Positions 1-64,000 of a stretch of DNA of 64,000 nt are shown one piece after another. The notes beneath the pieces are model-generated. The model ran no database searches, was not told where the DNA came from, and was given only the letters and a program-made list of their open reading frames with translations. Both the position numbers and the translations under genes were made by a program. Within the stretch, counting starts at the first letter, position 1; every line of letters begins with the position of its first letter. The stretch is from a virus (Duplodnaviria; Caudoviricetes). The DNA lies in the IMG/VR virus record IMGVR_UViG_3300021400_000447, positions 1 to 64,000 of that record; one strand, given 5' to 3'.

Positions 1-101
1 GCGGTCTGAAGAGATTTATGCTGAGCGTGATAAGGATATGCAGGAATGTATGGCACAATTGGCGAAGCATATGAGAAGTTTGTGGGATTAAGGAGAAAAA
101 T

Positions 102-374
102 ATGAGATATAGGAAGCTCCCTGTTGAAGTTGATGCTGTGCAATTTACAGGGTATAATTATGATGAAATCGCAGCATTTGCTGGCAATAAAGTGATTAGA
201 TTTAATGAAAATATGCGGAGAGAGGGCGCACCAGAATACCTTGTAGTTGATACTCTAGAGGGACATATGACCGCCTCACCGGGAGACTACATTATCAGAG
301 GCGTTGAAGGCGAGTATTATCCTTGTAAGCCATCTGTATTTGAACAAACATACGAAGAGGTAAACAATGGATAA
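102..374 (+). CDS. Conserved phage hypothetical protein (PGDYIIRGVEGEYYPCKP family)
   Basis: GGAG RBS, ATG..TAA; motif common in phage early proteins. Confidence 0.8.
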   Translation: MRYRKLPVEVDAVQFTGYNYDEIAAFAGNKVIRFNENMRREGAPEYLVVDTLEGHMTASPGDYIIRGVEGEYYPCKPSVFEQTYEEVNNG

Positions 375-585
375 GACAACAATTCATTGCCCTTGTTGCG
401 GCAGTACCACATATTGGCAGATGTATTCAGTCGCAACTGCGATGTATTCTCCAATTTTAATTAAGGATGGAGAACCAATTGTTACAGATATGAATTATTA
501 TAGTGATATCTACACTTGTGATGCTTGTGGCGCTCAATTTAAGGCTACAAGACATAACGGAGAAATTAGCGTAGACGCGATTTAA
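367..585 (+). CDS. Small Zn-ribbon protein
   Basis: CPCC and CDAC motifs; overlaps upstream stop. Confidence 0.7.
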   Translation: MDKTTIHCPCCGSTTYWQMYSVATAMYSPILIKDGEPIVTDMNYYSDIYTCDACGAQFKATRHNGEISVDAI

Positions 586-758
586 TGGAAGTTATTCGTT
601 AGATAGCGCCAGGTTCGCTACATATCTGTGATAATTGTTATGCTTTATTAGCTTATAATCCATCTGATGTATATGAAGGTCACTTTATTTACTGCCCAGT
701 GTGTAAGAAACGACAAAAATGCAATATGGATCTAGAATGGGATGGTACGATTAAATGA
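585..758 (+). CDS. Small Zn-ribbon protein, TAG at codon 6 read as Gln (missing from ORF track)
   Basis: TAATG coupling to upstream gene; CDNC and CPVC motifs; exactly fills gap to next gene; ends TGA. Confidence 0.7.
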
Positions 759-1216
759 ATGCAATATTTTTTGAGGTTTCGGGCGTTCTAAATAGTACAA
801 AATTTAACAACGACTGCCTGCAAGATTGCGGTTTTCTTGCATGGAAGCATAATCTTCTACAGCAGCAATCATTGCTTTATCTAAAGAGCCTAGTGAAACG
901 TCAACAGAATACTATTTTAGTTCTGACTAATACACAAAGCGGCGATCCAGCTTTTCTCGCGGAAGTGCAGTTTCAGCTTGCATTGTATGATATGTATCTA
1001 AGTTCGTGGATTGACTGCAACATCGTAAATCGTGAACGAAAGATTAATGATTGGCTTAATGCTCATCCAGATGTAGATAATTTTATTATTTTTTCCGGTG
1101 ATTCTGCTGTTGAAGATTTCATTTTCACACAAACTATAGAAGTTAATCCGCATTACGGCTTGACCCTTAAAGATATTGAACTAGCTAGGAAAATGCTGAG
1201 GGAGAAACATGGCTAA
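755..1216 (+). CDS. HAD-superfamily (Swiss-army-knife RNA-repair-type) protein with degenerate motif I
   Basis: N-terminal IFFEVSGVLNS resembles IFLDxDGVLN; later WL..HP.V.NFII and GLT..D.E.A motifs; catalytic Asp residues replaced. Confidence 0.55.
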   Translation: MNAIFFEVSGVLNSTKFNNDCLQDCGFLAWKHNLLQQQSLLYLKSLVKRQQNTILVLTNTQSGDPAFLAEVQFQLALYDMYLSSWIDCNIVNRERKINDWLNAHPDVDNFIIFSGDSAVEDFIFTQTIEVNPHYGLTLKDIELARKMLREKHG

Positions 1217-1472
1217 TTTAATTCCGTGGAAGAAAATAAATAAAAAGCCGCGTGGTTCCGTGATTTGGGAAGAATGGATTACTACTGGAATCGCACAACC
1301 AATTGTTATACATGGAAAACGATTGTTCTCTAACAGTTATTATGTTGTAGATTTTTACAGTGGTGACCAAAGATTAATTCATGAAGATTCCAACTATCGT
1401 TACTGGGATGCGCCGCCTTCCCTCCAACAGCGGCTACGCACCCCATGGTTTGACAAAAATGAAAATTTTTGA
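1209..1472 (+). CDS. Hypothetical protein
   Basis: Overlaps previous stop; ends TGA. Confidence 0.6.
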   Translation: MANLIPWKKINKKPRGSVIWEEWITTGIAQPIVIHGKRLFSNSYYVVDFYSGDQRLIHEDSNYRYWDAPPSLQQRLRTPWFDKNENF

Positions 1473-1478
1473 TATAAT
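1450..1478 (+). promoter_or_regulatory. sigma70/sigmaA promoter
   Basis: TTGACA-17 bp-TATAAT, extended -10 TG. Confidence 0.85.
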
Positions 1479-1505
1479 AAAAATGAACGATAGGAAAGGA
1501 CATGA

Positions 1506-1928
1506 ATGATGAACGACTCTCACTTGTTTAAGGCGGCAAAAATTGTCAGCGAAAGTGCTGACTACACTGGCGCGAATGCAGTCCAAATTGGATGCGTAAT
1601 TGTTTATAAAGGAACCATTCTTGCAAAAGGATGCAATAGTGATCGTACCCATCCTATGCAGGAACATTATAATCGATTCCGTTTTAAGCAAGTTGGTAAC
1701 CGTTACCTCCCGTCAAAAGTACATTCTGAAATTGCGGCATTGACTAAAATTAAATTCCTTGATATTGATTTTAGCCGCGTTCATATTTATATTTATCGTC
1801 AGTTCAAGGATGGTTCTCTTGCACTTTGTCGTCCTTGTCCTGCTTGTATCGCGGCGATTAAGAAACTTGGAATTAAGCATTTGCATTACACGACTGAAGA
1901 TGGATATTGTCATGAGGTGCTGGAATGA
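1506..1928 (+). CDS. Zn-dependent nucleoside/nucleotide deaminase (CMP/dCMP/TadA-like fold)
   Basis: HSE and CRPCPAC zinc motifs; N-terminal IGCVIVYKG.ILAKGCN. Confidence 0.8.
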   Translation: MMNDSHLFKAAKIVSESADYTGANAVQIGCVIVYKGTILAKGCNSDRTHPMQEHYNRFRFKQVGNRYLPSKVHSEIAALTKIKFLDIDFSRVHIYIYRQFKDGSLALCRPCPACIAAIKKLGIKHLHYTTEDGYCHEVLE

Positions 1929-2182
1929 AGAAAGAAGTTAAGATTTTTTTCGCACTTGCAGTTACTATCCTTGCTATAATTACTGTCGCTATTTTGCTAT
2001 ATGGCAGTAATAGTAATGATAGTTTAATCTATGGCAATGTTGTAGATAAGTATTATTGGTGGCAAAATAATTGCGACCCAATTTTTTATCTACGTATGGA
2101 TGACGGACGTGTGATTGAGGTTACGCCGCAGGTATATAATAAATCTAGTATAGGTATGTATATACAGTATTTTAATAGATAA
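1925..2182 (+). CDS. Small membrane protein
   Basis: N-terminal hydrophobic helix; ATGA overlap; ends TAA. Confidence 0.6.
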   Translation: MKKEVKIFFALAVTILAIITVAILLYGSNSNDSLIYGNVVDKYYWWQNNCDPIFYLRMDDGRVIEVTPQVYNKSSIGMYIQYFNR

Positions 2183-2189
2183 AAAATAA

Positions 2190-2220
2190 GGGGAAGAGTC
2201 TCACAACTCTTCCCTGATTT
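2190..2220. terminator. Hairpin between convergent genes, probable intrinsic terminator
   Basis: GGGAAGAGT-CTCACA-ACTCTTCCC with flanking A-rich and T-rich runs. Confidence 0.55.
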
Positions 2221-2881
2221 TGGTTAATGTTTCTTTTGCTTTTTGGATACGACGAAATAAATCTTGCAATTCATCAAGTGTGACAAAAATACACACTTTT
2301 TCGCCATATTTATCATAAAGTGTAGTATTTGGATAATAGAAACTTAAAATATCTATATATTTTATTCCGTTTTTTGCTGCATAAGTCGCGCCGGTCTATG
2401 ACATTCCAATGCCATGGCCGTTTTTCTTTTTACCAGTCGCGCCATCCCATGTATCTGTTTGCGCGATTAAATATGGACGTTTGCTACCCCAGACCTCTTC
2501 TGAGCTATAGGTGCGGCCGCCGTTACAATCGGAGTAAACCGCAGAAATGGGTTTGTCGTTATACTGCAAAATTTGTCCCATTGTTGCCTCTGCCGCGGCA
2601 ATACAATTGGGATATTTTTTATGGTCATATCTGGCCGCACGAAATGCTTGCGCAGTAGAGCTACTGTCAGAAATCGCTTTACCTTCACCAACTCCGCGTC
2701 CCATTGCAAAAGTGCGGGCAGCAACAGCCTGCGCCTTACATGCTTCAATGTGAGAGTTGCCTATCTCTGACGCGACTACAGCAGCAACATATCGTTCAAA
2801 GTCGACCTCAACAATTGTGTTAATTGGAACATTAAAATACGTAGCATTCTCTTGCCGCGTTATTTTGACTTTTATGTTCAT
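2201..2881 (-). CDS. SpoIID/LytB-domain peptidoglycan lytic enzyme, one TAG=Gln
   Basis: YVAAVVASEI, ACKAQAVAART, YSDCNGG motifs; TAG at 2396-2398 sits in GHGIGMS-Q-TGA..A..G..Y..IL.FYY; GAGGTG RBS; only clear minus-strand gene. Confidence 0.85.
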
Positions 2882-3067
2882 AGGCATCACCTCTAACACA
2901 AGTAAAAATATTACCATAAAAAACTTATACTTTCTGCTTCGTTAAGTAGAAGAAAAAGAAAGTTTTCGCCGTTAATATTACTTACTCTTATATAGAGGAA
3001 TACTCGTCTTTCTTTCTGGAAGACAATTAGACTTATATGTTAAGTCGCGATAAAGGAGGGAAAAGAG

Positions 3068-6000
3068 ATGGCATTGACACCAGGTGTACAAAATCCACAA
3101 GATCCTAATTGGAGTAAATGGGAAAATGGGACATTGATCACAGCGGATAAATTAAATGATATGATTGATTATATGGTAACCACAAAAAATGCTGTTGATA
3201 ATTATAATACATCTACAGAAAATGTAGTTACTACTGATATTCTTGATGCAACAGTTCATGGCCTTGGCTATACAAAAATAGAAGACGTAATTAGTAGTAA
3301 CGAATTAAAAGATGATATTACTAGTAAAATCAATAGCGCCGTTAGTGGGAAGCTACAAGATGCATTTACGAGTCTTGCTAATACAGCACAAACAACTGCT
3401 AACGCCGTTGACACAATTCATACCGTGTAGACGAACGTTAATGCTATATAGACAGAAATTACTGATGCACATCGCGAGGATAAAAATAATGATACACTTG
3501 CAGACCGTTTTTCTGATATAGAGGACACAACGGCCACATTATAGACAACTACTACTGGGTTAAATAATAGAATTACAGATGTAGAAACTAGTATTGATGA
3601 TATCGAGACAGAAATTAACACTGCTCGCGGTGGAGAGCCAAATTTAAATAATCGGTTATAGAGTATGGCTACTAATATTAGTAATAACAGTACTGCAATT
3701 AATACTATAAGTAGCAAAATTGGTGATGGATTTTCTGGCACTAATATTACAGATAAAATAACCGCTATTGAAACAAAATTAACATCAAAGGCTGATGCGT
3801 CGGCACTCGACAACAAAGCTGATAAAAGTTATGTTGATACCGAGCTTGGTAAAAAAGCGAATACAACTTATGTTAACAATCAGCTTTCTGAAAAAGCTAA
3901 TACTAATGATGTTAACGCTCAGCTTGCTAATAAAGCAAATAAAGACGATGTTAATAACACAATAGTTAAAGCTAAAGGTGAAGTTACCTATGTAAATGGT
4001 GTACCAAGCACTACTCAACAAAATTGGACTCCCAATGAAAAAGATGATTATCTATTGCAGGCTGCAGATGATAAGTATTATTATTGGAAGTATATTAAAA
4101 CCAGTTCTAATCCCGACACTTTTAGTTGGGAAAAGATTAGTGGCGGCGGAAATGGCGAAGGCAGCGGTACCGGGAATACCACTGGCGTTGATTTAACAAG
4201 AGGCGAATATGAAGAATTAACTTCTTATGCAGTTAATACAGATTATTATGTTCTTGAAAATGACAGCATACGCCATCATTATAGGTATATTGAAGTAGAA
4301 GACGAATCTACACATGAGAAAAGATTGGTAGAAATTGAAATAGGTATTACTAATCCTAAAAAATATAATCTTGCACTAGAGTCTGTTAAGGACAACGGCG
4401 ATACTATTAATTTTCTAAATGTATATGAATTTGATTATAATGAAAGTAATAGAATTGATAGCACCACGGATTTAGATACTATAGTGAGTAAGCGGATTAA
4501 CCATATACTTTTACCAGCAACTGGGAGCGGCGGTGGCGGTAGCGCAAACACTTTAAAAGTTTCACCAATTACACCACGTTCTTTCACAACAGCTTTAAAT
4601 AGCGGTGAAAAAACTTACTTATAGTTCTTTTTCACAACTGGCGAAGCGAATGAAACGGCGCATTATTCTTTATATTTTGATAATCGTTTGGTAATAGATA
4701 GCAGTGAATTAACGGCTTTAGTTAGCGGCGATCCAGCTAATAAATCCTCTACTTGGCCAACTGATCAACAAGGAAATCCATTACCGCAAGATCAAGTACC
4801 AACTGGTTTTTACTCTATTGATATTACTAAATATTGTAACGCAATAGGTAATAATAAAGAGCTTACTCTATCAATTGCACTAGATACAAATACTTCTATT
4901 ACCGCGACAGCAACTTGGTATGTATCTATTATTCAATTTTAGTTAACTTGTTAGGCGCCAGAAAATATTATTGTTCCAACCACAGAAGGCGTTGAAATTG
5001 CTTATACACCTTATGGTAATATTGCAAAAACTTTACACATATTAGCAGACAATGAAGAAATTGATACTGTAACTTTAAGTAATACTAATAGTGCACGATA
5101 GATTAGCTATACTATTAGCGCGAATACTCTTTCTCACGGTGCGCATAAAATAGATATGTATATGACTGCGTTGATCAATGGTAAATAGCTGCCATCGAAT
5201 CATGTCTATAGGGAATATATTTGGTATGATACAAAAAATACCGCAGAACCAATTATTATTGCTTGCCCTTATTCTGATCAAGAAATAGAAATTGATTCTT
5301 ATACTGAAATTGGTATTCCATATTCTGTTTATAATAAATCTACAGAGGATTATGTAGTATATTATTATTTAAATTATGGAAAAGAAAATGAAGAAAAATT
5401 AATTGATTCAATTACACGAAATGGTAATTATTCTAGTATATTCTATTATACACCAGAAACATCTAAACAAACCGAACAGTAGACATTAACTATTAAAGTC
5501 GGAGACGTAATGGCTAATATTGCTTTAAAAGTATCAGCAATTGAGGCAGATGTTTCCGCAGTAGATGGATCTATTATTGACTTTAATCCTGCTTTATTGA
5601 CTAATAACTCTCAAAATAGATTACCTACCTGGACAAAAAACAATAAAACATATAGCCTAACTGTATCTGATAATTTTAATTGGTCTGACGATGCTAACGG
5701 CGGCGGTTATAAAGATATTGATGGTAAATGTTTTGTTGTAAAGGCTGGCACAAAGGCATATTTAGACTATAAAATGTTTACTCGCGCGACAGGTGGCCGT
5801 AGTGCTGTATTTGATACTGGCGCTGAGATGAAAATAATCTTTAAGGTCGCTGCAGTCCGTGATGCAAGCGCAATATGGTTTAAAAATACTGGTAAGCCTA
5901 CAATTAATAGCGATAAGGAAGTTGGTATAGAACTTGGTGCGCATGCTGGCTGGCTAAAAACTGATAAAGCAAGTGTTACTAGTACTGCTGCAGAAGAGAG

Positions 6001-9000
6001 CGAATATGAAGTATGGATTAAAGGTCAAGTTTATTCTTTAAATACAGTCGTTATTCAACGTGGTAAAACGTCAGAAGATGCTGATGTTGTTTACAAGTGT
6101 ATTAAAAGTTATAATAATACAGATACGACTGAAATTGATGATGAGGAAGTATTAGTGAAAAATGCTTAGCCTAAAAAAGCAACCGAATATTGGTTAAAGA
6201 TGGGCGAATTAGAAAAGCAAACCGACGCAACTAATACATATTTGTATTTCCCATATTCAGAGAATGACAAAATTGAATTAGATATTAATATTAATAAACA
6301 TGATTCAACTGGAAGCTCTGATTTCATCATGTCTTATGAAGATGGCGTGCCGAGTAAGGCATATCCATATATCTATACTGATGGCGGCGATGCTTTATAT
6401 CATATAGAAAATAATGAATCTACAATTGTTATAGGCTCTCCTGACTGTGATGTTTATATTTATCGTCTTCGTATTTATAATAAAAGCCTTACAACTAATG
6501 AAATTTTAAAGAATTTTATTGCAGATGGTAAAACAATCCAAGAAAAGATTGCACGCTATAATCGTAATTGTATTTATTGGGACGAAGAGCAAGGCAAGTA
6601 TCAGTCTGCTGCTGTTGGCTATGCAAAACTTGATCCTATTAAATTAGCAGAAAGGATTCCAGGTGTAAAAATTTTAATGCTTGATACGCCAAGATTTACA
6701 ACAGGTAAAAAAGACTTTGTAAAAGGCGCGACATTAAGATGCATTGAAGCCACTCTTGATAATAATGGAGATATAGTATATGAAGACTTAAATAACTGGT
6801 TTTTCCAAAATGGATTCCATGCTGGGCAAGGAACCACGTCAGATAACTATGGTTAGTCTGGGCGTAATGTTGATTTCTTATTTATGTGTGATGGTGAACA
6901 TGCACCTACAAAGGTAAAAAACATTAAAGGTGGTAAATAGACTTATGCTGGCTATGTATCCAGTGTGTTAAGAGGAAATAATACGTCAAAATGGGACGCA
7001 GAAAATGAAGTTTGGGTACCGGCAGAGGGCGCAGAACCTGAAGTATGTACAGATTGGAAGGGTGATAGTTGCAAAATTAAACTTACTGAACACTCTGTTC
7101 CGAATAATTATTTTAACTTAAAAGTTAATATTGCTTCTTCAGAAAATGTTAATAATGCTCTATTCCAAAAACGATATAATGATTTTCTTCCATATGAAAC
7201 AATAGCCGCCGCGAATCATAATTATGAAGAAGGCACTAAAATTAAAAATAGTATGGAATTCGTGCCAGCTATTTTATTTATTCGTGAAAACGACCCCACG
7301 GGCGTTACAACAACTGTTGAAGATGGCGTTGAAGTCAATCATTATCCAACACATACTGAATTTGATGATACAAAGTGGCACTTCTATGCACTTGGAAATC
7401 TTGGTGACTCTAAAAAGACAGACTACACCCGCGCATACGATCCAAACGATCCATATGAGTTTACTGTTGAAAATTCTGATAACAGCACTGCGAATGGTCA
7501 ATTCCAATCTGGTGTATATATGAATAATGGCGTTGAAACAGTTGAAACGAATGTTAGTACAATAAATCCAATTAATTTTATTTATCCTATCTCATCTGAA
7601 CAGTGGAATGCAATGCGCCAACCAACTGAATAGGAAGCAGAGATTCATGCCAATCCTGGTGAAGATGATACAGATGTGGTAATGAGCAATGGAATGGTTT
7701 ATACTAACTACCGTCACCGCGCGCTTTCTTGTGAAGGATTTGACGGCGACCACTCATTTGAATTCCGTTATGCCAGCTGTGGCGATTATCGTGATGGCGA
7801 TTTAATTAATGACACTACTGGTAATGCAAATTAGTAGAATAAAATTAATCGTGCAGTATTTGAAGCATTTTATGAATGGGTGGTTACTTCTACTCCAGAA
7901 CAATTTAGAGATGAATTTGTTGAATGGGCTGTACCAAGTGCAATGGAATTCTTCTATGCCTATACTCATTATTACACTATGATGGATAACCGCGCGAAAA
8001 ATACTTTCTGGCACTTTGCCAAAACCGGAGAATATCATAGAGTTAGTCGTCCAGTACCTCAATTACTTCATATCTATCACGAATTAATTGATGGATAGTA
8101 TACTCCTACTGAGGACACCACTGTTTTAGCACCAACATATTATATAAAAGATTATATTTTAACAACAGATAAGCAATTTGTTTAGGATACAGTCTATTAT
8201 ATAAAAGATTCAAATTATACTCAATATGATGTTTATATACCAGCAACAGTAACTACAAATTAGTTAATTCCAGAAAATACATATTATATTTTTAATAAGT
8301 ATAAATTAACTACGGATGAAGAAGTTAAGGCTGGTATAGATTATTATACATATTCAAATGGTAACTATTATTTAGCCGAAACAAATATTGGAGATCCAAT
8401 TAAATATTATTATACTCAATATGCATTTGATATGTGGGCATATGATATGGACACTGCCGCTGGTATTGACAATAATGGTGTTTTTGCATTTTCTTATGGT
8501 AAGGAAGATACTGATTATCGTAATGAAAATGATTCTAGTTCTGGTTACGCTTTTAATGGGGCGGGATCAATTTTCTGGCGCCGTCTAAGTACTACATTTG
8601 CAGGTCAAATTCGCGACATTATGACTGGCGCGCACGAGAATTGCTTTAATGCTACTCATTTAATAAATGAATTTGACGCGATGCAAAACCAGTATCCAGA
8701 AGAAATATGGCGTTTAGATATTGAGCGTAAATATATTAGAACATTTACTGGCGAATCAATAGATAATTCTATTACAGCCGGTAAATAGAATTCTCGTTTC
8801 TTACGTTCAATGATGCAGGGACGGAAAAAATATCAACGCCGCCAATGGATTAAAGATCAAAGTATTTATTTTGGTAGCAAATATAGACTTTCTAATGTTA
8901 TTGGCAGCGATAACACAATTGAATTTAACTGCACATTACCTAGCGGGAATTAGGAATCATTAGCGCTACCGATTGACTTGAATTTAGAGCTTACTCCATT

Positions 9001-12000
9001 CCAAGACATGTATATAAATGTTGAAGTTGGTAATGGAAATCTTCGTACAAATATGTATGTAAAAGATCCAAATGGTAATTATATTAAAAATGCTAATTAG
9101 CAATTTGAATTAGTCGCTGTAGGCGAATCTGGCTAGTATTCAAAATGTTCAAGTTTACGTGCGAAAGCTGGACAAGAATATTATATTGATTGCTATAGTG
9201 GCAACTTACAAGAAACTCGTATATTTATTCGTGGAGCGAATAGTATGCAAAGAATTGGTAATCTTGCTGCAATGTATATTTATTCTACTGACTTCCGTGC
9301 GCTTGAGCACCTAAAGGCATTAGAGATTGGCACAGATGTAACTGGTTATTCTAATACTAAATTAACTGAACTTAATATTAGCAATAAAATTCCATTACTT
9401 GAAACATTAAATATTAAGAATTGTCGTTCATTAGCTGGCTAGCTCAATTTAAGTGGTGGTAATAATATTAAAATTATTGAAGCAGAAGGCAGCCGCATAG
9501 CAGGTATTACTTTACCGCAATATACCGCAATTGAAACGTTGCACTTGCCATCAACAATTGAAACACTCTCTTTATATGGTGCGAAAAAATTAAATGATTT
9601 TTATATTAAAAATGTTCTTACTAATGAGATTGATTATACTAGACTTGCAAGTTTAACATTATATGATAGCGACTATTCTGATGCAGTTGATTGGATGAAT
9701 ATTGCAGAAAGTATGCTTGATGGAGTAGATAAATTATTATTATATAATTTGCATTCTGCAACTATTACCAATATTAATGAATTACAATAGTTCTATGATA
9801 AGAAATAGGCATTAGAGACTAGCGAAGAAGAGCGCATTGTGTTTTCTGGAACCATAAATGTTACTGGTGATTGGAGCCAGATAGAGAAAGATAAGTATGA
9901 AAGTGTTTGGGATTTAACATTAAATACGACTGGAACTAAAGTTACTAAATATTTAGTAACATATCAATACCCAGCTGTAGTAGAAAATAATGTAGAAATT
10001 TCTCCAGCAAGAATTATTGCTTAGGTGTATGTTACTAAAGATACTATAGCTCCAGATATTTACGCAAATGGCATGCTTGAAGATATGCCAGAAAAAGCTA
10101 CTACTCCGCAGTACATTTATACATTTGGTTTACGTGATGATCGTGAAGGCAATTATGTAGAGTATAGCGGTTGGAAAAAGGCTAATACCGACTTACCATC
10201 ATTAAGCGGCTATGTGATTCAAGATGATAATGTTATTTTAGAGCCTTATTTTTCCACAACTGAACGTGAATATACTATTCGGTGGTTATTAAATAATGGT
10301 CAAGTTGTTAGCACAAGCAAAACAACTGTAAAATATAATGGTAGCTATGATAAACTTGCTCCAACTATTACTGATATACATAAGAAATATGAAACTTGTA
10401 GTGTTACTATTAGTAATGCTGGAGAAGTAACTTATAATATCTTTGACGGTTGGGATAAAATTCCAAATAAAATTTAGCCGGATGGAACATCTAGTTATTA
10501 TGATATTATGGCAAAATGGGCTACAGGTTCTACTACTATCGTGGATTTATTTGCTAATGTAGATAATTTAACACCATTGCAGTTATTAGTGCTTGCGAAT
10601 CTAACTGAAGCTCAAAAAAATAATTTTGGTCTCGGTACTAAGATTACACCAGCTACAACTATGGCTTATCAATTAGGCAACGATTACACAACTAATGCTG
10701 GTATTGTTATTCAATCTGATTCTGACACTCCAGCTTATAATAAAATTAAAACTACAAATATTTAGCCATTATTAGCTACGCAAGATGCGTTTACTATTGT
10801 ATTAGATTTTTGTCTTAATACAATTGACTATAGTAACAACGCAATTATTATGAGCTGTTATCATAGCAAGGATAATGTAAAGAATGGTATGGGTATTATT
10901 TATAATAAAGCTTCTGGTGTTATAGAAGTAGGATTCGGTGATTATATTAATAATGCCAATTAGCGTGTTGCAGTTAGTAGCGTATTAAATGCTACTATGC
11001 GGAATATTATCGTTTTACGGCATCCGAAGAATAGTCCGACATTGTACATTTATTCTAGCTTAAATGGAGCAGATTCTTTATCAGAGAATGTATATGAAAC
11101 TTCTATTACTCGTACTAGTAATATCAATTTTAATTCTGATGCATATTTAAACTTTGAATAGATAATTGATACATCACGTGAGACAATTGATACTAACGAT
11201 GGTATATTGAGTAATGTTAGCGCGGCCAATACTACTATTTATTGGGCTAAATATTGGAATGAAGATTTAGGATATAGTAAGAGTGTAGAACTTGCAATAT
11301 GGCCACATGAATGGATGACGTTCGCGATTGGTTATAATTATCATAATAATGATGCAGGTATCCCTGCTAAGCGCAATACAGACACATAGTATTCACCGTT
11401 CTTATATCTTGTAAGTTTAAATACATTAATGCATGGTCGTTTTGTTTCTGCTAGAATAACCTAGAACAGTTTTAAGAATAATACTTATAGTTGGCAAGAT
11501 AGTACATTACGAGCGATATATAATAAACGTTTGTATGGAAGTCTACCAATTCAATTATAGGCAGTCTTATGTAAGGCCGCGGTAGATTCACAACAGGCTG
11601 TATATTCGCCAAGTAATGATTTTGGTGGATCAACTTATAGTATAAATTCTAACAGTACAATTATTACACGTGATTATGCTTATGCTTATAGTATGACTAA
11701 TTTAAAAGATATTACTGACTATGAAAATGAAGACTCTCGAATGAATCCTTTTAGATTCCTTCTTGCCGAAAATATTACAGTATATAATAAGGCGACTAAT
11801 GGTAGTTGGAGTGAGGTTGAAAATAATAACGTTGATTCGTATTACAATCTTCGCTTCCCAACTAAACCTCTAAATTTGGCATCATTACATGTGTACATCA
11901 ATTCTACTGATACAACAAATACTACTTCCATTGCTGAATCTATTGGTACTTCTAGTTTACGTAGCGGTGATATATACATTGATAAAACTGTTGCAAATGC

Positions 12001-12310
12001 ATATGAGACTTACATCTATGTGTCAAATGCAGAAATTAATCAATATGGTCTTATTACTGCTCCTTACAGCAATGCTAACGTTAAGTATCGCGGTTTAAGT
12101 GACGACTCAGTAATTAATATTAATAGCACTAGTAAAGGTTTAGGCGGTTGGATTAAAGCTAACGATTATTGGACACGTTCTATCACAACTGGCAGCAGTA
12201 CAGGTAACGGAGTTAATTTCATCTATGTAGATGCTGTAGATGGCGCACCAACTAATGCAACTAATACTTTCTAGGATGGCAGAAAATTCAGCTATATCTT
12301 AGCAATTTAA
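3068..12310 (+). CDS. Giant ~3080-aa virion/tail-associated protein: coiled-coil N-terminus, CotH-kinase-like region, LRRs, LamG-like and DUF6273-like C-terminus
   Basis: 15 track ORFs share one frame; every gap I translated is open apart from about 35 TAGs; GGAGGG RBS; TAA at 12308-12310; motifs [49 protein letters not shown]. Confidence 0.85.
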
Positions 12311-12343
12311 TATAAGATTAGAATATCTTTTAGGAGGTATATT

Positions 12344-13087
12344 ATGGAATATTATAAGATTATTTATAGTAATCAATTGATAGGAGTAGTATCTACTAAA
12401 AATTTTATTGCTTATAATATAGCTGCTCAATGCTTTTTTAGAAGCAATAAAGAATTAGGGGAATATATTTCATATGATGGAAAATTATATAGAGATAGTT
12501 GGATGCATCCTACACAAATTACTCGCGACTTTTTAACTGCAAAAATTCTTCCAATTTCAGCAGAAGAATATCAAATATATGCGCAAGCAGAAGAATTTAA
12601 TGTTATTGATGATGTAGAGGAAGAGCCAAAAGAGCCAGAGCCACTTCCAGAAGATCCGAACGATATAATTTCGTTAGAATTTATTCGTACATCTAAACTC
12701 AATGAAATGTCTCATACTTGCAATCAGGTGATTGAATCTGGTTTTGATTTACAGCTATCTGATGGGAATACCCATCATTTCTCTCTTACAACTCAAGATC
12801 AAATTAATTTAATTTCTCTTGGTTCAATGGCGGCGAATGGTATGGAAGAAATTCCATACCACGCCGATGGCGAAACTTGTATTTTCTATACCGCAGAGGA
12901 AATAAATCATATTGTAACTGCGGCGACAAATTATAAAATCTATCATACCACTTATTATAATGCGCTTAAAAATTATATTAATCACTTAGACACAATTGAA
13001 CAGATTGCGGCAGTAACATATGGAATGGAATTGCCCGAAGAGTATCAAACTGATGTCTTAAAAAGGTTAATAAATGAAAATAATTAA
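12344..13087 (+). CDS. Tail-fibre assembly-like protein (DUF4376-like C-terminus)
   Basis: KLNEMS..CNQ.I..GF..HFSLT..DQ.NL; AGGAGG RBS; follows giant tail gene. Confidence 0.65.
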   Translation: MEYYKIIYSNQLIGVVSTKNFIAYNIAAQCFFRSNKELGEYISYDGKLYRDSWMHPTQITRDFLTAKILPISAEEYQIYAQAEEFNVIDDVEEEPKEPEPLPEDPNDIISLEFIRTSKLNEMSHTCNQVIESGFDLQLSDGNTHHFSLTTQDQINLISLGSMAANGMEEIPYHADGETCIFYTAEEINHIVTAATNYKIYHTTYYNALKNYINHLDTIEQIAAVTYGMELPEEYQTDVLKRLINENN

Positions 13088-13490
13088 ACATATTATTTTA
13101 TTTCTAATTTTTGGCGCTATTTACTTTCTTATTGAAACATTATGGAAAGGACATTTAACCCATTGGAGTATGTTTGTTTTAGCTGGTTTTATAGGCGTAA
13201 CTATTGGCTAGCTAAACGAGCATATTCCATGGGAAATGCCCTTTTTTAATTAGTGTTTTATTGGAATGATAATAGCTACCATACTAGAAGGAATAAGTGG
13301 TGTGATACTTAATATTTGGTTAAAATTAAATATTTGGAATTATAGTAATGTGCCATTAAATTTCTTTTTCGGTCAATGCAGCGTGCCATTTTGTATAGCT
13401 TGGTTTGGTTTGGCCGCGATTTGTATTGTGTTAGATGATTTAATTCGTTGGAAATTTTTTAATGAAGAGCGTCCGCAATATATTTTTTAA
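13074..13490 (+). CDS. 4-TM membrane protein (putative ABC-transporter-permease-like family), 2 TAG
   Basis: G-Q-LNEHIPWEMPFFN-Q-CFIG..LE..SG..LN.WL.L.IWNYS family pattern when TAG=Gln. Confidence 0.7.
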
Positions 13491-13555
13491 TAATCGCATA
13501 AAATAAAATAATTTTTATGACACAATACTACTTTTGTTCAGGAGGGGCGTATAAA

Positions 13556-14575
13556 ATGAAGCAATTAACAATTCATCGGTTGTACTTTACCAACACCGAT
13601 TGTTATAAATCTAAATCTATACAGACTCCCGCTGGCGTACAAGTACACAGTACTGGTTCAAATAATGCTTATTTAAAACGTTATGTTGGGCCAGATGATG
13701 GTTATTTAGGAAAGAATTTATATAATAATACGCATAATCGTGCTGGATTAAATGTTTGCGCGAATGCGTATATTGGTAAATTAAATGATGGCACAGTTAC
13801 AATATATTAGACGTTGCCGTGGGATTACCGTTGTTGGTTAAGCGGTAGCGGGAAAAATGGTAATGCCAATAAAAAAGGATATATTGGGTTTGAAATATGT
13901 GAAGATGGTTTAAAAGATCAAGCATATTTTGAAAGTGCTGTAATGCAAACATCTGTGTATTTGGTAGCCTACTTATGTAATAAATATAATATATCTATAG
14001 ATTCAGTGAGAGATCATCATGAATTAAATGCACTAGGATTAGCAAGTAATCATGCTGATATTACTCATTGGCTTAAAAAATTTGGCCTAACTATGAATGA
14101 TTATCGTAAGGCAGTTATGGAAGCAATGGACGAAGGCGTTGAAGTAACTTATGTCATGGGAGATGCCTTTATAGCAACAGAAATTGCCCAAAAAAATGGA
14201 GTTGAAGAACAAGTGGCTAATATGCTTTATGCGGCTACAATATATTCCGCAAACGGGCACAATAAAAATTTACGCGCCTAGCCAAGTTTGCAGGCACAAA
14301 TATTAACCACAATTCCACCAAATTCCTCCATTGACGTGCTGGAAGAAGTTGATGAGGAATGGGCCAGAATTAAATATAAAGATTATGTTGGTTATATGTG
14401 CAGAGAATTTATTGCAATAGATAAAACAGCAGAAAAAGATAATAACAAAAAAGAGCCAACTACTACTGAGCCAGTGGCAGAAAAGCAATTAATTGAATTG
14501 TCTAAAGAAGAATTATTAGATTTGTACAATTAGTTGTATGATATGCTATAGTTGGTGTAGAAATGGCTTAAATAA
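13556..14575 (+). CDS. Endolysin: N-acetylmuramoyl-L-alanine amidase with SH3-like domain, 5 TAG
   Basis: VHST, Y-Q(TAG)-TLPW, GFEICE, HHE..SNHAD amidase_2 motifs; LRA-Q-PS...I..IP....V.EE....W..I.Y....GY SH3b pattern; ends TAA. Confidence 0.85.
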
Positions 14576-14579
14576 AATA

Positions 14580-14608
14580 TTGACTTTTTAGCATTAATTT
14601 GCTATAAT
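14580..14608 (+). promoter_or_regulatory. sigmaA promoter
   Basis: TTGACT-17-TATAAT, TG extension. Confidence 0.8.
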
Positions 14609-14641
14609 ATAATTATAAAATAAGAAAGAGGTATTTGGTTA

Positions 14642-14836
14642 ATGTTTGAAAACTGGGATGCAATCGAAAGCAATGACAATAATACGGCTGAAGAAAAGAA
14701 TGAAGAGGATGTTGGTTGCGGTTTCTGCGTTGATAAGCGTAGCCACAAGAATATTGAACTTTACTTCCTTGATCGCGCGAGCAACATGCGCGTATGTTCT
14801 TATTGTCCTTCTTGCGGCCGCAAGCTAACGAGGTGA
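14642..14836 (+). CDS. Small Zn-finger protein
   Basis: CGFC and CPSCGRKL; no internal TAG. Confidence 0.7.
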   Translation: MFENWDAIESNDNNTAEEKNEEDVGCGFCVDKRSHKNIELYFLDRASNMRVCSYCPSCGRKLTR

Positions 14837-14840
14837 CATT

Positions 14841-15263
14841 ATGAATAATCTAAATCCTCTAATGACGCCGTAGCAATAGATGATGCCAAATTATCTTAAT
14901 TACAACACAATGAATATGCTACCGCGTTATGAAATTAATATAGTTAAGGGTGCCGCAGGTGCTAGTAATTTTCGTATGGCGCCGAACAGCAGAACAATTT
15001 TAGCTGACGAAACCGCGCCAATTGTCTGGTTTGCTAGAACTGACAGCGGCGGCTATTTAACTGTAGAACCTTATGATATTTCTCCGCATCAAGAGCAGCA
15101 ACCTGTGAATGTGAGTGATCTTGAAGCACGAGTGAGAAAGTTGGAGGAAATGTATGCACAACAATCCAATTCTACAAAGTCTAGAAAACAGCGGCAACCA
15201 GCAGCAAATGCAATGGTAGAATCCGCAAATGGCGCAGCTCAGGTAGATAGTACAAATGTATAA
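14841..15263 (+). CDS. Conserved Clostridia (pro)phage hypothetical protein, 2 TAG near start
   Basis: GAGGTG RBS; V.G.AGA..F.MAPNS..IL.DET.PIVW..RTD..GY family motif. Confidence 0.7.
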
Positions 15264-15426
15264 AAATGGCTAGAATCCTAGCGCAATCATTGAGCAGAAT
15301 CCAAATATAAAATAGGCAATTGATTTTATCAGGCAATCCGGTGGTAGCCCATAGCAAGCTTTTTATAGCTTAGCATAGCGGATGGGCGTTAATCCAGATT
15401 TAGTTTTAAAATAGTTGGGAATATAA
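15154..15426 (+). CDS. Small Gln/Asn/Pro-rich protein, 7 TAG (missing from track)
   Basis: GGAGG RBS; open only if TAG is sense; P.QAFYSLAQRMGVNP pattern; ends TAA. Confidence 0.65.
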
Positions 15427-15483
15427 AATGAGACGCAGAAATGCGTCTTTTTATATTAAATATTTTTATAAGAGGCGATTCAT

Positions 15484-16113
15484 ATGGATGGTAATCTTTC
15501 CGCGGCCGATATGGCGGCAGTAACTGGTCGTAATGACGGAGATTGGGGAAATGGTTTATGGCTGTTTGCAATTCTAGCCTTAATGAGCGGTGGTTTCGGC
15601 GGCTGGAATAATCGTGGATATCAGCCACAATATGCAACTCAAGATTTTGTCCAGAATGGATTTAATTTCAATGATCTCCAGGATCAGAATCGCGATATCT
15701 TACAGGCAATCTCTAGTGGCACAGCGCAGTCTGTTGCTACAACCAACCAAGTTTATCATGATCTAATGAATGGTTTATCTGACAAATACAATGAGCTACA
15801 GCGTGATGTTGCTGGATTAGCCATTGGACAAGCTAATCAGCTTGCTCGGATAAATGAATGCTGCTGCGCTACACAGGGCGCAATTGCTCAGGCAAATTAT
15901 GATGCCGCAATGCGTGATGCAGCGACAAATGCTAACATTGTTGCTCAGAGTCAGCGTATTCTTGACGCCTTCACTGGAAATAAGATAGAAGCAATGCAAA
16001 ATCGCATCAACCAACTCGAATTGTAGAATCAACTACAGGGTGTTGTTCGTTATCCTAATGGTTGGACTTACAATGCTGGCAGCAATCCTTTCTGCGGCTG
16101 CAATAACATGTAA
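15484..16113 (+). CDS. Gly-rich N-terminus/coiled-coil protein conserved in Clostridia, 1 TAG
   Basis: LSAADMAAVT, W.GNGLWLF, INECCC, ELQNQLQGVVRYP, C-terminal CGC. Confidence 0.75.
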
Positions 16114-16134
16114 TAGAGCGTATTTAGTACGCCA

Positions 16135-16173
16135 AAAAGGGACGTACTTAATGTACGTCCCTTTTATTTTTTT
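16135..16173 (+). terminator. Intrinsic terminator
   Basis: AAAAGGGACGTAC-TTAAT-GTACGTCCCTTTT followed by T-run. Confidence 0.8.
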
Positions 16174-16196
16174 GTTAATAACAGGGGGTAATTATT

Positions 16197-16607
16197 ATGA
16201 TTCAAATTTATAGTTCTAATCTTACTGTTGCGGCAAACACACCATTTAATTTTAATAATGTAGTTTTGGATAAAGGATGCGCAGAAAATTTATCAGGGCC
16301 CGCGAGCATTCAATTAAATCAACGTGGAGTTTATTTAATTGAAGTAGACGGATATGCTACTCCTGCGGCCGCCACTGATGTAACAGTTCAATTGTATGTA
16401 AATGGTGTCGCGTAGGCGCAAGCAATTTCTGAATTTACTGGAGTTGCTGATACTGCTGGCACTTTTGGTTTTAAAACATTTGTACAAGTAACGGAAAATA
16501 ATTGCAATTGCTGCAATTATACAAGCCCAACAGTGATTCAGGTAATGAACGGCGAAACTGAATTAACTGATGCGCATATTAACATAGTTATTACTAAGAT
16601 CCGTTAA
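16197..16607 (+). CDS. Beta-sandwich protein, BclA-C/C1q-like by pattern, 1 TAG
   Basis: G..I.L...GVYLI.V.G...VQLYVNGV pattern; ends TAA. Confidence 0.55.
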
Positions 16608-16619
16608 TGGAGGTTTAAT

Positions 16620-17192
16620 ATGGCAGTAGAAGAAATTTTTAATCAGCTAGGTTCTCATATGGTTGAGGGCATGATGATGCACAGCCAAATGGCTAATGCA
16701 TACGGATTTTTAAAATTAGATGGATATAAAACTTGCCATGAATACCACTATTTAGAAGAAACAAAGATGTATATTTGTTTAAATTCATTTTATCAGGAGC
16801 AATATCACAAGTTAATTAAATTAGATGCTATTCCAAATCCAGAAATTATACCAGCTTCATGGTATAAATATACAAGCGCGGATGTTGATACCAGCACAAA
16901 GAGATCCGCTGTAGAAACTATGATTAAAAAATGGGTGGAATGGGAATAGTCTACTAAAGATATTTTGTAGATTGATTACAAAATATTATACGATAGTGGA
17001 GATATTCTAGCGGCTGATAAAATAAAATGCATGCTTGATGATGTTACAGATGAACTTCATTATGCAGAAAAAAAGAAAATAGAATTAACATCAGTTAATT
17101 ATGATATAGGTTTTATTCTAAACGAATAGGATAGAGTAGAACATAAATGTAAGAAAAAAATTAATAATTTGTTTATAGAATAGGATTGGTGA
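16620..17192 (+). CDS. Ferritin-like helical protein, 4 TAG
   Basis: EG.M.H, CHEYHY.EE, WVEWE..TK, DVTDEL..AE helical-bundle motifs; ends TGA. Confidence 0.55.
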
Positions 17193-17197
17193 TGTCG

Positions 17198-17593
17198 ATG
17201 ATTAGGCTCATTCAACGTAGATTAATCATCCCCCGCGGTAATACCGGTTCTTTTACTGTCCCAACTTTAGTATCCGTTAATGAAGGCGATGTCGCGGTAT
17301 TTTCTATCTATGATAGATTAACGCATAAAACTGTGCATGAAATAAAAGTGCCAGCGACCGAAGGCACAATTACAATTCCTTTTGAGCGGGAAGACACGAT
17401 TAATTTAGAGCCTAAAAAATATTTCTGGGACATAACCATTTATAATTCACCGGATTATGGGGATGACGAACCATATAAAGATAATAAAGACATTATGCCA
17501 AAAAATGGCGCAGAGATACACTCTTATTATGCAGCATATAAACTTCCCATTTGCGATATACGGGAGGTGGCCGAGAATGTATCCCGCACGTGA
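17198..17593 (+). CDS. Baseplate-upper (BppU N-terminal-like) protein
   Basis: IPRGNTG.F.V, T..IPF..EDT..L.P.KY.WDI pattern. Confidence 0.5.
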   Translation: MIRLIQRRLIIPRGNTGSFTVPTLVSVNEGDVAVFSIYDRLTHKTVHEIKVPATEGTITIPFEREDTINLEPKKYFWDITIYNSPDYGDDEPYKDNKDIMPKNGAEIHSYYAAYKLPICDIREVAENVSRT

Positions 17594-18050
17594 GCGAAAA
17601 CGCACAAGAGATTTATTATTAGAATATGATATATCAATTATGCCGCCACGCCCACGTGCGGACGGCTTATCTATTGCCTTTCCTTGGGGAAATGCGAATT
17701 TAGTAGATGATACAAATGGCACAATGCCTCCAACCCCGACCGCCGCAGAAATGGCAAGCTTATATCCGTGGGCAAATACAGCAATAACTATTTTAATGCA
17801 TTAGTTTTATATTGTTGCTGTACAACATGGATACACTGGCAGTGAGCAAGACTATTTCAATAGCTTTGGTACATATGTTGGAGATAAATGTATTATTTAT
17901 GGTACATTAATGAAATTCCCAAATCCTGGGAGTAAAGATAAATTATATTTTGATTTAGAAGAAAAAATATTGTATTATTGGGATGAAGGCTATATTCCCG
18001 TAAATGCAATGCTTATTGCTAATACTTAGTTGGATGGAGGTGAAGCCTAA
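17577..18050 (+). CDS. Tail-region hypothetical protein, 2 TAG
   Basis: GGAGGT RBS; open to TAA only with TAG read-through; TAATG coupling to next gene. Confidence 0.65.
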
Positions 18051-18754
18051 TGCCCAGCAATAGTGTACGAGTTACATTACAAATTAGACATGATGTTAAA
18101 GATAATTGGGTAATTAGGAATCCAATCCTCGCCCAAGGAGAATATGGTTTAGAAACTGATACATTTTTAATTAAAGTGGGAGATGGCGTTTCTGATTGGA
18201 GCCATCTCCCATATTTAAATAAATTAGATGCATCATATTTTAAAACCAATGATGAAGACGGCACAATTACTTTTAGTGATAGTTTTATGAATACTATCGC
18301 TACTCTGGAGGCCGCGGCTGGATAGGCAATTACTAAATTAGAAGTAACGGATCCTCCAGTTAAAGACATTGATGTACCAAATAAAAAATATGTAGATGAT
18401 GCTATTCGTTAGGCTGGCCATTTACATCGTGAAGTTGTATCTACATTACCAGATGCGGCCGCAGCTGATGAGAATACACTTTATATGATACTTTCAACTA
18501 GTGGAGATCATTATGAAGAATATATGGTCATTAATGGTAATTGGGATATGGTCGGTTCAACAGGAGATGGCACTGGTGGCGCATATGAATTACCGGTCGC
18601 AACTAACGCACGTTTAGGTGGCGTTAAATCATCTACACAAGATGGCTTTTTAGCAGTGACAGAAGAAGGATTTATTACTTTTAATGGAGTCCCAACAACA
18701 AAACTTTATGTTCCTACAGGAGATACGTTTATTATATATGGCGGCAGTGCTTAA
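18050..18754 (+). CDS. Tail-fibre protein with Mtd_N/hyaluronidase-N-like domain, 2 TAG
   Basis: W...NPILAQGEYGLETDT..IKVGDG...W..LPY. Confidence 0.75.
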
Positions 18755-18770
18755 TAAGGAGGTGGCGTAA

Positions 18771-20708
18771 ATGGCGGAGGAACATCAGATCGAAGCACGC
18801 ATATTATTACGCTACGATACTTATTAGAATTGGATGAGCAGTTCGGTTATTTTGCTAAAAGGGGAGGCAGCGATTGCTGTATTTCCAACGCCAACTAGAA
18901 TAATAGAAAATTTATCTAATAGTTAGCCAGATAATACTCCACCAGCTATTGGTATTAAAATTGGTGATGGTCGTCATTATTTCTATGAACTACCATGGGT
19001 ATAGGCTGTCGCGGCGGATGTTTATGAATGGGCGAAATCATCTACTAAGCCATCTTATAGCGCACAAGAAATACAAGGTTTATAGAACTATATTGAAAAT
19101 TATATTAATGGTGATGTAGACGTAAATATTAGTCCACGCATCTATTCGCTTGTACAAGGCACTGGTGATAATATCAATAGATATTATTTACGATATAAAG
19201 AAACTTCTACTGACAACGATTGGATAATTGACACCAGTTCATATATTGATTTAAGCGATATATAGCGTTTATTAAATTGGATTGGAGAAAATTATGTAGA
19301 AGAATACGCAAATTTAGTTTCTTTAAACGCAGATTAGATTAGATTTTTCTTAGGACAATTAAATTATAATGACACAGAATAGCCAAATTAGTTTGTAACG
19401 TCCGTATCGGAATCTAATGGTATTGTTTCAGTAACACGCGCGCAACCATCGTTTAATAATATTAAGGGCATTGTGAGCGTTGAACAAGGTGGCACTGGTA
19501 AAGCAACATTTAATGAAAATGAAGTCTTAGTTGGTAACGGGAATGAAATAAAAACGATTCCAATAGCAGAATCTATTGAAAATAATTATAATTTAGTTCC
19601 AAATTATTTAGTAAAATAGTATGTAGATTCTGCAACTAGCGGCCTTACGGGAGCAATGCACTTTAAAGGAGAGGCTACTGTTCAAATTATTAATGGTTCT
19701 TCTGTTAATCCGCGAATTAATGATTATAATTTTTCAAAAGCGGAGCCAGGCGATGTAATCTTAGGTAGTAATAAAGAAGAGTATGTTTGGACTGGAGGAT
19801 ACTGGCGCCTTTTGGGTGATGAAGGCTCTTATGCTATTAAGGGCTCAATTACTAATGCTGATATTGCCGATGACGCTAATATTGCCATTAGTAAGATTGC
19901 TAGTTTATCAGATTTACTCAACGCAAAAGTTGATAAAGTGGAAGGCAAGTCACTCTCTACCAACGACTTCACTACCGAATACAAACAAAAACTTGATGAC
20001 ATTGAGGATAATGCTTAGCGCAATCTTATTGAGCATATTTATATAAACGGCACCGAAGCGACTCCAATTACCATTGATGGTAAACCTAATTCACTTGCTA
20101 TACGACTTAGTTCACTTACACCTGAAGAAGAGGAAAAACTTCGTGGTATTGAAAATAATGCACAGGTAAATGCTATTGAACACATTTTTTTAAATGAAGA
20201 AGAAATAGCAATAAAAACTGTTAAAACATTACCAAAATCAATTAATATAGAATTAATACCATACACCGAAGAAGAACAAACAAAATTGGCTGGTATCGCT
20301 GAAGGTGCACAAGTTAATACTGTTGAGGGCATAACAGTTAATGGTACACCAATTTCGCCTGATAGTTCTAAAATAGTAGCTATCACAATCCCAGACCATG
20401 CAGAACATGAAAATAAAATTGAACGTATTTATTTTAATGACATTGAATTTGCTCCAAATAAGGATAAAGAAGTCCGAATCACTATCGACGAGGCCGCGCT
20501 TAAATTACAGGTACTTAAAGGAGCGATTATTCCTAAAGAAACAAATCCAAATGAAACTGAAGATGTAGATATTGATAGTACGTCGAAAAAATTAAAGTTA
20601 GCTCGTATCGCTGCGACTGGAAATATAGAAGATATTTTGCAGAACGCAAATTCATATATTGTATTGAACTGCGGTTCAAGTACAGTAAATATTCAAGATC
20701 TTGGCTGA
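18771..20708 (+). CDS. Tail-fibre protein (~645 aa) with internal KL.GI...AQ.N.IE repeats
   Basis: AAGGAGG RBS; IKIGDG..LPWVQA.AADV; KVDKVEGKSLSTNDFT..YKQKL; TAG aligns with CAG/CAA in repeats. Confidence 0.8.
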
Positions 20709-20733
20709 AAATGATGCCAAGGAGGTGTTATAT

Positions 20734-21297
20734 ATGGCTGCGAAAACCATAAATACACGCATTCAGTTGAAAAATGATACTGAGCTACATTGGAGATAGT
20801 CTGTCCTTAGAACAGACCACAGGGATGGTCTTAAAGATTCTGGCACTTCTTTTGTGCCTCTTTTGGGTGAGCTCATCATTTTTTCAAGTGATGATGCTCA
20901 CCCTTTTTCTCGTTTAAAGGTCGGAGACGGAATGCAGAATGTTTTGGCATTGCCTTTTATTGACGCGGGGACAATTGATGGTGAAATCTTAGCTGACGTG
21001 ATAGTTACAGGAGCAAATAGATATTCTTTCCCTTCTATGGGATAGGAACATAAATTGTATGTTGATTTAGATAAGAATGTGATATATTGTTATAAACCTA
21101 ATACTGGCTTTACACAATTATCTAACTTTAAATATAAACCAACAAAAACATAGATTCAAACAATAAATAGTTGGGACCCAGGAGTAATGACCACCGCGAC
21201 GGTAACCAATAATAATTTAGTTATTGAGAATGGAGCCGCGCCTATACTTAAACTGGGAACATTAAATGTGGTCACAGATATAAGTGAGGTGAATTAA
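20734..21297 (+). CDS. Tail-fibre-associated protein, 3 TAG
   Basis: AAGGAGG RBS; TRIQLK.DTE..W, P..GELII, RLKVGDG....LPF motifs. Confidence 0.7.
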
Positions 21298-21299
21298 GA

Positions 21300-22811
21300 A
21301 TGGCAGTAGGGAGTTATATTGGATAGGTAAATATAGGTGCGAATACACATGCTATTGGCTCTACATTGTTTGGCGCAAGTAATACAATAGCTACAGAAGC
21401 AGCAAAAGTTGCGTTATTAGATGGATTTAATTCGCTTGCTACAGGAGTTACCGTGCATATATTATTTACCACGGCAAATACAATATCAACTGGAGTAACG
21501 CTAAAAGTTGGTAGTACCGAGGCGAAACCAATTACAAATCCTAATGGTTCATTATTATGGAATGCGAATTCAATTATTAGTTTCACATATGATGGTACTA
21601 CAAATTGGGTTATTAATAGTGCATAGATTGATACAAGTAACATTACAATTGATATGAATCAATTAAAGAATTTATCTTTAGGTAATATAACCAATGAAGG
21701 TAAAATAAATAATTCTCCAAATAGAATAGTTGTTACAGATAATAATTCATTAGTTACTACAGGAGCGACTTTAGGAAGCATCGCTGATGGTACATTTTTA
21801 GATAATACTGGAACTTTTAGAAGTTTACTTGATACAGATGTTCCTGGTACAATCGCACGATTAGATTCACCAGATTTTACAGGCACACCTACTGCTCCAA
21901 CAGTAGTAGACGCAACAGATAGTTCTACTAATATTGCTACTACTGCATTCGTCGCGGCGGCAATCAATAGCAAATTAGCCGCGAATGATGCCATGTAGTT
22001 TAAGGGAACAATAAGTGATCCAGCAACAATTCCATCAACACATCAAGCAGGTGATACATATAGAATTACCGCAGCCGGCAATTATGCTGGGTATAAATGT
22101 GAGGTTGGCGACTTATTAATTTGTACTACGGATGGCACTTCTGCAAATGACAGCCATTGGACAGTTGCTTAGACCAATATTGATGGTTCATTATTTATGG
22201 GCTCTAATTCGCTTACATCTGGCGAATTATTGATTGCTGATGGTGCTGCTGGTAAAGTAAAGAGTAGTGGTTTCACTATTGAAGCGCCATCTGCCGGCGG
22301 TATTTTATATGGTAGCAGCACTAACGCCTATAATGTTTTAGCTGCTGGCGGGGCTGCTAATGCTAATAAAGTATTAACCATGAACGCGACTGGGACTGCT
22401 CCAGAGTGGGCAGATGCGCAGCATTATACTTCTTATTTGTATGTTACATCTGCAAATGGTACAAATAATACTTCAACCATATTATCTAATAATAATGTTT
22501 ATTTACGTTTATTTGAAAATAGCACTGCTCGTTCTACGCATAAAATTAGTGGTGCTGGCGCGACTTTAGTTACTACAGATGCAAGCGCAAATATTATTAT
22601 TACTAGTACTGATACTCAATTTACTTCTGCAGGTAGCGCAAATGCATTAACTAATTTAACATTAGCATATACAGCTAATGGAACAACCAACACTGAGACT
22701 CCAAGTACCGCTACTGCTGTTGGAGTGGTTGAAAACGGTATATTATATATGAAATCTATTACTTATAGTACTACATCTGTAAGCACAGGAGTAGTAGCTG
22801 TAACAACTTAA
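21300..22811 (+). CDS. Tail-fibre protein (~503 aa)
   Basis: Four track fragments in frame; FTYDG..NW, SP.FTGTPTAPT, IATTAFV fibre motifs. Confidence 0.8.
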
Positions 22812-22825
22812 GTGGGGTGAACTAA

Positions 22826-25800
22826 ATGGGTTATGTAAATAAAGTAGTAGATAATGTAGGAACTCATTTAGTAGAGCCAACATTATACACTGCTGCAGGC
22901 GGCACTGCTGCCGCGTACACTGCAGCGATCAGTACTTTTGAATTGGTAGAAGGCGTCATGATTAATTTAAAGATTCCGACTACCAATGCAGCATCTGCTA
23001 CATTAAGCATTAATAATACAACAGCGAAAAATATTTATTATAATAATGCAGCTATCGCGGAAAAAGTATTAAAAGCTAATCATATTTATAATTTAACATA
23101 CGACGGTACAAATTGGGTATTAGTTGGGGATTTAGATGCCGAAGTAAACATAACGAATACTTCATTGCCCTCATCTGGAAATAAGATTTATTATTTAACT
23201 TATAGTGTAAGCACTACTACTGGTAATCAAAAATTAAATAACAGCGATAGACTATATTTATATGAAAATACAACAGATTCATATTTAGCTGTTGGCAGTG
23301 GCTCTACCAGTGGTGGCTTAACCATACGTAATAAAAATGGAAAATATATGAATATAGTTACATCTGCATTTAGTGACAATTAGACTTTAACATTACCAGA
23401 TAAAACTGGTATTATTGCATTAACAGGTGATATACCAACTAAAGTAAGCCAATTAACTAATGATTCTGGATATGTAAAATCTTCTGGTGTTACATCCATT
23501 ACATTAAAAGCGGGCGCCGGTATAACATTAGATACAGATAATACAGCAATTACAAATACTGGGGAACGTACCATTAGTATAAGTGGATTAAATACTTCAT
23601 CTGGTTCCACTACAAAATGGCTTAATTAGAAAGGAGGATGGAGCACGCCAACAGCGGCGTAGGTTGGCGCAGCTCCTGCAGTTACTGGCGGTTATTTACC
23701 ATTAAGTGGCGGAGCAATGACGGGCAATATTCGCCGTTATTATGATGCTGCAAGTACTGAACCTATGATTACTATGCTTTCTAATAATTTGGATATCATT
23801 TTATGGGAAGCAGGACATGGCGCTGCCGCCGCGGCAACAACTACATCTAATCATTATAAATTATTATATAAAGGGACAGGCTATACTGGAAATAATGAGA
23901 ATTATTTATAGCTAATTGCACATAAATCTGATGATAACATTGCAGTTCAAATAGATGAGGCAGGTAAAATTATTTTGCCACAGATGGCTACTGGCGCTGT
24001 AGACACACCAATTTATATTAATAGTGATGGTGTGATTACTGCTGGCACTAAATTAGGAGCAAGCGCTTATCATGCTGACTCTTATTTTGCATTAGCGTCT
24101 CATGGTACGCATGTTACTGCTGCAACAGTTAAATCAGCTTTAGGAACGGTTACTACAACCGCAAAAAAATTCTTAAAAGATACTGGCGCATGGGCATAGG
24201 TTAATTGGAGTGATTTGAGTGGTGTGCCAGATACGTTTACGCCTGAAACACATACGCATAATTCTGATAATACTTTAATGCATGGATATACACGTTCATA
24301 GATTGGCACATCGCCAAATTATGATAATCCATAGTATGATGGCAAAAAAATTAATGGTATTTATGAAATACGCAAAGCTTCTGAAGTGAGCGGGCAAACT
24401 GGCACAAGACCGCCAGCCGCCGATTATTATCCAATGTTAAGCTTGCAAACAGAAAACGTAATGATGTAGCTTGGCGGTAGTAACTCATAGGGTTGGTTTA
24501 TTCGTGGAAAATAGGCAGCAAATGTTACACTTGCAAATGTTGATTGGCAACAATTAATAACAGATGCAAATTATAAATCTTATGCATGGGCGCGTCCATC
24601 ATCCATTGCATCTGGTTAGATATTAGTAAGTAATGGAGCTGCAGGAGAAACTACATTACGCGGTATATATACCTTAAGTACGACTGATGACACTGGATGG
24701 AGCACAACGGCAAATAGAACTAAAATTCCAGACATGAGTTTTATGGCATATTGGAATGGCGCGTATAATGGTACTAGCAGTAATTTATCAGTTCTTGGTA
24801 CAATTACTACTGGTACTTGGAACGCTTCTGTAATTGAATCAGCTTACATAGATACAGCGATAGCACGACTTGCATCTCCAGCTTTCACAGGTACTCCGAC
24901 AGCGCCCACCGCGGAAGATGGTACTAATAACACTCAAATTGCTACTACAGCTTTTGTTATGAATGCTTTTAAAACAAATGATGCAATGCTCTATAAAGGA
25001 GTAATAAATGCTGATTCTGATTTACCAACTACACATTATCAAGGATGGACTTACAAGATAGGCACGGCGGGAAAGTATGCTGGTATTTAGTGTGAAGTCG
25101 GTGATATGATTATATGTAATACCGATGGTACAACTGCGAATAATGCTCATTGGAATATCATTCAAACCAATATTGATGGAGCAGTTACAAGCTCTTCCGA
25201 TAGCTCAACAGACAATGCATTGGCTGTATGGAGCGGCACTAGCGGAAGAATTATTAAAAATCAATCATATGTCACATATTTAAATCATAGTCAGATTACA
25301 GGTAAAAACTTTTATTAGGATGGTTTATTAATAAATGGTGTCACCGAAAACGGAACACCTGTATTTGGAGATGCAGGCCCATAGCTACAGTTTAATGATA
25401 GCGGTCAGCAAGGTAGCATTATATTTACTAGATTTGATAACGGATTTGCTAATTCTGCGTCATGGCATTTTGTTGCAAATCAATCATCTGGCACTAATGT
25501 TACATCAACCGGTTTTACTGCGAAAACATATTTAACTATTGGACAAAATGCATTGGATACAGATTATAATTTATCCGTGACAGGAACAACAAAACTTAGT
25601 GGAAATGTTAATGTAATAAGTAATACTCCAAGAATATTATTTAAAGAAATGGATGCAGATAAATCAGTCGCGCCATCAAGTGCTACACAATAGGGTATAT
25701 TTTTTACTGACCAAAATGGTGCAACACTTGGCCTATTGGATTAGCGTATTTATTCTGAGTCAAATCGTATGGAATATTTAGTGCTTGAACCAAATAATAA

Positions 25801-27754
25801 CACTAACGTTTACCATGGCTTGCGTCTTTACGCGCCGTTCCCTGTAAACAATACACGCACATCAGCTTACGCAGAATTTGATGCTGGGTCGTATCTCAAA
25901 TTAAACAACGATACAGACGCAACAGCAGCAGATACTGGCGCATTACGTGTGTTGGGTGGCGCAAGCATATCCAAATCATTGTATGCTAAACTTGGTATAT
26001 TTGACGCAATTTAGAATTATGTCATCGTAGATCGTACATCCACAACAATGACTGCTGGCGAACCATATACAGTCTTTTAGGCAAAATATAAAAACACAAC
26101 TGGCGATGGTACTGCAACAATTAGTGCAATACGTGTTATTGGCACAGATGAAGCCGCAACAAGCTCTGGCGCGTTAAATAATGGATGTGTTTTAATTGGT
26201 AGCGGTACTGGTTGTGTATGGTTCTCCGCTGGTGAGAGTAGTTCTGCGTTCCCGAAAGTAGTTAGTTATAATGATGAGAACGCATATATTAGCGCAGACG
26301 CACATATTGAATTTTATTCTAGCAATAGTACGAATGCGGCCAACTTATCTACCGATAATATAAGACATATCGCGCACTTTGACAAGACAGGCACAACTAC
26401 ATTCTATAATAACATGACACTAGAAGCTGGTAGTATAACAGCAAATGCAGGTAATATTTTTTCTGGGACCGACAGCGCAAATGTGGAACGTGACGTTGGA
26501 GTTAAAACAACAGGCGGCGATTTGTATCTATACTCTACGCCAGCAGGCAATCGCGGTTTATATACTCACGCGCACGGTACTGGTGCGGCGAAAAATATTA
26601 TATCAATAGATACAAATAACAATGCTACTTTTGCTGGTCATAGTTCATTAGATATACCAATTAACTGGACAATTAGCAATGTAACACGCGGCATGGCAAA
26701 TCCCTCTTCCGACCTGTGGTATGGCGGCCGCACATTAATAGATTCGTCTGGTTTAACTGGCGATTTAACAAAACGTCTATATCGCGAAGAAGCATTAATA
26801 GAAACAAATGGAAATAACAGTTATTTTTTCCGCACTTACAACAACGCCGGCACGACAGCCGAACACGTTTATTTACGTCTACTTGCAGGCCCAGCGTCTA
26901 CAGGAATTAATAAACAAATAATAACAAATTCCGACTTCATAAGAGTAAATTCTGATACAGATCGTAATCTTGGTAGAGAGTTCAGAGCTACACGTGGAAC
27001 TCGTTCTATTGAATTTGGATTTGGAACTGCCGGTGTTAATCGTGGTATTTATGATACAACATTAGCATAGTGGGTGTTTTATTCAGATGATTCAAATACT
27101 TATTTAAGAACAGTATTACCTCTCGCAACAGAAACACAAGACTTAGGATCTGCGACTTACAAATGGCAAAATCTTTATACCAAAGGCATCTAGGCAGATA
27201 CAATTACAATTACAGACACAAACGCAGTTAGACACTTGAGGTTCTCACGTACAGGTTGGAACTATATTACTGCACCGAAAGGTGGCAGCCTTGCTTTTAG
27301 TGTAGGAGATTTCGCTGGCACTGGCACATGTCCACTATTAATTACTGGCACAATAAATGACAGCAATCAACTTACAGCTGGCGCACTATTTGCAGGATTG
27401 ACTAGTGTAGTTGATTTGGGTAGAAATACTAATTACTTCAAAACAGCATATATTAACACAGTTTCTGCATATGAATTATTATATTTAAATTCTGGTTCAA
27501 ATACTAAAGCAATAGTATTCTAGCAAGGCGGTACTGAGCGTGCACGAATCAATACCAAAGGCCATCTACAAGTCAATACAAAAGTAGCACAAGATGCATT
27601 TGGTATTTTAGCTAACGATGCTATTGGTACAACTTCTCGCTATAGCTTTACATCTATACCTGTTAATGACGACGCAACAGCGCAAACAGTAAATGAGCAC
27701 GCATATATGCAATACAACACTGCTGATGATAGTATAGACTTTATTTTTAATTAA
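22826..27754 (+). CDS. Long tail-fibre/receptor-binding protein (~1642 aa)
   Basis: Eight track fragments in frame; gaps open except TAG; YLPLSGG.MTG, SPAFTGTPTAPT, DLGS....W..LY motifs; ends TAA. Confidence 0.8.
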
Positions 27755-27771
27755 TACGAGGTGGTAATTAT

Positions 27772-30279
27772 ATGAGTCTAAAACTATGGTTACCACTTCG
27801 TGGTAATTTAAATAATTAGGGCATTAGTGACGCTACGGCAACCAATGGCGGCGGTGTCACTTTTGCCTCATCTGGCAATTTTGGTAGCAACGCAAGATTC
27901 CCTGGGTCATCTACAGGTTTCTTGCGGTTGCCACCACTACTACAAGCAACAGATGAGTTTACAATAGCCTTTTGGATGAAGCTAGATAGCATTACTTCCA
28001 ATGTTACATTTTATAGCCAACGCAACGCAGCGAATGCAACAGGATTTACAATATTTTATGTTTCAAGCAATACAGTTATTAGATTTGATGACGGCAGCAC
28101 ATTAAATGCCACATTGCCATCCGCCGCTGCTAATAAATGGTATCATGTTGTTTGTTGCCGCGACTCAGAAAAGAAATATATTTATATTAATGGAATTCTT
28201 GCAGCTTCTGGAAATAAAGGCACGCCAAGCGCAGTAAATAGCAATTACTCTTTAATCGGCGGTTCTCAAGCGAATGCAGCAGGGTCTACACCAACAGCAA
28301 ACTATATGGCAGGATATCTTAATGATTATCGTATATATGACCATTGTATTTCCGCGGTTGAAGCGCATGAACTGTCACAAGGTTTATTATTGCATTATAC
28401 ATTTGAAACAGCCAATTGCGGTCGTCCAAATTTAATTCTTAATGGTTTGCCGCATCTAAAAAATGTTACAAGCAATTGGAGTGCTTGGGTAAATAGTGGC
28501 GGCTGGCAAGCACCAATTTACTGTGAAGAGAATGGATATAGTTTTATGCGAGCAAAGTGTTTAATCAGCGGAAAGCAAGGTGGTATACACCATCCACCAG
28601 CAGATTATACTGCTTTAAAAAATGGAGTAACATATACATTATCAGCTTTTATCCGTGCTAGCGCGCCATGTCAAATTCGTTTTTATCAGGAATACATGAC
28701 CACGACTAATATAATAGACATATCCACTGAATGGAAATTTTATTCTTATAGTTGCGCATTAGATACTAGTAAAGCAAATCACTCGGACGTATTTTACTGC
28801 ATGCCAGAAACAGCAGTTGAAGGTTTAACTATTGATATCAGAATGGTCAAACTAGAAGAAGGCGATGGAGCAACTGCGTGGCGGCCGCACGTTAATGATT
28901 CAATTGCAAGTCTGTACAATGGAGGCATCTCAAATGACGCAGGATATAAAATTCCAAATAGCATTACAGGCACTATAATTAGTGCAGGAACAAATGCAAG
29001 AGGTAAAAGTGGTATATATCTGCCGCATGATACTGCGACTACAATAGACATTTGTCTACCAAATGAAGACACAAATACCTGCGATTTTTCTAAAATACCA
29101 CAAGGTACATTTAGTATGTGGATAAATAGACATAGTACGAATACTGGATGGCGGCATTATGCGTATTTTGCTAGCAATTATAACTGGACTGGAGTTACTG
29201 CTGACTTTTTAATTATTGGCTCCACTGGCGGCGCAGGGCTTACAATGGATTGTTGTAGCAATACTTTTGGTTATACTCCGAATTTAAATGAATGGAACAT
29301 GTATACAATTAGTTGGGACTTGGATGCGCATATTGCAAAGATGTATGTAAATGGGGAACTCAAAGCAACAAAAAATGATGATAAAATAAATACTACCTAT
29401 GCAGCAACGTCCGCTACGTCACACTACATTGGTAATGCATGGAATGATACTAGCGCCTCACACGGTGCGCTTGGTATTCAAAGTGACTATTCTATAGATG
29501 ATGTGCGCATCTACAGCACTTGTTTACTTGACTCAGATATAAAAATGTTATATAATACTAGTATGAGAATAGACAAAAATAATAACATTCATCCATTTAA
29601 TTTATTTGAAGGCGCGAAAAATGACATTGATAGACGAGGAAATCTAAATTGTAATACATTCTCAGAATATAATGGAATGTCCTTTTTAAAATATGATCCT
29701 GATTTATATATAGAAGATGACGGTAGCTGTTGGGTTCATATTTTTCACCATTGCAATCCACATGGCGCAGCTTTTACTCAAGGTGATACATTTGATACAT
29801 CATGTTATATTGATGCAGATCGTTGGTTTAATGTAGAAGTTTGTAATTATATAGATAAATGGGAATTAATGACTAAATTTACTAAAACATATCTGGATAC
29901 AGTAAGAGTATCACGATGGATACAGACAGCAAATCCATTAACTGCCACTTTTGCAGAAACAACAGCGAGTAAAATTACACGTATTCGCGCGGATGATGGA
30001 GTTAATAGTTATTGGGGCGGAATTTATAAATTAAATAATTCTAAAACTTATTTAACAACTAACGATGGGACAGATGGACACTGGTATGGCGACTATGGTT
30101 GTTTTATAACGGATTGGGCAAATGGCGGTATTCCTGGTTTTTCTAGTGGTACAAATGACTGTATTTCCACTGGCACTATTGATTTATACGTGCGCATAGA
30201 TAACGTAGATTTCAACAATGCTTCTGCAAAAACTACAAAAAATAACATGTGGATTGGAAATCAAATCATAGAGCGTTAA
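27772..30279 (+). CDS. Tail protein with two LamG/concanavalin-A-like domains and a carbohydrate-binding-like domain (~835 aa)
   Basis: WLPL.G.LNN-Q(TAG)-G; FTIAFW.K, WYHV, LNDYRIYDHC.S, IDDVRIY motifs. Confidence 0.8.
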
Positions 30280-30293
30280 AGGAGGAGAAAAGT

Positions 30294-32876
30294 ATGGCGT
30301 AGCTTAAGTGTACACTAATTTAGGGCAGTGCTAGAATTACTGACACGCTCTATGTAAATAGTATTTTGAATAAAAACTTTAATACAGATTTATTAAACGT
30401 AAGTGTTGGCACAAGCGGATCTGATGTTGATTATGGCATTAATTATGTAGATGAGAATGGTACTGTAAAAATGCACATTGGTACTGCGCCGGGTGGTGGA
30501 AGTGGAATTTATGGGACTGGCGATATTTGGCTTAGGCCAGGCTCTGGCGCAATAAATACTGCATATGGCGCGAGAATGACAACGACATCTTTTTATCCAA
30601 CAGCAACAGATGCATTAACTCTTGGCACATCTTCCATGAGATGGGGAGATTTGTTTGCAAACCATGCTGATATTAAAGGAGAACTTTTGATTTCTAGTGA
30701 TACCACAACATCCGATGACATCCCGGCTAGAATTAAATTCTAGGTTAACGACACTACAACAGGAAAAACTTATGAAAGATTTGTGTTTGGCGCATATCAA
30801 GATCATAAAGCTACCGGTTCAACTGGCTTTAATTTTATTATTAATCCTGGTGGAGCTTTAATAATGGGTGGCGGAGAAAGTGCATAGAGTTTTTATTCAG
30901 CTCGCATGAAAAACAGCGGCGAGGAAAGCGCGCATTTATTAGCAGACACTTATATTTGCATTGAATCTAATGCTCAAACAATTGGTAACTAGAACGGTAT
31001 GTATATAAATAGTGATCATACAATTGTTCCATCAGTTAATAGCACATAGGCAAATAATGTCGGTTCAATAGGTAGCAGTGCGAATAAATGGGCTAATATG
31101 TATGCGACTACGTTTCATGGCGATAAGGGTAAATTTAAAGCGACAGACGAGGACAATCTTGTTAATATTAGCACTGGCAAAAATCCATGGCCATATATTT
31201 CTTTTGGTTCGCTTGAAAACTCAAGTTCAACTTCATATAGTTTTGGCTCTGATGAAAAATGGGGACAAGTATATTGTCAAATTAGGGCGTCAAATAAAGC
31301 AGGAACAACATATTATGCGCCACGATTTTTCTTTAGGGTTTATAGTCCAGTAGCTAATTCACTTAGTCACGCTCAAACAACAGGCAACGATCCAAGTCCA
31401 ACCTATGAGACATATCAATTACCTGTCGTTACCACTGGTTTAACCAGTAATAAAACATATCAAATTTTAAATACAAAAGAATTATCTCCGATTACTGATA
31501 TGATATTCAGCTATGGTGGCGACACATCTAAAATTCCCGCATTAGACAATGGAACCGATCTTAATACACTAGGCATAGGTATTACACGAATAATTAATAG
31601 TACTGCCGCAAAAACAATGTCAAACACACCAAATGGAACTAATATTAGTTGCGGAGGCACAGTATACACAATTGGTGGATACAACAATACAACAAGCCAA
31701 TTTGGTATGCAAATTTACCGTGGTAGTAATCCGCAAAAAACATGGGTACGTTATGAAGGCAGCACGCATGGCACATATGGAGGATGGTATAAATTCCCTT
31801 ATATCGCGCCAGCAGAAAGTTCGATTGGCGGTAGTACAACTAGCGTTTATGTTAATGGTTCTGGGCAATTAGTACAAGGTAGTGCATTTGTCCCAAAAAC
31901 TGGCGGTGCGTTTACTGGGGATATTTCTACGAGTGGAAAATTAACCGTTGGAACAAATTTATATACCGGGCCAGATGGATCACATGGACTCAATATGAAC
32001 AACAGCGATCTTGTGAATGTTAATGGCATTTTCACAAAGGATCTCGCTGATACTTTTGGCGAAGGATATATGTTTAAACGTTCTAATAATAATTGGGATG
32101 GTTTTGCTGCTCATGATGGAATTTTCTATTTTGGCGCTAATTTGGGTGCATATAACAGCGGTTTAGGCGGAACAGCCACATTAAATGCTTATAATTTTAT
32201 TCGTGATGGTATTAATACAAATTGGATACAAGGTCGTGATGCAGCCCTTTTAAAAATGTAGAGTAAAACTACTGCTGATCACTATAATGCGTGTATTAGT
32301 ATGGTCGGAACAACATATTCATGGGAAGAAGGATTATACACAAATGATACATTATGTTGGACAGCATGCCCAACATCTAACTATTCAACTAATACCAACA
32401 GTGGATATAAGCAAATGAAGCTCACGACAGACGGCGTTTTAGAGGCTATACAAGTTAAAAACGCAGTCTGGAATGACTACGCAGAATACCGTAAAACCAA
32501 CCCAGACGTAAAATATGGCCAAACAGTAATCGATAACGATGATGGCTCACTATCCATCGCAAATGCACGCTTACTCCCTGGCGCACAAGTAGTATCCGAC
32601 ACTTGGGGTCACATCATGGGCGAAACTGATGATGCAAAGACTCCAGTTGCAGTTGCTGGACGAGTTCTAGCCTATCCATATCGTGATAGAAATGAATATC
32701 ACGCAGGTCAAGCAGTTTGCACAGCACCAAATGGTACAATAGACATCATGACACGAGAAGAAATTCGTGACTATCCAGATTGTATTGTTGGAATAGTAAG
32801 CGAAATCCCATCATATGAAACATGGGGCAGCAACAATATTAATGTTGATGGACGCATTTGGATAAAAATAAAATAA
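30294..32876 (+). CDS. Tail-fibre protein with C-terminal intramolecular chaperone/autocleavage domain (~860 aa)
   Basis: AAGGAGG RBS; MAQLK..LIQGS.R start; VWNDYAEY and PVAVAGRVL..I.GIVS C-terminal motifs. Confidence 0.8.
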
Positions 32877-32960
32877 TTTAAATGATTCTTATTGAATAAA
32901 TCTCACATAAATATAGAATAGATAGTATATCCAACTATCTAAATAAAAGAGGTGTTTTTT

Positions 32961-33281
32961 ATGGCTCAAATAATTTTTAATGGACTTTCTTCTAAGCCAT
33001 TTACTCTAAATTCTTACAATCGTACGACAACACTCGATGGCGCAAACAACATCTCCAGTACTGCTTATATGCAAATTATTCCAGATGGCAGCACTATTGC
33101 AACATTAACCTCCCTAATGACACAGGGAATTAACCACATTCTAATTAAGAATGATGCTGGTGAAACTATTTATGTACTAGGCGATCTTGCTGGTAAAATC
33201 ACTTCCATGCAAGAAGCATTTAATGGCGGCGAACGTGTAGAGGTTTATCTAAACTTAACAACAAACGCCGCAGAACAATAA
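32961..33281 (+). CDS. Hypothetical protein
   Basis: AGAGGTG RBS; ends TAA before terminator. Confidence 0.65.
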   Translation: MAQIIFNGLSSKPFTLNSYNRTTTLDGANNISSTAYMQIIPDGSTIATLTSLMTQGINHILIKNDAGETIYVLGDLAGKITSMQEAFNGGERVEVYLNLTTNAAEQ

Positions 33282-33282
33282 T

Positions 33283-33304
33283 AGGAGGGGCAACCCTCCT
33301 TTTT
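33283..33304 (+). terminator. Intrinsic terminator
   Basis: AGGAGGG-GCAA-CCCTCCT-TTTT. Confidence 0.8.
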
Positions 33305-33329
33305 AATTACCTAAAAGGAAGTGATTGAT

Positions 33330-33587
33330 ATGAATATAATGAGTCGTCGCGGCCAACTAGATAATGTGGTCACATACGAGCACATTTGCGACACACGGGC
33401 GGATATGGCTAATATTGATCCGCAATACATTACTTTAGGTACAATTTGTTTGGTTTTAAAGGGTGAAGTCGGTCTTGAAGTCTATATGGCTGGTAGTGAT
33501 AAACAATGGGTAGACATTCTTACAGCCTTTAATTCCCAAGAAGAAGAAACAACTCCTGATGAGGGCGATAACGGTGGTGAAGGATAA
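33330..33587 (+). CDS. Small acidic tail-region protein
   Basis: AAGGAAGTG RBS; TAATG coupling to next gene. Confidence 0.65.
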   Translation: MNIMSRRGQLDNVVTYEHICDTRADMANIDPQYITLGTICLVLKGEVGLEVYMAGSDKQWVDILTAFNSQEEETTPDEGDNGGEG

Positions 33588-35593
33588 TGGCGATTGATAT
33601 AATTGATGTTATATTAGGACGCGCATTGTCTTCAACCGGCCAGATAGATACATATGCTGCAAAGGCAGCCAAAGCAGCGAAGGACGCTACTGCTGCGGCA
33701 ACAAACGCGCAAACAGCAGTAACTAATATAACAACTATAACTGAAGAAACACAAGCAAATAATGAACTTGCGCAGCAAACTGTAACACAAGTACAGACTG
33801 CATTGCAGGATTTGCAAAACGCAATTGATTCTATGGAATCTCCACAGATAGACATAGCCGCGGTTCAAGAAGAGATAAAGAAAATTTATTTCTACGAATT
33901 AACGCACAATTATGGCACATCCGCGACCGGCACAGATTATTTTATTGTCTATCCAGATGGAGAAGAAGATGGACTTTTTTCTACAAAATTATACAAACAA
34001 ACAGGCCAGAATACCGATGCACCAATGACGCAAAAGGCAGTAACAGACGCAATATCTTCTGAAATTAATGTTGCAATTACTAACCTTTCTAACACAATTA
34101 ATCAGCGTATCAATAATCTTGTTATTGAAGGCGGTACTGGTTCTATTAATCTTGGTATGGATAATGAAGGCCATTTGATTATTGTAGGCCCAGATGGACA
34201 GCCAATTGCGGCATCCTCCACAGAAGAAGAATTGATAGAGGCTTTAGTAAAGTCTGGTTCTTATCACTTGAAAGGTAGTGTAGGCGTAGAGAATGACTAT
34301 GAAAATAAAGTTACCCTTCGTTCACAGGATGCGCTAACCGATGGTTCATTAACTGAAGTCTTTGATGCGCTACCAATGTTTGGAGGCAGAAAGCGTTGCA
34401 ATGTAGATGATAACGGACAAATTACTGCCTTTTATGGTGACGCAAATTACGCTGAAGATGGCAGTAATGGTTAGGTTATGGTATATCAACCTAAATTCTA
34501 CTATTCTCGCGTTATTATTAAGTCTACATCTTCTACAAATGGTACAGCTATTCGTAAGGAAGCATTAATCTTAACACCCACAAAGCAAGGGCCAAATTTC
34601 AAAATCCATCCGCTATTTATAAATGAAGATGGAGAAGAAGTAGAATATGTGCTACTTGCCGCATATGATGGCTGTGTATATGATGCTTCTGACTCCGCTT
34701 ATGCAACAACATCTGCGCTTACTATTGATTATGCCAACGATAAACTTTCTTCTATTGCCGGCGCAAAACCAATTACAGGCGTTTATGGTAGCGGGTTAAC
34801 CATGACAAACGCAGAACAGCTCGCGCGCAATCGTGGCGCTGGATGGCACATCACCAATCTTGCGGCAGAAAGTGCACAATAGATGCTTATGATGACAGAA
34901 TTTGGCTCACCTAACGGACAATTCTCATTAGAGCGCGGCATTGTTGACATCACAAGCGTAAGCGGGAAAAACTGTACATCCTTAACTGGCTCTACCAATA
35001 TCCTTGGAAATGCAACTGGTGCAGCAGAAGTAACAACAAATGAGGCGGGTGGTAATGTACAAGATTACACTGTTGATGGTAAGCGCGCGATTAGCTATCG
35101 TGGAGTAGAAAATCCATGGGGTAACATTTGGCGTTATGTTGGAGGAACATTTATTTCCGGTCATGGCGCATCTAATGGCGGCCATCCATATGTATGTAAG
35201 AATTTTAACTATAATTTTAGTGAAGATTCTGAAGATTTTGATCAGCTTCCATTTGTCCTTCCAGCCGCACATACATGGATTTATGCGCTAGCAGATTGCG
35301 GAGCAGATTATGACTGGGTTTATATGCCGATTGAGTGCTCTAGCAACCTTGCCAACAGTGCGTTACCTTTTGGTGACAATCTATGGACTTCACCAAGTCT
35401 AAATGGCGTAAATTCTTGCTTGGCTGGCGGTAGTTGGGGCAGCGCAGAAAATGCTGGTATGTTCTACTATGGATGCGATATGGGTATTAATGAATCTGGT
35501 AATTCAAGTGGTGCAAAGTTAATGTTCATTCCTCACAAAGATTCTATTTATCAAGCAAATTATACTAAATGGCAAGCATTAGCAGGAGGTTGA
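33587..35593 (+). CDS. Tail/collar protein with C-terminal C-type-lectin-like (FGE/Mtd-like) domain (~668 aa), 2 TAG
   Basis: G-Q(TAG)-VMVYQPKFYY, HP.F......YVLLAAYDG, YRGVENPWGNIW, GGSWGS motifs. Confidence 0.75.
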
Positions 35594-35598
35594 TAATA

Positions 35599-35844
35599 AT
35601 GGTTAATTATGGCATTGTGCATAGCGAATCATCTCCAGCTGAAATAGAGATTACAGATTATAACGTATATGTTGCAAGTAATATCCATCAATACCATGCA
35701 GAGATAGACGGGCATGAAGTAAACGGTTATGAATATAATTATGTTAAATACACAAAAGATGAATATATTCAATTGCTTGCATAGCAATCTCAACGTCTAG
35801 AGGAAGAACTCGCTGCCACTAAAATACTTTTGGGGGTGGAGTAA
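35599..35844 (+). CDS. Small tail-assembly-type protein, 1 TAG
   Basis: GGAGG RBS; YEYN...YTKDEYIQL motif; ends TAA. Confidence 0.6.
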
Positions 35845-35847
35845 TCT

Positions 35848-36258
35848 ATGACATTAATTGAATTAGCACGTAAATTACGCCCCTTTATAGAAAAAGCAGC
35901 AATTTCTCTTGATGATGCTGATGCACTTGAAGCAACAAATTTATTTCCAAATTGGACTGCCACTAAGGCTGACGGCTACAAAGCAGGTGAACGAGTAAGA
36001 TATGAAGGCATTTTGTACAAATGCCTACAAGATCATACTCCACAGGAAGATTGGAATCCAATCGCGGCGGCCAGTTTATGGGCAAAAGTATTGATCCCAG
36101 ACGAGAATGCAATCCCAGAGTGGGAGCAACCAAGCGCAAATAACGCATACAAAACTGGCGATAAAGTTATGTTTGAAGGAAAGGTTTATGAATCTTTAAT
36201 TGACAATAATGTATGGTCTCCCACAGCCTATCCGGCAGGGTGGAAAGAGATTCCATAA
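35848..36258 (+). CDS. Protein with two CBM5/12-like carbohydrate-binding repeats
   Basis: W.....YKAGERVRYEG.LYKC.Q.HT..W.P and YKTGDKV.FEGKVYESLID.NVWSP. Confidence 0.75.
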   Translation: MTLIELARKLRPFIEKAAISLDDADALEATNLFPNWTATKADGYKAGERVRYEGILYKCLQDHTPQEDWNPIAAASLWAKVLIPDENAIPEWEQPSANNAYKTGDKVMFEGKVYESLIDNNVWSPTAYPAGWKEIP

Positions 36259-36263
36259 AAAAA

Positions 36264-36292
36264 TTGACTTTTTCAAATATTTATGTTATAAT
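36264..36292 (+). promoter_or_regulatory. sigmaA promoter at start of early region
   Basis: TTGACT-17-TATAAT, TG extension. Confidence 0.8.
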
Positions 36293-36376
36293 ACTTTTAG
36301 TGAATGGGAGATGAGATTCTCCCATCCACTAAAAATGCGGGAAAGGAACCGCAAGAAATAAGGAGAGGAACTTATT

Positions 36377-36727
36377 ATGATTCGTATTTATTCTGACAAG
36401 ACACAGCGTTTCTATGATTCAGTAGAAGAGGCAACTAAGGCTGAAGTTGAAGCCAAGGAAGCCGAAAATCGTGAGAAGATTCTGGCCGAACGTAAGGCCG
36501 CTGAAGCGAAGGCGGCCAAGGCAAAGGAAGCGGCTGACCGCAAGGCTAAGGCAGATGAAATTGAAGCTCTGCGCAAGGCTATGGTAGCGGCGCAGCAGAA
36601 GTATCGGGACGCCCTAACCGAGTTCTGCAAGAAGTATGGCACATATCACACTTCTATCAGCTCTGCCGATGGTATTCCTACACTATTTGATATGTTTGAT
36701 GTACCAAATCTACTTTCTCTACTGTAA
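36377..36727 (+). CDS. Ala/Glu/Lys-rich coiled-coil protein
   Basis: AGGAGAGG RBS; no TAG; ends TAA. Confidence 0.75.
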   Translation: MIRIYSDKTQRFYDSVEEATKAEVEAKEAENREKILAERKAAEAKAAKAKEAADRKAKADEIEALRKAMVAAQQKYRDALTEFCKKYGTYHTSISSADGIPTLFDMFDVPNLLSLL

Positions 36728-36729
36728 AA

Positions 36730-37315
36730 AACGGGGCGAAAGCCCCTTCATCGGTATGTCGTTTGGAGCAAAGACCACATTATATAATGGTGACGAGAGT
36801 TTAAGTCTCTTCATACCGAAAGTAATCTGTGCTTGAACATGGATTGCAATGCTTCTAAAGAAGCGAATTTTCGTAAGGTTTTGTTCAGTTCAAGCTAAAA
36901 AAATCTTACCGTGAGTTGTTTCTTATTCATGAATTACAGGTGGATAGGAAGATTGACGTTACAAATACCGAGAAACCCCTTCTTGTTAAGCTATTCCGGA
37001 GTAGCAAGGAACCTGTAGTCGGATTATTATACCCGTTAAAGTATAATAGCGGGCATCCAGCTATATCGAGGGCCGTTGAGACATCCGTTATTTGCTCGTC
37101 TTACGCAGATGTAACATGCGTACTATGGCTTGCCGCAGCGATGTAAAAATTGCGGCCGCTCGGAGACAATACGCGATTGTTCCCGGCAAAATTGCTCGTA
37201 AGAAAGAAAATTATTGAATGTTTAACCGTGGATGTTTATGACCTTGTGGTTTCACAAGCGATAAAATGGAAGCTTAGTCAAATGTTTAATCATGAGTAAT
37301 TCTTACGAGCGATTT
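36730..37315 (+). ncRNA. Candidate large structured non-coding RNA
   Basis: No credible ORF; many paired segments, e.g. TCGGTATG/CATACCGA, GCTTGAAC/GTTCAAGC, TTACAGGT/ACCTGTAG, AAAATTGCTCGTAAGAA/TTCTTACGAGCGATTTT. Confidence 0.5.
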
Positions 37316-37318
37316 TAT

Positions 37319-37347
37319 TTGACCAAAATGGGAAAATCAGCTATAAT
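37319..37347 (+). promoter_or_regulatory. sigmaA promoter for tRNA-Ser and RNA ligase
   Basis: TTGACC-17-TATAAT. Confidence 0.8.
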
Positions 37348-37360
37348 AAATATAGACAGT

Positions 37361-37446
37361 GGGGAGGTACCCAAGTGGCCGAAGGGAGCGACCTACTAAG
37401 TCGCCAGCGCCTCACGGCGGCGTGGGTTCGAATCCCACCCTCCCCG
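37361..37446 (+). tRNA. tRNA-Ser(ACT), unusual A34 anticodon
   Basis: Acceptor GGGGAGG/CCTCCCC, G73, long variable arm, anticodon arm GCGAC-CTACTAA-GTCGC, T loop TTCGAAT. Confidence 0.85.
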
Positions 37447-37468
37447 TTGAAAAGAAAGGAGCCATACT

Positions 37469-38134
37469 ATGGAGAAGTACCATAAAATTGAGACGATGTT
37501 TGAGCGCGATACCGAAGGTAAGCATCAGCTTCGTTACGGCGTGTTTCGTGATGAGACTGTTGAATATCTTTCTCACATGGATTGGGAATGGACTGAGAAG
37601 GTCGATGGTACGAACGTTCGTGTACATTGGGACGGCTATCATGTTGAATTTGGTGGCCGCACCGATAATGCACAGATGCCAGTCTTTCTTATGGAAAAGC
37701 TAACGCAAATTTTCAAGACGCCCGCGGCTGAAGAGATGTTTGAGCAGCTTTTTGGAGAAAAAGATGTTATTCTCTTTGGCGAAGGATATGGTAATAGAAT
37801 CCAGAAGGTTGGCTCTTGTTATATTCCTGATGGTGTTGGTTTTATCCTGTTCGATGTGATGATTGGCGGAAACTATCAGCCTCGTGATAGTGTTGTAAAG
37901 ATCGCAGAAGCGTTCTCTATTTCTGTTGTGCCGATTGTTGGGCGTGGAACTCTGTTCGATGCTCTTCGATATGTCGCAACGCATCCTACTTCCATTGTCG
38001 CGCAGAAGGAATGCGGAATGGAAGGCGTTGTTTGCCGACCAATGATTGAGCTTCGTGACCGTTGTGGTAAGCGTGTGATTGTTAAAATTAAGTGGAATGA
38101 TGTAAAGGAGCTAATTGAAAGTGATCAGATTTAA
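37469..38134 (+). CDS. RNA ligase (Rnl2-like nucleotidyltransferase)
   Basis: YHKI, WTEKVDGTN motif I, LFGEGYG, FILFDV, EGVVCRP, VKIK; no TAG. Confidence 0.85.
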   Translation: MEKYHKIETMFERDTEGKHQLRYGVFRDETVEYLSHMDWEWTEKVDGTNVRVHWDGYHVEFGGRTDNAQMPVFLMEKLTQIFKTPAAEEMFEQLFGEKDVILFGEGYGNRIQKVGSCYIPDGVGFILFDVMIGGNYQPRDSVVKIAEAFSISVVPIVGRGTLFDALRYVATHPTSIVAQKECGMEGVVCRPMIELRDRCGKRVIVKIKWNDVKELIESDQI

Positions 38135-38333
38135 GATTAGTTATTGGGATGAAGATGCAAAAGACGCCATCACTGAACATGGTATTGCGGCAATTAAGAC
38201 TTCAATTGGAGCTACTGTGGATGAAATTTATCAGTATTATGGCGCGGAGAACGTTTATGAACTATTCTTTTATGAGCTTGAGAGTTCAATTGTTCCTGAT
38301 GAACTACATGGTTTTCTTCGTGAGAATGAGTAA
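38115..38333 (+). CDS. Small acidic hypothetical protein (start uncertain)
   Basis: Fills gap between ligase and next promoter. Confidence 0.5.
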   Translation: MKVIRFKISYWDEDAKDAITEHGIAAIKTSIGATVDEIYQYYGAENVYELFFYELESSIVPDELHGFLRENE

Positions 38334-38362
38334 TTGACTTTAGAAAAAAATTTTGATATAAT
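38334..38362 (+). promoter_or_regulatory. sigmaA promoter
   Basis: TTGACT-17-TATAAT, TG extension. Confidence 0.8.
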
Positions 38363-38384
38363 ACTTATAGACAGTGAGGGATGG

Positions 38385-38460
38385 GCTCCTGTGGCGCAGT
38401 TGGTAGCGCAACGGACTTTTAATCCGTGTGCCGCGGGTTCAAATCCCGCCAGGGGCACCA
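38385..38460 (+). tRNA. tRNA-Lys(TTT)
   Basis: ACGGA-CTTTTAA-TCCGT; encoded CCA. Confidence 0.9.
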
Positions 38461-38646
38461 TTATCCAAGACAGTAAGGATATAAAACTAAGCTGCGGTTT
38501 CTCACTCGAAGTCAGTAGAAGAGTGTGCGCTACACTTCGGAAATGGGAAGTGGGGATAAGCAAAGACCAGACCTGATGTTTTATGACGGTCGCCACGTAA
38601 TGTGGAACAAAGGTAATTCCGTTCATAAGGCTATATGGAACAACAA

Positions 38647-38721
38647 CGGGGAGTAGTTCAGTTTGGCTAGAATGGTCGATTTGGGATCGACAGGTCGCAA
38701 GTTCAAATCTTGTCTCCCCGA
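38647..38721 (+). tRNA. tRNA-Pro(TGG)
   Basis: CGGGGAG/CTCCCCG; GTCGA-TTTGGGA-TCGAC. Confidence 0.9.
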
Positions 38722-39202
38722 CTTGTCCAAGGCAGTGAGGACATTAAATTTATACTGTAACCTTACCCAAAGTTTATCTTTGGGAACATGGTGAAAACCG
38801 GAGCTGTGACGCCGGCCGGGATATAAAATTATTAGGCCACCGCTTATAGGAGAGATTGCTTAATGTGTTCTTCACTCCTTGCCCGTAAGCTAAATAAAGA
38901 ATCCTCACATTGCCGATGTAGTTAAAGCTACTACTGCCGGCGACCTCAGTGAAATTCTGGGGCGAGTACAATAAAAAAGCTTACAATGCATTTGGGTTGT
39001 AGGTATCCCTCTCCACGGAGGAAAACCTTCTATATGCTGACGAAAAACGGGAGACGAGAGAAGTGTTGGATGCTCTCACTGCGCGGGAAGTCGCAGAATC
39101 GCGGACTATGACCACCGACCCCGTCACATAGTGTAGTCAGTATTTTGGGCTTTGGTAAGAGGACCATATAAGTAGTTGATAGTGGAACAATAACCCAAAC
39201 TT

Positions 39203-39279
39203 CGGAACTTAACTCAGTTGGTTAGAGTGGCGGTCTTATAAACCGCAAGTCCTGGGTTCAAGTCCCAGAGTTCCGACCA
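39203..39279 (+). tRNA. tRNA-Ile(TAT), non-lysidine AUA decoder
   Basis: CGGAACT/AGTTCCG; GCGGT-CTTATAA-ACCGC; encoded CCA. Confidence 0.9.
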
Positions 39280-39353
39280 TCTACCCAGCGTGCTGGGTGA
39301 AATCTTTGGCGGGGATGTTCCCCGCCAATATTATAATCTAGGAGCATTTCTAA

Positions 39354-39638
39354 ATGGATCATTTTTATCGAATTATTGTATTTTTTCAAATTCCATCAGG
39401 CACAAGACTTCCTAATTATGACACCGTAGGATATTATAAATATTTCAAAGATGCAGAACAATGTGTTAGAAATAATTCATATGACATAAACGAACAAGGT
39501 GCGCATCCAGCGGCTATGATTATTGAAACCGAATATGGCATGTATCCATTTTGTCCTGCTCGAGCATATTATGAATGGAAAAATGGGGAATATATTCGAG
39601 AAAAAGAACCTAAAGTGCTTCATGGATATAATATCTGA
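39354..39638 (+). CDS. Hypothetical protein
   Basis: AGGAG RBS; ends TGA. Confidence 0.65.
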   Translation: MDHFYRIIVFFQIPSGTRLPNYDTVGYYKYFKDAEQCVRNNSYDINEQGAHPAAMIIETEYGMYPFCPARAYYEWKNGEYIREKEPKVLHGYNI

Positions 39639-39647
39639 TCTAAAAAT

Positions 39648-39676
39648 TTGACCTCTAATAAAAATTTTGCTATAAT
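39648..39676 (+). promoter_or_regulatory. sigmaA promoter
   Basis: TTGACC-17-TATAAT, TG extension. Confidence 0.8.
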
Positions 39677-39710
39677 ATATATGCAAGGTTGAGAGAAGGA
39701 GCTGATTCCT

Positions 39711-39836
39711 ATGCCGGATGATTTCGTAACGAATGATTCATATGACGCATATGATGCTGATTATGAAGAAGAAGAACAGACTTGGGACGAGTATTGCCGA
39801 GAACTGGCGCGGGAAAGCGATGATTTGACAGATTAA
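39711..39836 (+). CDS. 41-aa highly acidic peptide
   Basis: AAGGAG RBS; own promoter; 17 of 41 residues D/E; below track length cutoff. Confidence 0.6.
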   Translation: MPDDFVTNDSYDAYDADYEEEEQTWDEYCRELARESDDLTD

Positions 39837-39853
39837 AAAAATTATGATATAAT
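39825..39853 (+). promoter_or_regulatory. sigmaA promoter upstream of suppressor tRNA locus
   Basis: TTGACA-17-TATAAT, TG extension. Confidence 0.85.
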
Positions 39854-40119
39854 TTATTATGGGCTTGGGATAACTTTGGACACAGCTTATCCTGCCTAAA
39901 ATTAACAGGTGTTACAGAGCCACCTTTAAAGCCCTGGCTTCTGGGCGCAATCCCAAAAATCTACGACCGTTAACACGGATTTAGCACTTCAACTACCACC
40001 GGCACGAAATCCGCCGCGAAAGCGAACGAGTATGCTTGGTTTAACAAGCGGGCGGCTCAGTAGTGATATGTGGCTTAGCGGAAAACGGTATATAAAGAAG
40101 CGAAGTAAAGTGCAATTGT

Positions 40120-40384
40120 AGCCCCTTAGTTCAACGGTAGAACACCGGTCTCTAGTCTTAATTTGGAGCTTCATATGGGGACATATGAATGAAAACGCCG
40201 CTAATTCGGAGAAAGCTTAACTGCCAACCCCGAGCAAGGAGAAATCCGTGTGTAGAGACTTTACACGGCGCATCTAGAACAGATGAAGATAAAGTCCGGA
40301 CCACAATGCAAAAGCAATGCGTGTGAAGAAAACCGTTATATCCCTCTGAAGGAGGTAGTCTGGGTTCGAATCCCAGAGGGGCCA
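40120..40384 (+). tRNA. Amber suppressor tRNA (anticodon CTA), intron-split; exons 40120-40153 and 40329-40384
   Basis: D arm GTTC-AACGGTA-GAAC; spliced anticodon arm CCGGT-CTCT|AAA-ACCGT; T arm CTGGG-TTCGAAT-CCCAG; acceptor GCCCCT/AGGGGC with A.C mismatch at 1-72; 23-nt extra arm. Confidence 0.75.
40154..40328 (+). ncRNA. Compact group I intron (~175 nt) between anticodon positions 35 and 36
   Basis: P1 CTCT/GGAG with U.G at splice site; P2 TTCATATG-GGGA-CATATGAA; P3 CGCCG/CGGCG; P7 GAGACT/AGTCC; P8 CATCT/AGATG; J8/7 AAGATA; terminal G; TTT guide can pair 3' exon AAA (P10). Confidence 0.85.
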
Positions 40385-40389
40385 CAATA

Positions 40390-40418
40390 TTGACTTTTCT
40401 TACAAAATATACTATAAT
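40390..40418 (+). promoter_or_regulatory. sigmaA promoter
   Basis: TTGACT-17-TATAAT. Confidence 0.8.
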
Positions 40419-40437
40419 ATATTTGTAAGAAAAATTT

Positions 40438-40508
40438 GGGGGATTCGCTAATCGGATTAGCACGCGGCTGTTAACCGCGCTAGAGAGGTTCAACTCCTCT
40501 ATCCCCCG
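40438..40508 (+). tRNA. tRNA-Asn(GTT)
   Basis: GGGGGAT/ATCCCCC; CGCGG-CTGTTAA-CCGCG; G73. Confidence 0.8.
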
Positions 40509-40602
40509 TTCGTGCTTTGATGACCAAATGTAGCTTGGCAGTAAATAAATATTAATGCAGATGTGGGGTTATGATGAAAGCCTTTACCTTAAAAGACTAT
40601 AT

Positions 40603-40673
40603 GCGCGATTAGTGTAATGGTAACATTCGACCCTTCCAAGGTTGCGTTGACGGTTCGAGCCCGTTATCGCGCT
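40603..40673 (+). tRNA. tRNA-Gly(TCC)
   Basis: GCGCGAT/ATCGCGC; loop CTTCCAA; U73. Confidence 0.85.
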
Positions 40674-40710
40674 CTTACACAAAGAGAAAATAAAATATCG
40701 TGGGAGAATA

Positions 40711-40944
40711 ATGAAAATGAGAAACGACAAGACTCTCGAACAGGCAGTTTCTGATACTGTTGCATACATTAAGCGTGCTGAAGCAGAACGCTTAGATGAA
40801 AATCTGCGAATGAATCATTCTCAGATTGCGGAAATCGTGAGAGAAGAATTTACATTATTCGCCCGGCCAGAAGAAGACTATCAAACCACCATTGAGCGGG
40901 TCGGCCGCAGTATCATTGAAGAAACCGATCTTACCAGGTGGTAA
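40711..40944 (+). CDS. Hypothetical protein
   Basis: GGGAG RBS; between tRNAs; ends TAA. Confidence 0.6.
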   Translation: MKMRNDKTLEQAVSDTVAYIKRAEAERLDENLRMNHSQIAEIVREEFTLFARPEEDYQTTIERVGRSIIEETDLTRW

Positions 40945-40947
40945 TTT

Positions 40948-41020
40948 GCTGGATTAGCTCAATTGGTAGAGCATTTGATTTGTAATCAAAGGGTTCTCGG
41001 TTCAAGTCCGACATCCAGCT
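40948..41020 (+). tRNA. tRNA-Thr(TGT)
   Basis: GCTGGAT/ATCCAGC; TTTGA-TTTGTAA-TCAAA. Confidence 0.9.
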
Positions 41021-41029
41021 CTTTATAAT

Positions 41030-41101
41030 GGGTTCATATATCAATGGTAGATGGCCTGCTTTGCAAGCAGGAGGTTGAGGGTTCAAATCCCTCTGGATCC
41101 A
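41030..41101 (+). tRNA. tRNA-Ala(TGC)
   Basis: G3.U70 pair; CCTGC-TTTGCAA-GCAGG. Confidence 0.85.
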
Positions 41102-41483
41102 CTTCAACCCAAGTAAAACGGGAATTGACTCGTTATAACCAGCCAATTTTAATTGGCGGCCTGATGAACGTTCGACTCGTTCGTTGCTTAAGTCGGTCTG
41201 AGGGCGGAACTGGCATCCGCCGCCTAAATGGAGATACAGGATTGTCACCCTGTCTACTTAAGCAAGTAGTTTAATGGCTAAAACCGTAGGCGACGTGGCG
41301 CGGACACTGGTTTGGGTGAGGTTTCTGCTATGACCAAAAAGACATAAAATATAGCAGCAATGTGTGCTTATGACGGTATTGTTACGTTGCGGAGCAATAC
41401 TTGAGGCTTCATAGCAGTTAGCGTTAATCTGTGCGCAACAGTTAAAAAACGCATTTTGTGTTTATTTCTCTGGAGGAAAATAA

Positions 41484-42023
41484 ATGGCTGAACCTAGACT
41501 AAAGATTCTACCCCCTTGGACTATTACTATTCGTAAGTTTGAAGCTCTATTTGATGGTGATCCCCAGATTGCATGCAACTGCAACTTTGGCGGCACAGAA
41601 CCTTCTATTACGCTCGCCTGTAACAATGGCGACAAGGTTGCAGCACTTCTACAGCTTCTACCTGATGAGATTGGTTTCGGGCATGTAAAGCTTAAGGTTG
41701 TGGTAGATGGCACTCCATCTAATCGTGTTTTTACAAGCAAGGTCGAACTTTTTGACACAGCGTTTAAGGGCAACCCAGCGTATGCCTATTCTGTTTGCCC
41801 TGCCGAGGAAGGTTATCAGTGGATTGGAACGACATATGTTGTATTCAATAATTGTGTAGTACAGTTTGCAGCGGATAATCTAAATGATTGCCATGGTGTT
41901 ATTAGCACACTTTATGAGACAATTGCTGATGAACTACTAACTGGGCCTGCGACTGAGGGCGTGTTCTTCAACACCAACGTTGAACGTGCTAATCTTGGTA
42001 TGCCGCTTGGCGAGTGGCCGTAA
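41484..42023 (+). CDS. Conserved phage hypothetical protein
   Basis: GGAGG RBS; 179 aa; no TAG. Confidence 0.75.
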   Translation: MAEPRLKILPPWTITIRKFEALFDGDPQIACNCNFGGTEPSITLACNNGDKVAALLQLLPDEIGFGHVKLKVVVDGTPSNRVFTSKVELFDTAFKGNPAYAYSVCPAEEGYQWIGTTYVVFNNCVVQFAADNLNDCHGVISTLYETIADELLTGPATEGVFFNTNVERANLGMPLGEWP

Positions 42024-42081
42024 TATCTGACCTACTAGTGTAGGTACAGTTTCTGGGAGCGTGTATAAGCGCTTCCTGCTT

Positions 42082-42159
42082 CGGGATGTAGCACAGTTGG
42101 TTTAGTGCAGCGCTCTGATAAGGCGAAGACCGGTGGTTCAAGTCCATCCATCCCGACCA
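42082..42159 (+). tRNA. tRNA-Ile(GAT)
   Basis: CGGGATG/CATCCCG; loop CTGATAA; encoded CCA. Confidence 0.85.
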
Positions 42160-42256
42160 GTGCGGGCGACCGGTCCGCAGAAGCGTCCGATCAACGCAAA
42201 ACCGGCCATGTGTGTTCCGCAACTCCACATGTAAAATTAAAAAAGTTGCGGCGCGT

Positions 42257-42329
42257 GCGAGATTAGCTCAGCTGGTAGAGCATTTGGCTTACATCCAAAG
42301 GGTCAGCGGTTCGAATCCGTTATCTTGCA
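42257..42329 (+). tRNA. tRNA-Val(TAC)
   Basis: GCGAGAT/ATCTTGC; TTTGG-CTTACAT-CCAAA. Confidence 0.9.
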
Positions 42330-42353
42330 CTATAAAATATTGGAGGTTATATT

Positions 42354-42539
42354 ATGAAGGAAGTTGTAGTTTATTTTACCAATGGCAATCGTGCAACGTT
42401 TGAAATGGATAAAGTACAATTTGTTGATGTTATTACTCCAAAAATGCTAGAAGAGCTCCAAGTTACTGATGGATATTCACTAGTACGGAGCGATACGATT
42501 AGTTTCGTCAAGGTACGAGAAAAGAAAGAGGAAGTATAA
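42354..42539 (+). CDS. Small hypothetical protein
   Basis: GGAGG RBS; TAATG coupling. Confidence 0.65.
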   Translation: MKEVVVYFTNGNRATFEMDKVQFVDVITPKMLEELQVTDGYSLVRSDTISFVKVREKKEEV

Positions 42540-42739
42540 TGAGGGACATTAATCGCATTCCTAAGATGCTTAAACTTATTGAGACTGTGTGGCGCGAAGT
42601 CCCAGATTGGCGGCTTGGGCAACTGCTTGTAAATGTTGTAAATACACTAGGCGGCGTGCCTATGGATAATAATTTGTTCTACATCGAGGATGAAGATCTA
42701 ATGAAGGCACTAGAGAAAATTGCTGAGAGGGATGGCTAA
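42539..42739 (+). CDS. Conserved phage protein (RDINRI..W...PDWRLGQL..FYIED family)
   Basis: Recognisable motif set. Confidence 0.75.
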   Translation: MRDINRIPKMLKLIETVWREVPDWRLGQLLVNVVNTLGGVPMDNNLFYIEDEDLMKALEKIAERDG

Positions 42740-42741
42740 AT

Positions 42742-42912
42742 ATGGAAACATTTCTTGTAATTTTTTCCGCAATTGGTGTTTGTGCGCTACTCTTTGGTCT
42801 TGGCTTATTTATTGTTAACCTACAGTAGCTTTTTGAGCGCGTGAGAAGTCTTGAAGAAACTGTATATAAGATTCAATATGGGGACAACGTGACTTTTAGT
42901 ACGAAAGATTAA
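42742..42912 (+). CDS. Small membrane protein, 1 TAG
   Basis: Hydrophobic N-terminus; open to TAA with TAG read-through. Confidence 0.5.
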
Positions 42913-43072
42913 TGCCGATGATTAATGACGTGCTTATGATTATTCTGATTGTTTTTTACAGCATCTTCCTACTGCTCTTTCTGGCAATGGTCGGCTTCGG
43001 CGTATACGAGTTTGTCGCTATGTGCAAAGATGAAAAAGAAGCCAGGAAGGCCAGGAAGGAGAGGGAAGAGAG

Positions 43073-43387
43073 GTGGAAGAAATGAGACTTATTGATGCTG
43101 ACGCGCTGTTAGAGAAAATGAAACACAGAAAAGAGTATGTCGGCAGACCGTCCGACCCGGTGTGCCTCGTTGAGGATGCGCCCGCCGTTGCAGAATGGAT
43201 AAACGTAAAGGACAGGACGCCGAAGATTGGACAAATGTGCCTTATCTGGGATGGGAAGAATGTGAAGGCTGGGGTTCATCTTTCGTGCGGCGTGTGGAGC
43301 GTTTCAAACACGCTCGAATACCCTGAATTTTGGATGCCACTACTGCTTGAGCCTCCGAAGGAGATGAGTAGAGATGCGACTAATTGA
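43073..43387 (+). CDS. RLIDAD/DUF551-like small protein
   Basis: MRLIDADAL, WINVKDRTP, FWMPL. Confidence 0.7.
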   Translation: MEEMRLIDADALLEKMKHRKEYVGRPSDPVCLVEDAPAVAEWINVKDRTPKIGQMCLIWDGKNVKAGVHLSCGVWSVSNTLEYPEFWMPLLLEPPKEMSRDATN

Positions 43388-43718
43388 TGCGGACACGCTA
43401 AAAGAAATCATTGGTGAATGTCCGGAAAACTGGACAGATTCGCCAGAAGAAGTTGAAGCATTTAATATGTGGCATCGTATTATGGATGACATAGATTCTA
43501 CTCCCACCGTGAAACCAGATTTTTGGATTAGCGTTGAGGAGCGCTTGCCTGATGACAGCATGGAAGTCCTTGTCTTACTAAAAATAAAAGATGTTCTTGT
43601 CCCAGACATGGGTGTATTAATAAGCGGCAATTGGTGGAGTACAATGTCTTACAATATGATGGTTGGTGACCCACTATTCTGGGCTGAGATTCCTCGCGGC
43701 CCTGATAATTACAAGTGA
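43374..43718 (+). CDS. RLIDAD/DUF551-like small protein
   Basis: MRLIDADTL, WISVEERLP, WAEIP. Confidence 0.7.
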   Translation: MRLIDADTLKEIIGECPENWTDSPEEVEAFNMWHRIMDDIDSTPTVKPDFWISVEERLPDDSMEVLVLLKIKDVLVPDMGVLISGNWWSTMSYNMMVGDPLFWAEIPRGPDNYK

Positions 43719-43743
43719 TACACAGATGTGGAGGTAGACGGAG

Positions 43744-44100
43744 ATGCGGCTGATTGATGCAGATAAGCTAATACGTAGTATCAATAGCATATCAGTTTTG
43801 ACCGGTCTTGGCCTTCAGCCTGTAATAACAATTGCAGATGTAAAAGAATTAATTAATGCAATACCAACAGCAAGTGACTGGATTAGCGTTAAAGAAAAAC
43901 TGCCTGCAACAAATGTTGAGGTGCTGGCAATGTATGTATACGATGACAAGCCTGGTGAGCGTTACGTTGAACCAACATTCTATTTTGATGATGGTAATGG
44001 TAAAGGACATTGGCACTTAGGTGATGAGCACACCTTTGGGCCTGTACGAAAAACAATAATAGCGTGGATGCCAATGCCAAAGCCGTATGAGGTGAGTTAA
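43744..44100 (+). CDS. RLIDAD/DUF551-like small protein
   Basis: MRLIDADKL, WISVKEKLP, AWMPMPKP. Confidence 0.7.
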   Translation: MRLIDADKLIRSINSISVLTGLGLQPVITIADVKELINAIPTASDWISVKEKLPATNVEVLAMYVYDDKPGERYVEPTFYFDDGNGKGHWHLGDEHTFGPVRKTIIAWMPMPKPYEVS

Positions 44101-44102
44101 AA

Positions 44103-44417
44103 ATGGCTGAATTTGATTTTGAAAACATCATTAAAAAAGGCGTTGAGGCGGCTATCAACGAGCCTGTATACGATGGCAAGAGTATCACAGAATGGGCGGC
44201 TGTCGGCATGAAAGCGCCGCAATGGATCAACGTGGAAGATAGAGTACCAGAAGATGCGCAAGATTACATCATATGCGTTCTCGCAGGTGACGGGACGAAG
44301 CATGTAACGATCGGAACATATGATGGGTGGCGCAAACGTTGGAATGATAAGTTCGGTGTCATATGGGTGCCTGACCGTGTGACCCATTGGATGCCATTCC
44401 CAGAACCACTAGCTTGA
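44103..44417 (+). CDS. DUF551-like small protein
   Basis: WINVEDRVP, VTHWMPFPEP. Confidence 0.7.
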   Translation: MAEFDFENIIKKGVEAAINEPVYDGKSITEWAAVGMKAPQWINVEDRVPEDAQDYIICVLAGDGTKHVTIGTYDGWRKRWNDKFGVIWVPDRVTHWMPFPEPLA

Positions 44418-44447
44418 CGCTAAAAGAATCAAATGGGAGACAGAACC

Positions 44448-44846
44448 ATGAAAATCATTGATTTTTCCAAAAAGGGCAATATAGTGCGCTTTTATTTGGG
44501 CGCTGATGACTTGCAAGAATGGTATGGCGACGATTGGAATGATGCGCCATATGAATATAATGCAGGAAAAGTATACGATCGATTTATCGTCGGTCACAAA
44601 GACATTGCCTTTCCGTTTGATACGTTTGTGCTTGAACCGTGTGAAGGACACGTGAATAGCAGATGGTGTAAGAATGATATGGTAACAAGACGTGTGCCAT
44701 GCATCATTGCTGTACCAAAAGAAAAGACAGAGGATAGCTGGTATGGACAGGATTTTGAGCACTGGGTTTGGACGGATGGAGTACAGCGATTTTTCTTTGG
44801 AGATAGAATGGAACTTGATGCAGAGGATGCGAGCGAAGATGCTTGA
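44448..44846 (+). CDS. Hypothetical protein (WYGDDWNDAPYEYNAG family)
   Basis: GGGAG RBS; ends TGA. Confidence 0.65.
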   Translation: MKIIDFSKKGNIVRFYLGADDLQEWYGDDWNDAPYEYNAGKVYDRFIVGHKDIAFPFDTFVLEPCEGHVNSRWCKNDMVTRRVPCIIAVPKEKTEDSWYGQDFEHWVWTDGVQRFFFGDRMELDAEDASEDA

Positions 44847-45129
44847 CAGGAAGAAGGTTATTAAAGGGCTAGAGTGCTGTACCAAATCACCTGACACCAT
44901 AGAGTTAGAGGATTGCCGCAGATGCCAATATAGGGATGAAAAGGATTGCTCCTGTGTGGTCATGCAGGACGCTCTCGCCCTGCTGAAAGAGCAGGAGCCT
45001 GTGGAACCGAAGAAACCAATCAGCGCGGATGACCCGTTCTACGAGTGCGGCAACTGTGGAATGCCCATTGCCAGCACCATGTATCAATTCTGTCCGTATT
45101 GCGGAAGGAAGGTAGATTGGAATGTCTGA
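44839..45129 (+). CDS. Zn-ribbon protein (DRKKVIKGLE.C family)
   Basis: CRRCQY, CGNCG, FCPYCGRKV.W. Confidence 0.7.
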   Translation: MLDRKKVIKGLECCTKSPDTIELEDCRRCQYRDEKDCSCVVMQDALALLKEQEPVEPKKPISADDPFYECGNCGMPIASTMYQFCPYCGRKVDWNV

Positions 45130-45454
45130 CCGGGAGAAGGTTATTAAGGAACTGGAAGAATGCCTCACTGCTTCGTGCAGAGGATTCTGGACTTGTCCGT
45201 ACAGCGACAATGCGTGGGATGCCGTTAGAGAAGCGCTGGCCCTGCTGAGAGAGCATGAGCCGATTGCACCTGTGAAGGTGAATAGGTACATCGAAACTAA
45301 CGAACACGGCGGCTGGTTTCCATCTGAAACTTATGATTGTGGAAATTGCGGCGCAGAATTGTGTAACAAGGCGAATTATTGTTACGTTTGTGGAAGGCCG
45401 GTGAAGTGGGATGTATCTGCTTGGCGGATGGCTATCTACACCGAGACAAGATAA
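45122..45454 (+). CDS. Zn-ribbon protein, paralogue of preceding gene
   Basis: DREKVIKELE.C, CGNCG, YCYVCGRPV.W. Confidence 0.7.
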   Translation: MSDREKVIKELEECLTASCRGFWTCPYSDNAWDAVREALALLREHEPIAPVKVNRYIETNEHGGWFPSETYDCGNCGAELCNKANYCYVCGRPVKWDVSAWRMAIYTETR

Positions 45455-46032
45455 GAAAGAATGAGGGCAAAGATGTGGATCCGATAAGCCATTTTAGGAA
45501 CAGATTCTATTATGGAGCAAATGAAGCTCATATTCCTTATTCAGATCTTGATGAAGAAGATCTCGAAGATGAAGAGCGCGACAGGTACTATCGGGCTAAG
45601 GAGTTCATTAAAGACACGCTTGACGATCCATGCGTATCTGTCTATTTGCGAACCAACTACCAAGGTATATTTGGCAATACTATGAGTCAAACTAAGTGGG
45701 ACAACCACGATTGGAGCGTTTACGCGGAAGTTGTTGCACAAAAATCAGACGAGGAACTCGAACCTTATCTTGCGGAACTTTTTGATTGGTGCAGCTTTAT
45801 CTACGATGATGGGACGGATGCAGACGTAATTGCTGAGAGGTTGAAGAAGTTTAAGCGTACTGATGGTTTTATGTATGCTGCAAAGATGGCAATACGAAGA
45901 GCAATGAATGATAGAACGATGAACCTATCCTCGAATTTTGACGTAGGTCTTCGGTGTGCGTTTTTGCCGGGAGAATATGAAATCTTGCTTGCAGAGATTA
46001 AAAATGAGGTGCAATTTGATGCGGTTAATTGA
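45379..46032 (+). CDS. Acidic hypothetical protein (start uncertain)
   Basis: Long open frame filling gap. Confidence 0.6.
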   Translation: MLRLWKAGEVGCICLADGYLHRDKIRKNEGKDVDPISHFRNRFYYGANEAHIPYSDLDEEDLEDEERDRYYRAKEFIKDTLDDPCVSVYLRTNYQGIFGNTMSQTKWDNHDWSVYAEVVAQKSDEELEPYLAELFDWCSFIYDDGTDADVIAERLKKFKRTDGFMYAAKMAIRRAMNDRTMNLSSNFDVGLRCAFLPGEYEILLAEIKNEVQFDAVN

Positions 46033-46249
46033 TGTCGATGCTGTGATTTCTCATTTCGATAGCTAGCCTCCTAATTACTATACTTCAAGTTACATTGTTT
46101 CTGTACTTAAGGCAGCACCAGCAGCATTAACAGGCATATATGGAACTTGTAAACCATTCCATAAATGTCTTGGCGAATATTATTCTCTTGTTGACAATCC
46201 AAGTTATAGTTATTGCCCGTATTGCGGGAAGAAAGTGGAAACAGAATGA
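46019..46249 (+). CDS. RLID/Zn-ribbon small protein, 1 TAG
   Basis: MRLIDVDAV..YCPYCGKKV; missing from track. Confidence 0.6.
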
Positions 46250-46596
46250 GGCATATTGATGCAGACGCCCTTGTCAGAACAATTGAAGATAAACGCTGTG
46301 CAGACTGTCCAGAAGTAAAGTCGCAACGATGCGGGGCATGTCAATGGGATGACGCGATCGCAATGATTGAGGAAGCACCAACCGCGGGTGGCTGGGTAAA
46401 CGTAAATGACAGGCTGCCAGATGGTGAATGCATTGCATATAGCGCGAAGTGGTTTGAGATGATAATCGGTTATGTCTACAAGGCAACGGCAAGTGATACA
46501 GGGTACGAGGCAGAAAGTGAAAACGAAGTTTTGCGTGATGTCACACATTGGATGCCATTTCCAAAACCACCGGACGAGGTGAACACGAATGCCTGA
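46246..46596 (+). CDS. RHIDAD/DUF551-like small protein
   Basis: MRHIDADAL, CADC..CGAC, WVNVNDRLP, VTHWMPFPKP. Confidence 0.7.
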   Translation: MRHIDADALVRTIEDKRCADCPEVKSQRCGACQWDDAIAMIEEAPTAGGWVNVNDRLPDGECIAYSAKWFEMIIGYVYKATASDTGYEAESENEVLRDVTHWMPFPKPPDEVNTNA

Positions 46597-46936
46597 GTGG
46601 GTGGTTGTAGTGAACTGTCAAGGCCAGCCATTCTTCTATCCGCAGAAAAATCTATTTTGTGGGCTTGTTGCGTTGACATGGCATTATTTGAAAAAGCGAA
46701 AGTATAGAACAATGAATTTCAAACTTAAACAGAGGTGGAGGTGAGCTAGTGTGGGTGATGTGATGATGCTGATTCTAGGGTTCATTGCTGGCTTCCTTTG
46801 CGTTGCTTTAGGAGAGACAAAGGTTCTTGAGAACGCAGTTCACACAGCTTATCAGGACGGTCTCCGGGACGGCGCGGAAGAAGCACTAGCTCGTTAGGAG
46901 GCAAGAGAAAAGCTAGATAATTGAGGTGATTTAGTA

Positions 46937-47197
46937 ATGGGTACTATTATAGCAATAGTGATTTTTGTAGTTGTGGTACTTAGCTCATTCATTGCCGGCT
47001 ATACAACAGGTTATGAAACTCAATGGATTTCAGACGAGAAACTTGCTAATCGTTATAATGGGTGGCTTACAAAAAGAGTTAAACACTTTGTATGCGGTAT
47101 GGTTCATGGGCATGACTGGGAGGATGACACTCCTCTACTCGACCAGGGTATTAAATTCCAAACTTGTAAGAGATGCGGCAAGGAAAGAATGGTTTAA
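46937..47197 (+). CDS. Small membrane protein with C-terminal Cys/His motif
   Basis: GAGGTG RBS; N-terminal TM; C..HGH..CKRC. Confidence 0.6.
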   Translation: MGTIIAIVIFVVVVLSSFIAGYTTGYETQWISDEKLANRYNGWLTKRVKHFVCGMVHGHDWEDDTPLLDQGIKFQTCKRCGKERMV

Positions 47198-47213
47198 TCA
47201 TCTCGTAAAAAAA

Positions 47214-47242
47214 TTGACTAGAGAAAAAAATTTTGATATAAT
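47214..47242 (+). promoter_or_regulatory. sigmaA promoter
   Basis: TTGACT-17-TATAAT, TG extension. Confidence 0.8.
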
Positions 47243-47276
47243 ATATATGAAAGATGAGGAAAGGAAGTAACAAAGC

Positions 47277-47549
47277 ATGCTGTTTAGGTACAAGGTCATG
47301 GTGGCTGAGACTTCTGAATCGCGCAATTATCGAGATGCTGGTATCGTTTCTGCTAATGACCTCATTAGTGCTGTAAAGCGCATTGCAGAGTATCATGGCG
47401 AAGAAAACATTATCGAGCTCCGAATTGAGTCAGTAAATGATATTGTAAGCGATGAAGAGCTTGGTGAAGTGATCGTTCCTGATTACAGAAAAGAGCGAGA
47501 TTGGTGCGATCACACTGCGCCGCTATTCTCTCTTGACAGCGAGGATTAA
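47277..47549 (+). CDS. Acidic hypothetical protein
   Basis: AAGGAAG RBS; ends TAA. Confidence 0.65.
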   Translation: MLFRYKVMVAETSESRNYRDAGIVSANDLISAVKRIAEYHGEENIIELRIESVNDIVSDEELGEVIVPDYRKERDWCDHTAPLFSLDSED

Positions 47550-47562
47550 ACCCCGCTAACAT

Positions 47563-47647
47563 GCTGGTATGGTGAAATAGGCAAACACAGCAGACTTAAA
47601 ATCTGCCGCCGTAAGGCTTGCCGGTTCAAGTCCGGCTACCAGCACCA
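47563..47647 (+). tRNA. tRNA-Leu(TAA)
   Basis: GCAGA-CTTAAAA-TCTGC; long variable arm; encoded CCA. Confidence 0.9.
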
Positions 47648-47912
47648 CCTAAATCAATAGGAGTTTTGAGACGGCTATTAGACTTAATACTCGGTCATAC
47701 TACAAATCCTATTGCCATCATGCGTCTGTAAACGCATGTGCGTCTGTTACAGCAGACAAAAGCGAAGCGACGAATGAGCTGGTACGCTCCCAGCCCTAAA
47801 GGATATATGTCGCCGGACACCTCGCCCGTTGAGGAGGAAAGAATAGGGTAAATGTTCTACCCCTATCACCAAAATGCAAGGGCATGCAGAATGGTTAATT
47901 TGAACATTTTAT

Positions 47913-47994
47913 GCCCGAGTGGCGGAATGGCAGACGCGCTTGACTCAAAATCAAGTTCACAAGAGTGTGGGTTCAAGTCCCACCTTGGGCACCA
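47913..47994 (+). tRNA. tRNA-Leu(CAA)
   Basis: CTTGA-CTCAAAA-TCAAG; long variable arm; encoded CCA. Confidence 0.9.
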
Positions 47995-47997
47995 TAT

Positions 47998-48070
47998 GCT
48001 CCATTAGCCCAATGGCAGAGGCGATGCGCTTAGAACGCATACAGTGAGAGTTCGAATCCCATCGAGAGTG
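47998..48070 (+). pseudogene. Degenerate tRNA with TAG (Leu) anticodon and short variable loop
   Basis: Intact D arm and ATGCG-CTTAGAA-CGCAT; T stem and acceptor 3' strand largely unpaired. Confidence 0.6.
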
Positions 48071-48096
48071 CTGTAAAAATATTGAAGGGAAAAGAA

Positions 48097-48573
48097 ATGC
48101 CGACTTTATATATCATTTGCGGCCCTAGTGGTAGCGGGAAATCTACTTGGGCAAAGAACTACATGATTGAACATGATGAACAAGATATTCGTTATGTTTC
48201 GCGCGATGAAATTCGTTATTCAATCGTTCATGATGATGAACCTTATTTTTCTCATGAACGTGAAGTTTTTCGCAAGTTTGTATCTACCATTGTAAACACG
48301 CTAATTGACGGATTTGACGTTATTGCTGATGCAACGCATCTTAATAGTGCTTCCCGCGCGAAGCTAACAAATGCAATCGATGCACGCTATTCTGATTATG
48401 ATATTATTTACGTAGTATTTAATGTTCATATTTCTGAGTGTATTCGGCGTAATGGTCTGCGAGAAGGACGAATGTGTGTGCCTGATGGTGTTATCGATCG
48501 GCAATTCCATGATTTTTACGCTCCTACGCTTGAAGAAGATGTACGAGCGACTCGCATAATTTACGTATATTAA
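48097..48573 (+). CDS. P-loop kinase (polynucleotide-kinase/AAA_33-like)
   Basis: GPSGSGKST, SRDEIR, DATHL, ECIRRN..R...VP..VI. Confidence 0.8.
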   Translation: MPTLYIICGPSGSGKSTWAKNYMIEHDEQDIRYVSRDEIRYSIVHDDEPYFSHEREVFRKFVSTIVNTLIDGFDVIADATHLNSASRAKLTNAIDARYSDYDIIYVVFNVHISECIRRNGLREGRMCVPDGVIDRQFHDFYAPTLEEDVRATRIIYVY

Positions 48574-48576
48574 AAT

Positions 48577-48605
48577 TTGACTTTTAAGAAAAAATGTAAT
48601 ATAAT
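48577..48605 (+). promoter_or_regulatory. sigmaA promoter
   Basis: TTGACT-17-TATAAT. Confidence 0.75.
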
Positions 48606-48640
48606 ATATATATATGTAAGATGAGAAAGGGGCTAGAAAT

Positions 48641-48946
48641 ATGAAACCGTATAGTATGGGAAGCCACAAGCGTCGTAAGCATCAGCGCTGGCTGAATGCG
48701 TTCTGCCGTGAAGTGAATAAAACAATGGAACATGATCCTCTGTGGATGGGCAGATTCGTTGTCGAGCAGAAGCGGACTGAAATGCATTGGTTTCCTGACA
48801 ATAGCGGCGGCGTACTTTGGTGTGTGCTTCAGTTTAGAGACAAGAAAACTGGCCAAACCAAATTCTGGCCAACAACCTGCTTTACTGCGACTTGGGACAT
48901 TTGGGAACGTATGAATGATTTCATTGTAAATGATTGTAAGGCATGA
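48641..48946 (+). CDS. Hypothetical protein
   Basis: AAGGGG RBS; ends TGA. Confidence 0.65.
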   Translation: MKPYSMGSHKRRKHQRWLNAFCREVNKTMEHDPLWMGRFVVEQKRTEMHWFPDNSGGVLWCVLQFRDKKTGQTKFWPTTCFTATWDIWERMNDFIVNDCKA

Positions 48947-49131
48947 AGAAAAGAAGGAGTACACAAATGAACGATAATGCAGCAAGAATTGAACTTACAT
49001 ATTATCCGGCAGATAATAGCAGAGAACGTTATCGCGAACTTGTCTGCGATGTAAACGAAGATCTAACGTTTGAAGAATTTGCGTAGATTTGTAATTATTT
49101 TGGAGCTGTATTGGGTTTCAGAGACAGATAT

Positions 49132-49160
49132 TTGACTCCAAACTAAGAATATGATATAAT
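49132..49160 (+). promoter_or_regulatory. sigmaA promoter of the 594-nt RNA
   Basis: TTGACT-17-TATAAT, TG extension; 8 nt upstream of the RNA 5' helix. Confidence 0.85.
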
Positions 49161-49168
49161 AAATATAA

Positions 49169-49762
49169 GGAGCATTTTCCTTAATAAATGATTGACCCAA
49201 GTGCAGATGTGCCAACCACACTGCTTGGGCTATCTGAATAACAGCCATACGTTACGGCCCGGGATACTAGGCACACGCGGCCGCCGAAACAGCAATGCTA
49301 GGCGATAGGAAGAAACTTCTAATGTTAAGGATAGGCGCTTAAATATTCGCAATCAAAAGTATTATTCCTCTTGGCCACATAATAGAAAGCTCATTGAATA
49401 GGTGAGCCGAATCCAGATAAGGTGGTAGCTGGTAACTGCTGCAAACTCTGGAATTACCATAAGTGGCTAATGTCGATGAAAGCCAGAAATGGCATATAAA
49501 AGAGGTTTAAAGTAAAAGTAGGCCAATACGACATTAATTGTATGTTAACACATAAGCAAGTATGCTTAATATGATTATTGCTGAATGGTTTGGCTGAAAT
49601 TTCAGGGTAAGCAATCCCTGCTATACATGGCTGTAAAGCGGGTTAAGAAAGTTACGGGGTAGCTCCTTGTGGCTCAGCTCTTAATTCTATAGTGACTGAA
49701 TATGATTGAAGAATATTATAAGTATGGCGAAGGCTGCAATCATTTGTTAAGGAAAATGCTCC
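49169..49762 (+). ncRNA. Large ornate non-coding RNA, 594 nt (ROOL/GOLLD-like candidate)
   Basis: 49169-49194 pairs with 49737-49762 (26 bp, one G.U); nested GCCATAC/GTATGGC; many internal hairpins; no credible ORF. Confidence 0.75.
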
Positions 49763-49784
49763 TAATTTTTATTTAGGTGATTCT

Positions 49785-50729
49785 ATGGCAGAAAACAAAT
49801 TTACCGCGACAGATTTGAAAGAAATGCAATCATAGGATTTGGCATGGAAAATCTAGCGTACTGTTGCGAAATTATTGGAATTTTATAATTATTATGACGG
49901 AAAAGTATATATAAGTTTTTCTGGCGGGAAAGACAGCACTGTTTTACTACATATTGCACGAAGGTTATTTCCTGATATAAAAGCCGTATATTCAGATACC
50001 GGTTTGGAATATCCTGAGATAAAAGAATTTGTAAAAACATGGGATAACGTAGATATAATTCGTCCAAAAAGAACTTTCAGGCAAGTAATAGAATAGTTTG
50101 GATATCCTGTTGTAAGTAAATATGTCGCTGGTTACGTTTCAACCGCGCGAAAACATCCAGAATCAACTCGCGCGCAATATTTACGCGGTGAAATACAATC
50201 CAAAGCGTTCGGCTTTGGAGATGGAAAGTGGGCATATTTAGTAGACGCACCATTCAAGATTAGCGCTTGGTGCTGCGATGTAATGAAAAAATAGCCACTA
50301 CATCAATATCAACGTGAAACTGGCCTGTATCCAATCGTTGGAACGCTCGCAGAAGAATCTATGTCCCGTAGGAATCAATGGTTAAAACAAGGCTGCAATG
50401 TTTTTGATACTAAAGAACCAATTAGTAAGCCTTTGTCATTTTGGACGACAAATGATATTCTCCAATATTTAAAAGAGTTCAATGTGCCCTATTGCCCAAT
50501 ATATGGAGAAATCATAGAAGATAAAAATGGTAAGTTACATACATCTAAACTACGCGCAACTGGTTGCATTTTTTGTATGTTCGGCGCGCACTTAGAAAAA
50601 GAACCAAATCGTTTTTAGCAGTTAAAGATAACCCATCCAAAAATTTGGGAATATTGCTTAAGACCATGGGACAAAGGCGGATTAGGCATGAAAGAAGTGT
50701 TAGAATATTTAAATATCAAATATGAATGA
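49785..50729 (+). CDS. PAPS-reductase-family protein, 5 TAG
   Basis: SFSGGKDSTVL, DTGLEYPEI, CCDVMKK.P, GTLAEES..R, RATGCIFCMFG, RF-Q(TAG)-QLK.THPK. Confidence 0.85.
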
Positions 50730-51168
50730 CATTAAATTATATATTAGCTACTGGTGGCAAGTAAGAAATTTTCCAAAAAATCTCATTGGTTTAAATACTA
50801 CGATTTGGCCACCAAAATATCGACCGTTAGGGCAAGATAATCGTGGCGTTTGGGTACTTGATTGCCCGCCACTTAAACCAGGAGCAAGTTGTAATAACCT
50901 TTGTAGAGGGGATTGTTGCCCAAAACATCCACATAATTGTGATTTCTTACGAAAATATAAACAACAATTGGATGCCATAGATTTTAATGAATTTATGGCC
51001 AAGCTAAATGCAATTAAAGAAAAGATTAGCAACGGTGAACAACTACAAGATATTGCTTTTGCCTTCATTGTTTTTGAAGCGCCAAATAACCCATGTAGTG
51101 AACGTGTGATGATTCGTAAGTGGTTTTTAGAGCACAATATTGATATTCCAGAATGGAAGAAAAATTGA
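50722..51168 (+). CDS. Hypothetical protein, DUF488-like
   Basis: YISY start, F.RKY..QL..ID, FE.P...CSER...W pattern. Confidence 0.5.
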   Translation: MNDIKLYISYWWQVRNFPKNLIGLNTTIWPPKYRPLGQDNRGVWVLDCPPLKPGASCNNLCRGDCCPKHPHNCDFLRKYKQQLDAIDFNEFMAKLNAIKEKISNGEQLQDIAFAFIVFEAPNNPCSERVMIRKWFLEHNIDIPEWKKN

Positions 51169-51193
51169 CTTAACTATAAAATTTTGTTATAAT
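51165..51193 (+). promoter_or_regulatory. sigmaA promoter
   Basis: TTGACT-17-TATAAT, TG extension. Confidence 0.8.
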
Positions 51194-51401
51194 AATATTG
51201 AACGATGAAGAAAGGAGAAAATATTCTATGCGTCATACAGTGTTTTCCTCTTCTTGGAGCCGCGTACAGCAAGCGATTGAGCTAGACGACGGCGAGTAGT
51301 TCAAGCCGGTACGAAGATGAAAATTCTTTAGAGCAGACAAATTGCGGCCAATCGAATGCCGGTACCGCACTCTAATATGAGGATATATTGAGGAAATAAG
51401 A

Positions 51402-51965
51402 ATGAATAAAATCTTTTTTACAAGCGATACACATTTTTGTCATGATAAAGATTTTGTATGGCAGAAACGTGGTTTTTCTAGTGTTCAGGATATGAATGCA
51501 GCACTAGTGTGCAGATGGAACGAAGTTGTTGATGAAGACGACACAGTTTTTCATCTTGGCGATTTAGCACTTGGCGACGTTGAAGAAGCTATGACGTACA
51601 TTCGCCAGTTAAAAGGACAAATAATTTGGATCGGCGGTAATCATGATACAGAAAATAAAATTCAAAGGATTACACGGCATAATCTAAATATTAATTTTGT
51701 AGGTTATGCGTATATTATGAAATATCATAAACTTCATTTTTATCTTTCTCACTATCCTACCATCACAGCCAACTTTGATGATAAATATTTTTCGCAGCAC
51801 GTAATTAACCTTCACGGACATACGCATCAAGTAGATCACTTTATGACTGTTGAAAACCCTTTTATGTATAACGTTGGTGTTGATGCTTGCAATAATACGC
51901 CGATTGAAATTGACAAGGTAATTGATGATATATCTTGTAGATGGAGGGCGTTGCAAGAGGAATAA
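51402..51965 (+). CDS. Calcineurin-like metallophosphoesterase
   Basis: SDTHFCH, HLGD, GNHD, SHYP, HGHTH. Confidence 0.9.
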   Translation: MNKIFFTSDTHFCHDKDFVWQKRGFSSVQDMNAALVCRWNEVVDEDDTVFHLGDLALGDVEEAMTYIRQLKGQIIWIGGNHDTENKIQRITRHNLNINFVGYAYIMKYHKLHFYLSHYPTITANFDDKYFSQHVINLHGHTHQVDHFMTVENPFMYNVGVDACNNTPIEIDKVIDDISCRWRALQEE

Positions 51966-51982
51966 TTAATTGGGGTGATTGC

Positions 51983-52960
51983 ATGCCCACTTTGACAGCA
52001 ACAAGTTGGACAGAGACAAAAACGACTAATATATATATTGGTACTGAAAATCACTATGGTTCAACATTCAGTTTTAATTATAATTTAGAAGCATCAAATT
52101 TAGAAATATTAGACGCATATTTAACAGTAACTAATCCGCCCGTACAATGTCAAAGTTATGCCTATGTAACAATTGGCGGGATTAATTATGGCCTTTTAAG
52201 TGATGATGCAACAAAAGGTATTTGTTAGAAAAATGGTACTACAATAATACACTATGATGGCGCAGGTGGCTACAAATCTAAAGATGACTTTCCACAACCA
52301 AGTGGAACTGTATCTGTTAGATTTCGTCATAGTGGCACAACCACTTATACAATACCATCAATTACATTAACAATTGAATTTGGAGCAAGCGTAAAATTGG
52401 TCTGGCCAGCAACAAGCGGAGCAACCACTTATACGTAGCACCCACGCTTTCGCTTAAAAAATCCAACATCTTCAACGATAACATATAAATATAAGATAAA
52501 GGACAACACAAACAATACAACTATTACTAGCTCAAATGTATCTGTTGGTAGTGTAAATGCAAACGCTGAAGCATAGTTTAGATATACAAGCACCAATTTA
52601 ACGCGAAATCATGAATATAGTTTGCAAATATTTAATAACAATGGCACTGCATCGATTGCCTCTAAAATATTCTATGTAGCCGCGGCAGCGCCAACAGCAG
52701 TATCACAAAATGGCAAAATAAAAGCATCTGATATGCAGAATTTGGCGCAATATATAAATAATCTATCAAGTTATTATGGATCAACCGCGACCGCGCCTAC
52801 AGTACCAACGGCAGGTAGCAAGATTTAGTTAGCAGATTTTAGCACATTTATAACGGCGGCTAATGCACTGCCATCTACAACAACAGTGAGCGCACCGTCA
52901 AATCCGATTAGCGCATCGTATTACAATACATATATTAACAATATAATTAAAGATTGGTAA
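51983..52960 (+). CDS. Thr/Ser-rich beta-strand structural-like protein (~325 aa), 4 TAG
   Basis: Two track fragments in one frame; ends TAA; composition like tail proteins. Confidence 0.7.
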
Positions 52961-52969
52961 GGAGTTAAA

Positions 52970-53356
52970 ATGAATCTAGATACCACCCTTTACACAAACA
53001 AGCAAGTTCTTTTTAAGCATAACGGCGCATGGTGTGCTGGCAAGCTACTCGCCGCGCATCTAACCGAATCAGACCTTGTTTTCTCAATAATGGACACATC
53101 AAATATGATGCACGAGGCTGACATTAATCATCTTTATCTTTATGCACGTAAAATCGCTCCATATGAACAAGCATATCTTATTTCTAAGGATTCGTTCATT
53201 CCAATGATTGATGAGCTAGAACTTACAAATGGAGATTGTGAAGATGGCGCCATGAGCGATGGAGAATATATTTATTATCCGCTTGCTAAAATGAATAGCA
53301 ATTGGCTAGAAAAGCAACCGTTTGAATACGTTTTCTGGACTGGTCGCACGATGTAA
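52970..53356 (+). CDS. Hypothetical protein
   Basis: AAGGAG RBS; ends TAA. Confidence 0.7.
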   Translation: MNLDTTLYTNKQVLFKHNGAWCAGKLLAAHLTESDLVFSIMDTSNMMHEADINHLYLYARKIAPYEQAYLISKDSFIPMIDELELTNGDCEDGAMSDGEYIYYPLAKMNSNWLEKQPFEYVFWTGRTM

Positions 53357-53377
53357 AAAATTTTTCTGGAGAAAAAC

Positions 53378-53406
53378 TTGTATTTTCTCCATTTTTTTGC
53401 TATAAT
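53378..53406 (+). promoter_or_regulatory. sigmaA promoter
   Basis: TTGTAT-17-TATAAT, TG extension. Confidence 0.7.
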
Positions 53407-53435
53407 AATTATAGTAAATGAAAGGAGCAAGGTTG

Positions 53436-54278
53436 ATGGCAGTCGCAAAATCTTATGAAAATATGACTATTTCTGGTGAACCGTTTTCCCAAGATGGAAA
53501 AATGTACGTCAAAGTCATCGGGCCTTGCTCTCGTTGCGGCGGCACCGGAAATTACTCTTATAATCAAGTGTACGGTACAACATGCTTCAAATGTAATGGA
53601 AGCGGGAAAAACGCGTTGGTTGTCCGTTGGTATACTGATGCGCAGCGTGCGACAATGGACAAGGCAGCTGAAAAACGTGCGGCGATAAAGAAGGATAAAG
53701 TTGAAGAACGCCGCATTAAGTTTTCTGCTCGAAACGCATTTGGATTTGGTGATGCTGGTTACATTACCATCTTTAAAGGTAACAATGATATTCTGAACAA
53801 TTGGGCGCATGAAACGAACCCGTGTCGCGCAAGATTTAATTTGCTCTTTGGATGGTTTTGCCCGTCCACATTAGAAATTGTAAATCTGCCGAGTGAAGTA
53901 ACTCCGATTGTTCTTAATTGGGATATGGTTCGTGATCCGAATGATGCGAAAAATTTAACCATGCGTAGCGATGATGAGGTTCGTAAAATTATTCGCAATC
54001 TAATTGGTGAAAATAGTACAAGCACTTATCAGGGTGAAGTTGGTGACTGGATTGAACGGAAAGTAACCATCAAAAAGAATATCGCTACAGAAAGTAAATA
54101 TGGAAAAAGCCGTATCCATATTATGGAAGATGAAGATGGTAATGTCTATGTATGGATAACCGCGTCAAAAAGCATTGCAGTTGATACTACTTGTTTGATG
54201 CGTATGAAAGTCAAAGAGCATAAAGAGTATGAAGATGTTCAGCAGACTGTAGTGTATTATTGTAAGGTTAAGGAGTAA
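53436..54278 (+). CDS. Zn-finger plus C-terminal OB-fold-like protein
   Basis: CSRCGGTG..CFKCNGSG; YQGEVGD.IE..VTIK..YG...D..GN.Y.W..KVK.H.EY. Confidence 0.7.
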   Translation: MAVAKSYENMTISGEPFSQDGKMYVKVIGPCSRCGGTGNYSYNQVYGTTCFKCNGSGKNALVVRWYTDAQRATMDKAAEKRAAIKKDKVEERRIKFSARNAFGFGDAGYITIFKGNNDILNNWAHETNPCRARFNLLFGWFCPSTLEIVNLPSEVTPIVLNWDMVRDPNDAKNLTMRSDDEVRKIIRNLIGENSTSTYQGEVGDWIERKVTIKKNIATESKYGKSRIHIMEDEDGNVYVWITASKSIAVDTTCLMRMKVKEHKEYEDVQQTVVYYCKVKE

Positions 54279-54281
54279 AGT

Positions 54282-54530
54282 ATGATCCTATATTTTGAAA
54301 ACAGCGATGGTGAGTGGCGCCCAATCGCTGATTGCAAAGATAAGATTGAAGTCGGAATCGCAATCAAGAGATTTCTTGATGAGCATCATTATAAAGCACC
54401 GTATACACGAATATGGGAGAAAAACGGCTGGCGGCATTATGATTGCGGCAGTTGGACAGAATTTTTCCATTGGCAAATTTCATCAGATGCAGTTGTACCT
54501 AGTAAGGTAAAAGGAGAAGAACATGAATAA
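54282..54530 (+). CDS. Conserved phage hypothetical protein (DCGSWTEFF)
   Basis: AAGGAG RBS; YTRIW..DCGSW.EFF motif. Confidence 0.7.
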   Translation: MILYFENSDGEWRPIADCKDKIEVGIAIKRFLDEHHYKAPYTRIWEKNGWRHYDCGSWTEFFHWQISSDAVVPSKVKGEEHE

Positions 54531-54663
54531 TAAGACTAAGATTGCAGTACTTACTGCTCGTATGGCAGTTCTTGAATCTCGTGGCGGCGCGCAAAACTGG
54601 AACATTATTGCAAAGATTAAGCGTCGTATTAGGAAGCTCATGGCAATGGATGAAGGTTGAAGA

Positions 54664-55512
54664 ATGCTACATAAGGTGTACTTTTTTACTGATATTCACG
54701 GGCAAGAACAGCTATACGACAATATTGTAAATTGGTGCAAACAAAACGATAAACATTGTACAATTATTTATGGTGGAGATGCGTGTGATCGCGGTGAAAG
54801 TGGATATATGATTATGAAAAAGTTGCTTCAAGACCATAATATTGCATATTTAAAAGGAAATCATGAGGATACTTTTGTTCGCGCCGCGCGAGCATTAAAA
54901 AATTCTGAAGTGTGCCATTATGCGTATAAAGACAGAAAAAGCATTTCAAAAGCACTTTTAGATTATGCAAATCATGTAAGTTTTTATTACGAAGATGGTT
55001 CATCTGTCCGCCTATCTATTACCAATGGCGGCGAATCCACATTGTGTGATTGGATAGCCGATGGAATGCCAATGGATATTGTTGAAGCAATAGATGCACT
55101 ACCCTATACTTATTCATATGGCTCATTAGATTTTTGTCATGCTGGTGGCACATACGAAGGATTTTTTAGAATTAAATATGATCAAGGTGACATGTGGGAT
55201 ATAAATGAAATTCTGTGGGAAAGATCATATTTTGGAGTTTCTTGGCGACCTGGCCGCGTTTGTGTTTATGGCCATACGCCAACAACTTATATTGATCCAA
55301 ACCTACATACACTTGGCCCACTAACAATCGATAAAATTCGACCAGTACGACTATTGTCTGATAGAATTATTATGGATGTCGGATCTGCATTTACAGATAA
55401 ATGCTATGTTCTAGATTGCGACACAATGTTGGCACATGAATTTTTAACTAAAGATCATATCATTCATATCGATGAACATATATTTGATTTAAACAAGGAG
55501 GAAAACAGTTAA
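54664..55512 (+). CDS. Metallophosphoesterase (lambda-type Ser/Thr phosphatase-like)
   Basis: DIHG, GDACDRG, GNHE, HAG, GHTP. Confidence 0.9.
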   Translation: MLHKVYFFTDIHGQEQLYDNIVNWCKQNDKHCTIIYGGDACDRGESGYMIMKKLLQDHNIAYLKGNHEDTFVRAARALKNSEVCHYAYKDRKSISKALLDYANHVSFYYEDGSSVRLSITNGGESTLCDWIADGMPMDIVEAIDALPYTYSYGSLDFCHAGGTYEGFFRIKYDQGDMWDINEILWERSYFGVSWRPGRVCVYGHTPTTYIDPNLHTLGPLTIDKIRPVRLLSDRIIMDVGSAFTDKCYVLDCDTMLAHEFLTKDHIIHIDEHIFDLNKEENS

Positions 55513-55621
55513 TGATTAGTGCTTGGTGGCTACTATTAATTATACCGATAAGCGCAACAATCGGTGCGTTTGCTTCTGCGCTTATGATGGCTGTTTCCCA
55601 ACATCATAAGGAGTGACATTT

Positions 55622-56038
55622 ATGAAGATTTTTTTGAGTTTACTTTTTACTATTATGCTTTTATTTAATTTTTCTGCCGCGGAAGCGCCGTCTCCAGATG
55701 CAGAAACACTTGTGCGGTTTATCCCAGATTTATACTTTACATCAATTTATGCGCTTGAAGATGATCCATGGGTGTTAATTAATGAGTTTTCTGAAGAAGA
55801 TAGCACCATGTTTGTTGTTGATGAAGCGCTTGAAGTGCAATTGGATGAAGAGCTAGATGAAGTTACAATGTTTTGTACTAGATATTACAATGCCGAAGAT
55901 AGCATCTTTGTAATCTGGCACAATGATAGTAATACTATTATTATATCTCCTGATGTAATTGATGGTTGTTTACTATTGGACATGCATGAAATTTAGCCAA
56001 GCGTATATCGTGTTTATGTAATGTTTATGGAGCCGTGA
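55622..56038 (+). CDS. Exported acidic protein with signal peptide, 1 TAG
   Basis: MKIFLSLLFTIMLLFNFSAAE; D/E-rich; ends TGA within terminator. Confidence 0.6.
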
Positions 56039-56052
56039 GGCTCTTTTTTTTA
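56030..56052 (+). terminator. Intrinsic terminator
   Basis: GAGCC-GTGA-GGCTC followed by T-run. Confidence 0.8.
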
Positions 56053-56082
56053 TTGTATCAATAGGTATTGGAGGCTATTTTA

Positions 56083-58584
56083 ATGAGAAAAAAAGCAATA
56101 AAAAGCTCATCAACAAGCTCAAAAAAAAGAACAGCCAACATGGGTAGTGGAGCATCATCTGTCTAGCCAGCAATACCCGGGATAAATTTGCCTGCATTTA
56201 AGTTAAATGATTTATTTGTATATTTTTCAGATTTATAGAGAAATACAGGTTAGAAAGACTGGGTAGCGTAGCGTCACGCATTGTACAAGGCTGCATCAGG
56301 TACATTCAAAACTGGTATAACAGCTATTTCAGTGATGAGTAATAAAAATGAAGGAGGCCGGCGATATGGCGGCAACCAATTAATATAGGCAATTGAACTC
56401 CTTAAAACTCTCGCGCAGTCTGAGCAAGCAAAAGAAATGGCGGCAATACGATCATATGTAGATCATAAAAGACAAATAATGCATGAAATGGATCGAATGG
56501 GAATACAATTTCCAGGCATAAAAATGGATAAATTAACTATTACAAATGGTCTTGGAACTTATACGTCTAATTATGGAGACATAACTTCACAAGAATTCTA
56601 CAAATTCTATGTGCAAGAGATACAATGGTTAGCAAGAATAAATGCGATTAATAAAGATGCATTAAAAAAATTAATAGACGCACGAAATAGATTAGAATCA
56701 ATTTAGTATAGAGAAACAAAAGGAAAAGAACGCAGACAACTATGGGAATACACAAGAGATACTGCAGAAATGGCGGTCTCAAGAGAATATTTAGAACCAT
56801 TTTTAAATAATTTATTACAAACCAACAAACAAAAAGGATATAAAGGTGATTAGACGATAGATGCAAGTTTTTAGACGATAGTCTAGGAAGCTGTTATGAA
56901 AGTCATGACATCATCTCAAGTTGTATCAAATTTAGTCGCTAGATTTCTTACAACGAGCAACGGTTTTAATGGTTCTTCATAGCAAGATTTTGTTGCTCTA
57001 GCCAGTGCGCTTTTAGGTGATATAGTAAAACAAGTAGAAATGCATTTATTACAATCATTGGGGCGGAACGGCCAAAGAACTGGAATGAATTACTTTACTG
57101 ACATTCATGGAGTAGAGGGAAGAGAAGCTGTATTTGATCTTGTTGAAGAGTATATTAAGAAAATAGACAAAGGCGCAGCGTATGATGATTTTGACTCCAG
57201 TTTTTAGAGGGCATTAAGTTATTCTGCTTCCGATTATGATACAATCCGTGCTCAAGGAGTCCAGCAATTGCAAGAAGACTTAGCATCGTGGGCATCTGCT
57301 ATTGGAATTGAAACACCAGCTCTATAGAAAACATTGAAAGAAATTTTGGTACAAGATAAAGTAAAATTACGAAAAGAAGAAACAATTCGCAGAAAGACTG
57401 ATAAGTTAGTAGAGCAAATGAGAGATGATTTATACAGTATTATGATATCGGAAAAAGGCTTTAAATCTTTTAGCAGCCGTCAAATGAGAGCTGCAATTCA
57501 GCGATGGGGAAAAAGTATAAAATTTAAATTTAACCCTAACAATGCCCGCCAAGGCTCAATAAATGAAGCAATGTAGCAAATTTTGGTAGGTGGTATACGA
57601 CGTGCAGGTCTTATCGGCACTGATAGAACGTATGTAGTGGGAGAATTTAATATAGAATTTTTGAATCCAATAGAATCTCTCAGCGATCCAAAACAATCTA
57701 CATCTAAACTGTATAAAGCACTTCAAGATTATGGTAGAGAATTAGCAAAAATTAGAGACGACGCGTCTGGCCGAGAAAATCTTACACAGAGATATAACGA
57801 CGCAAAAAAACAATTAGATCAAGCAATAAATTTAATACAAAAATTTCTGTAGGAGCATAATGAACAGGTATTTATTGTGCATAGCAGCGATAAATTATCT
57901 GTAAATGCAGAAACTGGCGGTGTTATTGGACAAAAAGGATTCCAAGGAACAGAGTTTACAGGTTTTAGAGCCTTAGATCAATTGAACGCAGGTTTAAATC
58001 ATCTCGATGTATCAGCGCCCGGTGCGACAATAAATATTGATATAATTAAATTTTTATTATTAAACATGTCTAGTAATGCATTGGGTGGCGGTAATGAAGA
58101 TGCAATAAAAGATAGATTAATACAATATTTATCTGCGTTTGGTGCTATCTTAATGTTTGATGACATCGATCAAATGGTAATTGATCAAACAAAAACTGCG
58201 AAGGCAGTAACAAATTCTTTATCTACAATGTCAGGCGGTTTATATGCAATTCATATATTTACAATAAATGGTGTCTAGTTACCGCTATCATTAATACTAT
58301 TTTAGCTCGCCAAGCAGTATGAAAATTTGATAGCAGGAGCTAAAAATGGTTTTGGAAACGACCCAACGGATACTGTTAAGGTAAAAATTAGTAGTGGAGT
58401 AGGTGGCGTTGTTAGTGCATGGGTATCTAAAGCGCAACAAGGCAGAATGACAAACACATCATATTATGATCCTGATGATTGGGCTAATGTGGCAAATGCC
58501 GCAACTAGTTCAATAAAATTAAATATTATCTTTTTACAAAATTTTACAAAACTAATTAAAAATTTAACAGACCAAATATAGTAA
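56083..58584 (+). CDS. 833-aa orphan protein, TAG-rich, basic N-terminus
   Basis: GGAGG RBS; five track fragments in frame; gaps open apart from TAG; ends TAG-TAA. Confidence 0.75.
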
Positions 58585-58599
58585 TGGTGGGTGATACCG

Positions 58600-59049
58600 A
58601 TGGGTAGAATCTTAGATTTCTTAAAAAACTTTAAGAAACGTTATGATGCCAAATTAATTCGCGACCAAAAAATGGACGAATTTCTTAATGACACGCAAGA
58701 CAATAGAATCCGAATAGAGAACATTAACACAAGCATTTCCAATCTTAATCATTCTGTGATTTGCATTGATAAAAAAGTTGATGCCTTATCTACAGAAGTT
58801 GATGGAATAGGCCAAAAGATAAAAATAATTGGTAAGGGGACAAAAATGGAATTGTTTGATACCCTATATCATTGGAAAAAAATCTTGACCGACCGCGGCT
58901 GGGGCAGTCCGGCAGAGAAACACGAAGTAGAAGAAATATATAAAATCTATCACGATGGCCTCGGCGGCAATGGTCAAGGTGAGCATTATTATAATGAAAT
59001 AATGAATCTTCCTGAAAGTGAAGAGGAAATGAAAAAGAATATGAGGTGA
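58600..59049 (+). CDS. Holin-adjacent coiled-coil protein (Y..YH..LGGNG family)
   Basis: EEIY.IYHDGLGGNGQG..YY.EIM.LP motif. Confidence 0.7.
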   Translation: MGRILDFLKNFKKRYDAKLIRDQKMDEFLNDTQDNRIRIENINTSISNLNHSVICIDKKVDALSTEVDGIGQKIKIIGKGTKMELFDTLYHWKKILTDRGWGSPAEKHEVEEIYKIYHDGLGGNGQGEHYYNEIMNLPESEEEMKKNMR

Positions 59050-59054
59050 TTCTT

Positions 59055-59279
59055 ATGACTAATTTTAAGAAATGGATTAAGGCCGCTGGTATTCGCGCGA
59101 TAAAGACTGTAGCTCAAACAGCAGTAGCAACAATAGGCACATCTTTAGTATTGTCTGAAGTAAACTGGGTTGCAGTAGCATCTGCATCTGCCCTTGCGGG
59201 AATCCTTAGCTTGCTAACTAGCGTTGCTGGTCTACCAGAGTTAAAAGAAGATGGCACAATAGAGCCAGAAGCTGAATAA
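59055..59279 (+). CDS. Holin (r1t-like)
   Basis: KAAGIRAIKTVAQTAVA.IG, VNW..VASASALAGILSLLTSVAGLPE. Confidence 0.9.
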   Translation: MTNFKKWIKAAGIRAIKTVAQTAVATIGTSLVLSEVNWVAVASASALAGILSLLTSVAGLPELKEDGTIEPEAE

Positions 59280-59282
59280 TAT

Positions 59283-59311
59283 TTGACTTATCCTCCATTT
59301 TCTAGTATAAT
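59283..59311 (+). promoter_or_regulatory. sigmaA promoter
   Basis: TTGACT-17-TATAAT. Confidence 0.8.
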
Positions 59312-59337
59312 AAAATAAAAGAGAATGGAGGATAAAT

Positions 59338-59859
59338 ATGTTTGTTATTGAGCGAAAAAGTAAAGAAAAAATAAGCGAATTAGAAATATATACTGATGGC
59401 TCGCTCAAGAAATTCGGCGCAGAAATGACATTTGGCGGCTGGAGCTTTATAGCGATTCGTAATATGGAGAAAATTTATGAAGCTAGTGGCAGCGAATATG
59501 GCACAACTAGTCAAAGAATGGAACTTACTGCAATCGTTAATGCATTAGAATATGCAAATGAAATGCGTGATAAGAACGAGCGAGTTATAATTTATAGTGA
59601 CTCTGCTTATGCTATTAATTGTTTTCAACAACATTGGTATGAGAAGTGGATCGCCAATGGATGGAAAACATCAGCGCGAACAGATGTTTTAAATCGAGAT
59701 CTATGGGAAAAAATTATACCATATTTTGATAACTTTTGGTTTTTCTTTGAAAAAGTAAAAGGACACGCAAATGTTTTCTGGAATGAACAATGCGACATAT
59801 TGGCGTAGAACGAGGCAGAGAAGCAAAAAGTAAATTGGAGAGGTATAAATAATGGATAA
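59338..59859 (+). CDS. rnhA: Ribonuclease HI, 1 TAG after last catalytic motif
   Basis: IYTDGS, TSQRMELTA, YSDSAY, KVKGHA...NE.CD.LA. Confidence 0.9.
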
Positions 59860-60178
59860 CAATGATATTTATCGTGTTGATAGAGATGAATATGTTGGAT
59901 TTTTAAGCTCTATTAAACCAACCGCTCGACTCACAGAAACAATTAAAGACAACGGATATACTTTTATCAAAACCAGAAGTAATACAACTGATGTTCATTT
60001 TTGCACACGTATTGTTCCTCCAAATGAATCGGATGAAAATGAACAGTATTATATATTTAATATGCCCAATGAAGATGAAAGGCAACCTGAATAGCCGCGA
60101 GTAAAGATTAGGCTAGAGACACAAGAAGAAGTTCAAATTTTCTTTGATGTTCTTAAAAAGTTACAAGAGCGAGGTTAA
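59852..60178 (+). CDS. Hypothetical protein, 1 TAG
   Basis: GGAGAGG RBS; ends TAA. Confidence 0.6.
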
Positions 60179-60369
60179 CATGGAAGAATTATTTAATGAT
60201 ATTAGTGTTGATAAAAAAAAGTAGCATTAGCTATTTATTGATTTGACCTTAATGCACAATGGGCCAATTTCAGCAGTTAATAAAATTAATGATTATGCAA
60301 ATTTTTGCTCTTAGCGAGAAAGAGATTTCATTCATTTTTATTTAAAGACATTGGTGGAGCGAAAAAATA

Positions 60370-60924
60370 ATGAAAGTAATAATGATTAGCGGTAAAAGCT
60401 ATTCTGGAAAAGATACTTTTGCAAACATAATGAAGCGAGAACTAGAACAATCTGGCAAACGATGCACAATTTTACATTACGCAGATCCAGTTAAGTTTTT
60501 CGCTAAGCAAGTATATAATTGGGATGGAGTTAAAGACAAAGCTGGTAGGACACTATTACAGCATTTAGGCACAGATTGCGTCAGAGCATATGACCAAGAT
60601 TATTGGGCAAAAACTATTGCAATTTTTATTGCCGCGATAAAGAACGATTTTGATTATATTTTTATCCCAGATGCCCGTTTTGAAAATGAAATAAATATTA
60701 CATCATATTATAATCCAGGCGCTATAACAATTAGAATCAACCGCATAAATAGTGATGGTTCACCATATATTAATCCTAATTTTACATTAACCCAGCTTGT
60801 CCATCCAAGCGAAACATCATTAGATAATTGGAAGTATTTTGATTATATTGTTTCCAATTCTGATGATATGCAATCTTTTGAAGCAGAAGCTAAACGGATA
60901 GCAAAACTTATAGAGAGGAAATAA
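60370..60924 (+). CDS. Deoxynucleoside-monophosphate-kinase-like P-loop protein
   Basis: ISGKSYSGKDT, R.LLQ.LGTD, PDARFENE, HPSE. Confidence 0.75.
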   Translation: MKVIMISGKSYSGKDTFANIMKRELEQSGKRCTILHYADPVKFFAKQVYNWDGVKDKAGRTLLQHLGTDCVRAYDQDYWAKTIAIFIAAIKNDFDYIFIPDARFENEINITSYYNPGAITIRINRINSDGSPYINPNFTLTQLVHPSETSLDNWKYFDYIVSNSDDMQSFEAEAKRIAKLIERK

Positions 60925-60925
60925 A

Positions 60926-62035
60926 ATGAATTATTTTGAGATGGGCGTACAAAAATATTGGAGTCCAACCGCGGCAATGCCAAAAGAAGTTCGCCAACAA
61001 CATCTACAACAGATGATAGAAAGTGGTCAGTATTTGTGGTCTGAAAAATTTGATGGTAATTTTACACGAGCAGTAATTACAAAAGATCGCAATGCACTCC
61101 AAACGAGGGGAATTTCTAAAGTAACTGGTACATACTCTGAATTGCAGGATAAAGTATTTTTTTGGGATGCTGTAGTAAATGCATTTCAAAATGGTGATAC
61201 TGTAATTCTTGGAGAGCTGTATCTTAGCGGCGGCCGCGACAAGGATGTCGGTGCAATTTGTCGTTGTCTTACTCCAAAGGCACGAGCGCGGCAAAAAGAT
61301 CAAAAGTTGGAATGGAAAATTTTTGATGTGCTTGCATTAGACGGTAGAGATATGATTAATGAGCCAATTGAGGTTCGATCAAAATATATTGAGCAAGTCG
61401 TTGCGCGAATCAATCATCCTCTCGTAACAGGTGTTCCATATCACGAGATGAATAATAAGTTTTTTGATGAACTCAATGAAATTTTTGCTCGGGGCGGAGA
61501 GGGTGCAGTGTGTTATAGAAAGCATATTGTTTATACGCCAGATAAACGAACAAGTGCGTGGGATACTGTAAAAGTGAAGCAGGAAATTACAGATTATATA
61601 GATTGTGTAATTATGGATGTCGTTCCATGCGAAAAAAACTACAATGGGGACGATATGGCGCATTGGACAATGTGGAAAAATACAAGAACTGGAGAAATTG
61701 TTCAGGGAGAATATTTTTCTGCTTATCAACTTGGTGAACCCTATATTCCAATCTCACGTAATTATTTTTACAACTATCCTGGTGCTATGACAGTTGGCGT
61801 TTATAATGATAAGCATGAATTAATTCCATTGTGCAACGTAGCAGGTCTAACGGATGAACTAAAAGCACGACTGAGGGATGATTTTGATAGTTTATATCTA
61901 TGTCCAGTGTCCATAGGCGGTATGATGATAAGTAATACTGATTCTGGGCTTAGCATTAGACACCCATATTTGCACAGCATTCGCGAGAATGATATTCGTC
62001 CAGAAGATTGCACTTTAAATAAGATTTTAAAATAA
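60926..62035 (+). CDS. ATP-dependent DNA ligase
   Basis: SEKFDG motif I, ILGEL, FDVL, EGAV, KVK, C-terminal LSIRHP....IR. Confidence 0.85.
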   Translation: MNYFEMGVQKYWSPTAAMPKEVRQQHLQQMIESGQYLWSEKFDGNFTRAVITKDRNALQTRGISKVTGTYSELQDKVFFWDAVVNAFQNGDTVILGELYLSGGRDKDVGAICRCLTPKARARQKDQKLEWKIFDVLALDGRDMINEPIEVRSKYIEQVVARINHPLVTGVPYHEMNNKFFDELNEIFARGGEGAVCYRKHIVYTPDKRTSAWDTVKVKQEITDYIDCVIMDVVPCEKNYNGDDMAHWTMWKNTRTGEIVQGEYFSAYQLGEPYIPISRNYFYNYPGAMTVGVYNDKHELIPLCNVAGLTDELKARLRDDFDSLYLCPVSIGGMMISNTDSGLSIRHPYLHSIRENDIRPEDCTLNKILK

Positions 62036-62073
62036 AAACGAGTTGTTATCCTCAAACAACGAGGAGGTTTATT

Positions 62074-62673
62074 ATGGAGTTTGAATTTCTAGAAATCCCA
62101 GAAAAATTCGGCCTAGACCCAGTATCATATCAATATTTTAATCAACTTTTAAATCATCGTACTATAATTTTTAATCAAGAAGTCACGAGTGATATTGTCG
62201 AGAGTATATATGTGCCTCTTAAACAATTTGAAGAAGATAATGATATGACACCAATAACAATGATTTTTAACAGCGTTGGTGGTTCAGTTACTGATGGATT
62301 TTTCCTAGCGCATTATTTAACCCACTATTCAAAGCCACTAACAATCATCGTTACTGGTCAAGCTTCGTCTATGGCCGCGATTTTACTAAGCGCAGGAGGA
62401 AAAAATCCAAACGTAACGCGCGTGTGTTATCCTAGCACATATGCACTTATTCATGATGGATATGTTGCCGTACCTGCTAGTGAAGCAAAAACTGCGGAAG
62501 ATATAATGGCATTTAATCATCAAGTTGATTTACAAATCCGCGATTTTATTATTAATAACACAAATATTACAGCTGAATTATACGATTCCAAAACTAGGCG
62601 GCAATGGTTCTTAACAGCGCCAGAAATGAAGGAATTAAATTTAATTGATAAAATTATCGGATGTGATGATTAA
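62074..62673 (+). CDS. clpP: ClpP-like protease
   Basis: NSVGGSV, GQASSMAA, LIHDG, WFLTA.E..ELNLID.I. Confidence 0.85.
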   Translation: MEFEFLEIPEKFGLDPVSYQYFNQLLNHRTIIFNQEVTSDIVESIYVPLKQFEEDNDMTPITMIFNSVGGSVTDGFFLAHYLTHYSKPLTIIVTGQASSMAAILLSAGGKNPNVTRVCYPSTYALIHDGYVAVPASEAKTAEDIMAFNHQVDLQIRDFIINNTNITAELYDSKTRRQWFLTAPEMKELNLIDKIIGCDD

Positions 62674-63914
62674 TGACTATGCATGTATTAGATACATCAG
62701 CAATTCTAAATGGTGCGCTAAATGATTATAACACTTCTTGGATTTCACCATTGGTACTAGCTGAGTTGGAATAGATAAAAACTTCTGCGCATAAAGATAA
62801 TAATATCAAATTCCAAGCCCGTGCCGCAATACGGGCTATTATTAATGAAAAAAATATTAATTATATTATTGCGCCATAGAAAAAAATAGAAAAAATTATA
62901 AAGCAATATCAATTTCTATCTGACATCAATGATCATAAAATTTTAAGTGAAGCTTTTTGGATGGCCAAACGTACATGCGAGCCAGTAGAATTTATTACAA
63001 GCGATGGTGCACTATATGCAATCGCATGCCAGATGCCATATCTTTATCCGATATTATATAATCCGAATGTAACAGATACAACTGAATATTGTGGATGGGG
63101 AAAATATTATCCTAATGATAATACATTAACAATGTTATATGAGGATCCAAAAGTTAACACTTTAAAATGCAGAACAAACGAATATGCGCAAATCTTTTAC
63201 GAAGATAAATTAAAAGACATCTTAGTATGGAATGGAAACGAATATAGAAAATTAAAATATAAAGACATGAAAAATCCATACATTGATGAAGTCCTAAAGC
63301 CACGAAATCTAGAGCAGAAAATGGCGTTTGACCTCCTACAAAATCAGGACATTAAAGTAAAATTACTAACCTCCACTTGGGGCGGCGGAAAAACTTTAAT
63401 GGCATTAACATATGCACTAGAATAGGTATATAAAGGAAGATATGCTAAATTAATTTTTGTACGCAATAATATAATTGTTGCAGGAACAAATGATATTGGT
63501 TTCTTGCCCGGCGACCTTAATGCAAAAATGAGTATTTGGGGTGGTCCTTTAGCAGACCACCTTGGCGGTCAAGAAGTGTTAGAGCAGCTTATTGAAGATA
63601 ATACGATTGAAATTCTGCCATTATCACACATTCGCGGACGGTCAATTAGAAATTCAATTGTTATATGCGATGAGTGCGAAAACATGGACGACAAACTTGT
63701 TACTTTATTAATGAGCCGTATTGAAGAGAATAGTGAATTGATTTTCTGCGGCGACGTTGCTCAAATTGATAGCCATCGTTTTGAGGAAAATAATGGTATT
63801 AGGTCTATGGTAAGTCATTTATCTGGTTAGCCTTTATTTGGTTTAGTTAAATTAATTAAATCAGAGCGTGGGCCTATAGCCGAATTATGTAATTTAATTC
63901 GACCACCCGTTTAA
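62673..63914 (+). CDS. phoH: PIN-PhoH family protein, 4 TAG
   Basis: N-terminal VLDTS (PIN), NDHKIL; PRN.EQK.AFDLL, GGGKT, RGRSI, DECEN, GD..QID. Confidence 0.85.
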
Positions 63915-63917
63915 TAC

Positions 63918-63946
63918 TTGACTTTTTAATATGTATATAGTATAAT
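63918..63946 (+). promoter_or_regulatory. sigmaA promoter
   Basis: TTGACT-17-TATAAT. Confidence 0.75.
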
Positions 63947-64000
63947 ATAATAGAGGGAGCAAAGGAGTAATTAACCTTTGAGATAATGCTACTTACTTAG

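Follow-up and report, generated by a model that had tools for sequence, protein, structure and literature searches.

A predicted amber-suppressor tRNA gene of a TAG-recoded phage is split in its anticodon loop by a compact intron of the group I type

The window, i.e., the whole 64,000-nucleotide stretch of phage DNA analyzed here (positions 1 to 64,000 of the 81,402-base IMG/VR record IMGVR_UViG_3300021400_000447), carries on its plus strand a tRNA(CUA) gene at 40120-40384 that is split in the anticodon loop (CUCU|AAA) by an insert at 40154-40328. With introns allowed, ARAGORN called a tRNA(cta) spanning 40120-40385 and placed an intron of 175 nt behind gene position 34/35 (tctct-intron-aaaac); the interruption sits between ...CCGGTCTCT and AAAACCGT..., which places it between U35 and A36 of the CUA anticodon. 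The 5' exon (40120-40153, plus strand) comprises the 5' strand of the acceptor stem, the D arm, the 5' strand of the anticodon stem and the loop nucleotides C32, U33, C34, and U35, as delimited by ARAGORN -i, and has the same sequence as in the intron-less relatives L001 and L003 described below. The 3' exon (40329-40384, plus strand), delimited by ARAGORN and by comparison with relatives, supplies A36, A37, and A38, the 3' strand of the anticodon stem, a long extra arm, the T arm and the 3' strand of the acceptor stem. Removal of the insert gives a cloverleaf with the loop CUCUAAA, matching natural intron-less tRNAs. The discriminator is an A at 40384 and CCA is not encoded (…GGGGCC-A-CAAT, 40384-40388); the discriminator is G in every relative compared, and GCCA is encoded in many of them.

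Because the anticodon is split by the intron, the gene is hidden from standard tRNA finders: the 13 tRNAs that ARAGORN detected across the window in default mode do not include one at 40120-40384, where the Rfam tRNA model likewise gave no match to the split tRNA(CUA). ARAGORN -i yields many spurious split-tRNA calls, and we counted only those that enclose a same-strand match to the intron profile described below. An earlier sequence-only reading of the window had taken this tRNA to be its sole suppressor, and had named a second, intron-less CUA tRNA as the case that would count against its interpretation. ARAGORN found a single CUA, UUA, or UCA tRNA, the one at 40120-40384, both in the 64-kb window and in the 81,402-base record, and the named case did not turn up there. 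The record is linear, negative in a terminal repeat search and ∼46% complete by CheckV; "only suppressor" thus holds for 81.4 kb and cannot be proven for the whole genome.

The ends of the insert were set by comparison with natural alleles. When viral contigs were searched with the sequence of the T arm and acceptor, three proved to have an insert-free tRNA(CUA) (L001, L002, and L003). Through position 72, L001 and L003 are 100% identical to the joined exons of the window, and L002 has one mismatch. Since these intron-less alleles have matching exons, the 175 nt are a clean insertion with the exact junction CTCT|AAAA, and the junction expected earlier is borne out at the sequence level. An A at both borders of the insert leaves a 1-nt ambiguity, which is resolved by the group I rule (U before the intron and G at its end). 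The Rfam alignment had G40314 as the last intron base; this was overruled by the comparative junction, which makes G40328 the terminal G. A functional CUA anticodon loop would exist only after exact splicing at CTCT|AAAA, and we infer from sequence that the window intron is spliced, its efficiency in vivo included.

Next, we examined whether the insert (40154-40328, plus strand, 175 nt, ORF-less) has the structure of a group I intron. A check with the group I covariance model had been proposed, and its outcome was divided: the match of Rfam Intron_gpI (RF00028) to 40142-40314 has an E-value of 1.9e-6 for the 651 nt scanned, and of 5.7e-8 when the genome was searched, but its 32.4 bits lie below the gathering cut-off of 50, and the match was seen in E-value mode and absent from a scan of the window at the gathering threshold. 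The Rfam group I seed holds no bacterial sequences (Williams 2020, bioRxiv 10.1101/2020.01.27.920355). A hand-drawn structure was then counted on an alignment of 19 homologous sequences, with two controls, one in which the 3' partners were slid by 1-3 columns and one of 500 shuffles. Standard pairs fill 88.8% of the cells in this alignment vs. 35-38% in the slid controls, both-side changes occur in 33 of the 50 pairs, and none of the 500 shuffles matched the observed values.

All the elements that the sequence-only reading had named (P1 with its U.G, P3, P7, P8, the terminal G and a guide capable of P10) are present. P1 is formed by CUCU (40150-53) and the guide GGAG (40165-68), with U40153.G40165 at the 5' splice site; this U.G is invariant in 19/19 homologues. 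The guide covaries with the anticodon loop of the host tRNA, as CUCU/GGAG in CUA and Lys(CUU) tRNAs, GCUGU/GCAGC in Asn and Thr tRNAs, and ACUU/GAGU in Leu(UAA). P2 has 8 bp, all of which covary (8/8), and a GGGA loop, which is a GNRA tetraloop. Among the 19 sequences, P3 (CGCCG/CGGCG) is 100% paired and covaries at 5/5 pairs; P4 is 97% paired, the window copy having one A.C that is common to L024; P5 (2 bp) is 100% paired, and the loop of P6 is GAAA. The guanosine-binding helix P7 (40255-40297, plus strand) consists of G40255, a bulged A40256 and GACU (40257-60) opposite AGUCC (40293-97), and encloses the P3' strand (40266-70), P8 (40271-85), and J8/7. It is 100% paired in the 19-sequence alignment with 4/5 pairs invariant, the strand GTAGAGAC being invariant and AGTCC nearly so. 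P8 (5 bp) is likewise 100% paired, and three of four pairs covary. In the P9 hairpin (40302-40323, plus strand) 6/7 pairs show compensatory changes at 68% pairing, a figure from an alignment that is poor for the distant members. Finally, a 3-bp P10 is possible between UUU (40162-64) and the exon AAA (40329-31) next to the terminal G40328. No sensor or extra domain is visible, and the 175 nt are almost all catalytic core.

We concluded that, by its predicted fold, the insert at 40154-40328 belongs to the group I introns, and the main proposal of the earlier reading, an amber-suppressor tRNA with a group I intron in its anticodon, is confirmed by ARAGORN -i, the intron-less alleles and covariation. 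GNRA tetraloops on P2 and P9 make peripheral contacts in the Azoarcus intron. The P9 tetraloop (L9) is AAAA in the window and GAAA in six related CUA-tRNA introns. The L9 AAAA, the A discriminator and the unencoded CCA are three differences of the window allele from all the relatives compared, and could lower the efficiency of splicing or charging.

The genome around the split tRNA gene is recoded. Plus-strand ORF coverage rises from 39 to 71% once TAG is read through. An ORF at 3068-12310 (35 in-frame TAGs, 3080 aa) appears only with TAG read through; a second at 22826-27754 has 21 TAGs and the endolysin gene at 13517-14575 has five. The structural and lysis genes are rich in TAG, and 35.6-49 kb, the region of the tRNA array, has almost none. 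The many in-frame TAGs that the earlier reading saw in tail and lysis genes are there, but TAG is not confined to them: it also occurs in one PhoH-like and one ligase-like gene, as well as in the 849-aa gene at 56.0-58.6 kb. As for the amino acid inserted, TAG aligns with CAG and CAA in two internal repeats, and of the TAGs in the PhoH-like protein one coincides with a column that has Q in 106/119 homologues and the other three with N/Q, D/E/Q/N, and H/N columns. The solved PhoH structure 3B85 was tried as a guide to the TAG positions and proved uninformative (an Ala is aligned and a Gln lies one position away). On these alignments, TAG is read as Gln in this phage. Ser, Leu, or Tyr identity, suggested by the long extra arm, was rejected, as TAG aligns with Gln and the loop of the arm shows Gln anticodons.

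This extra arm is a variable-region hairpin at 40337-40357 (plus strand) with a 7-nt loop, CUCUGAA (40344-40350), that copies an anticodon loop with the Gln anticodon CUG in place. In ∼25 related suppressors the extra-arm loop presents CUG or UUG, both of which are Gln anticodons, and the closing 3 bp covary (UCC/GGA, CAC/GUG, UGC/GCA, and CUC/GAG). In the same suppressors the pairing at 1:72 is without exception weak or mismatched (A.C, A-U, U-A, or U.U), and G73 is nearly universal. The arm thus looks like a decoy anticodon arm that would secure Gln charging, and the suppressor is presumably charged with Gln.

A sigma-70/sigmaA-type promoter lies at 39825-39853 (plus strand) with TTGACA, a 17-nt spacer, TATAAT and a TG before the -10 element; 12/12 consensus positions match, as had been claimed for it. 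Of the strong promoters upstream of the suppressor tRNA it lies closest, 267 nt away, and it probably drives that gene. Similar promoters with 11/12 matches precede other tRNAs of the array (37319, 38334, 39648, and 40390). Near-consensus TTGAC(A/C/T)-17-TATAAT sequences stand before individual tRNA genes, and a promoter block of ∼50 nt is repeated in related phage contigs. Between promoter and tRNA runs a 260-nt leader (39860-40119, plus strand) with a conserved 3' part at ∼39966-40117. A structured regulatory leader was considered for 39860-40119 and rejected, the folding z-score of +0.57 indicating no more structure than in shuffled sequence. The pieces 39966-40004 and 40064-40117 are 98-100% identical in L067, and ∼146 nt of the 3' part match L003 at 73%; the copies of the element in L067 and L003 lie 2-6 kb from their suppressor tRNAs and are not adjacent to them. 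The conserved element 39966-40117 gave no Rfam match.

Other features of the neighborhood are recorded here. A full-length ROOL RNA is found downstream of the tRNA array at 49173-49755 (RF03087, 311.8 bits vs. a cut-off of 99.1), and a skipping-rope RNA inside the array at 41193-41260 (RF02924, 38.1 bits, just above the cut-off of 36.7). ARAGORN called a tRNA-Ser with the unusual anticodon ACT at 37360-37447 and a tRNA-Ile(TAT) at 39203-39279. In or near the array are genes for an RNA ligase (PF09414, 37469-38134), a P-loop kinase-like protein (AAA_33, 48082-48573) and a metallophosphatase (54664-55512), which together could form a tRNA-repair set.

To place the intron among its relatives, we collected its family with two conserved core 15-16-mers, which returned ∼190 viral loci, followed by BLAST and intron-aware ARAGORN, the CUA intron being the seed. 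Seven further CUA-tRNA genes carry a 173-177-nt insert that is 81-90% identical to the window intron, and related 180-230-nt inserts are present in viral tRNA Asn, Lys, Leu, Ser, Thr, and Tyr genes and in UUA suppressors. The CUA-tRNA introns, at 173-177 nt, are the shortest of ∼150 family members collected, the others measuring at least 180 nt. An nhmmer profile of the 19-sequence alignment gave 119 matches in 87 viral loci, mostly within tRNA genes, and the viral hosts include CUA (seven), UUA, and UCA suppressors. Predicted UUA (ochre) or UCA (opal) suppressors split by the same intron family lie at 1032-1296 of L123, 6546-6808 of L070, 1134-1418 of L018, and 2062-2346 of L029. For bacteria, a core 15-mer was searched in contigs representing one genome per species and gave 120 loci; introns of bacterial tRNA Leu(UAA), Asn, Tyr, Thr, Phe, Ser, and Arg match the profile with E-values of 1e-12 to 1e-33, and no suppressor host was found among the ∼83 bacterial profile matches. 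The viral hosts of the family are often suppressors, the bacterial hosts never, in a sampling that was seeded from the CUA intron.

Long members of the family (∼590-730 nt) contain ORFs. Eight of the ten ORFs analyzed match the PD-(D/E)XK endonuclease family PF11645, which we take to include I-Ssp6803I; of the remaining two, one has a weak HNH match below the Pfam cut-off and one is without a match. The PF11645 ORFs (E-values down to 1e-32), inserted around profile position 100-105 in members of ∼590-630 nt, include those at 1020-1487 of L117, 2422-2946 of L161, 184-675 of L132, and 1265-1762 of L176. An endonuclease on board is the mark of a mobile element, and these long members suggest selfish spread. 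The window intron contains no ORF, and no homing endonuclease domain was found in the neighboring ORFs. When divergent CUA tRNAs are compared, identity is higher in the intron than in the exons (85% vs. 65% for L033 and the window, 82% vs. 71% for L039), which fits lateral spread. In a quick FastTree tree, read for topology only, the CUA introns group in a single clade, inside which that of L033 is nested, and the other host tRNA types are interleaved.

The distribution of the intron among close relatives was examined with the exact anticodon arm as a query of IMG/VR. Intron-less orthologues, which the earlier reading had proposed to survey for, were found: 28 contigs have the identical anticodon arm without an insert vs. 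six with an insert, or seven with the window. Two gapped-pattern matches (L234 and L235) were left out of this count as non-tRNA coincidences. Phages with and without the intron are related, their tail proteins being 45-53% identical to those of the window, and both kinds occur in one metagenome sample (L024 and L002, respectively; IMG/VR record prefix 3300033463). A complete relative, G002 (181 kb, with terminal repeats and 100% complete by CheckV), is also TAG-recoded, its coverage rising from 46 to 78%; its single suppressor among 30 tRNAs is the intron-less version of the window tRNA. As G002 is recoded with this intron-less suppressor alone, the code change works without the intron. In the same genome, a stretch on the minus strand (612-733, within L199) gave a weak partial match to the intron profile (positions 7-101, 19 bits), which may be an intron remnant.

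Group I introns in the anticodon loops of bacterial and plastid tRNAs are well documented, with subgroup IC3 in Leu(UAA), fMet, Ile(CAU), and Arg(CCU) and 17 further settings, 21 in total (Williams 2020, bioRxiv 10.1101/2020.01.27.920355). The window intron resembles them in its position in the anticodon loop directly after a U, its P1 U.G and terminal G, its compact core and its GNRA loop on P2 (and on P9 in its relatives), and one profile matches the phage and the bacterial tRNA introns; on these grounds, it belongs to the bacterial tRNA-intron family surveyed in that work. It differs in its host, a phage suppressor tRNA(CUA) split between positions 35 and 36. The intron of Synechocystis tRNA-fMet carries the PD-(D/E)XK homing endonuclease I-Ssp6803I (Bonocora and Shub 2001, as cited in PMC3984707); this is likewise an anticodon-loop group I family with PD-(D/E)XK forms, as the PF11645 ORFs in long relatives of the window intron show, whereas the window copy is ORF-less.

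Among phages, the nearest precedent is that of the Lak megaphages, for which "enigmatic" introns were reported in tRNA Tyr and Thr, unclassified and one of them perhaps tRNA-encoding (Devoto et al. 2019, PMC6784885), a report repeated in a 2026 jumbo-phage survey. These introns and ours share a setting in tRNA genes of TAG-recoded phages, a variable presence, and excision points taken from intron-less alleles, but for the window intron the class (group I) is established, and it interrupts the suppressor itself. In code-15 phages, suppressor tRNAs have been described by Borges et al. (preprint 10.1101/2021.08.26.457843), by Yutin et al. (2021, PMC7886860) and for phAss-1 (PMC10607447). As in these phages, the tRNA(CUA) of ours lies where TAG is scarce, and the TAG (Gln) codons cluster in genes for structure and lysis; the 88-nt long-arm Sup-CTA of phAss-1 matches the window 3' exon at 93.9% over 49 nt. 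Unlike here, introns in suppressor tRNAs are not mentioned in the three reports. According to a 2014 review, every phage group I intron then known lay in a protein-coding gene, although phages have many tRNA genes (PMC3984707). The sequence-only reading knew of no described case in a phage suppressor tRNA, and our search of the literature outside subscription-only papers likewise turned up no report of a group I intron in such a gene. What is new is the host gene, a phage stop-codon suppressor; the intron is a tRNA group I intron of the bacterial type.

How the intron came to lie in this gene, and what it does there, can be weighed from these data. We consider it likely that the locus is an amber-suppressor (UAG = Gln) gene with a compact, ORF-less group I intron that is a tolerated mobile or selfish passenger and not a timer of the code change; the endonuclease-bearing relatives, the presence of the family in ordinary tRNAs and its sporadic distribution favor this explanation. 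The sequence-only reading had proposed instead a splicing-gated code switch, in which self-splicing that is slow, or conditional on GTP, Mg2+, or a factor, delays the suppressor and so times the TAG-rich late and lysis genes. Several features would suit such a gate: the anticodon becomes functional only post-splicing, the 81-kb record shows no suppressor besides this one, TAG abounds in the structural and lysis genes but hardly occurs around the tRNA array, all three suppressor kinds host the intron family in viral contigs, and the AAAA loop of L9 could slow folding of the window allele. They are met by the 28 intron-less vs. seven intron-bearing alleles of the same tRNA, by G002, which runs on the intron-less tRNA, by TAGs in presumably non-late genes, and by the occurrence of the family in ordinary tRNAs (Asn, Leu, Lys, Thr, Tyr, Ser, Phe, and Arg), where gating is unneeded; the long members with their endonucleases again point to selfish spread. 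A regulatory gate would be kept wherever its function exists or would have a sensor domain, and we saw neither such retention nor a sensor in the 175 nt. We therefore regard the gate as quite unlikely. No observation requires a timing role; as timing is beyond the reach of sequence, the idea is unsupported, as opposed to refuted. It also seems improbable, to a like degree, that the rate or conditions of splicing (GTP, Mg2+, a chaperone, or the weak L9) could set the onset or strength of the alternative code, with suppressor introns possibly over-represented by selection.

Two further explanations were considered. The gene might be decaying, with poor splicing or charging, and be en route to a pseudogene, suppression being supplied by the missing half of the genome or by the host. 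The linear, incomplete record leaves room for such a source, and the window allele alone combines an A discriminator, no CCA and a non-GNRA L9. However, the invariant core positions and helices P1-P9 are intact save for the A.C in P4, which L024 has as well, the exons are 100% identical to those of intron-less tRNAs up to position 72, complete G002 has no second suppressor, and CCA is unencoded in many tRNA genes; we consider decay very unlikely. The intron could also bring a benefit of another kind, either protection from a homing endonuclease at co-infection or silencing of the suppressor where TAG read-through in the host is costly. In group I homing, a site that already contains the intron normally escapes cleavage by the cognate homing enzyme; family members do encode PD-(D/E)XK endonucleases, and phages with and without the intron (L024 and L002) share a sample. 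Against this, the record showed no endonuclease gene close to the tRNA, and such a benefit appears highly improbable.

For the tolerated passenger, which we prefer, the following sequence of events is proposed. The transcript probably starts at the 39825 promoter, and RNase P would remove the 5' leader. The precursor would fold into the ribozyme, with the exon end CUCU paired to the guide GGAG and the U.G at the cleavage site, and an external guanosine would attack after U40153. G40328 would then dock in P7 and the exon AAA pair with UUU as P10, so that exon ligation gives the loop CUCUAAA. CCA would be added enzymatically, and charging with Gln is probably aided both by weak pairing at 1:72 and by the Gln anticodon that the extra arm displays. 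The window intron itself would be a member, devoid of a homing endonuclease, of a mobile family that has spread within CUA tRNAs.

TAG- or TGA-recoded phages without a detectable suppressor have been reported (PMC7886860, PMC10607447), and suppressors split by introns could be a simple and checkable explanation for them. Phage tRNA finding should allow for group I introns, default ARAGORN and the Rfam tRNA model being blind to the suppressor. The bacterial tRNA-intron family extends to dozens of viral tRNA genes, with all three kinds of suppressor among them, and the 173-177-nt CUA introns with P1-P9 are very small natural group I ribozymes that could serve as minimal models. Whatever its origin, the intron would make the expression of structural and lysis genes in this phage depend on a single RNA-catalyzed step.

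Follow-up and report, generated by a model that had tools for sequence, protein, structure and literature searches.

The window analysed here is a stretch of 64 kb from an 81-kb virus record in IMG/VR, for which CheckV gives a completeness of 46%. On its plus strand, at positions 40120-40384, it carries the gene for an amber-suppressor tRNA with the anticodon CUA, which a group I intron of 175 nt interrupts. The gene sits within a tRNA island, alongside an RNA ligase and a kinase. A megablast comparison of this island with GenBank phages gave no match.

All features of the gene lie on the plus strand, and most of them can be read directly from the letters. The 5′ exon (40120-40153) consists of the 5′ strand of the acceptor stem (40120-40126), a D arm whose 4-bp stem closes a 7-nt loop (40129-40143), A26 (40144), the 5′ strand of the anticodon stem (40145-40149) and the loop bases C32, U33, C34 and U35 (40150-40153). 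The intron (40154-40328) falls between U35 and A36. The 3′ exon (40329-40384) opens with A36, A37 and A38 (40329-40331), followed by ACCGU, A39 to U43 (40332-40336), as the 3′ half of the anticodon stem. It then continues with a 23-nt segment (40337-40359), the T arm (40360-40376), which has a 5-bp stem and the loop UUCGAAU, the 3′ strand of the acceptor stem (40377-40383) and the discriminator base A73 (40384). No CCA is encoded in the window gene, where the next letters are CAA. Two mismatches are found in the stems: A(40120).C(40383) at the 1:72 pair and C27.U43 in the anticodon stem.

The 23-nt segment can be drawn as a fifth arm. Its 5′ strand (40337-40343) and 3′ strand (40351-40357) enclose a 7-nt loop, CUCUGAA (40344-40350), which holds the Gln-type triplet CUG at 40346-40348, and a GU linker (40358-40359) leads on to the T arm. 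Three Watson-Crick pairs form the core (40341:40353, 40342:40352 and 40343:40351), with further pairs outside it: A.G (40340:40354), U.G (40339:40355), A-U (40338:40356) and U-A (40337:40357). A sequence-only reading of this DNA had described the extra 23 nucleotides, the hairpin UCC-CUCUGAA-GGA (40341-40353) and their positions, and we find all of these as it gave them.

Neither ARAGORN nor the Rfam tRNA model detects 40120-40384, because the intron splits the gene. A tRNA model of our own, R1, picks up the two halves separately, matching 40120-40171 at the 5′ end, and a search of the window's record with R1 found no second copy of the suppressor. ARAGORN calls the intron-free homologues tRNA(cta) and labels relatives ‘Pyl’. 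The fifth arm and the intron account for the way that standard tRNA finders miss or mislabel suppressors of this kind.

A scan of viral contigs for exact matches to part of the window's 5′ exon turned up intron-free genes. In L002, L007 and L052 the exons are identical to those of the window through base 72, the entire 5′ exon included, and the same 23-nt segment is present, followed by G73 and CCA. These intron-free alleles fix the splice junction at CUCU/AAA, which places C34, U35 and A36 side by side; we infer that the CUA anticodon of the window gene forms after splicing. The intron is delimited by these alleles, by the U ahead of its 5′ splice site and by its terminal G. It matches Rfam RF00028 at 34.1 bits (E-value 6.5e-7), which is under the gathering score of 50, while an intron at the homologous site in L081 scores 50.5 bits, at the gathering score. 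Introns at the identical site are found in L078 (176 nt), L081 (212 nt) and L083 (297 nt). Judged from these alleles, the intron was inserted independently and is polymorphic.

Group I introns in the anticodon loop are also a feature of cyanobacterial tRNA-Leu(UAA) and of Azoarcus tRNA-Ile. The phage intron resembles these bacterial examples in its site, in the U that precedes its 5′ splice site (...CUCU/A) and can pair with a guide G, in the G with which it ends (...GAAG/) and in a guide sequence, UUUGGAG, which lies near the 5′ end, 10-16 nt into the intron, and is complementary to the anticodon loop. The Azoarcus intron is of about 205 nt; that of the phage is shorter, at 175 nt, and is hosted by a suppressor tRNA.

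Homologues were collected with two scans. The first searched viral contigs with the anticodon arm alone, leaving the extra arm unconstrained, and the second searched metagenomes with the anticodon arm and a distant T-loop motif, again with the arm unconstrained. The two scans yielded at least 71 distinct homologous phage or metagenome tRNAs with a long arm, and these carry at least 57 distinct arm sequences. Two alignments were used. In A3 the homologues were fitted to a model, and the alignment is biased towards that model. The other, which we call the anchor alignment, places the 57 arms together without gaps on the invariant UG alone, and it serves as an independent check because A3 leans towards its model. 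A plain MAFFT alignment (A1) was also made, but the shorter arms were displaced by one column and the arm counts blurred, and the anchor alignment and A3 replaced it.

The cloverleaf is well supported. Between 92 and 93% of cells are paired in the 71 listed homologues, double changes occur at 19 of the 24 pairs, and 0 of 500 shuffles reached as high a covariation. The 7-bp acceptor stem and the D, anticodon and T arms are all supported by covariation. In the T arm, among the matches listed, the stem is 100% paired and 5 of 5 pairs covary; the T loop has the form UUCRAnY. The acceptor, D and T stems are widely diverged among the 71 listed tRNAs. The C27.U43 mismatch is present in every distinct long-arm homologue counted (70 rows among the matches listed), where U43 was free in the first scan and fixed by the pattern in the second.

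The fifth arm covaries as well. In the 57 listed arms the pair that closes the loop is always Watson-Crick (C-G in 53, U-A in 4), and the same holds for the second pair (C-G 41, A-U 7, G-C 5, U-A 4), which has the highest mutual information of the region, 1.29 bits, in the anchor alignment of the matches listed. The third pair is more relaxed (U-A 25, C-G 14, A.G 11, U.G 7 among listed arms). In A3 this 3-bp helix is 98.9% paired, with changes on both sides at 3 of 3 pairs among the matches listed. Shorter arms lack one nucleotide in each strand, i.e. a paired deletion, and outside the Watson-Crick core the A.G, U.G and A-U pairs are conserved.

The loop is constrained too. Numbered 32′ to 38′ after an anticodon loop, its composition in the listed arms is C50/U7, U53/C4, C46/U11, U57, G57, A50/C5/U2 and A44/C7/U5/G1, with the consensus C-U-Y-U-G-A-A, which follows the Y32-U33-NNN-R37 signature of anticodon loops. 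The sequence-only reading had seen a canonical 7-nt anticodon-type loop with CUG here, and had named an ordinary Leu/Ser/Tyr-type variable arm with unconserved CTG in homologues as the result that would overturn it; instead, the hairpin covaries and YUG is invariant in the 57 listed arms. The covariation and the loop conservation, seen over these 57 distinct arms among the matches listed, show that the 23-nt segment behaves as a selected fifth arm under purifying selection.

Energy-based folding gives a different picture of the hairpin. For the window arm RNAfold favours a shifted register, CCUCU/GGAGG with a GAA triloop, at -5.0 against -1.8 kcal/mol, and in this register Y34′ and U35′ are paired. 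RNAalifold likewise selects three pairs of the shifted register. That said, the shifted register, while compatible with most sequences, displays no compensatory change, and for two of its pairs the anchor alignment gives mismatches, in 13 and 16 of the 57 listed arms. It suits most sequences because the two strands are C-rich and G-rich. Only the anticodon-like register (register A) covaries, and therefore this register must form; the shifted register may be a competing state. Two alternatives were discarded as the conserved fold, register B (CCUC/GAGG) and a register with a UGAA tetraloop. Both have mismatches at pairs where register A covaries, although register B is still the thermodynamic optimum.

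Could the hairpin be a switch? In such a scheme it would gate the charging or use of the tRNA in two states, a closed one with CCU paired to AGG, in which YUG is partly paired, and an open one in the anticodon-like register. Nearly all of the sequences fit both registers, the closed register is the minimum-energy fold while covariation is confined to the open one, and C at -3/-4 and G at +7/+8 hardly vary in the listed arms. Yet slipped registers arise by default from strands of this composition, the mismatches just given come without compensation, and no trigger for a switch is known. We consider a two-state gate improbable, though it is compatible with a role of the arm in Gln identity, to which we return below, and the one does not exclude the other.

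The triplet in the arm is always CUG or UUG, because U35′ and G36′ are invariant and 34′ is only ever C or U in the 57 listed arms. These are the two Gln anticodons, out of 64 possible triplets. For comparison, ARAGORN finds 49 distinct genuine tRNA-Gln genes in the homologues' loci, with the loops CUUUGAC (19), CUCUGAC (8), CUUUGAA (5) and CUCUGAA (3) among them. The fifth-arm loop usually has A38′, where most genuine phage tRNA-Gln have C38. On sequence comparison, the fifth-arm loop cannot be distinguished from the anticodon loop of a tRNA-Gln.

The arm keeps company with one anticodon. A scan of this arm context that allowed any anticodon found the fifth arm with CUA only, among the matches listed, and the 16-mer of the arm, where it lies in a tRNA context, is likewise restricted to CUA suppressors among the matches listed. 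In bacterial data with one genome per species the 16-mer has at least 120 matches, which is the number expected by chance; the sole match in a tRNA context among those listed is L112, on a contig of a Bacillota metagenome-assembled genome (MAG), and 60 relatives of that MAG gave no match to model R1. Other CUA suppressors with the same anticodon arm are without the fifth arm, which shows that the arm is not obligatory. We also scanned for UCA (opal) suppressors with the same stem, seeking a mimic of Trp, and obtained mostly tRNA-Sec and coding matches.

A possible explanation for the resemblance to tRNA-Gln is descent. The sequence-only reading had suggested that a tRNA-Gln(CUG) may have received a CUA arm together with the intron and kept its old arm as an extra one, perhaps as an evolutionary snapshot; a recent duplication would leave a neutral relic of much the same kind. 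The loop of the arm and that of the working anticodon differ at position 36 alone (CUCUGAA and CUCUAAA), and the acceptor stem AGCCCC is common to some phage tRNA-Gln genes. Against this, the arm persists over 71 listed tRNAs with diverged acceptor, D and T stems, while its own stem covaries and its UG is invariant, and it retains just 2-3 Watson-Crick pairs, against the 5 of an anticodon stem. The insertion of a CUA arm together with its intron also sits badly with the intron-free alleles L002, L007 and L052, whose exons are identical. An arm-less suppressor, L004, shares the junction ACCGU/UAGU, and because of this the insertion of a hairpin into an existing suppressor is the simpler story. 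We regard a neutral relic as very improbable.

Which amino acid does the suppressor deliver? Open reading frames of 3089 aa (with 35 TAG) and 1643 aa (with 21 TAG) become continuous only if TAG is taken as a sense codon; neither the standard code nor TGA as a sense codon opens them. We aligned the PAPS-reductase gene (49722-50726, five TAG) codon by codon with 26 homologous viral loci. Its TAG columns are filled mainly by CAA and CAG, and in one column these two codons account for 24 of 25 homologues. Over all TAG columns Gln is the commonest residue (75 of 239), with Leu at 12 and both Ser and Tyr at 0. Columns at the protein level agree with TAG as Gln for PhoH and for PAPS reductase. The genome thus uses TAG as a sense codon, and the codon stands for Gln. 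For an 865-aa protein with 18 TAG no homologues were found, and it gives no residue identification at TAG. A gain in open reading frame length with TAG as sense is clear at 12 of 29 of the homologues' short loci; this result was not used, because tRNA islands are mostly written in the standard code.

These columns bear on the possibility that the segment is a variable arm of the usual class II kind and serves to recruit SerRS, TyrRS or LeuRS, which would make UAG a Ser, Tyr or Leu codon. The region is long enough: a variable region of more than 10 nt with a stem-loop is a class II trait, and here there are 23 nt with a covarying helix. At the acceptor end G73 and G2:C71 fit tRNA-Ser, and the A73 of the window fits Tyr or Leu. 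But the TAG columns point to Gln, with no Ser or Tyr in them and little Leu. The D arm is of the class I type, with its 4-bp stem and 7-nt loop, and an enzyme such as SerRS, which reads length, needs no invariant 7-nt loop sequence. The window tRNA thus has neither a class II D arm, nor a short unconserved loop, nor a Leu/Ser/Tyr/Sec isotype. Gln is not known to have a class II tRNA. We give a class II arm of this kind almost no credence. The likeness to class II tRNAs (Leu, Ser, Tyr, Sec) and to allo-tRNAs (Mukai et al., PMC5389517) lies in a paired arm between the anticodon and T stems; the phage tRNA differs in its class I type D arm and its invariant, anticodon-like 7-nt loop, where the class II loop is short and variable.

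The decoding arm points to a different isotype. With the anticodon masked, the CUA arm has exact matches among phage tRNA-Trp arms, its mean distance to them being 2.0 in a comparison of 14 positions. No tRNA-Gln arm has fewer than 4 differences from it over these 14. The Trp-like character that the sequence-only reading gave to this arm is therefore confirmed. The decoding arm is a tRNA-Trp-type stem-loop with C35 changed to U, giving CUA, and YUG is present in the fifth arm only.

A similar tRNA is known from bacteria. The E. coli suppressor su+7 (supU) is a tRNA-Trp with the anticodon CUA and is charged mainly with Gln. The phage tRNA shares with it the tRNA-Trp-type anticodon arm with a single C35 to U change, the reading of UAG as Gln and the reliance on a Gln-charging enzyme of the host, charging being proposed in the case of the phage. 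In contrast, su+7 has an ordinary 5-nt variable loop and a dual Gln/Trp identity, and the phage tRNA has a 23-nt arm with a YUG loop, an often mismatched 1:72 pair and, in the window copy, an intron.

At the acceptor end the A1.C72 mismatch and A73 are as the sequence-only reading described them. The same reading had found that the body does not obviously match the identity rules for Gln, and here the homologues alter the picture. The 1:72 pair is weak or mismatched in all 71 listed tRNAs (U-A 21, A.C 19, A-U 13, U.U 13, others 5, and G-C 0), and G73 is present in 66 of the 71. What stands of the objection is the A73 of the window, a minority variant. In genuine phage tRNA-Gln the 1:72 pair is A-U or U-A, and 39 of 39 carry G73. 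The window tRNA also has G2:C71 and G10, with C:G at 3:70. However, 1:72 and G73 do not separate Gln from Trp, because tRNA-Trp also has A1-U72 and G73. Over the whole length, the best matches to the nearest isotype by global alignment are split between Gln (20), Arg (20) and Trp (9).

The phages appear to bring no charging enzymes of their own. PF00749, which covers GlnRS and GluRS, has no match in the window's record, 46% complete as it is, or in five large relatives, four of which are at least 97% complete, and the GatB tail domain was not found in the window's record or in four of those relatives; therefore charging must rely on host enzymes. The Bacillota MAG that contains L112 has GatB, and a GlnRS-type anticodon-binding domain was not found in it, a weak hint that some hosts may use the indirect pathway to Gln.

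Borges et al. (bioRxiv 10.1101/2021.08.26.457843) explicitly raise the question of how host enzymes charge the suppressors of recoded phages with Gln. We propose, at a probability of roughly 45%, that the fifth arm is a mimic of Gln identity that is read by the charging enzymes of the host. The working anticodon has A at position 36, not the G that Gln-charging enzymes read. The fifth arm would present a surrogate YUG anticodon loop to the Gln-charging machinery, i.e. GlnRS, or a non-discriminating GluRS followed by GatCAB, and further Gln signals at the acceptor end would come from the weak or absent 1:72 pair and from G73. The tRNA would thereby be loaded with Gln rather than Trp, and the ribosome would read CUA.

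Several features match this proposal. U35 and G36 are the strongest determinants for GlnRS, with C or U at position 34, and the invariant U35′ and G36′ together with the C or U at 34′ reproduce exactly this pattern. Both GlnRS and GatCAB prefer a weak 1:72 pair.

The proposal is weakest in its geometry. GlnRS and GluRS contact the inner side of the tRNA L, and the variable region faces the solvent; because of this, an arm placed as in class II tRNAs could meet the anticodon-binding domain only if the junction were rearranged. Reading of the surrogate loop would probably need, and this is speculative, a restacked junction that puts the YUG arm, instead of the CUA arm, beneath the D stem. Once its two outer pairs are opened, the YUG arm keeps a stem of 5 pairs, and 4 nt, UAGU, are left as a variable loop ahead of the T stem. 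We also count against the mimic the thermodynamic preference for the shifted register, A38′ in place of C38, the A73 of the window and the existence of arm-less CUA suppressors.

A restacking of this kind raises a further possibility, that the tRNA has two decoding heads, with the CUA arm reading UAG on the ribosome and the YUG arm reading CAA and CAG by way of an alternative stack. The secondary structure is symmetric enough, given the 5-pair YUG stem and the UAGU that follows it. We find this scarcely credible, as the stem contains A.G and U.G pairs, normal tRNA-Gln genes are already present in these phages and in their hosts, and no precedent for such a tRNA is known.

Another alternative is that a partner other than the charging enzymes uses the arm as a sequence-specific handle, and that its likeness to a Gln loop is incidental. 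The partner could be a phage protein or RNA that times the availability of the suppressor, an enzyme of processing or repair, or a tertiary contact within the tRNA itself. The base of the arm has a conserved, non-canonical UAUA opposite GGUA (A.G and U.G) for which an anticodon mimic has no need, G at +7 is invariant in the listed arms, and the tRNA island holds an RNA ligase and a kinase. In addition, Borges et al. (bioRxiv 10.1101/2021.08.26.457843) treat phage recoding as a presumed timing device. A handle of this sort would leave unexplained why the triplet matches the amino acid of TAG, and why 34′ is limited to the two Gln options in a loop of the form Y32-U33-NNN-R37; moreover, no candidate partner can be named. 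We take such a handle to be unlikely, though less so than the other alternatives.

Among the three options that the sequence-only reading had offered for the extra arm, an identity element for Gln charging fits best. More broadly, and tentatively, a tRNA with two anticodon-type arms may split decoding, by CUA, from identity, by YUG, maybe after its five-way junction restacks, and this may be the device by which many gut and rumen phages reassign UAG to Gln with host enzymes only; we would put this wider view short of an even chance. The surrogate Gln loop provides a concrete hypothesis for Gln charging in TAG-recoded phages, one that is testable with mutants. If it is true, this would be a natural case in which anticodon-independent identity has been grafted onto a tRNA as a module of its own, and would bear on the rules of tRNA identity, on the evolution of changes in the genetic code and on the engineering of orthogonal suppressor tRNAs.

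Hairpins that copy an anticodon loop have been proposed as synthetase sites elsewhere, e.g. in the E. coli thrS operator, the tRNA-like structures of plant viruses and the yeast mRNA sites bound by aminoacyl-tRNA synthetases (PMC6542539). There the mimic is part of an mRNA or a viral genome and its role is mostly regulatory, whereas the phage mimic would lie inside a working tRNA, beside a real anticodon that is different. A search of the literature on recoded phages, theta ribozymes and anticodon-like triplets, as far as it is openly accessible, returned no published description of the fifth arm; most subscription journals lie outside this literature, and a prior description is possible.

The closest relatives in kind are the CUA suppressors of gut and rumen phages that use code 15, in which TAG is Gln (Borges et al., bioRxiv 10.1101/2021.08.26.457843; Peters et al., PMC9523058; Kienbeck et al., PMC10879173). 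They match the gene described here both in type and in the phages that carry them, with charging by the host presumed, and the searched texts of these three papers contain no mention of a variable or extra arm or of a second, anticodon-like loop. Borges et al. do suggest that undetected suppressors may have non-canonical structures. In our own collection the divergent suppressor L035 has a different arm, which can likewise be drawn with a UUUUGAG loop.

The amber-suppressor tRNA gene (anticodon CUA) of this phage is interrupted by a group I intron (window 40154-40328) that lies between U35 and A36 of the anticodon loop and that, at 175 nt, is unusually small. Group I introns occupy the same position in the suppressors of three related loci, L078 (7595-7770), L081 (472-683) and L083 (4376-4672); U35|A36 is one intron site common to four phage lineages, with intron sizes of 175-297 nt. 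Intron-free alleles are present in close relatives. We searched the window's virus record for a second copy of the suppressor and found none. As the gene is single-copy in this record, any decoding of UAG by a phage-encoded tRNA would need splicing.

A guide within the intron, UUUGGAG (near window 40163-40169), has complementarity to CUCUAAA, the anticodon loop after exon ligation, and also, if one G.U pair is allowed, to CUCUGAA (40344-40350), the loop of the extra fifth arm of this tRNA. Because the guide is complementary to both loops, the extra-arm loop could act as a cryptic site at which the intron pairs or reverse-splices.

The discriminator is G in 66 of the 71 distinct long-arm relatives, but in the window copy it is A73, and the next bases are CAA (40384-40387); in the nearest intron-free relatives of this copy, CCA comes after a G73. 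For the window tRNA, a CCA-adding enzyme must complete the 3′ end. Just 3′ of the suppressor CCA, L003, L007, L061 and other relatives share a conserved trailer, GGCGC...CAGCAA...GCGCC. This trailer may be the theta ribozyme that Kienbeck et al. (PMC10879173) describe next to tRNAs. In its place the window has a promoter-like TTGACT-17-TATAAT, upstream of a tRNA-Asn.

Some CUA suppressors are built differently. L035 (viral contig 3300001598_001126) encodes a divergent one in which 27:43 is paired and the variable region, of 18 nt and unlike the extra arm, can be drawn as GC[UUUUGAG]GC; its UUUUGAG may represent another Gln-anticodon-like loop, independent of the one in the extra arm. Three suppressors from human-gut viral contigs (L010, L031 and L065) have no extra arm and an odd T loop, and they likewise show a mismatched 1:72 and G73. 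A weak 1:72 pair may be general to phage Gln suppressors, with the extra arm restricted to one large subfamily.

The surrounding tRNA island encodes an RNA ligase (PF09414, 37469-38134) and an AAA_33/Zeta-toxin-like kinase (47965-48573), which together look like a tRNA repair kit, and at 37360-37447 ARAGORN predicts a tRNA-Ser whose anticodon, ACU, is unusual. A cow-rumen-4 RNA (RF02948) was looked for in the window without a match; L078, a relative with the window's intron type, has one (7110-7174, 73 bits) about 390 nt upstream of its suppressor. Between the window's tRNA genes is a skipping-rope RNA (RF02924, 41193-41260, +) that scores 38.1 bits, barely above the gathering score, and at the edge of the island is a full-length ROOL RNA (RF03087, 49173-49755, +, 311.8 bits).

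Follow-up and report, generated by a model that had tools for sequence, protein, structure and literature searches.

A predicted ROOL RNA gene beside the tRNA island of a phage that reads TAG as a sense codon

Introduction

Downstream of a series of tRNA genes in an uncultured virus lies a stretch of 594 nt that begins just after a promoter-like sequence, pairs with itself end to end, and is followed closely by a gene resembling PAPS reductases. The question raised by this locus is whether the stretch specifies a new class of large ornate RNA or a member of a known family and, beyond that, whether such an RNA would act in its own right or as the leader of the message behind it. The window, by which is meant the entire 64,000 nt of DNA analyzed here, comes from a source record that is an 81.4-kb uncultured virus fragment, 46% complete by CheckV. 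One known family that comes into consideration is ROOL, a phage and prophage RNA often located near tRNA islands (PMC5737381, PMC12286853), and the original prediction for the locus had named either a ROOL-class RNA or a new ornate RNA, leaving the choice between them to a search of Rfam.

Identity of the RNA

The whole window was scanned against Rfam 15, and the interval 48800-50200 was searched permissively at E <= 1. ROOL (RF03087) matches 49173-49755 on the + strand with 311.8 bits (E = 7.7e-71), where the gathering score is 99.1; the match covers positions 1-574 of the 574 in the model and is not truncated. No Rfam family besides ROOL appears in 48800-50200 at E <= 1, and GOLLD, OLE and raiA, the other families that the original prediction had proposed to compare by cmsearch, are therefore excluded, with RF03087 far above its cut-off and the remaining three without a match. 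The prediction itself had held that a strong Rfam match would make this a known family rather than a novel one, and by that reasoning the RNA is known: its ROOL half is borne out at full length, and its new-class half falls away. The features of the RNA and its promoter are as follows, with the evidence for each in brackets.

49132-49160, + strand: predicted sigma-70-type promoter, TTGACT, 17-nt spacer and TG-n-TATAAT (11 of 12 consensus positions, extended -10)
49169-49762, + strand: predicted ROOL RNA gene, 594 nt (Rfam match 49173-49755, covariation, folding z)
49169-49194, + strand: 5' arm of the terminal helix P1, 26 bp (complementarity, covariation)
49524-49590, approximate boundaries, + strand: variable linker (low posterior probability, indels relative to the model)
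49668-49674, + strand: hairpin loop GUAGCUC, containing AGCU, a palindrome of 4 nt (it caps helix 26; columns 504-510)
49737-49762, + strand: 3' arm of P1, followed by the U-rich run TAATTTTTATTT (complementarity)

A search of IMG/VR viral contigs with a conserved ROOL motif yielded 66 loci, and the ten of these other ROOL loci that were checked with Rfam are all full-length, with scores of 275-367 bits. The score of the window's copy lies inside that range, which marks it as an average ROOL member. Thus, 49169-49762 is very probably a phage-encoded ROOL RNA gene (Rfam RF03087), judging from its sequence, and it is an ordinary full-length member of a known, structurally solved RNA family rather than a new one.

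A conserved fold closed by a terminal helix

The top inverted repeat of the region is P1, a duplex of 49169-49194 and 49737-49762 made up of 25 Watson-Crick pairs and one G.U, exactly the 26-bp closing helix that had been described from the sequence; at 92% complementarity the repeat comes to 37 nt (49158-49194 with 49737-49773). The complementarity of the ends thus runs 11 positions beyond P1, with 9 of the 11 pairing (49158-49168 with 49763-49773), and this extension reaches into the -10 box on one side and the downstream U-rich run on the other. Only transcripts initiated ahead of the ROOL promoter could form these extra pairs.

The closest relatives of the RNA are found in loci L004 (3146-3727), L064 (13323-13910, - strand) and L046 (2079-2677, - strand), which are about 69% identical to the window's sequence. 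An RNAalifold consensus of the window's sequence and these three relatives contains 169 predicted pairs, 49 of them changed on both sides and yet still paired, with 99.0% of cells paired over the four sequences; since the three relatives are 91-95% identical among themselves, this covariation represents effectively two lineages and few independent events. Sliding the 3' partners by 1-3 columns leaves only 2-6 doubly changed pairs as compared to the 49 of 169 observed, and the observed pairing values were reached by none of 500 shuffles. P1 shares in this pattern, with 23 pairs aligned to the relatives, seven changed on both sides, and 100% of cells paired. Furthermore, the folding energy of the + strand stands well below that of dinucleotide shuffles (z = -6.58). 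The RNA is assigned to the + strand because its invariant G.U pairs would become C.A on the other strand, and because the model matches in that direction.

Most of the local pairing that had been noticed in the sequence is part of this fold: the stems CCCAAG/CTTGGG, GCTCA/TGAGC, TCCAGA/TCTGGA and CCTCTT/AAGAGG each occur as a helix both in the Rfam consensus and in the RNAalifold structure. The palindrome CTGAAATTTCAG, listed with them as a further local stem, forms a hairpin in neither structure, and its halves belong to two different helices. A second long-range helix, nested within P1 and joining 49244-49250 to 49722-49728, had also been proposed, and what stands of it is a perfect 7-nt complementarity; it has no place in the conserved fold. 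In all three relatives its 3' arm reads GUACGGC, which leaves a central A.C mismatch with no compensating change, and both arms are already engaged in conserved or covarying local helices. The 5' arm lies within a local stem with covarying inner pairs (helices 6 and 7), and the 3' arm is taken up by a short junction helix with a compensatory change, followed by a conserved GAAG-loop hairpin (helices 11 and 27). The nested 7-bp helix was rejected on these grounds, and the match between its arms is probably a chance complementarity.

The variable linker is poorly conserved, and it occupies the family's usual position for such a linker, in the 3' half. Columns about 362-429 of the RNAalifold alignment, which correspond to it, are unalignable among the four sequences.

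Promoter and transcription start

The promoter that had been predicted to end at 49160 is near-consensus, as the 11 matched positions attest, and it is one of a set. The pattern TTGAC-N17-19-TATAAT occurs at 15 sites in the window, from 1450 to 63946, all on the + strand, where 0.4 would be expected from shuffles; these sites are therefore regarded as the phage's own class of strong promoter and not as chance matches. Most of the 15 have a TG before the -10 element, and several are placed directly before tRNA genes (37319, 38334 and 40390). The same -35 element and ATGATATAATAAATA block are found upstream of ROOL in L004 and L046, with 22 additional nt between the promoter block and P1 in those two loci.

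From the usual spacing of such promoters, the transcription start is predicted at about 49167-49169, that is, at the first base of P1 or no more than 2 nt from it. Host RNA polymerase would then begin the transcript at the foot of the terminal helix, and the 5' end of the RNA would be locked immediately into the 26-bp P1.

Genomic context and TAG recoding

Thirteen tRNA genes are located at 37360-48071, and ROOL begins 1.1 kb downstream of the last of them. This is the common situation among the 66 ROOL-motif viral loci, where tRNAs are found in 61 and lie within 2.5 kb of the motif in 58. The neighboring genes and the extent of recoding in the window are given below.

48082-48573, upstream of ROOL: polynucleotide-kinase-like P-loop kinase (phrog_505, PF13671)
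49785-50729, + strand: PAPS-reductase-like gene with five in-frame TAG codons (PF01507, E = 1.7e-20; phrog_424, E = 7.9e-50)
51402-51965, downstream of ROOL: phosphoesterase (phrog_547)
585-63914 of the window: region in which TAG is read as sense, for example 3068-12310, 22826-27754 and 49785-50729

Two small ORFs separate the P-loop kinase from ROOL, which is flanked, at the edge of the tRNA island, by an RNA-repair-like kinase and a phosphoesterase. A skipping-rope RNA (RF02924) is situated inside the tRNA island at 41193-41260 (38.1 bits, cut-off 36.7), and L064 likewise has one at 10486-10553 (53.8 bits); tmRNA genes adjoin the ROOLs of L042, L005 and L060.

TAG is a sense codon in this phage. 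Open-frame coverage of the window rises sharply when TAG is read as sense, and frames of 3080 aa (35 TAG) and 1642 aa (21 TAG) are open only under read-through. Between about 36 and 49 kb, where the tRNAs lie, many small genes contain no TAG. ARAGORN called no tRNA with a CUA anticodon in the 81 kb; the segment at 40120-40384, which it did not call as a tRNA, has the look of an amber-suppressor tRNA into which a group I intron is inserted. The match of the Rfam model Intron_gpI to 40142-40321 scores 34.1 bits, short of the 50 required (E = 6.5e-7 over a searched span of 701 bases), and the sequence on either side of the match is readable as tRNA halves. L004 carries a group I intron at 1871-2055 that scores above the cut-off, with 58.3 bits. 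The tRNA at 37360-37447 is of class II, with a long variable arm, and its anticodon loop is CUACUAA, which would give the anticodon ACU with an unusual A34. In its acceptor stem this tRNA is similar to the class II CUA suppressor tRNAs (loop CUCUAAA) located beside the ROOLs of L004 and L064.

ORF coverage being too noisy a measure in loci of 4-15 kb, recoding among the 66 loci was gauged by counting suppressor tRNAs. Such tRNAs are present in eight, with the anticodon CUA in L004, L005, L042, L043 and L064, and UCA in L002, L023 and L039. A search of one literature library found no paper that links ROOL or GOLLD to recoded phages, and the sole match pairing ROOL with "suppressor tRNA" concerns engineered cargo.

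The downstream gene and alternative readings

Only if its TAG codons are read through (TAG=Q) does the product of the PAPS-reductase-like gene align over its length with PF01507 and phrog_424. Its ATG at 49785 is separated from the end of P1 by a gap of 22 nt, which contains TAATTTTTATTT and then an AGGTGA ribosome-binding site. A sequence scan found no terminator-like site on the + strand in 48500-50500, and no promoter-like site on the + strand between the 3' end of ROOL and 50433; the phage's own type of promoter does not recur until 51165. Read-through from ROOL into the gene is probable because the short gap holds neither a stop nor a restart signal, and co-transcription of the two, as originally suggested, is plausible on the sequence.

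This arrangement invites another reading, namely that the RNA serves chiefly in cis, as a riboswitch-like or stabilizing 5' leader of the PAPS-reductase-like mRNA, rather than as a free-standing RNA. The spacing of the gap, its ribosome-binding site and the lack of terminator or promoter hits just described all suit a leader, as does the finding that an ORF starts 12-41 nt past the Rfam match in six of the 11 ROOL loci examined. A PAPS-reductase homologue, however, is found nearby in none of the 66 ROOL loci; conserved synteny between ROOL and PAPS reductase was accordingly rejected, and so was a shared family of downstream ORFs, since the ORFs that follow different ROOLs are unrelated to one another. 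The ROOL of L011 is followed by a clear hairpin-plus-T-run terminator, that of L065 comes directly after a tRNA, and the ROOLs of solved structure assemble alone (PMC12286853). Taken together, these observations make a role mainly as a leader very unlikely, and a ROOL RNA that is an entity in itself is preferred. Somewhat less remote, though still improbable, is a reading that keeps the ROOL cage and adds to it: in this phage lineage ROOL would work not as a free 594-nt RNA but as the leading domain of a longer transcript, with its 5' end buried in the 26-bp helix, such that a cage gathers up to eight copies of whatever sequence lies downstream, here the TAG-containing PAPS-reductase-like mRNA. 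The grounds for considering it are the closely following ORFs in six of 11 loci together with the missing terminator after the window's ROOL, the occurrence of amber- or opal-suppressor tRNAs in eight of the 66 loci, two of which are among the three nearest relatives, and the tolerance of the cage for additions, as 3' fusions are reported, in the account that PMC12515178 gives of Ling et al., not to disturb the ROOL octamer. If this were true, messages could be stabilized or co-localized in a phage that switches the meaning of TAG.

Two further readings bear on the nature of the RNA itself. That it belongs to a new ornate class merely similar to ROOL might be argued from the distance of its nearest relatives, which at only about 69% identity are the closest found here, and from a blastn search of 49100-49800 that found no match in 50,697 deposited phage records. 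Sequence divergence of this kind is set against a covariance-model match that is full-length, three times the gathering score and midway among the scores of other ROOL loci, and the probability left to a new class is very small indeed. The stretch might instead encode a small protein. The original prediction saw no credible ORF, and under table 11 there is in fact none longer than 40 aa inside 49169-49762; in a phage that reads TAG as sense, read-through opens a frame of 92 codons at 49192-49470. This frame is not open in the relatives, and a comparison of the window with them gives 29, 24 and 17 substitutions at the first, second and third codon positions, hence no third-position excess, along with five indel columns. 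The bases concerned also take part in covarying helices. With neither a conserved frame nor a third-position excess, the coding reading that assumes TAG read-through was rejected, and a protein encoded here is extremely improbable.

Assembly and possible function

The solved ROOLs provide a guide to what the window's RNA may do. The ROOL env-120 assembles as a hollow homo-octameric cage of D4 symmetry that measures about 280 A across; kissing loops and A-minor contacts hold this cage together, and it is stable down to nanomolar concentrations (PMC12286853). Solved ROOLs self-assemble without protein, and the variable linker is disordered and located inside the cage in the solved structures (PMC12286853). 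The E. faecalis ROOL is an octamer and the L. salivarius ROOL a hexamer, the latter because of an ultrashort apical stem, and the two planes of the cage are joined by a symmetric kissing loop of 4 bp (PMC12990946). By homology, the window's RNA is expected to fold into a flat multi-junction monomer. Contacts of the loop-loop and A-minor kinds would then join such monomers, protein-free, in a hollow cage of dihedral symmetry, which is most probably octameric and would have the variable linker (about 49524-49590) on its inner side. Family members differ in oligomeric state, hexamer versus octamer (PMC12990946), and sequence does not reveal it.

Two candidate contacts can be suggested. The hairpin loop GUAGCUC, with its AGCU palindrome, is a candidate for the L18/L15 symmetric kissing loop that joins half-cages, as mapped from the text of PMC12286853 and PMC12990946; the corresponding loop in the relatives is GUCGCUA. 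A loop UGGUAA has its complement in the junction UUACCA, immediately 3' of the hairpin to which the loop belongs, and the Rfam consensus reads UGGcA / UgCCA at these places. This pair may correspond to a published inter-subunit contact, a candidate mapped from the published text, and a search for the loop-junction pattern in the 66 loci and the window captured only seven of the 67 sequences.

What the cage would be for is a matter of speculation. The best guess, which follows hypotheses in PMC12286853 and PMC12990946, is that ROOL serves as an abundant RNA scaffold or cage within a phage module for the takeover of RNA metabolism and translation. Such a module might comprise the tRNAs, the suppressor tRNA, the RNA-repair-like kinase and the phosphoesterase, and the cage would hold or shield some RNA or ribosomal component.

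Implications

The analysis settles a possible new ornate RNA as a textbook ROOL that is detectable by a standard Rfam scan, and it contributes a further natural ROOL, whose nearest relatives found here share about 69% identity with it. The clean promoter and a predicted start at the foot of P1 make the locus a convenient construct for assembly studies. Furthermore, the gene is placed in the RNA island of a TAG-recoded phage, beside an apparent intron-split amber-suppressor tRNA. The recoded-phage context is a modest aside that may merit inclusion in the search for ROOL function.

Comparison with known systems

No family-defining feature differs between the window's copy and other ROOLs. Its length of 594 nt is close to the family mean of 581; it has the closing terminal helix, the compensated multi-junction helices and the linker at the usual position; and it is found in a phage, beside a tRNA island. 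Two minor differences can be pointed out. P1 is 26 bp in the window as compared to 16 in the Rfam model, and long A/U-rich closing helices are also indicated in other viral ROOL loci by duplexfold, a rough method that over-extends helices. The other difference is that the host phage of this copy reads TAG as a sense codon. GOLLD, the large ornate RNA of phages and prophages that forms a 14-mer cage, is unrelated to ROOL in sequence and secondary structure (PMC12286853), yet the two are alike in being large structured phage RNAs located near tRNA genes and forming cages of RNA only (PMC12286853).
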